From: Chrysomallon squamiferum
Taxonomy: Eukaryota > Animalia > Mollusca
Assembly (NCBI GenBank): GCA_012295275.1
Contig: CM022669.1
Span: 5,270,001 to 5,334,000 of the forward strand
Length of the DNA stretch: 64,000 nt
Direction: 5' to 3'
The notes under the pieces were generated by a model. It had not been told where the DNA came from. It ran no database searches and saw only the letters and a list, made by a program, of their open reading frames with translations. Shown here piece after piece: positions 1 through 64,000 of the stretch; within the stretch, counting starts at the first letter, position 1, and each line of letters begins with the position of its first letter. Position numbers and translations under genes: made by a program.

Positions 1-311
1 CTTATCTTTTGATGTGCAGGTATTACTGCACCTTGCCGTCAGTTCTCAAGTTTTCTGTTTGCAAAAATGTCCTACGTAACTAAATTGCCTACTTATTTAA
101 ATCCTATTTGTTCTGGGTGCGCACGAACAAACCCTCATAATTATTATTAACATATCGTCAACATTAACAAAGTATTACGTTTTCATTGTGACGTAACAGC
201 TTCTGTTGCGCGCATTTTCTTCTTTCTGACGTATGCACAAATATAGACTTTCTCAGTCCTTTTTAAATTATATTCTTCCTTTCAAAGACGTCATTTGAAA
301 AACAGAAAGAT

Positions 312-315
<4 letters not shown>

Positions 316-372
<57 letters not shown>
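316..372. repeat. (GA)n microsatellite, one of many (also e.g. (CA)n ~14487-14542, (TAA)n ~20260-20325, (GA)n ~24062-24110)
   Basis: Directly visible simple repeats. Confidence 0.9.
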
Positions 373-375
<3 letters not shown>

Positions 376-1763
376 ACTAATATATATATATACAATTTAG
401 ACACACACATATACGCACATATACAAGAACCTATATCTGTGTATGACAGAACGAATAAGGGATAAGGACAAAAAATGAGGCAGAGATGAAAAACAAATAT
501 TTTTATTACTACTACTACTACTACTACTTCTACTACTACTACTTTTTCAGTCATGGCGATGAAACATTGTTTGGCCGAATTATCCTAGAAAGTCTAGGTT
601 ACTGTACAGGTAATTGTGTAATCGGGTATAATAAATGTAATATAACAAACCCAGTCAGCTCTAAGCTTGCTTTATTCGAGCATTGAACTTCGGATTGGTC
701 GTGTCGCCTTGTGTCGCAAAAATAAAGGTAAAAATTTATATTAAAGATTTAAATAGCTTTTTTTCTATAATGTAATACTGTAATACAGTCTATAACACAG
801 ACAACAATATTAGCAAAGTTAAATTACGTTCTTTATTTAAAAGTAAAAATTAAATTAAATTTCGGTTAAATTAAATTAAAAATCAGTTTCGGTTTAATGC
901 CGAATATAAATGTATTTCTGTTAAAGTTAGATACGTAATTTAACAATACTAAATAATATTATAGAAGATAATCGATATTGTTATTTTTCCCTTTTAAAAA
1001 GTTTTTTTAGTGAGGTTCAGAATTGCATCTTTAATACACATATATTTGTTTATATCTCGTTTATATTTATGTCAAATCCAAGCACTCATGGAGATGAGCA
1101 GATATAATTTGTTCTTATTATAGTAATTACTCTCGGCGGCAAGACAAATAGAGATACAATTATTATAAAAGTAATATTTGTGTATATGTACATATGTTTG
1201 TGTGTCTGTCTGTCTGTCTCTGTGTGTGTGTCTCTGTGTGTATTTGTAAACACACAGATGTTTGTGTATATGTATACGTGTGTGAGAAAGTGATAAAGAG
1301 AAAGGAAGACAGAAAGAGAAAACGAAAAGGAGAGTATATCAGGTATAGGTTTATGAGAGAGCATTTCTTAAAGAAACCTGAGTAGCCTAATATTACAGAA
1401 CGTTAGTGAGACTGCACTGTTATAAATGTTCAGTGACCATATTAAAACACAGATCGCTTTGTGGATTAACTAGAGATTATAACTTACTACCTGGCATACA
1501 ATATACTGTAATATAAGCCTAACTTGTTCAATGGCAAGGAATACAAATAAAACAAAGGCTCAAATCCACGAATATGCTTAATGAATAATTTGTATTTGTA
1601 TTCGTTTACTTTTTTTTTATAAAATCTCTAATTTGTAAATTTAGATAGCAAAGGACTCAGAAATTCTTTACTTACTTCATCGTATTTATACCGAACGAAT
1701 TTTCATTTCTTAAAATTTATAATTGCAAGGGCAGTAACTCTGATTACATTAATTGAAACGTCG

Positions 1764-2648
1764 ATGGCTCAGTCTGATTCAGCTTCTCGACCTAGTAGCA
1801 GACAACCATGGGGAACCATCCTGAAGCCAGATTTTGGTCTGGGACATCAAAAACTGGACGTTTATCACGTGGGGCAGATGGTGGAAAGGTTATCGCAAGT
1901 TCCAGAGACTAAGCATGCACAGTTTGACAGACCAAAGAAAGAAATGTCGCAAGATGAAATAAACGAAATGGTAACTGCTAGACTAGAACGCTAATATTTA
2001 ATTTTCAAGTAAATCATCTAACGTAAAATGTGTTATATTTTTATTTCCAGATGAAATGTTTAATATAAAATGTATTATTATATTTGTAAGTAAACCATTT
2101 AACGAAGATGCTATTATATGTATTTTATTTCAAGATAAAATGTTTAAATTAAAATATTATATTTTCATATAAAATATTTTACAAACATTTTATTATATTT
2201 TCCGGATTATTCTAGAATAAAAAATCTTACCTTATTTATTTTCTTTTTACCTAGGTTTCATATGGAAATTTTTATTGTTTCCAGCCAAAAATTCTGTTTT
2301 AAAATGTTCTAATTATTTTATTATTTAACTTATAAAATTCATTATAGAACATCAAGGTTTATTTATTTTAAAGTTGAAAATTAAATATAAAGCTCATTAG
2401 CTATTTATTTCTAGGTAACGTAAAGATCTGACTTATTTCTCGCTAGAACGTTTTAACATTTAGACATTTTTATTTTAAGTCAAGCTAAAATATTTAGCAC
2501 GCAATGTTATTATTTGTTTTTATTTTATCTCCAGCTGGAACGTCTGACCAAAGCAAACAAATCTATAACAGACAGTGATCGCCGCGTCACCCACTCTCAG
2601 TATCGCAATATGGGCGTGGTCGGCTCTTATGCTTGGAAAGGATTTTAA
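1764..2648 (+). CDS. Two-exon gene, uncharacterised 106-aa protein (exons 1764-1970, 2535-2648)
   Basis: ATG at 1764 opens MAQSDSASRPSSRQPWG...EMSQDEINEM. A phase-0 donor ATG|gtaact (1971) joins acceptor tttatctccag| (2534), and the frame continues LERLTKANKSITDSDRRVTHSQYRNMGVVGSYAWKGF* (TAA 2646-2648). Both exons are GC/CpG-richer than their flanks, and ATTAAA/AATAAA lie at ~2896-2906. Family not recognised. Confidence 0.75.
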
Positions 2649-3185
2649 ACATTTCGTACTGAAATTAGCAAAACCACCAGTTTAAGTCTGTTTTTTTTTT
2701 TTTTTTTAATATGTTGTTTACAAGGTTTACTAACTGTTTACCGGGATTGTTTACAAGAGATGAAAGGTTTTGTTTGCGTCACAGATTTTCAAGTGAAGCT
2801 CAGTCTTTGTAGGTTTAGTGTACATAGCAATTGTTTGAGGAGTTGGTGAAATGACGTGCGACAGATAAATATATGTTGTAGATAGTGATAGTGATATTAA
2901 AATAAAAATATTGTTTTAGTTTTCTCTGAGTTGTTATAGTTATATTTAGTTTATTTCATTTTAATGATACTTTAATGGAAAAAAAAAAAAAAAAAAAATA
3001 ATAAAATGTCTATGGCTAAAAAGCTATAAAACAGCCGTTAACAAACCTTCTGAAAAATACCTGTTAAGACACAATGTTAACTAATAAACAAATATGTTGC
3101 CATTAATTTCTTAATTAAATATCCACTGTTTTTTTCATGTTTCACTTAACAATTTAGTATGTGGTTCATGTAGTGTTACACAATT

Positions 3186-3310
3186 GCAGACAAGACCTGC
3201 TCTTTCTACACAAAAGCAATTTTCAGTTAGCAGCAAGTAATCTTTTGCATGCACCTTCCTTTAGGTAGGGAAAGACATAACTGTGGCCTGTGATAAATCA
3301 GCAGTTGGGA
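3186..3310 (-). mobile_element. Degenerate SINE relic (Meta/MESC-domain-like, mollusc type)
   Basis: ttagcagcaagtaatcttttgcatgcaccttcc...cataactgtggcctgtgataaatcagc resembles, from memory, the reverse complement of the conserved Meta-SINE core (…atcaaaggccgtggtatgtg…gatggtgcatataaaagatcccttgctgctaa). No database search was run. Confidence 0.55.
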
Positions 3311-5533
3311 AATGGTTACTGAATGTGTCAGAATATAGCTAACAAGTGAAAAAAATCATCAAAAAAAATCAACAACCAAAACAGCAACAAATAAAAAATA
3401 TATATATATAAAAACAAATATTAAAAAAATAATAATGTTAAAATAATAATAATAATAAAACAAAATGAAGAAGAAACAAAAAGCCTTTTGTAAAGTGTAT
3501 TTGCTTTATTAAGTAACGTAACCAGTACAAATAATTATTACCCAATATAACAAAACCATTTAATACTTGGTCAGCTGATACTATCCTATATAACATTATA
3601 ATAACACATATTACTGACATATACAGAGTATAATTATAAACTGAAACCAGCTTAGTATACAGGTCAGATATCAAGGGAATTCTACGCTGTAAGTTTAATT
3701 AACATACTGTGATTTTTTAAAAAGCAGTATGTTATGTTGAAGAAATACTCCTTTTCCTTTTAAATACTGATAGATTTTTACTATATATTAAGATTTGTAA
3801 AATAAAAAAATAAAAAAATAAAATATACAATTAAAAATATTAGAAGAAAACAGAAAAAATTATAATATGGGAATAAAAGATTTATGCATGGATAAGTTTA
3901 GGTAAGGATGTAATATAGGAACAGGTACAGAATATTTACAGGGGATGTGCTTTGGCATAGAAACTAGAACTTTGAAATAATGTGTTCTGAAAAAGTAGGT
4001 GCAGATGTTCATATCAATCCAGTAGAAAAGAAACAGAACATTTTAGGTATGACAGTTGAGGACAAAATTAACAAACAAACAAATAAATAAAATATAAAGC
4101 TGAAAACAAAAACATTCAGAAGATGATAAATCATTAACATGAAAATGTTTAAGATATAAAATTAATAATGCTTTCTTAATAACTTAAATACATTTGTGCA
4201 GTTATTATTAATTACAGATCTATAAAAATATATTGTTATTTAGTACAGTGCATGATCAATATTGGATGAAGAGAAAGTTTATGATATAAAATTAATTAAA
4301 AAAATGAACAGCATATATCATTTATTACAGCTTTCCAGCCTGCATCAAAATATTCTGAATTTATTTTATATATGAGATGATATAAATCATGAATGTAAAT
4401 GTACAAAGTTTATACAGTGCTGTTTAAATCTGGTTTTAGTATTTCAGTGCCCAAGATCAGGTGTGACAAATCTTTTTCAGAATGGGTAACCAATTTATTG
4501 GAGATAGTTTCAATTACTTATTGGTATTTTCAAAAAATTAATTAAAAAAAAAAAAATGGAAAAAGAAAATTTTTGGATGGCATCAATTTTTCTAACATGC
4601 AAGTTACAATTCTTAGCATCAGATATATTATTTTTTTTTTAAATCTCTCTCTCTCTCTCTGCACACACACACACACACCAAATAACATGCTGAAGAATAT
4701 AACGTAACAGTTTGATGAATGTGACATTTGTACCCATTCAAAGCTGTAGAAATGGAATTTAATATTTACAGTCTTTCACACAATATTTAAAATGAAATCA
4801 TGTAGTAAATTAACTTTAATGTCATCAGTTACAGATATAAACAGGTAACATATGTAACTCGTTGTTTGAAAGCTTAGATATGAAATATAATAATTATAAT
4901 CTTTTACAGACTAACGATGATAAAAACGCTCATTTGTAACAAACACGAAATGTGACTCATAGGAAAAACATATATTGTAACATAAAGGTTATACATATTA
5001 TATATTATAACAAAAAGGTTATATACATATATATTGTAACATATAGATTATATAGTATCAGTGCAATATATATATATATATATTTTGAAGAAATAAATAT
5101 ATGTTAATACATACTCATTTGGTTGGATTATTAATGCTGTTTGTATTATAATTAAAATAAAAAAAAATAAAAAAAATAAATAAGTAAATAAAAAAAATAA
5201 CAAATGTAAATATTTAAAAATATGTATTTGCCAGAGTTTTTATATATATATAAAACAGTGATTTTAGATTTTTCATTCACTTGCTAAATGTGACATATTT
5301 AACATAAATTTGTGGAGATATGTAAGTGTACATTTAAGCTATGTATCTGTGTCATAATAACAATAACAAAATAAAAATAAAATAAAATAAAAATAAATAA
5401 ACAAATAAAATGCATATTTCATATGTATTTTTGATTCAGCAGTTACCAAAACAGTTGTACAATTATTACGATGTAACCATGTATCCAATCAACAGCACTG
5501 ATCTACTGACATAAGACAGTTTGAGACTTTTTT

Positions 5534-5573
<40 letters not shown>

Positions 5574-7926
5574 TCCAGAAGAGGCAGAAAGTCAAAGATA
5601 TTAAAGGGATGAGTAAAAACATGTATCACAGAAGTTGCTTGTTGTAATCAGAGAAATCAATAAACCTACATGACTAGAAAGTGAAAGTGAAAGTAGAGAT
5701 ACAGAAAATGATAAATTAAACAAATTTTTTTTTGTCAAATTATCTTTTTAGCCAAAAATTTGTAATAATAATTCATTAAAGAAAATAAATTAAAAATAAA
5801 TATAAATTCTACTCAGTAAATACTAAAAATTTATGAAGAAATTAAAAATTATTTAAAAAAAAAAAAAAAAAACGAAAAGAGAAAAAAGGTTTGATATAAC
5901 TTGCTATGTTGAATATGAGATTTAATTTCATAATGTGTACAATATAATATATGATGTAGTACTGGTCCCCAAATGAGTGACAACAAGACAAAATTGTTTG
6001 TAAAGGAACAGCACTGTGATTGTTATTTTAAAATAGAATTATACAAATTGATAGCTGGATCATTAATTTGTTTAGTACCCGCTAGTCCATGTTATTGCAG
6101 GAATGACTAGTGTGTGAGACACAAAACTCCCCTCCCAAACCTCCCTCCAAAACCACCCTCCTGTATCAATGCAGATAAACCCATTTTAAACTCTCTCCCT
6201 TCCCTAATATCTGAAGAAAACCACCCACTTGTATCTATGCACGCAAACACATTTCCACTTTTGATCTCTCTCTTCTCTCAAATGTCCCCAGAATACAGAA
6301 AAAACTTTAATCTTGCTTTTCGTAAAAAAAAATGTGTTTCATATTCACATTACCATTTTCATATCCACTTAAACCCATGTAAAATATCAATCCAGTCCTT
6401 CAGCCATCCAATCCCAAAATATTCAAAATAAAAATAATGACACATCAGAACAATCACCAACATAAAACCAGAATTGAGTAGATAACCATCCAGGAACAAG
6501 AAACATTTAATAGTTAAAACATTATTAACTAATTTATTTAGATTATTTATTTATTATTTTTATTATTTAATTGCTAACCCTATAGTTATCTGCTTAGATT
6601 TTCAAGTTTTTAATTTTAATGTTGTTGTTCTTTGTTGTTTTATAGGTTTTTTTCTCGTATTTTTGATATTTTAGAAAATATTAAAATTGCTCTTTTTCCC
6701 TAATTCATTTTTGTTTTATAATTTTTGAATTCTATTTTTATTTTTATTGGTTTTTTACTAACATAAAACAGTATTAAATAAATAAAAATAAATAAAAATT
6801 AAAATATAAAAAGAAATAAAAAGAAAACTTTTTTTTTACAATTTAACCTTATGATAACAAATGACCGATGTATAATACAAATAATTATAATGATTGTCAG
6901 CTTTCCATAGATAACATATATATATAAAAAGGAATTAATGATAATGATTAATAAATAATATTGTGTTATATACATTCATCATACCATCATGACTATAAGA
7001 TACACTACTTGTCTTCTCTCTAATACATTTGATTCACCTATTATGTCAGTAATATTCAGAATGTTGGATACACAATTGATATATATCATATACACCTTGC
7101 TATACTGTCACTTAATAATTTTATAAAAATATTGTATATAATATATTAATATATATAATTTTTTATATATATTATATGTAATTTTCAGCATCAGAAATGG
7201 TTACCACTTCGATAACGTTTCATTCATTTCTTTCATTGATAATCTCTGTGAACTTATTGTAATATGTTTATATTTATTTATTTTTTGTTTTTATTTTTTT
7301 TTTTTTTTTTTTTTTTACAAACGTTTTATTTCACAGTCAAATACTGGATATAATTTTACATTTAATTAATTTTAAAAAATATTACAAGAGAATGGGGACT
7401 GATTTTTGTATCATGAGCTGCTGATGTTTGATATTTCTTATTTTTGATAATAATTACCAATTTCTGGATCACAGACAAAAACAGGTAAAATTGTAAAAAC
7501 AAGTAATATTCATGTAGTCAAACTAAACATTTTTTTTGTTTGTTTTTTAATAGAAAAATGATTTTAATTTCAGGAGCAGTTTAAAGAAAAAAAAAGTTTA
7601 AAAAAAAAAAAACAACTTTGAAATAGGACAGAACATTTCATGATAACAATTTAATTTACTAATTAGACTAATATTTAAAAAAAAAAAAAATTCTGAAGAC
7701 AACCTTTTCAGAAGCTGCCTAATATGCATTTTTTAATAATAATAATACATTTTTTTTTTAAAAATAAAAGCAAGAAGAAAAAGAAGTAATATTAAACTAT
7801 TTTAACAAATATATCATTATAATTCGCAGTAGGTGACAAAAAATTATATAAAAATCAAAAACAAAAACCAAACCTTAACGCTGTAATAATGTATCAAGAT
7901 TTAAATATTTTTGTGATAAATTACTG

Positions 7927-7964
<38 letters not shown>

Positions 7965-8654
7965 AGAAGAATCAAGAGACATCAAAAAGACAAATCAATG
8001 GTGTAAGTTAACACAAATTATGTACAAGACAGTTCATATCATTTCCTGGCCAACAACAATCAGTTAAGTACAATCACACACCAAATGTGTTTTGATTCAA
8101 CACACACAGGCAGATATTACACACAGTCCCCCAAAAGTGATCCATCCCTGCTGATTCTCCAAAAAATAAATAAAAAATAAAAAATAAAAAATTCAGCTGA
8201 GACAAATTGGAGATCTTTGAAGGTAAGGTCCAGATCAGTACAAACAAAAAATATCTGTAACTGATTCAAAGCTATAAATTTTAAATTAACATAAGAATTT
8301 TATTTTGTTTTAATTTATTCATTTTAAATAAACAATTTTGTTGAATGGGTATCAATATAAAAAATACACATTTTAACATCAAAGAAACATTTCATTTTGT
8401 TTAGTATAATGTTTATAATCTGAATAATTATCTCTCACCATTAATTTGTATATTTTACTACACCACATAAAAAAACTTGATAATGTATTTTTACATAAGA
8501 TCATGTAATTAACACATGCAAATGAACCATCAAAAAATAATAATCATAATAACAACAACTCAGTCTTTACGTAACATTATCTCATTCACAACTCAGTCTG
8601 GACAAAGATTATCTTCAAATATTCACGCAAACTAAATTCACCAACATGGAGGGA

Positions 8655-8697
<43 letters not shown>

Positions 8698-8749
8698 TTA
8701 AACATTCACTGACAGACAGACAGACAGACAGACATGCAGACTGACAGCA

Positions 8750-8947
8750 CTAGCTTTGTGATTCTTTCTTCACTGTTGAGACAATCTGCTCATGAAGTTC
8801 ATACAACTCAGTTATTTTAGTTCCCAGTGTGTCCTGCAGATTCAGAATGTCCCTGTTTTCAGCTTCCCTGGACTTGCGGCAGTCTTGAAGAATTCTCTGA
8901 AGGTCCTGAACTTTGGAGGCCAGACTGTGATTTTCTTCCTCTAGAGC
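8750..8947 (-). CDS. homer: Homer last coding exon (leucine-zipper C terminus)
   Basis: tttatttgcag|GCT CTA GAG GAA GAA...; [22 protein letters not shown]...KKESQS*. Confidence 0.88.
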   Translation of the reverse strand, partial: ALEEENHSLASKVQDLQRILQDCRKSREAENRDILNLQDTLGTKITELYELHEQIVSTVKKESQS

Positions 8948-10882
8948 CTGCAAATAAAGAAAAACAATTCAGTGAGAATGAAACATTTAATATTAAAAAA
9001 TCAAAATAAGAACAAATAAAACCTGTGGCTGAAAACAAACAATAAAACAGCCCAATTAAGAATCCCCATGAAACGACTGTAAAACACCTGTCTAGATATA
9101 ATTTAATCTGAATTCTTTGTAATGGTAAATGGTTTTATAAAGTGATATTCATGGTCAAGAAAAGAGTATTATAGCTGAGAACCATGGTTACGGTAAACAG
9201 AATTATTAACTTAAATCCATGGTTAGTGTAAAGAATATTGTAAACAGAGATCTACAGTCAGGATAAACATTACTGTCAACTGAAATACTTGTTAAGGTTA
9301 AATGTAATTATATATTGAGATCCATAGTCAGGTAAAGAGTATTATAAACTGAAATTCTTGTTTAGGGTAAACATAAATTATAAAGTGAAATCCATGGTCA
9401 GGTAATCATTACTGTAAATTGAGATCCATGGTTTGGGTAAACAGAATTATAAACAAGAGATGGTCAGCATAAACAACAGTGCTGAAATCTACTGTCATGG
9501 TAAACAACATTAGCAGATGGGAGTAAACAAGTAAACTGAACATTATAGTCAGAAAGTAATGACACAAAAATAACTGAAAAAAGGATTATCAGTTTAATAA
9601 CATTTCGTAACTTATTTTATTATTATTATCTATTATTATCTTCTGTTACAGCAGAGAAGCTATTGAGGGGAACTGCTATCAGTATGTTACAATATCACAA
9701 TAATATAGACAGGATAGTATGGGCTTTATGAAGGATAGCTGAATCAATACCCTCATTCCCGTTCTACAGTCACTGAACTATATCTGTCGTATCCAGTGAC
9801 AAATTAATATTACTAAATATAGCACTTTATATAGTATGTTATATATGTTAGTATTTTAATGATGAAAGAGGAATCTGAAAATGACAGGAACTGACTGATA
9901 CCTGTATTCTAACTTGCAGTGAAGTACAACTGCTTTCCTTAATGTTCAAGTCAGACACTTCTTTCTTCAGTTTCATAACCTCCTGAAATCACCAAACACA
10001 AAATAACCTTTTATAAACATATCACTAGCAGACATACTCAGTTAGTTTCACAGTAAAGAATTTACTATTTATATAACCAGATATATACAAGGTAAGTAAA
10101 TTTTAATTTTAAACTTGACAAACATTTACCCTATTTTTTTATTTTTTTTTCAACAAAAGACCAATTTGAAAGAAATCTGTTTTTAATTATTGGTTTTCTG
10201 AATTTTTTTATTTCCATGCATTCTTAACAATACAATTTAGTCTAATTTGCATGGAAATGTACTCTGTTACTATGCACCGTTTTTCTGAAATTCTGTACTG
10301 TTTTTAGATGTGTAACACCAGAGACAAACCTCTTGTTTCTTTGTGTTTTCTGTGTGTAACATGTCCATCTGATCAGTGAGCTGTTTGATTTTCTGTTTCA
10401 GCTCTTCAGAATGGTCGGAGGTCATGTGTTTAGATTCCAGTTCCAACACCTGAATTTAAAAACATAAGAAATTAAATAAATAAATAAATAATATAGAAAA
10501 TTATAGAAAAAAAAAAAAAGAAAGAAAAAAAAGAAAGAAAAAAAAGAATAAATTAAGTACTTCAAATCAAATTAAAATTAACAAAAGCTACCGTTTAATA
10601 GGTACATTTAGAAGAAAAGGTTTTAATTATTTTAAAACCAATTCAGTCATTATCAACTTTATATAATGCTAGTATTAATATTATTCAACAGTTATATATA
10701 ATAAAATAACAAAATACAGCCACACGTAGTTTCAAAACACACCAAAAAACAATTAAAATTCAACATACACAAAACATTCTCTCAACACACTGAGCCATAG
10801 ATAAACATCAGTTTAACATCAATAAAAACATATGAATATCTCCCCAAAACACATATGCATACCTTCAACACACAATAAAAAA

Positions 10883-10916
<34 letters not shown>

Positions 10917-12667
10917 ACAAATTATAAAAATAGAAAAAAACAAGTCATAACATACCAGATATTCTGCAAAGAAAACAAAACTTTTTTACAAATTCGTGAA
11001 AAAAGACCACTACCATCAAGCAAAGAGGTAATTTAAATGTTTCTCCGGCTGGACTCTGTGTGAATTGCCAAACTGTGGTCTCTTTGTTTCACTAAGTTTG
11101 GCCAAACACATCAGAGTTTTAAAAACGGATGATCAATGCTGCAGAGGGTTGTTAATGTGAGAAATTCAAACAGTGGTGATGTGTGGGGCAGCGATTCTCT
11201 GTAGGGCATTGTTTAACAAAAAACACCCACTAGTCAACAAATCAATGTAGACACTGGTAGACAAGGATTAGCAGTCCCTGACATCTCTGATACACAGGGG
11301 TCAGGTTTGAAACAGGAGTTATTTCTTGTGTGTCAGAGTAATGAAATGAATATTGAACAATACCCACTATATTTTAATATTCATGGAATAATACAGTGAC
11401 AAAAGCAGAGTGTTTGTTTTACAAAGCTTGTTAAAACATTTGTCTTCTTTTATATATTATGGATATCTCTAAGAATGGCTGAATATTGGAAAAAATTTCA
11501 ACAAGTTTTAATATAAATGGTTATTGGTTGGAATAAGACATGACACTCTGCAAATAAACACACACATACCAACCAGAATAAATAAATAATTAAATAAATA
11601 AACAGGACAGAATGGCTATAAAAATAGATAAAAACATTCATTACCCAGTACATATACTCATGAAAGCACCAATTCACAGAAACACACCCAAACACACACT
11701 CACACACACAGCCAATAATCTCTTCCACATCTATCCATATTTTCCCACACTCAACAAAACACATGTTAAAATACACATTAAATTAACTCTACTTTTTTTT
11801 TCATTCTCACTGCCTCGTCTTTGTACGTGGCCAGCTGTTTCTTCCACTCCTCCACATTAGCTGTGCTCTCCTGCAGAGCTGCAGTCAGTCGTGCATTGTT
11901 GTTCTTCAGCGTCTGCAGCTCCACCTCCCACTTCTTAGCATTGGAAGAACTGAAACACAGCCATTTCATACCATTTTACTTCTGTTATTTAGTCAAATCA
12001 TTTAGCAGGCAGTGTTAATAATGTTTGTTAGCAGTGTTATCTGTTAGTAGTGTTATTGGATATATAACCAGTGAAAGACAGTTATCCCATAATTTGTAAA
12101 GTAATATTTTCTAAAAGTGCCAAAACTGGAAGAATTAGGGATGGTCTAAATTAAAAAAAAAGAAAAGAAGTAATAATAATAAATATTAATTTTTTTCTAT
12201 ATCTTAATTAACAATAAAATTTTAAAATAATGAAATAATTTAATACAATTTCAAAACATTAAAACACGTCCACTCAGTCTTTTCACACTTCTGCTATCGA
12301 TGTCTGTGGGAGAAACGGGTGACTCAGTCTGAAAAGAGTTTTCGTGGTATCAGACTTTTTTTTTAAAATTAAAAATAGGAATTTGCTGGATTTTTTTTAT
12401 AGATATAATATCTATGATAAAGATTATGTTTTAATGCTGTACAGACTGATAAAATGATGAAGTCAGAAACCAACCTTTGTGCCAAGGCAAGTTTTAAGCG
12501 ATCATTTTCGTACTTGAGCTGACCCTCAGTTGTGTTTGTTGGAAGACTGGGACTGGTGCTACCCTGAGTGTAGGAGTTCCGCCTCTCCCGCAAACTGCTG
12601 CTGTCACTCTGCCATATTTAAATTAAAAAATAATTATTTTAAACAGTAAATAAACAGTCAAACTCTT

Positions 12668-12709
<42 letters not shown>

Positions 12710-14505
12710 CATGACTTAATAACAGTGTAATTGTAAATTTAAGTAAAATATGAAATAACAACATAAAAATAAATACATAAATTAAAAAAGAAGGAAATAA
12801 TAAATTAATAATTTGTATGGTGTAAATAAGTTGTACAAATAATATTAATATTTATAAACAAAAAATATATAACAAGAAATAAATAAAGAATAACATTAGG
12901 AAGACAATAAATAACAATAAAAATTGTAGAGAAAAAACGGAAATTAAAAAATAAATACATTAAAAAAGAACAATATTATTAATAATTATAAATAAATGAA
13001 TAAATATAGTAATAAATTAATGAATAAATGAATAACTTAAAAAGAAACGAAAATAATAAAATAAATAAATATTAAGTCATTAAAAAAACCCCAATAAAAC
13101 ACCCAATAAAATATATAAATAAACAAATAAAATAACAAGAATAATTAAATATAAATAAATAAATAAATTAAAATAAAAGAAATGTGAAAAAAAAAAAAAA
13201 AAAAAAAAAAAATTAAAAAAAAAAAAAACGTAAAAAAAAAAAAAAAAAAAAAGAATAAAAAAATAAAACAAAATGGAAAAGAAAGAAAAAAAGAAAAAGA
13301 TAAAGAAACAAAAGAAAGACACACCTGTGAAGATGACCAGCTGCTAGTTCTCTGGTGGAAGACCTGTCTGCTGGGAGACTGGGGCTGGGGGGGAAGATGA
13401 TTGTCTGTTGTTCCATTCACTTCTGTGTTCTTCTGCTGCACAGAGTTACGAGTTAGTTCCTTGATTTCCTTAAACTTTTCTATAAACTGTAACAAGAAAA
13501 ATGTTTAATTTAAATGAAAATAACAAATGCAATTTAAAACTATGTGCATAAATTTACACAACAGCAACACACACACACACACACACAGACACAGACACAC
13601 AGATTTGCACTTGGTGTATGTGTTAGTGCACATTTCAAAAAGCCTAATTTTGTAACCATTTATTATTTAAAAATTCATTAAAATCCATCTATATTTATAT
13701 ATATATATACTAAATATATTCTTGAAATTGTGAAGTTTAAATTTACAATATAATAATAAGAAAAAAGAGAAATACATGTGTGTGATGATATTTTTTTTAA
13801 CTGTATTTGTCACTGACACTGGTTGTTTTATTAAATGAAATGCAACCATATGACACAAATCATTTTCTACTCAAAGATATCCACATCATTATGGAAAGGA
13901 GAGCCTTAGGCTACAAATGCAGCACAAAGAGACATACAGACAGACACATACACAATTTCTATCAAAAGCATAAACAATTGCAGCTTTTTTTCACACACAT
14001 ACACACACACAATTTGTGTCTCTAATTTTCCTCAGAGACCTATATACCCAGATATACACATTCACACACACCAATAAAATTCAAGTCAGAAACTTCCACT
14101 GCTGTGAACCAAGTCATCAAAAGTGATTTCAGTGTGCCACTCTGCTGTGAATGTGAAGACATGCTCAGTGTTTGTGGACAAACAGACAACAGACACTAGT
14201 CAAACAGTACGTGCTTGTTTGTGTTTGCCTGACTTAGTCAGCCTAAAGCTAACTCAGAGAGAAAATATTTGAAGTGCAAAAACATCTCTGTATATAAAAC
14301 ATTCATGTGAGAACCAGCAAGTCAGAGGATCAATTCTGCTCAGTGCAACAACTGGGCTGTTTTTGAATTCCAGCCAGTAGTCTTGTTTGGCTTATCAATG
14401 ATTTTATGATTTGAATTTTCTCAATATTGCGAAAGTTTACTCTGTCTTTTTCAATATTATCCTCTTCTTCACTTCCTTTCTTTCATACACACACACACAC
14501 ACACA

Positions 14506-14546
<41 letters not shown>

Positions 14547-15171
14547 GTATCAATATTATATTTACACAAAGAAGAATATATATATAATTGCAGGTTATAA
14601 CTTTTTTTCTTTTTTTTCTTGATCTTCATTTTGATTTATTATCTAACATATCATAACAATAAAACAAATTTTCCATATGACTTATTTTCATTATGGTTAT
14701 TCATTTACTGCAAAAACATTAAAAAAAAAATAATGATAATATCAAAAATGATTTGCAAAAACAGCTCACAGGATGTAACACCAAGTTACTTTTTTCCCCT
14801 CCTCTTTTATCATCATTAAGAAACTGTGACAGTAATTCAATAAATACATGTAAGTATATAAATTGTGAAATGTCAATAATCAAATATATTTGTCTGAACA
14901 GTAGGTGAATGCTGCACCATGGGACCACATCTGACCTCTGTGTTGTCTGATCATGTGGGTATGTTGTAGTTTGTTAAGACTGACCACTAGGGACCTGGTC
15001 ATTAGTCTGGAGATATCTCCTCCATCTCTGTGTTTGACCACTTTGTCCTGCCTTAGTTGTGTAGCATAGATAAATATCAGAGAAATGTCTGTCAATATTG
15101 TACTTTTTTTCTTCCTTCTTCTTTTCTTAAACCACCACCACTACTTCTACTGCTACTGCTATTGCTGCTAT

Positions 15172-15218
<47 letters not shown>

Positions 15219-16267
15219 ATAATAATAATAAAGAAGAAGAAGAAGAAGAAGAAAGAAGAAGAAGAAAATAATGATGATAATGAAAATAATGCTAAATTAT
15301 AAAAATGTCTGTAAGAAATAAATAAAACAAAAATTAAATATAAAGGATGAGAAAAATATCTCTATACCACACACACAGACAGACAGACAAACAGATTTTC
15401 TCCCAGTGTTTAAAAAAGATATCTGAAAACTTAGATTACAAATCCAAGTTAACACTTGAGCACAAAGCTCCTCCTACCAGTTCTTTGTTAAATCTTAAAA
15501 CAAATAAATCATACTGTGTAGATCTGTTTCTTGACAAATATTTACTCTTTTCTTATTATAAATCAATATCTTCCTCTACAGGAAATATTTGTGTACATAT
15601 ATATATATATTGTAAAGGAAGATATTATGTGAAAAAACCTATGTCCTTCTAATAACAGTCATATCCTGACTTCAGTATATAGTATATTATATTTATACAA
15701 GTATTCAAAGAAGAAGATATATATATATATAATTGTAGGTTATAAGAGAAGTATGTACATGAACAAATAACAAAAATAACTGAACTAGAACAAAAACACA
15801 AAGTGTTATTATTTCTTTTATTTATTTTTACTTATTATCTAATATATCCTAATAATAGAACAAATTTACCATAAAACTTATTTTCTTTATTGTTATTAAG
15901 TATTAAAATGATAATAAATTGCAAAAAACCATTGAAATAATAAAAATAATTTCCCACATAACTGAATTTCAGTATAGTTATTCAATATTAAATGTTACTG
16001 TATTCCAAAAATCTTGGAATATTTATAGTATGTGAGTAAAAAAGAAAAACAGGGAGGTATTAAAACACCTGTAGATGCTGGAGTGGTGCCAGTGAAGAGA
16101 AATTTGAAAATGTAATCTGTTTAAATATCAAAACCTGTGTCAGCTGAAACATCAGTAAACAGACAGCTACAAGTAAATGTCTGAGACCAACCACCAGGAT
16201 TGAATCTGTGCTTTCAGCAGGGTACAGTAAGAAAGAAAGTATAAAGAAAAAGTAGAATGGAAAGAAG

Positions 16268-16299
<32 letters not shown>

Positions 16300-17377
16300 G
16301 AAAATGATGAGAAAAAATAAAAATAAAAAGTAAAATAGAATAAAATAAAATTAAAAATAAAATAGAATAGAAAAAAATAACATTTTAAAAATAAATAAAC
16401 ATGCTGGAAAGAGGAAGAAAGATAACATGAATATGCCTTATCAGAAAACATCAAGGACAGACAACAAATAATCTACAGTGTTAATGTGTGCATACACACA
16501 TACACATTCACACACACACACAAATAATAATTTTTTAATACACAAAGATATCCACATTACAGAAACACTCAGACTACAAATGAATGCATGTGCACTGACA
16601 GACAGACAAACAAACATACAGCCACACACAAGCACATAAATAATAATATTTTAGTTATTGTTCAAGCTCATCACGTTTGTAATAATAAATTGACTTGTAT
16701 ATTTAAAGTATTTGTGTGTTCAGTCATTTGTAAATTTTGTATGTCTTAAAAAAAAGTAAACTGAAATTATCCAGGCTTACTGAAGGATAACAGAAAACTT
16801 AAAACTTTATTCCTTTTTAATTATGGTGTAAAAAAAAAATAAAAAAAAAATGGTAAGAATAAAAAAGTAGATTGATTATTAATGCATGCTGCATGCACAC
16901 CAACCCCACCTGAAACAGATCTAGGTGTTGATTACAAAAACATGATTTTGCATAAATGTATGTTTGCCTCTGAATGTTTGTGATGATGCAGTGAAAATAT
17001 GATGGACCACCTAGGATGTGCAGCTAACAGCCTGATTCACAAAAGTGATAATTTTATATTCCTCGCGTTAAACAGTATAAAATATGTGACAATAAATACA
17101 TTTTCAGTACATATTATCATCACTGTGAAAACGTAAACTTTGTTTTTTCTGTCAATTAAATTAAATTAAGTTTGAAAAAGATATTTGTTTCTTGATAATA
17201 TATAAATTATTAAATCAATTTCATTTTCCCCAAACAAATATATTAAAACAATTAAAAAAAGAGAGATAAGTTAATAATAATAATAATAATAAATAAATAA
17301 ATAAATAAATAAATAAATATAAATAAAACAAAATATACAACTGATTTATTAAAGTTTAATATTACTTTTTAAAAATC

Positions 17378-17424
<47 letters not shown>

Positions 17425-20271
17425 AATAATAATCATACATCTATAACCATGACACATCTAACAATATAAATGAGATGCCCATGGTTAAGGAAGACTATTA
17501 TAACAGACCCCCAGGCCTCAAGGAGATGGCAACCTGAGCTTTCACAGATAATTAGCATCATTGTCAGATATCAACATTATGTGTAAAACAGTAGTGAGAC
17601 CTGAACACAAACAGCAAGTCGGTAGCAATGTCAGGCAGATATGGAAAAAAACACACTCATAAATAATAACTGCAGGCCTCAGTTTTGAGGAGTTTGTGTT
17701 GGGTAGGAAATAACGAAACAGAAGAAAATCTATTAGTGTTTTTTCCCATAATACAACCATGTCACAATAAATATGTTCATCTTTTATTTTCTGTATTTTT
17801 AAAAATTATATTTTGTTGTTGCTGAAGTTTTATTTTTATTTTTTGACACAACAAGAAGACCGTCCTATGATTTTATCCATTTATTATTAGTAGTGCATGT
17901 ATAAAATCTGACTTTTGATGATAATACTGTTACGAAAATATTGCTATAAATATTTCATTTTTAATAAGCAGACAGGGAAAACTGAGTAATATAATCTTCA
18001 AGATGTCAGTCCTTTTTGTCAGTGGTAACAGTATTAACATTAATTGTCTTAATACCTTTAGAGAAATATCTCTTAATAGCATTAGGATATTTTCTCGATT
18101 AATCCTTTCTGATCAGGATTACTGGCAAACAAGACTGGCCAAATTTCTTGATCAATATAGTTTTGTGATTTTCATATTTTTAATATTAGAAAAATTATAT
18201 CTCTTAGTGAAAAAAAAAATAATAATAATAATATAAAATAAAAAAATAAAAAGTGTTTAGTTGTATATTGAGAATAATATAATTTTCAGTTTCTTAATTT
18301 TAATAGTTCTAATATTAGTGAAGTTATATATGATTATACATTAGGAAAAAGAGATGTCTACCAATAGTTTGTTTATAATTATATATCGAGAAACAAGACT
18401 AATATAATTTTCAAGGGGGCTATTTGCACTTTGTCAATAATGTACTGTTTTTAGATTTTAATAGTTTTAATATTAGAGAAATTATAGGTTTTAGAAGAAA
18501 AAAGTGTATCAGTACTTTGTTCATGATCATATACAGCAAAATGAGACAACATAATTTTTAAAATGACTGCTAACAGTAAGACCTCTTATTGATTGTATTA
18601 CAGATAATTCTTTCCGTACATATTTTGGATATAATCAGTTATCTCAGGAAACACTGCTACACTCTTAAAACAATGTAAACAAACAATGTACAGTACATGT
18701 ACAGAAAAATGTAGGCTAGGCTCGGTGAAGTTTGTTGGGATGGTTATAGGTGCAGCTGCAAAAATTTACTTTTACCTTGATGGAAAGTGGGTTGAGAGAG
18801 GGTTTAATGAAAATTTTACATCTATTTATATTTTTATTTTAATCAGTATGTGCAAAAAACAGGAATAACCCAGACTCCAATGTAATTGGTACTCTGTTTA
18901 GAATAAGAAGATTCAAAAAAATAAAAAATAAAAAATATATAGTTAATCACTGTGTTGAACAAAACATTTTTGTTTGTATTTGTTTTATAATAATTAAGTA
19001 ATAAAATTTAAATGTCTATTGGACAGCTATCAAAATTTAACTCTTCCAGTCTGCAAACTGCTATGAAAATTTTAGTTGTCATTGTTTTAAAAGAGTGCTG
19101 TATCAAGATTTCCATGTTATTTTATTCTATACTGTCTGCATCCAGCCAGTATAATTAATGTGTGTGTGTGTGTGTGTTTGTGTGTGTGTGTGCATGCGTG
19201 TGTTTGTGTATGTGTATTTGTTTTATGACAAGTAGATACAAAAATATTACTTACAAGATTGCCATAAAACAGTCAGACCATAAGACCACTGTATAAAATT
19301 TTACATGACATTTTATCTTGTCTCTCTCTGATCAGCCATCAAATTAAAGTGATAAAACATTAATATTTAATTTGTAATTAGCATGCAGAAAAACCATGCA
19401 TGAAACTTAATCAGGGGCAATCAGAAAGCAATATAATTTTTTTTCTTTTTTTGTTAATTTATCTGAAAATTAAATAACTCCTTTTTCAGAAAAGGCAGGT
19501 CTTATGCCAGGCTGAAAATTGAGAAATTTTATTTTTATAGATTAATATATATATATATATTTTAAACATGAATGGATGGATGAACAAATTCATGTCTGTC
19601 ATTGTTATCAACTTTCAATCTTTAGCACCTTTTTATGATCTGTTATATACATTCTATAGACTGGAAAGCACTATGAATATCCTTAGAAAAGTTAATGGAA
19701 AAATGGTAGATGTTAGAACTAGCTTAAGGAGCATATGATGGAGGATTGATTTTGTGTGCTATGATTCCTCAGGCAAATTCTACAGACTTTTCAAAGTTTA
19801 TAATATATATATATATAAACACACATATTGTCAACCCTCGGTTTCACTTATCAACATTTGAGAAAATCAACCAAATCTTGAAAAATCACAAAATTTGAAC
19901 TTGTCACCATTTCCCACTTGAAACCTTACCTCTAGGTATTATTAAGTTATTTGATCATGGCAACCCTCTCTCAACCCACTTTCCATCAAGGTAACAGTAA
20001 ATTTTACAACTATACCTGTCACCATCCTAACAAACTTCACCCAGCCTAGCCTACATTTTACCTGCATTGAGTGACATTTGTTTACACTGTCTGTGTATTG
20101 TTCTTACATTATTATATTACTGTATCATGTAGCTGTTATGTGTACTGAAGTTTAATATTTCAGTAAGTTTTAAGGTTAATGTTTACATTTGTGATTTCCC
20201 ACACTTTTGCATTTTGCATTATTAGTATGTAATATGCATATGTAAGTTATATAATTACAATAATAATAATA

Positions 20272-20325
<54 letters not shown>

Positions 20326-23300
20326 TTAAGAAATTATGACAATATTACAATTACTATAATACTGCAATAGGATGGTTTTCTTTACAAGAATATTAACAGA
20401 TGAAAAATTTCACTTTTATTTTCAGACTTGTCTAATCAGAATAAAGTGCATTTTGGCTATCACCTCTGTGTTTACAGTTCAGTGTTTGTGTGCCCTGAGT
20501 TTAGATATTAATGGTGTTAAGATAACCAATATGAGATTAGGTTATCTGCCAGGTTGTCAAAACAAACACTGTACACTTCCAAGGTAAATGAAAGGAAAAT
20601 TTCTACAAAAGAGACTCTCATCTCTTTGTTTAGTCAGCTGCTGGTTATGCAATCTGCTACATGGAATCTTAAAACCCCAGAGAAGAAGACACATTGTGTT
20701 GTGTTTGAAAGACTTTTTTAAAATTATTTTTTAATTTTTAATTTTTTTTTAAATGAGTAAACTAACTTTTGTTAGTAGTGTGACTTGCCTGATAATGAAG
20801 ACAGTACTACTAACTAATTGTCAGGATGTAATGACACACATGTTGTATAGAACTTTAATTTTATTTTGTCTGTACTGATGAAAAAATATGAATACAATTT
20901 ACTATCCTCTGATAATATGGAGTTATCACACACACACACACTAATACTGCTCTGTTAGGTGAATAAACAAAAGTTAGTTAAATTTAGAAGCAGTTTAATG
21001 ACTTGATGTATTACATATTGTTAGCTGTAATACCTGTGTCATTATGTCCTTGTCACACACTCAGTTATCTTGTCATTTTATCAAACGTTAAAGTGGTGAA
21101 ACAATCAAAATAGACAGTGGCCAGATTATAACACTGAAAATCATCATTATATTTATTTATTATACTATGAGACCAGGGAGCAAGTAAAATTTAAATTGTT
21201 AGATTGCGTGAACAAAAAATTCTTGGAAAAATTGTTGTTCATCATTATAATTATTTATATTATAACTATAAAAAATGTTTTTTTATTGTGCATTATCACA
21301 CACACATCGACACACACACAGATATATTTCTATAGCCTATTATAGTATCAGTAAACAATCTGAAATTGGGAATTTCACATTTTCTAACAGTGATCATTGC
21401 ACCATAGTCATTTTTCATTTATTAATTTCCTTTCATATCTTAGACAATATATAATATTAAAGCTGGTACTAAATGGCAGTGAAAGACAAACTAATTTTGT
21501 TGAATGACATTATCAAAAGTGATATACTTGATCAGCTATGAAAGAAATAAATGTCATGCAACTGAATCATGTTTTATTTTTCCCAATGGGCCATCTTCTT
21601 GGAGATCAGCAGTTACATTCATAACTTATTACATAATTCCCAGTAGAGCTAATACACTCTTACAATCCCCTGTGAGGTTTGAAATGAACTCTTCCAGTAA
21701 TCCACAGTCTAATAGCCTATTACATAATTCCCACTTGATCTAATATTTTATGAAATGTTTAGATTAAGTGGGGAAAACACAAGTGTAGTCATGTCACTGT
21801 GTTGTGTGTCTGAAATGGCATACATTCTGAAACCAGTATCACCACAAGATTTCATACTGTTTGTTTCTTGTTAAAATGCCTATTACAATACAGTATTTTA
21901 ATATTTTGTATTAGATTTTCATTCCATATACATACATACATACATAATATAATATTCAAATTAAACTTGAATAACTATCAAATAAACAATATTTTAATAT
22001 TACAGGTTTAGACTGCCCACTCATTTCAGCACATGTATAGTTTAAAAAAAAGACACCCTGAAACTGTAACAAGGGTAAACTAAAGGTAACTTGTCCTGTA
22101 ACACATTATTCTTTATACACAATGTTTAAAGCAGGCATGGGCAACCTTTTTCGAGAATTGGGAGACATGGCTCATCCTCAGGCAGGTTGCAGCTACTAAT
22201 TTAGACAATTTTGTGTTTTTAATGTAGAGTTTATTTTAAGAAATTTATCATTTTCATTCACTTCAGAAACTGTTGTATAATAAAAAAATTATGTGTGTTT
22301 TAGTATATTAGTAGATACATAATAATCATTTTATAAAATTTGAATTAATGTTATTTTCCTTGTGAAATCAGGCAGGACACTCAGTTTGCCCATGACTGGG
22401 TTAAAGCACTGACTCTAAGAGTACAAAACCCCCACCCCCCCAAAAAAAAACAGAGAGAAGAAAATTGATAGGCTTCAGTGTCTAAACAAAATTAGTTTAC
22501 TAACAGGTTTTTCAAGCAAACGTGAAAATTCCTACAGAAAATAGTAACAGGAAACCTAAATTTAATTCAATTAACCCAGTTTGTTAGACAGAGGAGACAA
22601 CAGGTACCTTTGAAAGTTCACTTTCTGATGTGAAACCCAGACCATACACAGTGTTAGCACGGGCGTCTGACCACTGTCCAAACTTCTGTGAGGTTTTTGT
22701 GAAGGTCATGGTGGGGGTGATGGTGCTGTTAACAATAGCCTGTAAAAAAACAACCACAAAAGATTAAAAATAATCTCAGATTTCAAATACATGCGCAATA
22801 ACTAAATACCCACATAGGTTTAAAATAATCTTGAATATTTGGTTATCAAATATATGCACATAAAACTGAATATACATATTCCAAAAAAAAAAAAAAAAAA
22901 AAAAATAAAACAAATAAAACAAAATAAGATATTTATAATATATTAGGTTAAAAATACTGAATATAAATATTAAATTTCAAATTATTTTAAAATTCAGGGG
23001 ATGTGAAAAATGGTATTTTAATTTAGCAGTGCAATGAAACTTAAATATCATTACTATGCATATAACATTTTATTTATTTATACTGATATATGCAAACCTT
23101 CGTGCCTTTACAGAAGGACACACAGACTCAGTGACACACACACACACACAAAATGAAACACAATAAATAAAAAGTAGCAGTATCTAGTAGAATTTTGCAC
23201 CAAATTTAAAAAATATATATATATAATAATAATAATAAATTTAAAAATATAAAATAAAAGAACATCCACTATCTACTCCAGCTGCATGTAAAATCTTTAA

Positions 23301-24044
23301 ATAAGAAAAAAAAAAAAAAAAAAAAGTAGAAAAGATTAAAAACAGGAAAGGAATCAATTTCATGATAGGAAATCTAATCAAGCAAACCAAAAATATAAAT
23401 GATGTTTGCTGGAATAGAGTTACTAGATTACAAGAAGCAAACATCTTAAAGATATTTTTACCTGCTGTAGGCAACAGATAACACAAATTCCATTTTGTTG
23501 CCAGAATTAATACATTTTTATTATCTTTAATGTTATCAACAATTAACATGATATTAAAAAAAAAGAAAAAAAAAAAAGGAAGAAAGACAGAAAGATAAAT
23601 ATGTCTGTCACCTGAAGGGAAAAAAAGAAAAGAAAAAAAGAAAAAAAATGTAAGTACAAAACAAACAAATAAATAATTAAAGCTTGGTTTAATAACACAT
23701 ACTGCATTCATTATTATTTATACAGGGCAACTTTATAAGGTATAAAAAAATTAGTCAAATCAAAATTTTCTATCAGCTGGCAATCTCAAACTGAATATGT
23801 CAGTGTAAGAAAATATTTAACATATGTTTTCTGCCACATGGAACAGAGGAGAGTGTGGGTTATCATACACCTTGCTGCTTCCTTAACCCTTTGACTGCCA
23901 CAGGTTCAATATTCCTAGGTATTAGAAGTAGTGTTTTCCCATGGTTGTATCTCTTACTACTTCGATAATGAAGTTAAACACATCCACAGTGGACAAATAT
24001 GCACCTTTTTGTTGGCAACTGTGAATAATGTCCATTATAATAAA

Positions 24045-24114
<70 letters not shown>

Positions 24115-27100
24115 ATACAGATATCTGTAATTAAAGAGTCAAAAATTAGTATAGGTAAGATGATAGTAAAATGTAGAACAATAAATGTAGCTAATTCTTA
24201 GCATGTTTCTTATAAAACTGTTCAAACATGCCTGTCATGAACACAACCTTTGACCTCATCAGAAAGTTTTAACAAAGTAAAAGTACAACTCCCTATCTTT
24301 AAAAGACACAGGGTGATAAAGATAAAGATAAGATAAGATAAATTCACAGCTTTCTGACATCGTACAGGTTGTATACAGAGAAGAATACTGATCAATCTAC
24401 AGACAAGGTAAGAGTGATTTGTCCTACAACTGAGGAAACTACCCTGGCAGGAATCCTTTACATCATTCTTCCTGCAACAGTTACTTGGGTACGGAGCCTG
24501 GTACAGAGAGAATCCTGTATTGATTTATCACATTTTTCAATGCAGCTGGTGGGCAGCAGGCTCCAAATTGTGTAAAACTATCAGTGAAAGATGTGTGAAT
24601 GTTCCAAGTCTAAATCTAGTTAATCTGGTTACTTGATTAGATAGACAGTTAAACCTTCTGCAACCATCAGGTTAATGACCTCATATTGAATTTTTTTTTT
24701 TTTTTTTTTTTTTTTTTGAATTTCCATATTTTGAAAAGAAATGTATGGAATGGAAAAAAGAAATGTATGGAATGGAAAAAAGAAAACTGAAATTTTGTGT
24801 TTTCTTTTAAGTTGTTGTTGATTTGTTTATTTGTTATTGCTTTTTTTTTTTTTTTTACTTTTTATTAAATTAGAGACTGAACCTTCAAGAGAATATAAAT
24901 GTTTGATTTATACCTTCTTTCTGTACATGAACACAACCAGAAAATCATTAATTAGAGGAAACATTTTTGTATTTCAACAAATAAATCATCTACTGATCTT
25001 GGTAATGTTTCAACTAAATTACAAAAATATTTTTTATATTAAATTATAAAGACAATGATCATTTGCTAATATGTATATTTTGAATCATCAAAATAGTTAT
25101 ATTAATTCAAAAGAATTGTAATAATTTTCTACAATCTTGAATGTTTTAAACACAAAAATAAAAACAAATTATTCAGTGAACTGAAATGTGGATCAAATAC
25201 AATGTTTTGGGTTTTTTTTTTTCAGGATTAACACATCAGAGAATTGTTATGAGAAAAGAGTTGGTATTAAGGTCTTACATACCTATTTTTTTTAGGTAGA
25301 GACTGGTACTGGGAAAAGAATGCACTCATAAGGAATGCAAAATCAAATCTAGTCATAATAATATTATATTCATTTTATTTAAAAAAAAAAAAAAAATGAA
25401 ATGAAAGAAAGAAAGAAAAAAAAGAAATAATTACTTGTTAAACTTGAGAGTTTTTAACATGTATAATTTTTCAGACAAAATCTATGTTCTTGTAATAAAA
25501 AAAAAAAAAATAAGAAAAAAAAAGTACTAGATCTAACACCACTCAAGCATTACAAGTAAACAAATAAAATGTTTTTATGACTTACAAAAGCACTATGAAA
25601 TTACTTAGGAATTTACACAAAGCTCATGTTACAGGTGTAAAAAGTTTAACATGGTATGTAACACATTTTGGAAATAAATATGTAAATAAATAAGTAAATA
25701 ATTAAATAAATTAATAAATATATCAGTAGTATTTTCCCCCTTAACAAAGCTAACATTCTTTAGGTTTCTTTGTGAAAGAATTACAACAACAACAACAACA
25801 ACAACAATAAATAGATAACAAAAAATAAATAAAGATAAAACCTTTAACACATCCACAGTAATGCATAAGATACATTACAAATAATAAAGTTTAAAATTAA
25901 AGACAAATGAAAAAAAAGAAAAAGTTTTAAAATATTATACATTTGTTTTAAAAAATGAAAAAATGTATTTGGTAATTCTTCTTATTTAACTGCATTATAG
26001 GAACACAGTGATTAATTTTGTTTAGAAAACAAATCTTTAAAAAAAAATATGTATCAGTAGGAAGGGATTATTATTATTTATTTTTAAGTATGTATCTTCT
26101 TGACATGACTTTATCTAATAACAGGTGAAAAAAATGAACAATAGTGTTTTGATGACCTACAATAATACTCATGGACCCGATTCTTAATTTATCACAAAGT
26201 ACAATAGTATTAATACATCATGAATCATGTTTACCAACATACATTACAATGAAGTGTCTGCCTTTGTCATCTTTTATTAAAAATATATATAAAGCTAGAA
26301 TTTCCAAAGGGACGTTAGGCAGTAAATATATACTGAATTTTTTTATTATAATAATAAATTACTTGAATGAATGACGAAGATAAAAAGTCACAAGATAAAA
26401 ATACACAGGATCAGCAATAAAAATATGTAGTTCTTGTATCAGTTTATCAAAATTCATTATGAGTGTACATCTTATGAAAAGTCTAGTGTACTGAAAAGCC
26501 TTTTTTATGGAATTTTTTTTATTAATTTTCTAAAACCTTTTAAATTTTATTTTTTCATTATTTTTCTTTTTTACAGACAAGAAACAACAACAACAACAAC
26601 AAAATTAATAATAACTAAAAAAAAAAAAATGTATGGACATAATGTAGGCAAAGCAATGTGTGTAAGCTGTGAATTTTTATCAATAAACTGCATCATTTAA
26701 AATTTTCTTTACTTAAGATGTGTTATACTGTTGCATAAACCCTGGCAGACAAATTATATTTAAAATGAAATCAGATTTTGAATCAACATGAGCCTGTTTT
26801 GTAGGGTAATACCGTCTTCAGAAGAGCTTAAAAAGCTGAAAAATAATAAGTGTTATGCTTGGGATGAGAGTGATAATTTCTCAAAGACAAGACACAGCAT
26901 GTAGTTTAGTTGTTTGAATCGCAGAAATAACTTCTTTTACCATTCCAACCAGCACCTCATAAATAGCTGATCTTAGATCATGTAACATTTCTGCAAAGGG
27001 ACATGGGAAATCATTGGTTAGTGAGGGCAGTTGGTGTTGATTTGCAAAACATTTTTAGTATTTATAAACATTAACTACATCCAAATTTGCCTCACTATTT

Positions 27101-27557
27101 TGCTTAAATTTTCTGTGTGTGGAGTAGTTCATTGAAAACATCACTTGAAGCAATAATATCAAAAAGTGTAGGTTTTGAGTGACAACAGCAAGATTTCTAA
27201 GCCATATCAACATCATCCATCCAATCACCATTAACATCAAACTAAACAAATATCCATCAATTCATTCTCAAAAGAACAGATTGCTTTCTGTAAAGTTAGC
27301 TTTCAACTCACTAATTCTGATTGTATCAGTGAGAACCACTGACCTTCACCATGGCAACCGAAGATTAGTTTTTTCAAAGAAAAGAGGTTTTAAACCTCAC
27401 CTTTGATCCATCGACACTAATAATTCTGTAAGTGTCGCGTGTTGTGTCGTAGTAGTAAGAGACGCTGACTGCCGATTTACTGACAGGTATCCAGTTCTTC
27501 TTTGTCTCCGGATCAATCTGGAAAACGTGAGCTTTTGTTGTGAACAGTGGCTGCTCC
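8750..27557 (-). CDS. homer: Homer scaffold protein (EVH1 + coiled coil); coding exons 27557-27401, 22739-22608, 13486-13325, 12608-12475, 11949-11793, 10449-10330, 9982-9902, 8947-8750; first coding exon further upstream
   Basis: The spliced translation reads [52 protein letters not shown]|[44 protein letters not shown]|[10 protein letters not shown]... (Homer EVH1), then [16 protein letters not shown]|[39 protein letters not shown]... (Homer coiled coil). All junctions are GT-AG with compatible phases, and the stop is TAG at 8752-8750. Confidence 0.95.
9135..9500. repeat. Degenerate ~35-bp minisatellite (about 10 units) in a Homer intron
   Basis: Recurring gagatccatggt(c/t)agggtaaa(c)agaattataaact-like unit. 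Confidence 0.75.
9902..9982 (-). CDS. homer: Homer coiled-coil exon
   Basis: gatttcag|GAG GTT ATG...ATA CAG|gtatca; 27 codons [27 protein letters not shown]. Confidence 0.85.
10330..10449 (-). CDS. homer: Homer coiled-coil exon
   Basis: aattcag|GTG TTG GAA CTG...CAA GAG|gtttgt; 40 codons [40 protein letters not shown]. Confidence 0.85.
11793..11949 (-). CDS. homer: Homer coiled-coil exon
   Basis: gtttcag|T TCT TCC AAT GCT AAG AAG TGG...AAA AAA AAA|gtagag; [28 protein letters not shown]... Confidence 0.92.
12475..12608 (-). CDS. homer: Homer exon (linker + start of coiled coil)
   Basis: ggcag|AGT GAC AGC...GCA CAA AG|gttggt; [12 protein letters not shown]...[15 protein letters not shown]. 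Confidence 0.9.
13325..13486 (-). CDS. homer: Homer exon (end of EVH1 helix + Pro/Ser linker)
   Basis: ttgttacag|TTT ATA GAA AAG...TCT TCA CAG|gtgtgt; 54 codons [14 protein letters not shown]...SSSQ. Confidence 0.9.
14565..15930 (+). repeat. Diverged ~200-bp direct repeat pair (~14565-14720 and ~15706-15930)
   Basis: Both copies share caaagaagaa..tatatataattg(c/t)aggttataa and ttattatctaa(c/t)atatc(a/c)taa(c/t)aata..acaaattt.ccata..acttattttc. Confidence 0.6.
18670..20090. repeat. Inverted repeat pair, arms 18670-18804 and 19962-20090
   Basis: The core ttaccttgatggaaagtgggttgagagagggtt is the exact reverse complement of aaccctctctcaacccactttccatcaaggtaa. Similarity extends to ~130 bp with scattered mismatches. 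Confidence 0.85.
22608..22739 (-). CDS. homer: Homer exon, EVH1 C-terminal half (132 nt)
   Basis: tttttacag|GCT ATT GTT AAC...CTT TCA AAG|gtacct; [36 protein letters not shown]. Not in the ORF track; read by hand. Confidence 0.95.
27401..27557 (-). CDS. homer: Homer exon, EVH1 N-terminal half (157 nt, starts in phase 2)
   Basis: ttttccag|G GAG CAG CCA...GGA TCA AAG|gtgagg; peptide [22 protein letters not shown]... Confidence 0.95.
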
Positions 27558-30500
27558 CTGGAAAACACAGAAAAAACAATTTAACTAACCTGTAGTAATA
27601 ATAACAATAAAAATAACAATAACAATAATATAATAATAATAATAATAACAATAACAATAACAATAACAATAATACAATAATAATAATAATAATAACAATA
27701 ATAACAATAATAATTTTAAAAAAAATAAACAAATAAAAACGAAAAATTAAATAAATAAATAATAAGCAAAAGAACACAGGAGCCATGTCATGACTGAAGG
27801 TATGTTTACTAAGGAAAAACAAAACACATTTTACATTGTGATAAACTTTATCAGTAATAGCATAAATAAAAGAAACAACCCAGTAAAACTCAGTGACAAT
27901 GCTGACATATATCCATGTACAAAATTGCTTCTGTAGTGGGGAAACTAATGAGGTTTTAACTGAAAAGATGCTTAACATCAAGTTAAAGTGATGACACCAG
28001 CAGACATGTTCGGTTTATTGGAAGTTCTTTGTTTAATTGTTTATGACCTGTTTGTGTTGATGACAAAAAAAAGGATATATAAATACTAAAAGAACCACAG
28101 ATATGACCTGTATTTTCACAACTTTATAACATAATTACATACATTTCTACATATTTGTGCCTGTATGTTTGTATTTTCCTGTTAATTTTGTATAAAATAG
28201 TTTATTCAAAGCTCAAGTTGGCTCAAGAATTTTTTTATGGACATGTATATTTTTAAAAATAATTTTAATATTAAGGAACCAAACAAGATTCAAAAAAAAA
28301 AAAAATAATAATAATAATAAAAAAATAAATAAATAAAATTTAAAAGAAAGAAATTAAAAAAAAAAGGAATTAAAAATAAAATTTATAAGAAATAAAATGA
28401 CCATTAACTTCTAAAATGTCAGTTAAATATTTACATGTAATTTAACCCTTATTTTGTGAAACGTACACTGAATGAATTAATTTGCATTTTAACCTTTATA
28501 TCTGAACACATAAAAAAAAACACAAAAAATAAGAAATGACATAAATAGGTTTTTTTTTTTTTTTCTCTCTGTAGGCACAAGAAGCTATTGACAGTGATAT
28601 AGGTGAACTTTAAGTGAACTGTTTAATCCAGTCAAAGATACCTGTTTGATCTGTCACTGTCTGTATAGTCACACCTCAAGTGAAAAACTACCAAGTCATA
28701 TCAATGTACAAACATCACACACACACAAGCACAGACCATGAACTATCAGACTCTTGGATCAAACTGTAAATGTTTTAACACAGAAGCATAAATCTGAAAC
28801 TGTTAAGAAATATTTAATTTTTACTGTACACAAACATTCATTCTAATGTAAACATTATAAAACAACAACAACAAAAGAGATATATGAAAAGAAAAGAAAA
28901 AAAGAAAGAATTTATCAATAAAAAACATATAAAGACAATTATGAATTACAGACAAATATTTTTATTAATCTTACACATTTTAAACTGTCCTTGTGGGTGC
29001 ATTCTTACATATGTGAATGAAGTATGGACAAATGCAATAATTATGTGTGCATGTGCATATATATATATATATATTATGTATTTTTGTATATGTCTTTGTT
29101 CACTTGTGTGTTTGTGTATGTGTATCTATTGCTGTGTGCAAGCATGTATGTGCATGTTATGTGTGTGTTGGAGTTTTTAAACTCTTGTTGATACATGCAA
29201 ATCTACGACTAATTCAGTAAGGGTAAAACCTATCTCTGTAGTAATCTGGTTTGCTGGCATTCGATCAGTACACATATTTGATCTCACTCCACACTTTACA
29301 AGTCAGGTCAAATGGTCACAACAGTCAATCTGCTGCCTTTGTCAAATATTTCTGCCTCATTTCTAGATTACTTATGTTATAGTAGACTCATTTGATTATG
29401 AGGTTTTCTGAACTATGACTGACTGCTGTATTGACCCTTCTTGTTGCATTCTAAGGCCCTTTTTCCCATTCTAATAAATGCCCCATTTACAGTTCAAGGT
29501 ATGTAGCCTGCCTGATTGTTGGAAGGTGTGTAATAAATATTTGAAGCTGTGAAATAGCATTAAATTTTAAAATATAATTTAAAAAGAAGTAAAGTGTACA
29601 ATATAAATTAAAAAAATAATAAAATAAAATAAAATAAAATAAAATAATAAAACATAAAAATAAAATGTAAGTAAAATAAAATAAAATAAAAAACAAAATA
29701 TTTTTTAAAATGTAAAAGTTAAAAAAATGCTTAGACTATAAATCATCATTGATATTAAATGTGTTGATGCATCATTAACAAAATATTTATTTTTAGACTG
29801 TGTATACACTGTGGTTAGTTATGACAGAATACTGTGGTTGTGTTCACTGGTAACAAATATGTTGAAAATCCTGCTTCAGGCAATTTCATTTTATGATCTA
29901 AAATAATAGCAGTACCAGACATTCTTTATCTCTCACAGCTATACATATACAAAATATACATATGCAAATATGCATGCACATACAGACACGTAAACATGCA
30001 TAGTTGTATAAAACACACACAGTATACACAAATATACTCTCACATATACAAATAGAAATACAAACATAGAATTCACACAAAGAGATACATAAATACACAC
30101 ACACACACACACTCACAAACACCACAAACATTTACATTATTTTTTTGGTTTAAACAAAACAGTTTCACTGATAAAATACTTTTCAGTTGTAGGTTGCCCA
30201 TTCTTATCACTTAAACTCAAACATGTTTATAACAACAACAGCAATAAATAAATAAATGGATACACTTTGACTATATAAAAATATTTATTGTTACTGCTAT
30301 TAAACATTATATGTTGTGTAAATGTAGGAATACAGTAATAATAAAGTTGCAATTTTTTTTAAAAGGGGCATTAATGTCACTGTAGGATACAATTTTTACA
30401 ATGAAAATAAATAAAAAAGAAGCAAAATGTGGCATGAATGGATGTAAGGGTTATAATAATAAGTAATAAAATGCATTTTAATATTTATATCAAAATAAAT

Positions 30501-30964
30501 TCTTAAGGATTTTAAAATATTTAACACCTGGAATTGAAAATTTATAAAAAAAAATAAATAAAATAAAATAAATAAAACATTTGTCTAATCGGTTTAATTG
30601 TCTGAACCTTATTTAAATCTCAAATATGAAAAACACATATCTTGAACAAATCACAATATTTATGAAAATCTGAATCAGTGTTTTAACAAATAATATATTT
30701 TAAAATATATTTCAGACTTTAAATTTAATTTCTTACTGATATCAAAATAGATTTTCTGTAACAAAAATAAATAAATAAAATAAAAATATAATTTATTGGC
30801 CAGTATATGTAACTGTACATAATTTCACATTTAAAAATAAATAAAATAATAATAATAAGAAATAAAGAAATAAAGAAAGAAAGAAAGAAAAGTTAAAAAA
30901 AGAGACAAATAATACCAAAATAAAGAAATAAATATTATTTTTTGCAGTCTGTTACTTTACTTAC

Positions 30965-31008
30965 AGCTCAAAGTCTTCATCACTTGAGTTACCTAGGAAA
31001 ACCTTCAT
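30965..31008 (-). CDS. homer: Candidate Homer alternative first coding exon (MKVFLGNSSDEDFE-L)
   Basis: ATG at 31008, 14 codons plus CT|gtaagt, phase 2. A possible acceptor tttttcacag lies just upstream. Confidence 0.4.
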
Positions 31009-32681
31009 AACTAAACAACAACAAAGTCCTGTGAAAAACAACTTAATATTCTCAACACCACACAGCCAGAGAATGATGACAAACACTCCAAGCCAGACAG
31101 ACAAATTGACAAATTTTTTTTTTTTCTTAGCCAGCACAAACAGAAGTGGTTTTACAAAGATCCTGTGCTACTCTGTGTTGAATACAGAATGTTATGAGGC
31201 AGCCAGTGTACATTTGACAGGTATAGCAACCACAGGTATGCAAGCTTAACACACATGACCAATCCCTCTCAACCCAGATGAAGGTACAAATTTGAAACAC
31301 TTACATATTACTGAGCAATTATCCTTGATGTCAACAGAAGCTTTGGAAAAAATAAATAATTTTTTTACACAGAACCAGTGTGAAAAGGATAATGCCGTTT
31401 TTACATCACTGGTGTTAATGTGGTACAAGTGACGTACATAAAATAACAGTGAAAAAAAAGTGTCCTTGCTAGGGCAGACAGGTTACAGGCAGGCAGGCAG
31501 GCAGGTAAAGAGGTGGTCTGTTTTTATCAGATGAATATCATCTTACAGTTGTCAATCTTCACTTCAAGGACCATTTTCTCAATGAAGCAGGCTATTTTTA
31601 ATCGTCAAGTGGTGGGCGACAAGCAAGCTGATACCCTGGGGAAGTGTGGCTGTATCAGAGTAATTAAGATTTCAATTAGTGTATTCATTCTGTCACTGCT
31701 GAAGACTATTTTCTGTCATGTCAGTGATAGTTAATTGAACTTGTTCAGACATTCTGAGTGCAAGTCAAAAAGGGAATGAAAAAAAATATAAGAAGAAAAA
31801 ACGAAAAGAAAAAACAAAAAAGAAAGAATGAAAGAAAGAAAAAGACTGAATGGGAAAATGAAGACTAAAAACAATAAATTAAACTGCCTTGGTTAATAGT
31901 CACATTTATGTTTCAGAATAATTATACAACACTTTTCTGAAATTCTGATAAAAGAAAATATACAGAATATGCTAAAATGAACTCTAGTTGTAGGAAACAG
32001 TTTTGAAGTAATATATACTTGTTTTAAACTTTTTTTAAAGTGAGAAAGCACACATAGAAAAAAGGTAAAAGGAAGTAAATGTCTAAAACCTAGTGAACTA
32101 AAAAATACTTGACAAGAAAAACTTTCTGAAAAATAACAGAATCTTTTTTCATTTATTTTCAATCTGAACAGGTATTTCTTTTCTTTTTGAAAGAAGTTTA
32201 CCAAAACAACACTAACACCCGTTTGTTAAAAATTCTGTTATTTCTTTGAAAGCTTTTCTTGTCAATGACAACAATGATTTTATGCAAATCAAACAAACTA
32301 CTTGAAGCAATTACTAAGGTTTTTATACCAAACTGGTTTGACCCAGCTCATAATAACAGCACCAGAATGTCATGACAGCTAATAAAGCGAGACAATAAAA
32401 TGACTTGGGACTGAGCAAGTGTATTGATTGTACATCTGTGAGTTGTTTGTATGTGGAAGACCAGTCATGTTTATTATTTTATTAATATCCTCATCATAAA
32501 GTGGCCACTTCACCAAAATCTACTTCCAGCCCATTTGTATAACCATAATTAACAGACAGAACTTATCTACAAGTTGAGTTCTTTACTTTTAACCTATCTC
32601 CACATTTTTTCAGCCAACAAAGGATAAATGGTTTCTAAAGTCAAATATTTATTTTACAAACACACAAATACTTATAATAAC

Positions 32682-32796
32682 CAAAAGTAACCATTTTTAA
32701 AAAATAACTACTATTACTACTTTTTAGTAACTTTAAAAAAATCATCATATAACTAAAATAAATAACAGTAGTATATTTAAAAAATGGTTACTTTTG
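32682..32796. repeat. Short inverted repeat / MITE-like hairpin
   Basis: caaaagtaaccatttttaaaaaataactact ... agtagtatatttaaaaaatggttacttttg. Confidence 0.6.
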
Positions 32797-33757
32797 ATTA
32801 TAATTGGGAAAAGTCAAAAATTCTCTGAGGAATGCATGCTACTAAAAACAATCCATGACATTATCACAGAAATTATCTGTCCTTCCTTCCTTCCCAATCA
32901 ATCTTCTTAGGGACTTCTTACTAAGGTAAGTTAAGTTTAGGAATAAAAAGCCTGTCAATATGTTATTTGTAATATATCACAAGTGAAACAGTCTGGAAAA
33001 CTGGTTCAATAAACTTCCTAAGTTTGTAAACAAGTTTCACAAGAAAGTTGCCTGAAGCAATTTATTTAGAATGTATATGTCATTACTACCCTCTAGTACT
33101 GGATTAAATGTGTCACTGTTACAACCCACACAGTATATCATTGGTGTGCAATATCAATATACATCTTTCTAGACTAACTAATCTTGTGATCTCCATGTCT
33201 GCTTTGATTTATTAGCTATGTAGGGTCACTTAGTTCACAGTATTAAACCTAATTATGTCCCAAGGCAATGCTGTTAGCATTGGACATCCCATGTAATATA
33301 CTCATATATTTCTAGTGCTGCAAATGTGAATAGTAACCAATTTTCCATTAAAATTGTAATTTGCATACTAAGCATAAATTAAGATGTACACAAACTATAA
33401 AACATATATATCACAAATGCAAATACAAATAAAGTATTTGAAAAAGAGATGAATGAAAACAAACAGAAAGAAAGACAAAAACAAGATATAGAAAAAGAGA
33501 AACAAAGAAAAAAGGGAAACTGAACCTCAAACAGAGAGAAGCAGAGAAAGGCAGACTGAGTCAGAGAGATTAACAACCTGCATATTTTTTCAAACCTCAA
33601 AATTCTGTTTTATCCTTTGTATAAAATGTCATAAGACTTCAATAACATACATAACACTTAAACAATTCTCTGAGGATTGCATGCTAAACACAATCTGTAA
33701 CATTATTACAGAAACTATCTGAAAGACTTTAAAGAACATATTAAATGTGTAACTTAC

Positions 33758-33840
33758 CTTGACCTTCGTTCAACTTGTGGAGACTGATGCTGATACAACC
33801 AGCCACTTGAAGTTGAATCACTTGCTTGGAAACTCAGCAT
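33758..33840 (-). CDS. homer: Candidate Homer first coding exon (MLSFQASDSTSSGWLYQHQSPQVERRS-R)
   Basis: ATG at 33840, 27 open codons plus AG, then a consensus donor AG|gtaagt. Phase 2 matches the EVH1 exon, and the stretch is GC-richer than its flanks. Confidence 0.55.
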
Positions 33841-35939
33841 TATCAACTTTTTAAGGTTTTTTTTAACTCAATATCTTTTTCACTGTTAAATAAAATTAAT
33901 TATATCCATATGTTTCCAAATCAATTAATCGGTTATTTTAAGCTCATATTTCCCTGTTTAAACTAAAGCACTGTCATCGATTTTGCATGTAAATATGATT
34001 TCAGGTACAAAATCAGTGATAATTTTTTTTTTTTTTTTCCCCTTTGCAAATACAAATTTTCCTTTTTGCAGTTTTTAACATTGATTAATCACTTTTAAGT
34101 AATCTCACCATCTCAAGATCATTAGTTGACCAATAATAATGTGATCAGATGATCAGAATTTGATTAATCAATTTCAGTAATTATGATTTACCAACCACCA
34201 GTGATTAATTAGTTCATCAGGAAGAAATCCACTACAACAATCACAAGATGACCTTTCAACCAAAGTATCTGTCAGCAATGGAGTAATCCAGCAACCACAA
34301 TTATAATGTCAACCAAAAGATGATCATCTATCATAAAATTACTTGAAAAAACTCCTAGTTTTGAAGAGCGAGCTGAAAAACACAACAAAATACAACAATA
34401 TAAATGCACTCTTCAGTTCTACACAGTTCTGTCTGGTTTTGTTTTCAGAGTTAAAACCTGCTGACAGATTGACAGTCTGCAAATTACATTTAGGGGAAAA
34501 AAAGAGTAAGTAGTTGTATACAAAACCAGAAACTACCATCATCACCAGACACTACAAAAATAAGATAATTCTAAAAACAGAGTCAAAACTTTAAACTACT
34601 AAACAGCAACATCAAACATCTGTTTAATTACACTTTATTTCCATCACTTCAAATGATTATTTTTCATTGGCAAATTCATTTAAAAAAAAAAAAAAAAAAA
34701 AGAAGAAAATTAGAATAATAATAAAAATAGTATGATAATAAAAATTAAAATAAAAATTAAAATTAAAATTAAACTAAAAAAAATAAATAAATATTTCAAA
34801 AATGACTTAATAAACTCAATTTGAAGTCAATTTTAGTTTGCTATCAAAAAGACCTAAAAAAAACCTTCTATTCATTTATAATCTAGTGCTCATTAACTCC
34901 AGACACTAAAAAGAAACCAATAATTCTTATAGAATCAGACTTCAGACAGTGTGAGAAATTAAAAAAAAAATAATAATTAGTGAACAGGATAGGAAAATTT
35001 GTCATACATTGAAAGCAAACACTAGTGATTTAGTTTAACAGTGACAGCACTCTGATACAAAATTACATTAAACACTTGTAAAGATTTCCTGCCAAGATAT
35101 ATACTTATCTATCTATGTAGAGATCTATAATTCTTGTCAGTCTGACAGAAAGGTCAATAGAAACCAGGATATTTCTCTAAATCTTAAATAGTCTACATTA
35201 AACTTTCTGAAATCCAAATTTTTATCAAGAACTTCAGTGAAGTGAAAATTATTCAATTATCAAAGACAAAAATACTTTAATTAATAATCCAACTTAAAGC
35301 CAAAATCATAAAAAATAATCTTTCATATACCTATCATTACTTTTATTTTTTTTGTCATTACATTTAAAAAGAATAAAGGAAAATGTATATTTAATTATCC
35401 AATATTCTAGTCTAATAACATATAGTAACAAATGAGTTTTATATTAGTCTTATTCTGGATATTAACATACTCTAAAATGCTTCTACTTAACAGTTATAAT
35501 TTAATTACATCATCACCTTTTATCTTATATCTGTCTTCCTTTCATCATTTATATTAATATAACACAAAATTTATTTTTAACTTATTTTTTGTTATTTATA
35601 TATATATATATATATATTTCATTGTATGAATGCTGCATTAATTGCTTAGTGCTCTGTAATAAGATATACTTCTAACTACAGATTTGTTGACTGATAGCAC
35701 CCTCAACTTGGAAATTAATTAATTAGGTGTTTTACCCACTAATTCGATTTTCAAACTATCAAGTTATCTTAACAACAAGCTATTTCCGTAACCACAGATA
35801 GACATAAATATACACAGCAATCGATAGTGATTATACCATCAACAACAACAAAAAAATATATATATATATTACCTCAACTTGTTTCTTACTGTGATTTCAA
35901 AATCAGTAATAAAAAAATAACTGCTGCAACTTTAAAATG

Positions 35940-36700
35940 TTAAATTATCAATATTATAAAATGCTGAATTATTAACATCCATAAGTGTACATTATCAGCA
36001 TTTTTCATTACCAAATTACCAAAATTTCTCAACACCAAATTATGAAGATTTGTCAATACTAAATTACCAACATTTTTCAATATTAATCACTAACATTTCT
36101 CAACATTAAGTCATCAGTATTTCTCAATAGCAAATTACCAACATTTCTGAGTACTAAATTATCAATATTTCTGAAAATTAAATCAACATTTCTCAGAACC
36201 AAATTACCAACAGACCTAAAAAATAAATGATTTCACACAATATTGACAGTTTTTCAAGTGATGTCAGTTCTAAACAGCAAATGAACACACTACAGCAAAC
36301 TAATTTCTAATGATACTTATATAATTATCAATCTCTTTAAGATGACCAAATTTGTTGTAAAGCATATGCCAAATATCACTGCAGTTATCCTATCAATATT
36401 ATCTCAGTTAAACAAATATCCTATTTCAGTTACACAACTATCCTATCAGTATCATCTGAATTACACAACTATTCTATCAATATTATCCAAATTACATAAA
36501 TATCCCATTAAAAATATTTCAATTACACAAGTATCCTATCAACATTATTTGTTACACAAATGTATTTTCAATATTAACTGAATTAGACAAACATTCTATC
36601 AAAAGATCCTATGAATATTATCTCACAAATATCCTATAAATATTATCTGAATTACACAAATGTCCTATAAGTATTAATTCAATTATATAAATATCAAAAA
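35940..36700. repeat. Two adjacent degenerate minisatellites (~24-bp unit at 35940-36210; ~31-bp unit at 36385-36700)
   Basis: Units aaattaccaacatttctcaatact and tatcctatcaatattatctgaattacacaaa recur. Confidence 0.75.
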
Positions 36701-37029
36701 TCACTGTGCAGCTGTATTGGAATCTCAGCATCACTAGAACTATACAAATATCAGTCAATTACAATTACATGCATTATTGAATAAACCAATATAACTACCT
36801 AGAAAAGAAGACAAACATCACATCACTGCAAATGTAAAAATACCAGTGAAAGATTGTTTGAAGTACTCAGTTTTCTGAGAAAGGAAGAAATAATTTCTAT
36901 TTCATCCACTCCAGTTTGATAATTAAGTACTGCACATTATAATAATTATTAGTAAATGCAACAAATATAAGAGGCCACAATGAACAACTGCTAAGAAACC
37001 AACTAAAAATTTACACAGAGTACTTAGTT

Positions 37030-37530
37030 TACAAAATATCCTTACCAAAATGGCAACAAATATTATACATTGTAAGGTTAGATTTGACACATATCAGAAC
37101 AGTAAAATTTCCAGATCATCTTTACCAAAGTGGTAACAAGTATTACATATTGTAACATTATTTGTTTTGACATGTAACACAACAGTGAAATTTTCATTTA
37201 TAGCAAAGCCATAACAGGAATTTGATATTGTAACATTTTTAGATTTGACATATACCATAGCAGTGAAATTTCCAGAACATCCTTACCAATGTGGTAACAA
37301 GTATTACACATTACAACATTAGGTTTGACACATAAGTATCAATAAAATTTCCAGAACATCCTTACCAACATCATAAAAATATGACACATTATTATTAGAT
37401 TTCAATCACAGCACAAAAATGCAATTTCTAGAATATCCTTACCAATGCAAAAATTACACATCATAACAATAGATTTGTCACACATCACAACAGTAAAATT
37501 TCCAGAACATCCTTACCAATTTGAAAACGA
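37030..37530. repeat. ~78-80-bp tandem repeat (about 6 units)
   Basis: aaatttccagaacatccttaccaa...agatttgacaca recurs at ~37038, 37118, 37279, 37358, 37434 and 37509. Confidence 0.8.
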
Positions 37531-38214
37531 GAATTATGCACTATAAGATTACTGAATAAATAAATAGGGTTAAATAAGAAGCACTGCACTTTAAATACGA
37601 CACTTGGTAAAGATCACTATCAGTGGTTAACACTGCACACTGCAGTCCAAACAGAACACTGCTCTTTATGATATCTTACTCCCGGTCTACTGAATTAAAA
37701 CCAAAATTAATCTGGGACTGAGACCAGTGATAACAGGAATGATTAAATAAAAAATAAAATAAAAAATAAAATAAAAAATAAAACATGTTCTCACTCTGGC
37801 TTGTGACATATTTGTCTGTGCCACGTGGTTAAATATTTCTGTGTTAATGGATAGAGATAACTTTTCAGTGATGTTGCCACTTCAAACTGGGTGAAAACCC
37901 AGAACTAAACTGTTTGATGTCCACCAGCCCTAAGTTCTTCTGATAATATACAGCATACATCAGATAAAGCTGTGATAAAAATACTGTCTGTATTTGATAA
38001 GACTCTCTGTGCATGTTATAAAATGCTACACACATCTCCCAGAAATTCAGTCAGACTGCCAACAGGGCACAAAAGTTGTATACATTAATTACAGAAAATA
38101 GAATAAATACTAGTTTAATATTTTATTTAGCTTCTACCATAAATGAATGAATGTTTTTAATTATATCTCTACATATTTTAATATTTACAATCCAAAATAT
38201 GATTTTTCTCTAAT

Positions 38215-38320
38215 GGTGTAAAAGAAAATCCTCACTGTTACCACTCTTAGTACAAACTTCTCCAATCAATTCACTCCTTTCCACACACAGGAAAGTACGT
38301 ACCATAGCCTTTGATGTTCT
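38215..38320 (-). mobile_element. Second degenerate Meta-domain-like SINE relic
   Basis: agaaaatcctcactgttaccactc...ccacacacaggaaagtacgtaccatagcctttgat resembles the same SINE core as 3186-3310. Confidence 0.4.
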
Positions 38321-39189
38321 TTGATAATCATGGGAAATAGGCTAATGGAAAGATTGTAGACTGATTATATATTTTGGTAAAATTTCTGAGAATGTTTCTT
38401 ATTCTTTCTAACCAACACTAAATTAGTAGAGAGCTAATTAAGGAATCATTCAAACATTCATTCTGTATATCTGAAAACACATTTCTTTACATTATTTAAA
38501 TTTTCTTAAACAGTCTCACTCAATAGTTTAATTAGGCAGAACTCTACTACAGATAATTCCATGCCATTAAATTCAACTTGATCTTCAAATTACATTGGTC
38601 ACATCATTTGAATTACTTGTAATTAAATCTAGTCTGATCAGTTGATTCAATTATTTTAACATATCACATTACTGATGTTGCCATAATTATCTGAGAGGAC
38701 TGATCCAATAAAAATATTTACTTCAGTTATTTCAGCTAACTAAACAGAATGCTTATTTTAGTAACTGATACACAGATAAACAGATTCAGAGATACACACA
38801 GAATAACAAAAAGAAATACACATAGAGTAATAATAATAAAATAAATTGTATCTTTAAAAAAGTGACATTATTAATTTTAAATTACATTTTTTAAGTTTGT
38901 ATGAATTTAGAAAACCTTTTTAATCAATCTACTACTTAAATAAAGTCCACAATATAGAGAAAAGACATTTAAAATAAATATTTTTTTAAATCATCAAACA
39001 AAATATCCTTTAGTTACTAATATTAAAAATACCAGCTAGTTACATGAAAAATTAAATTAAGCATCATCTCAGTGAAGCTGTACAATATCTGAAATAAAAG
39101 CAACCTGTCAGGTGTCAGTGTTAAACCTAATTAGTGTTCACTGTGATCAAATTACTTACATGTGTTAATCAATACCACTGCTGTAATCA

Positions 39190-40140
39190 GCATCAATGAT
39201 GTGGAATGTAGTCACAGCAGTAGATAGCAGAGTGGCAGCTACCAGGTTTATAGTATATGTTATTTATAATCTGATAAACGCGCTTCCTCTGAATAGAACA
39301 GTCACAGCAAAAGCTAATCAAATGATAGGGTTTCAGTTGTATTTTTTATATTCTGATAATTCTCCAAGGTCCTCACATCTCTCTAATCATAAATTGACAG
39401 CAGTAGCAAAATGAGTGGTATGCTGTTAATTTTATTATGCACGTTATTTGTAACTTGATAATTCACATACACAAAAATCTGTACATGTTTTGGGAATGTA
39501 GTCACAGACGTGGTGAGCCTATGGAAGCTTAGTAATTGTATTGTGTGTTGTTTATCATTTGATAAATCAACAAGAACACTTATTGGTTTTAAATGCCATT
39601 GTTACTTATCATATAATATGACACAAAAACAGAATTCTTCTAACACAGCAACAAAGATAGCTAATAGTTTTAATGCATGCTATTATTGACAAATTCCATA
39701 CACAGTTCTTTAAAACTGCTGTAAAATATGATCACACTTGTAACAAGAACAATGATAGTTATCAGTTGTAGTGTTATATTATATCTGACAAACTGTATAC
39801 CTCTGAACTGCAGTAGGATATAATGACAGTGGTAACCTGTTCACTGACAGCTATTACAGAATTTTAAAAACCACAGAATTCTTCAAATGTACAATAGAAA
39901 TTAATGAAAATAGTAACAATCCAGTGACAGCTATCAGTTTCAATATATAATTTTAAAAACCACACAAACAGAATTCTACAGAAGTATGTGTAGAGTTAGA
40001 TCACTGTAGACTGTAGTACCCATCCAGTAACAGCTGTAAGTTTCAATACTTCATTTTTAAAACTATAAACACAATTCTCAAAAATATTCTCAATTTAGTC
40101 ACAGCAGTCACCAGTTCAGTTAGCTTCAAAACCACACAAA
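39190..40140. repeat. Highly degenerate ~110-120-bp tandem repeat
   Basis: Recurring motifs gtagtcacagcag, ccagtgacagcta(t)cagtttcaata and aaaaccac..agaattct. Confidence 0.45.
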
Positions 40141-40436
40141 CTGTTCCTTAAAAGTAGTGTAGAATATTTTCACTATGGTTATCAAACAGTGTGTCAGAAC
40201 TGTCTGTGTTTCTGAAGATTTATCATACACTGCAGTGCACACACAGTTCCTCACAGGCCACAGCCCAATATTGTGCTCAACACAAAATATGTAATGCTGG
40301 TCAATATTCACAGTATGAGTGACAAATTGCTATCTCTGTAATTACCACTATTCTCCTGACCAGCAGCAGTGGTCAAGACAGAAGCATCTGATTGTATTCC
40401 GTTTTTCATCAATACCATGATCTCATAAATACTTAC

Positions 40437-40447
40437 GTGGAAATCAT
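40437..40447 (-). CDS. homer: Candidate Homer alternative first coding exon (MIS-T)
   Basis: aacATG ATT TCC AC|gtaagt, phase 2. It gives MISTEQPLF, a short N terminus like that of canonical Homers. Confidence 0.45.
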
Positions 40448-43297
40448 GTTAGCTGAATTGATCAAATCACCACAAAGAGCTCTGAACAAGATCAAATAAA
40501 ATGACCGAGTGCTATAAACAAACAGTTCTGCACTGTAATTTTATTATTCATCATTTCTACATTTATTAAATATTATTTTTAAATTGAAATTTTAATATAT
40601 AAATATTAAAAAAAAAAAAATAATAATAATAATCTACTAATGCCACAATTCTGTGCACTGATTAGGTGAAATATGTATATTTTTATATAGGCACATTCCA
40701 AAAGACAGTAAAGTATTTTCACAGCTTTTGACAGATCAGTAATGGGCACCAAGTAGAACAGGAAAAAGCCAATCAAGATCATTTGCTACCCACAACCAGG
40801 AAAGTGCAGTTGTTGACATATTCCACTTAATTATGTCTCTGTTGCTCAAGACTCACAGGTCGTGGGTTCAAATCCTGGTACTATATTTTTACTTCTCTGT
40901 TACTAATCTTCAAAGTATTAATACTGTACAGAAGAAACAACCCAGGCATGTAAATTGTGAGCAAAGAATAAAAACACACTTGAGGCATCTGTAAATGTAA
41001 AATTTCTGCAAATAGTTTGTAGACTGATATCTATTAAACTACAGACAAAATACTACAACGACCTTTCTGTAACTAATCTGTAACAAAATAAACATTTTAT
41101 ATGCAGAAAATTCAGCTTTTAACTGAAAAACAGAATTAAAAACAAAAAAATACTGAAGCATATTTATTCATCATACAGTTTATGAAAATACATAGTTTTC
41201 ATACACTTAATAAAAATAACACACACTCACTATGATTTACATGTCATCACACCACCAAAATCAGACCACATTAAAAAATGACAAATTTAATGACATGAAA
41301 TATGCAATCTGTCAACACAATGCAAGAGTCAACAACAAATTATTAATAAAATGTGTTACCCCCCTCCCTGAATTTCAAATTGCTAATCTGTAATTACTAT
41401 GAAATATTAGATGTGCGGTCAGTCTTTATCAATGTATCTAAATCTATGTAGAAGTATATGCAGTTTAAATGCAGATGTATGTTGCAGTAAGTATATATAT
41501 TTTTTTCTCTTAACTGTCTGTTGCAAGGGATTTTTCATTACCAAAATTCTGATAGAAACATTATTAAGTTAATATTATGATTATACATTCTTTAATATAG
41601 AATTTTAAGCATGCTTCAGTAAGGTAATTGTTCAAGAATATCTGTATTAGAAGTAACTAATAACTATGACAGAATGTTTTACTCAAACATGAGAAGGGAA
41701 GAAAAAAAGTTGCTGTACAGAAAAATCCACTTGTGTCTTGCAAAATTAATTTAATGCAGGAAACAAGTTTCCTGTTCAGTATGTTGTTTTTTTGGTTTGT
41801 TTTTTAATTAATTATATTTTATTTATATCTAAGCATGTGTGTGTGTATGTTAAATACTAATTTCTAACTGAACAATAAAGAACATAATCTAATTTGAAAA
41901 TACACATTCATACTAAGGATAAATAAAAATTACTTTCTCATAGTATTTTGAGTATATATTAATTATTAAATAAGTACTACAAGAAAATTATTACGACAAC
42001 TTTATTTTTCAATAATAAATTACCAGAAATTTTAAAGAATATCTGTTATGTTATTATTGTTTCTCTTTTTTTCTCTTTTTCGTAATGATAAATTAACTAC
42101 ATTATCCTAGATTACAATAGTATAAATATATATATATATATATAAAAATAAATAAATTAAAAGATTCTGCATCAATTTCAACCAGATTTCTAACTACCAC
42201 AGGAAATTAATGGGTTTGTTTTCATCATAGTATTTTCTTAAAAACAAACTCAATCTCCACACTTAATAAAACATTCATAACTATGGAATCTAATGAATAG
42301 TGGTAGGACTTCTTTTTCCCGTTTTCAGACTACTACTGAAATGCATTTAAAATATATTAACTAGACATTACAGCAGTGTACAAGCTAAACAGCAAGAAAG
42401 AAAATAAATAAATGAATAAATAAATAAAAATAATTTTTGACAATACACAAATTATTATTTTTTTTCTTATACATATCTCAAACATGATGACCTGTGAAAG
42501 AAAACTCAAGTAGCAATTTTTAAAATGTATTTATAGCAGTATATTTTACTTTTATACACTTCTGTTCATTGACAGAAAAGATTAAAGCAAAACCTTGGTT
42601 AGGCAGTCATGGGCTGAGGCTATCAAACTTTACACCAGATATACAGTGTTTGAACTAAACTATTCCCAAACCATAAAAAAAAAACCCATTTAATATCCCA
42701 TATTATACAGTAATGGTTTTAAAAATATATACTTCATAAAACAAGTTTAATAAAACATCTATAAAATATTTGATAAATGCTCATGTAATGGTATGGAACA
42801 AACAGAAAAATGACATTTGATAGAGTTAACTATGACATATTACAGTATGAAGTTAATGTTATAATGTTAGTGACCTAAATATGAATGAAAAATTTATATA
42901 ATAAATAAATAAATAATAATTAAATATTTGCTACTATAATAAATCTTTTTTTAGTGTTATACACATTCTTTGTTTACAGCTAAAACCAGTGAAGATTACA
43001 TTTTTGAGATAAGAACTGATCATAAGGACATAAAATATAATAGATACATTTGTATGTGTTTTTGTATATCTCAATGTACACATATACCCACAGTTTTTCA
43101 TTAGCAACAATGGAATTTTAAACAGAACATCCTATGTTAAAACTATATACATATTGAGTTATTATGCTAGTGTTGATTTTATTTATCATTACAAGAATAT
43201 TAAATGATATAATAAGTCTGTTTCCCTGAAAAATTATATTTTATGTATGGATTATGTCCATGTTTCATTACAGAGACAACTTTTATTATTAAATTTT

Positions 43298-43342
<45 letters not shown>

Positions 43343-43347
43343 TATTA

Positions 43348-43378
<31 letters not shown>

Positions 43379-43469
43379 TTTATAATTGTTTTATTCCTTT
43401 TTATTGTTTTATTCCTTTTTATTACAATCATCGTCAAATTATATTTCACTAATATATGAAAAATAATTT

Positions 43470-44055
43470 CCTCACGTTTTGGTTTGCCATACTAATCTAT
43501 CTAGCAATTAGCATCAATGAATGCATAATAGATTTTTGATTTTTCGAATTTTGTTCATTTTTCAAAATCGAATTTGGACAAGTGCTCACACATTGACTGA
43601 TTAAAAGTGCATATCTTGACAGAACGTCGCAATTTCAATGACACCTGGAGAAACGGTGCAACTGGGATAACTAAGGCTATTCAGTGTGAAGCATATTATA
43701 TTTTAATTATAACGAAATACACTTTAAGTCTTACCCAAAACTCATCTTGCAGCATTGTTTTACAGAAGTGTCAGAACACAGGAAGTATATGTACACAAAC
43801 TGAGCATTATGGGAAAATTAATAATTCTTCGACTGGGTTTCAACACATGTTGTTTACAATATTCTGTCAATGAAGCGCATTTGTGCAAAGAAATTGATCG
43901 GTCGGTTTCTTCAGGAAGCTTTGTCTGCCATTTGTGCTTCATGGTGGGAATTTTCTCAATGTTTTTAGTAGGAAAACAATAGCAATTACTTTCCTTACAT
44001 GTTGGACATTATTGTTCTGCAATCATAGTTTCAACACTGGTACAGTTGGCAAATA
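43470..44055. promoter_or_regulatory. Putative bidirectional promoter / 5' UTR region between Homer (-) and ARNT (+)
   Basis: A local CpG cluster in otherwise CpG-poor DNA sits just upstream of the ARNT ATG. A minus-strand donor AAC|gtgagg at 43476/43475 may end a Homer leader exon. The TSSs are inferred, not seen. Confidence 0.45.
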
Positions 44056-44603
44056 ATGGCGACTATTACTGTGTCGCCAGGACCTTCAGGGTCAGGTAAG
44101 TTGACCAATGCATTTGGATTCATCATTCAGGATTGGGTGTTTTCTAGATAATTAGAGTTAATTATTAACAACATTTTTAGCTATTTAATATTTTCCTGTT
44201 GCATTAATAGTAATTGATAGATACCTAATTTGAGTCTAGAATGAACAAAAAACCCCATTGGTGTGAAGTATATGCATTAATTTTGTGGTCATTATTAGGT
44301 TAGAGGTTAAGGTCATTGCTGCTAAATTTAGAATCCATTTGCATGATTTGGAAGTCATTTGTTATTATAATGACGTTATTTTTGTGTTGCTATTGAATTT
44401 AAATTCTAAACTAATTATTATCTGTGACACACTGATAGTCATTCTAATTCTGTCAATAAAGAAAAATTACCAATTAAATATTAATATCAACCAAACTTAA
44501 AATAAATAGATTTTTTATTATACCAGTTTTAAAATACTGCACAATATTTTTTTTTATAAAACATTTGATTTAAAAAAATATATAAAAATAATTAATAATA
44601 TTT

Positions 44604-44641
<38 letters not shown>

Positions 44642-47600
44642 GTAAATGTCTAGAAAAATCAGTGAAATAATAATAACTATATATTTAAAAATAATAATAA
44701 TAAAAATAATAATAATAACAATTATAGATATATTAACTACAATAGAATTCAAGTGAAACCAGTATAATTAAAATCAGTAAAGCTAAAAAATTAGTAGTAC
44801 ATAAGTGTAAAAATAAATAATAAAATATATATATGTATGTATTTATATATTGTTCAGAAAACTAAACTGTTTCTCATGAAAGTAATAGAATATGATATTT
44901 ATAGATTTCAAGAAAAAGAAAGTAATTAAAAATATTTTTATGGTAATAATTAGGAATAACAAAATGATTGGAAGTTGAAAGAGTTCCTGTTATTGATAAT
45001 AAGGAATGGCAGACTTAACAATTAATAGATTAAAGAAAAATATGTGTTAGTCATCTTTCAAATTATTTTGAGGTCAGTTTTCTGATAAAGAAAACAAATA
45101 ATGCACATAGTTTAGATTTTTAGGTTAACCATAGAAACTAAAAAAATGTATTCTAGTTTTTAACTGAATTATTAAATAATATTAATGATTTTGGAAAAAA
45201 GAGCAACGTTGCACAAATAATATTGGTCATATCATGACTATTATATAAATTTATGTATAATTTAATTAGAAAAATAAAAAATGAGAGATATTAATGATAT
45301 ATATCTGCCTATTCAGTAGGCCATTTTAAAAATAAAATTGTGAAATGACATTTACACATACAAAGAAAAATAAACTTAAAAGATGAGGAGCATAATAATA
45401 ATGAAATAAAAACAAATGAACAGCTATGGATGGTGCTGATAGAATTAATATTCTAATTTCTACAGTATGGCATGGAATTTGTATGATGGAGAAACCTAAG
45501 TAACCCATTTGTGTCCATATCCTAATTTAACATTATCCAAACATTTTTGTTCACTTATAAAAACTAATACGTTCCAAGAAATAAAATCTATGCTGTTTCC
45601 TCTAAACTGATTTCAGAAAAACAACAATATTTTACAGTATTATTTTATGTCTATATTGTTTTTGATGTTGATTATCAGTATAGTTCATACAAAGATAATG
45701 CAAGAAAATTATGCTATGTAAACTTGTAACAGTTAACTAATTAAATAATTTATTTCATTTAAAAGTAAACAGAATTAACATGATGTTACTTGACAATACA
45801 AATTCCTTTCTTGTTTTTATTATATTCTCTTTTATTTTCCATTCTATATTTATTTGTTATGAATGATACAACTGAAAGCTGTGGGATTGTGTGGTGATTT
45901 TATTTTTTATTTTCCACAGGATAATTATCACTAACATAATAATATTCTTGGATCCATATGCACATATCTATATATTTAATTATGACATTAATGATTAAAT
46001 CATTAATCATTTTTGAAAGAATGAAAGTGAAAATCTTTTTATTATTTTGTTTATGTATTTTGTTTAATATCCATATGTGACCTTGAGGTTTGAAAACCAT
46101 TATATTAAGATATTCTTTTTAAAAAAAATAAAAAAAAAAACCCCCAAACAAACTTAATAAATATAAATTTCTAAAACGTTTTGGATTTTTTTTTAATTTT
46201 TTTATAATATATCAGTGTAATGTTAAAATGAAGCCAAACAGTTTAACCATCTGAATCACATTACCATTAGTTTATCTTATTATTTTAATTTTTAAACTTT
46301 TTTTAAAATGGATATATTTTCTTCAATTTTTGAAATATGTATTTTCTTATTTCTTAATAGGGACACCTGACAGTGGTAAGGGGGCTCGTAAGAGAAAGCC
46401 AGGAAGAGAGTGAGTAACAGTTTTTTAATCCCTCAGTGTTTTTGTCACTATGTTTTTAAAGCAGTCATTGTATTTTATTACATTGTTAATGAATATTATT
46501 TTTGTTTTTAATGTGTATGTGTTTTGTATAATGACTAGATATCATCTACTTAATCAGTCATTTTTTATTATTTTTTAAAATATTTAGTATCCATTATTAG
46601 GACATTCTACAATAGATTTGGAAGTACACATACGTTTGCTTCTAGAACAGTACTGAAGAATAGCTATTGTGTTCTGCTTGTGTATTTGTGTATGAGTATT
46701 TTGTAATTAACATAGAGTTGTATTGCTTATCTCTAGCTCTGATGATGAAGACAGCCAGACTGGGTCATTTGGTGGAAGTGGTGAACATGGCGACAAAGAA
46801 AGGTTTGCTAGGTATTGTGTCCATCTTATTCTATACATTGAACACTTCAAACCAGAGTTTGAGAGTATTTTCTGGATAATCTAGGAGATGTGCATTCATT
46901 AGTTTATGCAAGTTTTCACAATTTTTTAAAAATACATAATGATTTGGAAAAACTGTATTTTGATAACAAATCCAGAAATGTTAAAAGACATTAACTGAAC
47001 ATTCAGTATGAATTTCATATTAACAGTGTTATTTCTTAAATGTTTAAAAGAAAATGGTACTTCTTAAACTATCCTGAATATTGATGAAAAGATAATAACA
47101 GATTATGAGTTAACAGAATTTCTTGAGAGTTTGCAGGGTTAACCACAAATCAGTTAATAAATTTCAGTCCTTATTTATACATACACTATCTGCTGAGACA
47201 AGTAATGCTAAGGTTTTGGTTACACATTTTAGTCATAATATCACTGACAATATTCATTTACCACATTTTCATATCATATAGGTTTTTAGTTGATTTCATT
47301 ATTTTCTTCTTTAAATTGAATATAATTAATATATCATTCAATTTATTGATATAATTATCAAATTTACTAACATAAATATTCCTTTTGCACACCCCTTATG
47401 TATGATAAATGTGTTGTATATATTTAATTTAAAGGTATCTCTATTCTGGAAAGTTGATTTTATTAATTTTAATAATTAAAATTAGTATATTTGTAAGAAA
47501 TAATTTATTATTTTAGTTGGTGCATTATATTTTATTTCAGGTTTTTAATACTAGTAAATTATATAACTTGTGGCATTTTTTAGAATTTGTTTCTTTATTT

Positions 47601-50600
47601 TTCATTTAGTTTTTTAAATATTTTTAAATTTATTTATTATTTTCCATTACCTTTTATTTTAAGTGAGGTAAATCTCATGTTAATAAATAATTAGTGGCAG
47701 AATAATCAAAAGCAATTATGGAATTATTCAGTAAGGAAAAGATTACTTTGGAAAAATGAAGGGGGATAATTTACAACTGATGATTTCAGGGTTTAAAATT
47801 TACAACAGAAATTTAGTTTGGATAAATATTTACATTTTTCTTAAATGGAATTATTTATTAAAGTTGTAAAAATGTCTCAGGATTATGATCAGAACTAAAA
47901 TTTGTTACACTGTTTAATGATTCTTGATAGCACATTAGTGATTAAATGAGACTATTGAAAGACAAATTCAGTAAGATCAAGAATTTAAAATTATAAAACG
48001 AAACATTTTTTTATATAATACGTCCATAATTGATATTTAGTTTCTGTGTAACAGGATGACTAAGGTTTGGTTGGATATTTTATGGGATTATCCCACAGTG
48101 TTTTTACATGTAACATTTTTAGGGAAAGCCACTGTGAGATTGAACGTCGCCGTAGAAACAAGATGGCTCACTACATCAATGAGCTGTGTGACATGGTACC
48201 CACGTGTAGCCATTTGTCACGAAAACCTGACAAGCTGACTATTCTCCGAATGGCAATTTCCTACATGGAAAAACTGCGAGGTGATGTTACGCAAGCACGT
48301 GTGTCTGTCGGCACTCTTTTTTTTTTGTGATTTTTGTTTTAATTTTGTTTTCTTTATTCTGTCACCCTTGGTTCCTTGCTGCTGTGGTGTGCCAGATGAA
48401 AATAAACAACATTCAGCCAGTGTGAAATCTTTGTAAATAACATTAGAGTTTGCATTAGTTGAAATACTCATTTCATATTTTTTTTTTTTTTTTTTTTTTT
48501 TTTGTGGTTTTAAAAAACAAAATAGTTACTAACCTCGATCATTTAGCTGGTGAGTTGTTGTTGATTTCTTGTGTCGAGCGTTGGGTCTGGTTTCTGTTTT
48601 GCAGAGAGAGTCATTGTGAGATAGAGAGGCGGCGAAGGAACAAAATCACATCATACTTCAGCGAGCTGTGTGACATGGTGCCCACCGTCAGTCAGCTGTC
48701 TCGCAAACCCGACAAACTGACCATTCTCAGGATGGCAGTCTCCCATGTGAAATCTCTAAAAGGTGCCGCCTGCCACCACCCACCTCAGTCTCACCCACCC
48801 TTGTTAATTGGATTTTATTACTTACCTTTTTCCAACAAAAGCTGTCTGGTACATATTTTTAGAAAGAACAAAACAACAAATGATAAAAATTGTCCGGGAT
48901 TTCCACTTGGTTGATAAAAATTTACACCCTGGGGCAGTGATGTTTATGGTTACTTTTTTTCCACGGCTGTTCATTGTTCAATCTCAAAGTGGCATTTGTC
49001 ACTGGTGGCATATTTGTTTGTCTTTTCAGTTTTACAAATTGTAAATCTGAGCAGTGTGAAAACAAAACAAAAAAAGGTGTCCTTGAGGCCTCATTTCTCT
49101 GCACAATTGGACTCAGTAACTCTACAAATGGGATCTGGTTTATATTTCCAGGGAGAGTCATTGTGAGATTGAACGCCGCCGTCGAAATAAAATGACATCA
49201 TACATCAATGAACTGTGTGATATGGTCCCCACATGTAGCCAGTTGGCAAGGAAACCCGACAAATTGACAATTCTACGAATGGCTGTTTCTCACATGAAGA
49301 ATCTTCGAGGTGACACAAGTAACTTGCTCACCAGTCTCATATCACTCACAATCTATGCTTCCAAAACTTAATAAAACATTACATGCTAACATTTATTTCT
49401 TATTTGATAATCAGGGTATTATATTAAAAAAAACAAAAAAAAACAATAATAACAATAAAAACAAATTGTATAATTAAAATTGTAAGCATGTGTCTTGTGT
49501 CAAACAGCTTGCATTTAGAGTAAGCATGTTTTGTTTTTTTAAAAACAAAATTTGGTCTCCATTTAGAAAGCTTTATTTATCAATTTCACAAAGTAACTTG
49601 AGGATTAACACAGCATTAGCAGCTTGTCTGTACTAGTCACTAATTTTGGTTTCTTTGACCTAACAGCTTTTGATGGAACCAGGGGTGTCAGAATTAACAA
49701 GGGTGCTGCCACTGATGTTGTGTGTTTTTCTGTTTTTTTTTGTATTAATATCACATAACCAGTAACAATAAACTAACATGTATGTGTGTGAAAGATGAAA
49801 ATGTGTCAGTAAAATTTGTTATCACATTTTAAGCCTTCATGTCTACATTTTTTCTGGTGCCAACAAACGTTTTAATTTAAGGAAAAAGTAATTTTAATAC
49901 ATCATACGTATTATTACTTTTTCTTTTCTTCAGATAAAGAAACTGTTACAGATTTATAGTTATGGCATAACAGATAAATATTTAAAAAAAATTTATTATG
50001 AAGCATTTAAAAAAAAAATTATGTATTTTATATTAATCACTTTTCTCATACAGAATATTATTACTGACATTATTATTGCTGATATTGTTTTGTTGGTTGC
50101 ACACTTTTTAAAACATATCATTTAGTAATTATATAATTTTTGTTTTGACTCTGATGTTACTTAATGAAAGATGAGGGTTTAGCTCAGTGATGAGATGATA
50201 TATTCACCTATTTCCCTTTGCCTTCAATATCCTGTGACTGGTTTATCAAAAACTCAACTGAGAATGAATATTTAAAACCAGTCCCTGCTTATCTGTAATA
50301 ATTAACCACAGAGTGGCAGGCATCCACAGGTTTCTTCTTATGTATAAAAACAGTCTAAAAAATCCTTTAATTTAGACTTGAACAAATGTTCATTCTTTCT
50401 GACTGCTATTGTAGGTACGGGGAACACTTCAAGTGATGGGTCATACAAACCTTCATTTCTCACAGATCAGGAGCTCAAACATCTCATTCTTGAGGTTTGT
50501 CAAATAACCCTGTCTTCAGAATATTAAGTAGATTTATCTTTTTAAATATAAACATTATTGTTAAAACAGAGGCCAGAGTTATTGATATATTTTGACTGGT

Positions 50601-53600
50601 ATTAATGATCATAATATATGTGCATATTGGAAAGAAAAACAAATGCATAATAAAAGAGATGATAATTTTAATTAATGTAAATTTCATGTTATTGTTTGTA
50701 TAAAATTGAATAATGGTGTTCAAAATGTGTGATGAATAAACATAAAAATGTGTAAACGTGTTTCTTAAAGAAGACAGCAGTTTTTTTCTGATATATATAT
50801 ATTTTTAATTACATTTTCTTTCTTTTGCTTATCATAGGCTGCTGATGGGTTTCTATTTGTTGTGCAGTGTGACACAGGACGTATTATATATGTTTCAGAC
50901 TCTGTAACACCTGTATTAAACCAGTCTCAGGTATGTTGAAATGACACCTTAAGTATTTATAAAGCATTGTGAATCATCATTTAAACTATTGTTATTTTCA
51001 AATGCTTTGTTAATATTAAATATTTTATCATAATTTACATTCATATTTAATAATAATATCGTATTAATTTATTTCATATTTTATAAAAAGATTGTATTAA
51101 TTAATATTCACCCTGTATAATAATGTTTTAAATTACATTCACAATATAAAGCAGTGCATTACATTACTAGCATATGGTATTATATAATAATAATAACAAT
51201 AATGTATTAATTTATATTATATAACACTATTGTGTTGCAGTCTGACTGGTTTGGTAATGTCCTGTATGAGCTAGTTCACCCAGATGATGTGGAGAAAGTT
51301 CGTGAACAGTTGTCTACCTCTGAGTCTCAGAACACGGGCCGCATCCTTGATCTAAAGAGTGAGGCATTTCTAAACTGTTTTATTCACAGTCTTTCTAAAT
51401 CACTTTCTTTTACATAAATCTTAGTTTTAATTTTTTAGTTTGCATGTGAAGTTATTTTTCAACCCACTGGCTTTATCCAACGGTGTTACTTTCAGAATTA
51501 CTTTCATATTTTTTTAATGTAACTTTCATTCATTGTCCAAGCAAAAACATTTAAAATTTTTATTATTATTTTGGAATAAAGTAAAACTGACTTGATAAGC
51601 AACATTTTAATTTGTATGTTTTTACAGTAATTATTTGGATAACAATATGAAAAAAATGTGATCACTTTCTTTTTAAAAGTCCATAAGTAGTAAAATAAGT
51701 GTAATTTTTTATTCCATGTAAATTAATTTTATATTATAGTTTTTTAATTTTTTAAATTTGCAGCTGGAACGGTCAAGAAGGAAGGACATCAATGTAAGTT
51801 TTTGTCTCTGACCTTGATATTTAATTCATATTTGAGTAATTATATAGAGAGGTATTCAGTTTTATGAAGAGTAGTATATTGCAAGAGTCTGATTTTTGCT
51901 CCTAGACAAATATTTAAGTGGCATATGCTTTAATATGTGCTATTATCTCTCTCTCTCTGTTAAAATAATTTTACTATTCATTGTTTGCAGCTTCTATTCG
52001 CCTGTGTATGGGATCTCGAAGAGGTTTTATTTGTCGAATGCGGATGGGTAATGTTCAACTTGATCCAATGACAGCAAACCACAGTGTAAGAATGAGACAG
52101 CGCAACCCACTGGGCCCATCAAATGATGGCAACCATTACTGTGTGGTGCATGTAACAGGCTACATAAAAAACTGGCCTCCATCAGGTATACTGACATTTT
52201 GTTTTTATTTCTGATTTTGTAGAAGATGTAAAATATTATTGTCCTAATCTTAATATCATTAAACTGTTGCAAAACTTTGTAATGTTTAAATTTACCTATT
52301 GTGTTCTATGATAAATTGAATTATTCTACTTCTGTTTCTGAGAATATATTTATCAACATGTAAAGCTATTTTTATTTGCATATATAGTTATATTCACAAA
52401 TCTTAAGGCACTGTTTATTGTGAATAGAGCAGTATTTTATTGTTCCTTTTTTCTTTTCTTTTTTATAATGTCAGCATCCTACAATTCAGTTCTACTTTGT
52501 CTGTTCTACTCTATTTTACATATTTTAGGAGTTCCTATAGAGCGCAGTGACACAGATGAACATGGAGGCAGTCACTGTTGTTTGGTTGCTATAGGGAGAC
52601 TTCAAGTAAGAGCTGGTTTTTTAAACAAGTTTGTCAGTCTTCCAAGTACTTAATTGCCCTTTTATAAAAATTAACAGAGATAAATGAATTAACTTTTCAG
52701 CATTTTCATCAGTGATGTGGTTAGTTTTCTTTAAAAAAAATCAACAACATAAAGTATATTGAAATAAGCATCACTTTACTGAATCATTTCATTGCTTATT
52801 TTTTTCTGAAAGTATTTCTGAAAAAGACATGACTTATTATGGGTAAAGATGCTTTTCATTCTCTTGTAATTTACATCAGAGAAAACGCTGCACCAAAGTT
52901 TATCTGGAAAATTACGTGCAACACAAAGAATTGCATGAAAAAGAAGAAAGATTTGCCAGCAAAATTCTGTTGCCAAATTAATTCTAATATAAAAATTCCA
53001 AGTATTTCTTCCAGAAGTAAATGTTACGTTTATTACTTTGGATTAGTACTTTTCACATTTATCCATAAATAAATGCATTCTTGATATTTAGAATTAAGAT
53101 TTTTCAGGATTTATTGAATTTGTTGTTTTATTAACAAGTTATTTCCCTTTACCTGGATTTTATGTTCACATATTTGTATGCTTATATTAAATGTTTTTAA
53201 AAGTTGAAATTCTAAACTTAAATAATAGTTTTAATTTACAAAAAAAAGAATTTAAAAATTTAAATTAAGAAACAGATTGTAGATATAAGTAATAGTTCAT
53301 TTAGTTAATTAATTTCAACAGCATGTAACTTTTTAATATTTATTATTTGTTTTTAGATATTTACAAATGTTAGTTTTGTATCTTTTAAGGATGTCATCCA
53401 GTTTGTTTATATGATAATCTTTCATCTGTTATATATATATATACATACACATACAAAATAAACATATTTTTTTCTCTTTTCTTTTGCATAAATAGTTTTA
53501 ATGCTATTTATGGGTTTTATTCTTATTGTTCATGTAGTCACTTAAGCGGCATCAATATTTAAGTAAATAAATAAATAAATAAATAAATACTGGTCTCTAC

Positions 53601-55303
53601 TACTTCATAAGATGAATTTCAAAATGTTCAATCTCTATTAAGGTGAGATTAGTTTTAGACTGTTTGCTGATGTTAATTGTGTTTGTTTTAGGTGACCAGT
53701 ACACCTAACTGTAGTGACATGATGGGGCCAAATGCAGCTACAGAATTTATCTCAAGGCATTGTGTTGATGGCAAATTTACTTTTGTTGACCAAAGGTAAA
53801 GTTACTGTTCATAGTAATTGTAAACCCTGACTTCAAAAAAAAAAAAAAAAAAACCAAAAGAAAATTCAGAAATATAAATTGTATTTGCAGTATTTATGAA
53901 AGTTTATTTTCAAAGCTTATTTTTACCATGGAAAGTATTCATCTTGTACTAACTTGTTACCTTAACAAGGCACATTTATAGTTGGAGCGGTATTTTGTTA
54001 TTTTATAAACTGCACATTAATAAAATGTGGAAACATTTACATGTTACAGAGTGACAGCCGTTCTGGGATATCAGCCTCAAGATTTGCTGGGCAAATCAGC
54101 GTTTGATTTTTACCACCCTGAAGATCAGAGTCATATGAAAGAGACATTTGATCAAGGTATCATGCTTGCGAAAGAAATTATTTACAAATTTAGAATTAAC
54201 TGAAGGACATGCTTTGTTAATAAAGTAAAGAAGAAAATATTATTTGGATTACTTTGTACAATAAAAGTTAAATCTTCAGTGTTGTTGAAAAAGTCCTAAA
54301 ATTCCTACAACAGGAATTCATTTAAAAAAAAAAAAAAACCTTACTGCACATTGTGCAAAACAATATTATTATAAAACATTTATACTAAACCAGTTTATAA
54401 AAACTTTATTTTAGAATAATTTGGAAAGTTTTTGTTTTAAATAGTGCTGAAGTTAAAAGGTCAGGTCATGTCAATTATGTACCGTTTCCGGGCATCCAAT
54501 CGAGAGTGGGTGTGGCTTAGAACAAGCAGTTTCAGTTTTCAGAACCCATACACAGATGAAGTAGAGTACATTGTTTGTACAAACTCCTCAGCAAAGTAAG
54601 CAGATTTATACCTGAAACAAAATGGTCTTTGTTTTCTAGCATCTTTGTCTGATGCAGTTTTTGTAAAGCATTGTTCATGCTATATTCCATTTGAATTTTT
54701 ATTATCAGTGTGTTGAAAATGATTCTGTTTATAAAATAGAATGACTGTGCTTGTTATTTTTCTTTCAGAAAATTAAATATCTATCTAAAATAATATCTAT
54801 ATAAAAATGTATTTTTCCTAGGGATTAGTCTTTTTGTTTTTTAATTTTAAAAAGATTTTTAAAAGTATAGCTATATTCATTATGTATTTACTTATCAGTT
54901 ATATAGCAGGTTCTGCTCAAATGTGTAAAACAAGTTTTAAAATGTCTCTTTGCATAGGGGAGTACAGCAAGGCGGAGCCTCAGCCCTTCCAGCAGTTGAC
55001 CAGGCATCTGATTCGGGTGTCATCAATTCATTTCCAGCTGCCCGACCCATGCACCAGGAACACATGGTGATCAGCAGCGGCAGTGGCAAGTCGGACTACC
55101 GTGACAACAGCTACCATGGAGCTGACATGTACAGGACTGTCCAGCCTGAGGTGTTCGGTTCGTACCAGCAGTCAGGGGGTGTCAAATATCCGAGTCTGTC
55201 CACCCAGAACAACATGGGTATGTCCCAGTCAGTCAACTCAATGAGACGCAGCCCGTCACAGACCACTAGTGGCTGGACAGCACAGGGATATCCCAGACCA
55301 GAG
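44056..55303 (+). CDS. ARNT: ARNT / HIF-1beta / tango bHLH-PAS transcription factor, 3'-incomplete; exons 44056-44095, 46361-46409, 46737-46811, one of [48123-48280 | 48605-48762 | 49152-49309], 50415-50494, 50838-50930, 51241-51358, 51764-51793, 51991-52185, 52529-52605, 53692-53795, 54050-54156, 54445-54595, 54958-55303
   Basis: The spliced frame stays open for 541 codons: [29 protein letters not shown]...[20 protein letters not shown]...[36 protein letters not shown] (PAS-A)...[15 protein letters not shown]...[18 protein letters not shown] (PAS-B)...[17 protein letters not shown]. These are diagnostic ARNT motifs, and all introns are GT-AG with matching phases. Confidence 0.96.
48123..48280 (+). 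CDS. ARNT: ARNT bHLH exon, alternative A (158 nt)
   Basis: tttttag|G GAA AGC CAC...CTG CGA G|gtgatg; [52 protein letters not shown]. Confidence 0.88.
48356..48375 (+). promoter_or_regulatory. Putative RNA selector element after exon A
   Basis: attctgtcacccttggttcc pairs with ggaaccaggggtgtcagaat (49675-49694): 18 Watson-Crick pairs, 1 G-U and 1 U-U mismatch. Confidence 0.75.
48605..48762 (+). CDS. ARNT: ARNT bHLH exon, alternative B (158 nt)
   Basis: ttttgcag|A GAG AGT CAT...CTA AAA G|gtgccg; [52 protein letters not shown]. Confidence 0.88.
48796..48845 (+). promoter_or_regulatory. Putative RNA selector element after exon B
   Basis: cacccttgttaatt (48796-48809) is the perfect complement of aattaacaagggtg (49692-49705). 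ttccaacaaaagctgt (48830-48845) pairs 15/16 with acagcttttgatggaa (49663-49678). taccttt (48823-48829) pairs with aggggtg using G-U pairs. Confidence 0.78.
49152..49309 (+). CDS. ARNT: ARNT bHLH exon, alternative C (158 nt; closest to canonical ARNT)
   Basis: tttccag|G GAG AGT CAT...CTT CGA G|gtgaca; [52 protein letters not shown]. Not in the ORF track. Confidence 0.93.
49663..49707 (+). promoter_or_regulatory. Putative shared RNA docking site downstream of the bHLH exon cluster
   Basis: acagcttttgatggaaccaggggtgtcagaattaacaagggtgct is a GC-richer island complementary to both selectors, with overlapping footprints. Confidence 0.78.
50172..50345 (+). mobile_element. Degenerate tRNA-derived / Meta-like SINE relic
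   Basis: An A-box-like tagctcagtgatgag is followed by gtgactggtttatcaaa and ccctgcttatc...agagtggcaggc..caggtttcttc, resembling the SINE core. Confidence 0.35.
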
Positions 55304-55589
55304 GTCAGTAATAATTAATTTAGCAACACGCAGGAGATTTCTTCAAAATAGTAACAAAATGTACATTAGAAACCTCTTTTATAATTAATAGCCAATATCT
55401 GAAGTATTTGTGATATCTCAGAACAGATGTTTCTATTAATTAAAAGGTAACATAGATAATAGTTGAAACGTCTGTGATATTCCAGAACTGGATGTTAGTA
55501 TTTATTAATTGATATATATATAACAACTGAAAACTCATAATAAGTCAGAGTAATACGCTTATTATCATAACTGAGTCAAAATACCCATT

Positions 55590-58500
55590 GAAGATTTTAG
55601 ATAATTAACAAGATTTTGAAATAGAATTATATTGAAGTCAAAACTATTTTCAAATACTATTTATTATCATAAAATTATTTAAAAATGTTGTTTTTGTTTC
55701 ATGTGTGTGTGTGTGTGTGAATGTTTGTCTGTCTGTCTGTATATTTTATATTTGATATTTCATTTAATACTTTTCTCACGCTAAAACAGATAAGAATTCT
55801 TGCATTTCTGTATGTTTAAACTACATGTTGCTATGGAAGCAGCAGCTGTCAAGTTGTGAACTCAAATGAACAAAATTCATGATGACGAACATGAAATTGA
55901 TTTTTATCAAAATAAAGCTACTAAAATGTTTGTATCTTGGTAACTACAACAGTGACTGTCTGTGTGGTTAACCAGCGTCATTGAACATTTTAGATAAATA
56001 AATTATGGATTTTGGAAGACATCTAAATATTATTAAAACTTTCTTATAGAATTATATTGAAATCAAAACTGTTTTCAAATACTATTAATTCTGTAATTAG
56101 TAAATTAAATTTTGTTTTTATGAGTATGGGTTTTGGGGAGGGTTTAGTATGATTAGTTTTATATGAATGATAAAAGAACATTTTAAAAAAAAAGTCACAG
56201 TTTAATTTGTTCGCTGTTGTTATATATGTGTTTGTATCTGTGTATTGTTTACAGTTATTCAGTTAGTTTTGATACTTGTCTCAACCTAAGAAGATGTTAA
56301 TGGAAGTATGTTTCAGTATTGCTCACACATACATCTCAAAACATCTCATTAATTAATATGATAAGAATTAGATTTTTAGGGTCCCTAACCTTTACAGATT
56401 TCTTGCGTTTTACATGTTTAAACTACATGTTGCTATGGAAGCAGCTGCCATCATGTTTGTGAGCACAGATGAACAAAATTCATGATGACGAACATGAGAT
56501 TGATTTTTATCAAAATAAAATTTACTAGAATGTCTGTATCTTGGTAACCACAACAGTGACTGTCTGTGTGGTCATCCTTCATCATTGAACATTTTAGATA
56601 AATAGTTTTTTGAAGACATCTTAGATTTCAGAATAAAACCACCAATATTATTAGAACATTTCTAGTATAATTATATTAAAATCAAAACCATTTTCAAATA
56701 GATTGTTATTGTTATAATTAGTCAATTAATTATTTTGTTATTTATGAGAACTTACATTTTTTTTGGGAGGGTTTAGTCTGATTAGTTTTATGAAATTAAT
56801 TGTGAATGATAAAAGAAAATTTAAAAATAAATTCAGTTTAATTGTTCACTGTTCATATATTGATGTTTGCGTGGGTGTATATTTTACAATTTTGATGTAG
56901 ATATTTTACTATTTAGTCAGTTTTGATACTTGTCTCAACCTAAGAAGATGTTAATGGAAGTATGTTTCAGTATTGCTCACACATACATCTCAAAACATCT
57001 CATGAGTTAATATGATAATAATTAGATTTTTAGGGTCCCTAACCATTACAGATTTCTTGCGTTTTACATATTTAAACTATATGTGGCTATGGAAGCAGCT
57101 GCCATCATGTTTGTGAGCTCAGATGAACAAAATTCATGATGACGAACATGAGACTGATTTTTATCAAAATGAAACTAGAATGTCTATATCTTGGTAACAA
57201 CAACAGTGACTGTCTGTGTGGTCATCCTTCATCATTGAACATTTTAGATAAATAATGTTTTGGCTTTTGGAATAAAACACCAATATTATTAAAAATTTCT
57301 AGTATAATTATACTGAAATCAAAACTATTTTCAGATAGATTATTTGTCTTATAATTAGTAAATTAATTATTTACTAGAATTTAATTGGTTTTTAGGTGGG
57401 GGTTTTTATTATTATTTTTTAGAATGGGTAGTTTTGTGGGATTAATGCTGTGAATGATAAAATAATTTAAAAAAAAGTCAGTTTAATTGTTGACTGTTGG
57501 TGTATTTTTACAGTTTTGATGTAGATATTTTACTATTTTGTTTTGATATTTGTCTCAACCTTTAAAAGATGTTCATGGAAATATGGTGCAATATTGCTCA
57601 CACACATATCTCAAAACTTCACAATAATTAATATAAGATTTCTTGCATTTGTACGTGTTTAAAACACATGTTGCTATGGAAGCAGCTGCCATACTATTTA
57701 TGAGCTCACATGAACAAAATTCATGATGACGAACAAGACACTATTTTTCATCAAAATAAAGCTTCTAAGATTTTTGTATCTTGGTAACCACAACAGCGAC
57801 TGTCTGTGTGGTCATCCTGCATCATTGAACATTTTAGATAAATAATTTTTGGAAGACATCTTAGATTTCAGAATAAAACCACCAATATTGTTAACATTTC
57901 TAGTATAATTATATTGAAATAAAAACCATTTTCAAATAGATTGTTATTGTTATAATTAGTAAATTAATTATTTTGTTATTTATGAGAACTTATGGGTTTT
58001 TGGGGAGGGTTTAGTATGATTAGTTTTATGAAATTAATTGTGAATGATAAAAGAAAATTTAAAAATAAATTCACAGTTTAATTGTTCACTGTTCATATAT
58101 TGATGTTTGCGTGGGTGTATATTTTACAGTTTTGATGTAGATATTTTACTATTTAGTCAGTTTTGAAACTGGTCTCAACCTAACAAAGATGTTATTAGAA
58201 GTATAGTACAATATTGCTCCCACCTACGTCTCAAAACATCTCACTAATTAATATATTACAAATTAGATTTATGTATAGGTCCTTAAACATATTCCCATTA
58301 CCGATTTCTTGCATTTCTACATGTTTAAGCTACATGTTGCTGTGGAAGCAGTTGCCATCGTGTTTATAAGCTCACATGAACAAATTCATGGTGACGAACA
58401 TGAGATTGATTTTTGTAAAAATAAAATTTACTAGAATGTCTGTATCTTGGTAACCACAACAGTGACTGTCTGTGTGGTCATCCTTCATCATTGAACATTT

Positions 58501-61500
58501 TAGATAAATAGTTTTTTGAAGACATCTTAGATTTCGGAATAAAACCACCAATATTATTAGAACATTTCTAGTATAATTATATTAAAATCAAAACCATTTT
58601 CAAATAGATTGTTATTGTTATAATTAGTCAATTAATTATTTTGTTATTTATGAGAACTTACGTTTTTTTTGGGAGGGTTTAGTCTGATTAGTTTTATGAA
58701 ATTAATTGTGAATGATAAAAGAAAATTTAAAAATAAATTCAGTTTAATTGTTCACTGTTCATATATTGATGTTTGCGTGGGTGTATATTTTACAATTTTG
58801 ATGTAGATATTTTACTATTTAGTCAGTTTTGATACTTGTCTCAACCTAAGAAGATGTTAATGGAAGTATGTTTCAGTATTGCTCACACATACATCTCAAA
58901 ACATCTCATGAGTTAATATGATAAGAATTAGATTTTTAGGGTCCCTAACCATTACAGATTTCTTGCGTTTTACATATTTAAACTATATGTGGCTATGGAA
59001 GCAGCTGCCATCATGTTTGTGAGCTCAGATGAACAAAATTCATGATGACGAACATGAGATTGATTTTTATCAAAATAAAACTAGAATGTCTATATCTTGG
59101 TAACAACAACAGTGACTGTCTGTGTGGTCATCCTTCATCATTGAACATTTTAGATAAATAATGTTTTGGCTTTTGGAATAAAACACCAATATTATTAAAA
59201 ATTTCTAGTATAATTATACTGAAATCAAAACTATTTTCAGATAGATTATTTGTCTTATAATTAGTAAATTAATTATTTACTAGAATTTAATTGGTTTTTA
59301 GGTGGGGGTTTTTATTATTATTTTTTAGAATGGGTAGTTTTGTGGGATTAATGCTGTGAATGATAAAATAATTTAAAAAAAAGTCAGTTTAATTGTTGAC
59401 TGTTGGTGTATTTTTACAGTTTTGATGTAGATATTTTACTATTTTGTTTTGATATTTGTCTCAACCTTTAAAAGATGTTCATGGAAATATGGTGCAATAT
59501 TGCTCACACACATATCTCAAAACTTCACAATAATTAATATAAGATTTCTTGCATTTGTACGTGTTTAAAACACATGTTGCTATGGAAGCAGCTGCCATAC
59601 TATTTATGAGCTCACATGAACAAAATTCATGATGACGAACAAGACACTATTTTTCATCAAAATAAAGCTTCTAAGATTTTTGTATCTTGGTAACCACAAC
59701 AGCGACTGTCTGTGTGGTCATCCTGCATCATTGAACATTTTAGATAAATAATTTTTGGAAGACATCTTAGATTTCAGAATAAAACCACCAATATTGTTAA
59801 CATTTCTAGTATAATTATATTGAAATAAAAACCATTTTCAAATAGATTGTTATTGTTATAATTAGTAAATTAATTATTTTGTTATTTATGAGAACTTATG
59901 GGTTTTTGGGGAGGGTTTAGTATGATTAGTTTTATGAAATTAATTGTGAATGATAAAAGAAAATTTAAAAATAAATTCACAGTTTAATTGTTCACTGTTC
60001 ATATATTGATGTTTGTGTGGGTGTATATTTTACAGTTTTGATGTAGATATTTTACTATTTAGTCAGTTTTGAAACTTGTCTCAACCTAACAAAGATGTTA
60101 TTAGAAGTATAGTACAATATTGCTCCCACCTACGTCTCAAAACATCTCACTAATTAATATATTACAAATTAGATTTATGTATAGGTCCTTAAACATATTC
60201 CCATTACCGATTTCTTGCATTTCTACATGTTTAAGCTACATGTTGCTGTGGAAGCAGTTGCCATCGTGTTTATAAGCTCACATGAACAAATTCATGGTGA
60301 CGAACATGAGATTGATTTTTGTAAAAATAAAGCTACTAAAATATTTGTATCTTGGTAACTACAACAGTGACTGTCTGTGTGGTTAACCTGCGTCATTGAA
60401 CATTTTAAATAAATAAATTATGGATTTTGGAAGACATCTAAATATTATTAAAACTTTCTTGTAGAATTATATTGAAATCAAAACTGTTTTCAAATACGAT
60501 TAATTCTGTAATTAGTAAATTAATTATTTATTTTATTTAATTGGTTTTTTGTTTTTTATTATTTTTTTAGAATGGTTAGTTTTTTGGGATGAATGCTGTG
60601 AAAAAAATAATTTTAAAAAAGTCAGTTTAATTGTTGACTGTTGGTATATTTTTACAGTTTTGATGTAGATATTTTACAGTTATTTTGTTTTGATATTTGT
60701 CTCAACCTTTAAAAGATGTTAATGGAAGTATGTTTCAGTATTGCTCACACATACATCTCAAAACATCTCATTAATTAATATGATAAGAATTAGATTTTTA
60801 GGGTCCCTAACCATTACAGATTTCTTGCGTTTTACATGTTAAAACTATATGTGGCTATGGAACCAGCTGCCATCATGTTTGTGAGCACAGATGAACAAAA
60901 TTCATGATGATGAATCAAGCATTTATTTTTATCAAAATAAAACTACTAGAATGTCTGTATCTTGGTAACAACAACAGTGACTGTCTGTGTGGTCATCCTT
61001 CATCATTGAACATATTAGATAAATAATTTTTGGAAGACATCTTAGATTTCAGAATAAAACCACCAATATTATTAAAAAATTTCTATTATAATTATATTAA
61101 AATAAAAACAATTTTCAAATAGATTGTTATTGATATAATTAGTAAATTAATTATTTTGTTATTTATGAGAACTTACGATTTTTTTGGGAGGGTTTAGTAT
61201 GATTAGTTTTATGAAATTAATGCTGTGAATGGTAAAAGAAAATTTAGAAAGAAATTCACAGTTTAATTGTTCACTGTTCATATATTGATGTTTGCGTGGG
61301 TGTATATTTTACAGTTTTGATGTAGATATTTTACTATTTAGTCAGTTTTGAAACTTGTCTCAACCTAACAAAGATGTTATTTTGGAAGTATGGTACAACA
61401 TTGCTCCCACCTACGTCTCAAAACATCTCACTAATTAATATATTACAAATTAGATTTATGTATAGGTCCTTAAACATATTCCCATTACCGATTTCTTGCA

Positions 61501-64000
61501 TTTCTACATGTTGCTTTGGAAGCAGTTGCCATCATGTTTATAAGCTCACGTGAACAAAATTCATGATGACGAACATGAGATTGATTTTTATCAAAATAAA
61601 ACTACTAGAATGTCTATATCTTGGTAACAACAACAGTGACTGTCTGTGTGGTACTCCTTCATCATTGAACATTTTAGATAAATAATGTTTTGGCTTTTGG
61701 AATAAAACACCAATATTATTAAAAATTTCTAGTATAATTATATTGAAATCAAAACTATTTTCAGATAGATTATTTGTCTTATAATTAGTAAATTAATTAT
61801 TTACGAGAATTTAATTGGTTTTTAGGTGGGGGTTTTTATTATTATTTTTTAGAATGGGTAGTTTTGTGGGATTAATGCTGTGAATGATAAAATAATTTTT
61901 AAAAAAATGTCAGTTTAATTGTTGACTGTTGGTTTATTTTTACATTTTTGATGTAGATATTCTTTTACTATTTAGTTTTGATATTTGTCTCAACCTTTAA
62001 AAGATGTTCATGGAAGTATGGTGCAATATTGCTCACACACATATCTCAAAACTTCACAATAATTAAAATGATAAGATTTCTTGCATTTGTATGTGTTTAA
62101 AACACATGTTGCTATAGAAGCAGCTGCCATCCTATTTATGAGCTCACATGAACAAAATTCATGATGACGAACAAGACACTATTTTTCATCAAAATAAAGC
62201 TTCTAAGATTTTTGTATCTTGGTAACCACAACAGCGACTGTCTGTGTGGTCATCCTGCATCATTGAACATTTTAGATAAATAATTTTTGGAAGACATCTT
62301 AGATTTCAGAATAAAACCATCAATATTATTAAAAAAATTCTGTTATATTAAAATAAAAACCATTTTCAAATAGATTGTTATTGTTATAATTAGTAAATTA
62401 ATTATTTTGTTATTTATGAGAACTTATGGGTTTTTGGGGAGGGTTTAGTATGATTAGTTTTATGAAATTAATTGTGAATGATAAAAGAAAATTTAAAAAT
62501 AAATTCACAGTTTAATTGTTCACTGTTCATATATTGATGTTTGTGTGGGTGTATATTTTACAGTTTTGATGTAGATATTTTACTATTTAGTCAGTTTTGA
62601 AACTTGTCTCAACCTAACAAAGATGTTATTAGAAGTATAGTACAATATTGCTCCCACCTACGTCTCAAAACATCTCACTAATTAATATATTACAAATTAG
62701 ATTTATGTATAGGTCCTTAAACATATTCCCATTTCTGATTTCTTGCATTTCTACATGTTTAAGCTACATGTTGCTGTGGAAGCAGTTGCCATCGTGTTTA
62801 TAAGCTCACATGAACAAATTCATGGTGACGAACATGAGATTGATTTTTGTAAAAATAAAGCTACTAAAATATTTGTATCTTGGTAACTACAACAGTGACT
62901 GTCTGTGTGGTTAACCTGCGTCATTGAACATTTTAAATAAATAAATTATGGATTTTGGAAGACATCTAAATATTATTAAAACTTTCTTGTAGAATTATAT
63001 TGAAATCAAAACTGTTTTCAAATACTATTAATTCTGTAATTAGTAAATTAATTATTTTATTTAAGAGATTTTTGTTTTTGTTTTTTTATAGTGGTTAGTT
63101 TTATGAATGATAAAAGAACATTTTAAAAAAGTCACAGTTTAATTGTTCGCTGTTGGTATATATGTGTTTGCATCTGTGTATTGTTTACAGTTATTCAGTT
63201 AGTTTTGATACTTGTCTGAATCTAAGAAGATGTTAATGGAAGTATGTTTCAGTATTGCTCACACATACATCTCAAAACATCTCATTAATTAATATGATAA
63301 GAATTAGATTTTTAGGGTCCCTAACCATTACAGATTTCTTGCGTTTTACATGTTTAAACTATATGTGGCTATGGAACCAGCTGCCATCATGTTTGTGAGC
63401 ACAGATGAACAAAATTCATGATGATGAATTAAGCATTTATTTTTATCAAAATAAAACTACTAGAATGTCTGTATCTTGGTAACAACAACAGTGACTGTCT
63501 GTGTGGTCATCCTTCATCATTGAACATATTAGATAAATAATTTTTGGAAGACATCTTAGATTTCAGAATAAAACCACCAATATTATTAAAAAATTTCTAT
63601 TATAATTATATTAAAATAAAAACAATTTTCAAATAGATTGTTATTGATATAATTAGTAAATTAATTATTTTGTTATTTATGAGAACTTATGATTTTTTTG
63701 GGAGGGTTTAGTATGATTAGTTTTATGAAATTAATGCTGTGAATGGTAAAAGAAAATTTAGAAAAAAATTCACAGTTTAATTGTTCACTGTTCATATATT
63801 GATGTTTGCGTGGGTGTATATTTTACAGTTTTGATGTAGATATTTTACTATTTAGTCAGTTTTGAAACTTGTCTCAACCTAACAAAGATGTTATTTTGGA
63901 AGTATGGTACAACATTGCTCCCACCTACGTCTCAAAACATCTCACTAATTAATATATTACAAATTAGATTTATGTATAGGTCCTTAAACATATTCCCATT
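55590..64000. repeat. Intronic tandem array of ~585-670-bp units (13 complete cores, truncated by the window end) with higher-order structure
   Basis: Unit starts (ttcttgc) at ~55797, 56399, 57052, 57638, 58304, 58959, 59545, 60211, 60821, 61492, 62077, 62739 and 63335. Every unit contains gactgtctgtgtggt. Near-identical blocks recur at offsets of ~1907 and ~2515-2530 bp. Confidence 0.95.

What the first reader, a model, noticed from the sequence alone, without database searches (positions are those of the whole stretch)
48123..49309. ARNT has three tandem, intact, mutually exclusive bHLH exons that vary the dimerisation surface but not the basic region
Seen: three paralogous exons, each exactly 158 nt, with AG/GT boundaries and the same phases (2 in, 1 out). 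All fit between the constitutive ...KERFAR exon and the GTGNTSSDG exon. Using these splice sites, including 0, 2 or 3 copies shifts the frame, so only single inclusion is productive. The basic region [13 protein letters not shown] is identical in all three even though its codons differ heavily at synonymous sites, which points to purifying selection rather than decay. Substitutions fall in helix 1 (MAHYIN / ITSYFS / MTSYIN), the loop and helix 2 (ISYMEKLR / VSHVKSLK / VSHMKNLR): A/C 8, B/C 8 and A/B 13 differences in 52 aa. Established: ARNT is the common partner of HIF-alpha, AHR, SIM and NPAS/Trh and normally has one bHLH exon; the precedent for duplicated, mutually exclusive bHLH exons is vertebrate TCF3 E12/E47. 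Inference: one gene makes three ARNTs with the same DNA half-site but different partner preference, doing by splicing what vertebrates do with ARNT/ARNT2. I do not know of this being described for ARNT, but could not check the literature.
Basis: partly seen in the sequence, partly recalled or inferred. Interest (0 to 1): 0.92.

Follow-up and report, generated by a model that had tools for sequence, protein, structure and literature searches.

The report
Three swappable bHLH exons in ARNT
A mollusc's ARNT gene, the shared partner in oxygen and toxin sensing, carries three alternative copies of its DNA-binding exon, two of them seen spliced in singly, with the choice likely made by competing RNA base-pairing and the protein versions predicted to differ in how they pair up.

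Summary
A molluscan ARNT gene (nearest to abalone) has three 158-nt bHLH exons, A, B and C. Only single inclusion keeps the frame, and pN/pS is 0.10-0.18. RNA contigs show upstream exon-B-downstream exon and upstream exon-C-downstream exon, with no B-C joint. Exon A is supported only indirectly, by contig end positions.

(1) Intronic segments behind A and behind B are both complementary to one site downstream of C, stronger than in all controls (0 of 19 shuffles, 0 of 20 real tiles). This is the 14-3-3zeta-type docker/selector layout; it is predicted, not tested. (2) A duplicated ARNT bHLH is not unique to this animal. Two annelid-like contigs hold tandem exons, nemertean RefSeq isoforms swap the bHLH, and the 'four ARNT genes' published for Lingula look like two exon pairs. 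The window's triplet is probably a separate origin.

The proposed change in partner preference is untested, and the ARNT/ARNT2 analogy is weak. Ten literature searches found no description.

The parts
44056..55303 (+). ARNT (HIF-1beta) gene, start codon to the last exon found; the final C-terminal exon was not found in the window
   Evidence: tblastn with lophotrochozoan ARNTs; spliced model open for 541 aa; C-terminal search negative
46737..46811 (+). constitutive upstream exon (E3), ends in the first part of the basic region, phase 2
   Evidence: its last 27-30 nt are joined to B and to C in RNA contigs
48123..48280 (+). alternative bHLH exon A
   Evidence: Pfam HLH 55.8 bits; splicing inferred from contig end positions, not seen directly
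48351..48375 (+). predicted selector behind exon A (71 nt after its donor), complementary to 49675-49703
   Evidence: 24 bp, -34.7 kcal/mol; best 30-nt duplex of this intron, reached by 0 of 54 control tiles
48527..48533 (+). perfect branch-point consensus ahead of exon B, about 250 nt from A's donor (too far for steric exclusion)
48605..48762 (+). alternative bHLH exon B
   Evidence: E3-B-E5 on one contig in run X3; E3-B and B-E5 on overlapping contigs in X1; Pfam HLH 58.4 bits
48796..48850 (+). predicted two-part selector behind exon B (34 nt after its donor): 48796-48809 pairs with 49692-49705 (14 of 14 Watson-Crick), 48823-48850 pairs with 49658-49687
   Evidence: part of the minimum-energy fold of 48200-49800
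49152..49309 (+). alternative bHLH exon C, the near-canonical copy (up to 96% identical to other mollusc ARNT bHLH)
   Evidence: E3-C-E5 on one contig in run X1
49658..49705 (+). predicted shared docking site, 349 nt after C's donor; 19 of the 24 nucleotides paired by selector A are also paired by selector B
50415..50494 (+). constitutive downstream exon (E5)
   Evidence: its first 26-28 nt are joined to B and to C in RNA contigs

Best explanation
This is a cluster of three tandem-duplicated bHLH exons in a molluscan ARNT gene; B and C are each spliced in alone, A likely is too, and the choice is likely made by two intronic selectors that compete for one downstream docking site, giving three ARNTs predicted to differ in dimer packing. 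In the model, pairing of the selector behind A loops out B and C and leaves A. Pairing of the selector behind B loops out C and leaves B. With no pairing, C is used (inferred, by analogy to insect 14-3-3zeta and srp). Messages with 0, 2 or 3 copies carry an early stop and would be removed by nonsense-mediated decay (the stop is shown, the decay is inferred). The three proteins share the basic region and all PAS domains, so they would keep ARNT's DNA half-site and differ in helix-loop-helix packing, most likely tuning dimer stability more than switching partners (inferred, untested).
For: Single-inclusion junctions for B (runs X1, X3) and C (X1), and no B-C joint in the 3 RNA runs laid. The C contig carries 27 nt of E3 and 26 nt of E5. 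Of the known paths, only one through exon A gives these lengths under a 30-nt overlap; the others give 29-30 and 28. The 30-nt overlap is visible in the same run, and X2 also ends at 26. Frame test. pN/pS 0.10-0.18. Pfam HLH scores of A and B are no lower than C's. Joint docker score -45.7 kcal/mol against -31.0 +/- 1.8 in 19 shuffles (0 of 19) and a mean of -32.0, best -35.9, in 20 real tiles (0 of 20). A-paired and B-paired folds lie within 3.5 kcal/mol of each other and 21-24 below the fold with the docker held open. The donors of A, B and C match only 0-1 of 4 consensus bases at +3 to +6. The same layout is described for insect clusters (PMC6071210, PMC4691838).
Against: Exon A was not seen directly in RNA. 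All RNA runs are from one study, and they are contigs, not reads. The junction flanks (26-30 nt) are under the tool's 31-letter bar for bridging. Run X2 has a contig E3-B-intron-C-E5, which is either a partly spliced message or an assembly path and does not fit strict exclusivity. With 30-nt windows selector B alone is not significant (2 of 54 tiles as strong), and the joint test was designed after the site had been seen. No relative with the same introns was found, so there is no covariation evidence. No shared docker was found in the two annelid-like loci. Three constitutive donors (E3, E9, E12) score as low at +3 to +6 as A and C. Nothing tests partner binding.
Confidence: 0.65

Rival explanations
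1. The exons are mutually exclusive, but the choice is made by splicing-regulator proteins on weak splice sites (as hnRNPH1 and PTBP1 do for TCF3) with NMD as filter; the complementary segments are incidental.
For: Weak donors and the frame filter could suffice. The TCF3 precedent (PMC6795145, abstract). No conserved pairing in the annelid-like pair L003/L005. The E3-B-intron-C-E5 contig in X2.
Against: Two different introns converge on one 48-nt site far beyond both controls, in the positions the known model predicts.
Confidence: 0.17
2. The three isoforms are real but functionally almost equivalent: A and B are kept as working bHLH domains that drift at tolerant positions, with no change in partner or target.
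For: Basic region and PAS domains are shared. ARNT2 keeps all ARNT interface residues (PMC5111884). pN/pS shows constraint, not divergence of function.
Against: A and B each carry 8 changes in a domain where the other molluscs sampled differ at only a few positions. B's I14, F18, V28 and V48 and A's E49 and K50 occur in 0 of 89 other distinct segments. A second exon type has been kept in annelids and a brachiopod.
Confidence: 0.13
3. Only B and C are used; A is a silent or rarely used copy.
For: No direct RNA observation of A. Its selector is costly to open locally (12.8 kcal/mol).
Against: Three contig ends in two runs fall exactly where junctions to A predict. A/C pN/pS is 0.10 with pS 0.72.
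Confidence: 0.05

Closest known systems
Vertebrate TCF3 (E2A) exons 18a/18b, giving E12 and E47
   Same: Mutually exclusive exons that swap the bHLH domain of one transcription factor (PMC6795145, abstract).
   Different: TCF3 has two exons and a different bHLH class; its isoforms differ in DNA binding and dimerisation, and the choice is made by hnRNPH1 and PTBP1 on silencers. Here there are three exons, an identical basic region and a predicted RNA docker.
Insect downstream docker/selector clusters (14-3-3zeta, Mhc, MRP1, Dscam exons 4 and 9; srp stem II)
   Same: Selectors behind the upstream variants and one docking site downstream of the cluster; 14-3-3zeta also has three exons (PMC6071210). 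In srp, downstream pairing is needed for the upstream exon (PMC4691838, passages).
   Different: Those were shown by conservation and, in part, by compensatory mutation in insects. Here the gene is molluscan, the pairing is only predicted, and the two selectors use overlapping but offset registers on the docker.
ARNT/HIF-1beta family (vertebrate ARNT and ARNT2, Drosophila Tango)
   Same: bHLH-PAS-A-PAS-B protein; the best solved-structure matches are ARNT, then ARNT2, well above BMAL1; 92% identical to abalone ARNT over the PAS region.
   Different: Among the listed members of 8 mollusc clusters each had one bHLH sequence. Vertebrate ARNT and ARNT2 are separate genes with conserved interfaces (PMC5111884).
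'Linked ARNT paralogs' of Lingula and Capitella in Bao et al. 2017 (PMC5381572)
   Same: More than one ARNT bHLH sequence per genome.
   Different: Published as 4 genes each. The supplement rows show two Lingula pairs of about 159-nt stretches some 500 nt apart on one strand, and two Capitella entries with different bHLHs followed by the same PAS-A residues. I read these as alternative exons of one gene (inference).

Membership tests
ARNT (class II bHLH-PAS) | bHLH closer to ARNT than to BMAL1 | tested here: met
   exon C 85-86 bits to ARNT chains against 62-67 to BMAL1; B 75 against 54-58
ARNT (class II bHLH-PAS) | PAS-A and PAS-B regions following the bHLH in one reading frame, grouping with ARNT orthologues | tested here: met
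   tblastn and gene model; the tree places it among mollusc ARNTs (87/88, not starred), nearest Haliotis; the tree held ARNTs only
ARNT (class II bHLH-PAS) | heterodimerises with HIF-alpha, AHR, SIM or Trh | not testable with these tools
   no partner sequence from this animal was available
Tandem-duplicated mutually exclusive exon cluster | homologous exons of equal length and phase between shared flanking exons | tested here: met
Tandem-duplicated mutually exclusive exon cluster | at least two variants each found alone in mature RNA | tested here: met
   E3-B-E5 (X3, X1) and E3-C-E5 (X1)
Tandem-duplicated mutually exclusive exon cluster | variants are not spliced to each other | tested here: inconclusive
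   no B-C joint in 3 RNA runs, but contigs drop rare forms, A was not covered, and X2 has a contig with B, the intron and C
Downstream docker/selector clusters (14-3-3zeta type) | a selector behind each upstream variant, complementary to one site downstream of the cluster | tested here: met
Downstream docker/selector clusters (14-3-3zeta type) | pairings compete for the same nucleotides | tested here: met
   19 docker nucleotides shared in the predicted duplexes
Downstream docker/selector clusters (14-3-3zeta type) | conserved across species with compensatory changes | tested here: inconclusive
   no relative with this triplet was found; the annelid-like pair shows no shared docker
Downstream docker/selector clusters (14-3-3zeta type) | disruptive and compensatory mutations change exon choice | not testable with these tools
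   needs a minigene
Annelid/brachiopod 'type-2' ARNT bHLH variant (my label) | diagnostic residues at positions 12, 15, 18, 27, 43, 46 and 52, and grouping in the type-2 clade | tested here: not met
   A shares 1 of 7, B and C none. The type-2 clade (97/99) excludes A, B and C, but AU tests do not reject adding A (p 0.47) or B (p 0.14).

The most novel reading that the evidence does not exclude
The ARNT bHLH exon is a long-standing splicing switch of lophotrochozoans. An exon pair dates back to the annelid-brachiopod ancestor and has been miscounted as paralogous genes; the same exon was duplicated again in a nemertean and triplicated in this mollusc, where an RNA docker picks the copy. Each copy gives the shared partner of HIF, AHR, SIM and Trh a different dimer preference, so splicing reroutes oxygen, toxin and developmental signalling.
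Probability: 0.3. Interest if true: 0.87.

Novelty: new variant of a known kind. Interest (0 to 1): 0.72.

Why it matters
ARNT is the common partner of the hypoxia, xenobiotic and SIM/Trh pathways, and its bHLH hardly varies across animals. A gene that offers three versions of that domain gives natural variants for asking which helix-loop-helix residues set dimer strength or partner choice. It would extend the downstream docker/selector mechanism, described for insects in the papers read here, to a mollusc, in a 3.7-kb cassette that fits one minigene. It also suggests that published ARNT gene counts for Lingula and Capitella include alternative exons, and that this exon has been duplicated repeatedly in one animal clade.

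Tried and rejected
Assembly artefact: rejected. Steric exclusion: rejected; the introns are 324 and 389 nt and B's branch consensus lies about 250 nt from A's donor. Minor-spliceosome incompatibility: none of the donors has a U12-type sequence (consensus recalled). A helix between the region before B (48546-48575) and C's donor (-28.1) is within the control range (mean -25.2, sd 2.7) and is not claimed. Upstream dockers (intron before A against the introns behind A or B) reached only -20.5 and -22.0. Poly-U against A-rich matches were set aside as low complexity. Local alignments gave no convincing homology among the three post-exon introns. Searches for close relatives of B and of the variable C-terminal exon (no hit) found no species sharing the triplet; A was never used as a database query. 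No whole genome is held. P0002 (pseudoscorpion, two identical copies) and P0253/P0254 (BMAL-like repeats) look like annotation or assembly duplications and were not counted. The 52-column exon tree leaves the order of duplications open and neither shows nor rejects A+B+C as a clade (p 0.32). No structure or complex prediction was run: no partner sequence from this animal was on hand. A paper search for the ARNT interface mutants I recall found nothing. Our earlier findings held nothing.

Full report
OBSERVATION. Each is 158 nt, between AG and GT, and open in one frame. tblastn with other ARNTs gave the rest of the gene. With 13 constitutive exons from 44056 to 55303, the frame is open for 541 codons in 3 of 8 combinations, those with exactly one of A, B or C; the other 5 stop at codon 61-121. 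The last exon was not found; a tandem array fills the window from about 55790. Amino-acid differences are 8, 8 and 13, pS is 0.72-0.86, pN is 0.075-0.15 and pN/pS is 0.10-0.18. pS is near saturation, so these ratios overstate dN/dS. All three score alike against Pfam HLH (55.8, 58.4, 55.5 bits).

GENE AND ORGANISM. The bHLH matches solved ARNT chains far better than BMAL1. Over the PAS region the protein falls among mollusc ARNTs, nearest to Haliotis (92% over 315 columns), then limpets; no well-supported group holds it. It is probably a gastropod (inference). I know nothing about its habitat, so no link to low oxygen is claimed.

RNA. Five runs hold the stretch, four of them RNA runs from one study. 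Three of the four RNA runs and the fifth run were laid on 48510-49415, which covers B and C but not A. X3 has one 216-nt contig reading upstream exon (E3)-B-downstream exon (E5). X1 has E3-B and B-E5 on two overlapping contigs and E3-C-E5 on one 211-nt contig; their depths are 48 and 55.5, which the tool calls a poor measure of expression. No B-C joint was listed. The loose ends are exact matches to exons 1.1-2.3 kb away, although at 26-30 nt they are under the tool's 31-letter bar. X2 has a contig E3-B-intron-C-E5: a partly spliced message or an assembly path, and a result against strict exclusivity. X5 laid nothing. For exon A the evidence is indirect. These contigs end at branch points with a 30-nt overlap, as seen at 48603-48632 in X1. 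The C contig carries 27 nt of E3 and 26 nt of E5. A path through A predicts exactly 27 and 26; B or the introns predict 29-30 and 28. X2 also ends at 26. I put the use of A at about 90%.

HOW THE CHOICE IS MADE. A scan of all six intron pairs found that the best duplexes of the intron behind A and of the intron behind B fall on one site in the intron behind C. Selector A (48351-48375) pairs with 49675-49703 (24 bp, -34.7 kcal/mol). Selector B pairs in two nested parts, 48796-48809 with 49692-49705 (14 of 14) and 48823-48850 with 49658-49687. Nineteen docker nucleotides are claimed by both. With 30-nt windows, 0 of 54 window tiles match A's duplex but 2 of 54 match B's. A joint test (the weaker of the two pairings on one 70-nt site) gave -45.7 against -31.0 +/- 1.8 in 19 dinucleotide shuffles (0 of 19) and a best of -35.9 in 20 real tiles (20 of 22 planned were run). 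That test was set up after the site was seen. In folds of 48200-49800 the B-paired state is the minimum (-399.5), the A-paired state lies 3.5 above it, and the state with the docker held open lies 24 above it. This is the layout described for 14-3-3zeta, Mhc and MRP1, where the docker is downstream of the cluster (PMC6071210; part 1 of 5 of the text plus passages). In srp, downstream pairing is required for the upstream exon (PMC4691838; passages). Shown: complementarity, overlap, frame filter. Inferred: that the helices form, that they activate the exon outside the loop, that C is the default, and that NMD clears double inclusions. Conservation could not be tested because no relative with these introns was found.

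THE SAME EXON IS DOUBLED ELSEWHERE. (1) Of 80 metagenome loci (the best 80 of 190), 24 are genomic and span both flanking exons. Two of these, L003 and L005 (annelid-like by sequence), hold two 158-nt bHLH exons and 22 hold one; many of the 22 are near-redundant. (2) A Paralvinella gene model holds the same two types in the same order. (3) Lineus longissimus RefSeq isoforms X1 and X2 are both 680 aa and differ at 19 positions, all inside the bHLH; X4 and X5 differ likewise. I did not see the genomic locus. (4) Bao et al. 2017 (PMC5381572; section 12, passages and supplement rows; the linkage figure was not visible) count 4 ARNT genes in Lingula and 4 in Capitella, and mention linked ARNT paralogs. 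Their Lingula entries are two pairs of about 159-nt stretches some 500 nt apart on one strand, the downstream one being the same variant as the second annelid exon. Two Capitella entries have the two variants followed by the same PAS-A residues. I read these as alternative exons (inference). In other loci the second type lies on its own contig with its own downstream exon, apparently a separate gene (L059 against L027), and L043 shows it spliced singly. Among the listed members of 8 mollusc clusters each had a single bHLH sequence; three clusters were listed only in part (15 of 25, 15 of 112, 15 of 22).

ORIGIN. The second annelid type forms a supported clade (97/99) without A, B or C, but AU tests do not reject adding A or B, nor do they show A+B+C as a clade. 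All three window exons have Q or H at position 30, seen in 0 of 89 other distinct segments. A separate triplication in this mollusc's lineage is the simpler reading (about 75%).

FUNCTION. The basic residues are shared, so the DNA half-site should be too (established bHLH knowledge, recalled). Relative to C, B changes M14I, I18F, N19S, C28V, A32S, M48V, N50S and R52K; A changes T15A, S16H, Q30H, A32S, V45I, H47Y, K49E and N50K. From memory, positions 14, 18, 45 and 48 lie in the four-helix core; a search for the relevant mutants found no paper. Against a partner switch: ARNT heterodimers use six interfaces, and all ARNT interface residues are conserved in ARNT2 (PMC5111884; passages and part 2 of 6 of the main section). 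The PAS domains are common to A, B and C. Tuning of dimer stability is therefore more likely than a clean switch; neither is tested.

KNOWN OR NEW. It works like TCF3 E12/E47 in outcome (PMC6795145, abstract) and like 14-3-3zeta in predicted mechanism. It is an ARNT and a tandem mutually exclusive cluster by the tests run; docker membership lacks conservation and mutation tests. Ten full-text searches listed no paper on alternative bHLH exons in ARNT, judged by titles and abstract starts. A review of HLH proteins (PMC6317319, passages) repeats the paralog reading of Bao et al. Subscription papers are not in the library, so absence from print is not proven.

VERDICT. Real and expressed, not described in what I could search, with a specific testable mechanism and a wider pattern across four phyla. 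The functional consequence is open. Interest 0.72.

Noticed in passing
window 55790-64000: Tandem array of AT-rich units of about 600 nt (75-91% alike, with a stronger period near 1250 nt) inside what is probably ARNT's last intron; the final ARNT exon is not in the window.
   Followed up: partly
L003 4706 and 5241; L005 1198 and 1465: In both annelid-like loci the exon upstream of the bHLH pair also has a shorter look-alike copy with the same ending and a GT donor, conserved between the two loci: a possible second alternative pair.
   Followed up: partly
L005 about 5898-5977 and 6031-6110: The exon downstream of the bHLH pair is also present twice in tandem in L005, each copy with AG/GT; no second copy was seen in L003.
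   Followed up: partly
window 48546-48575 with 49311-49336: Possible helix that would cover C's donor and the region before B; its energy is within the control range.
   Followed up: partly
window 48816 and 48973: Two single-base differences in RNA contigs; 48816 falls in the unpaired gap between the two arms of selector B. One site, no weight.
   Followed up: no
P0325 (Intoshia linei): The orthonectid ARNT carries the annelid-type second bHLH variant.
   Followed up: no
L059, L062, L064, L068 against L027, L021, L015: In some assemblies the two bHLH types lie on different contigs, most with their own downstream exon, suggesting that an exon pair was resolved into two genes.
   Followed up: partly
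window 1632-1991 (+) and 13148-13504 (-): Open stretches with protein-like composition upstream of ARNT, perhaps exons of neighbouring genes; not identified.
   Followed up: no
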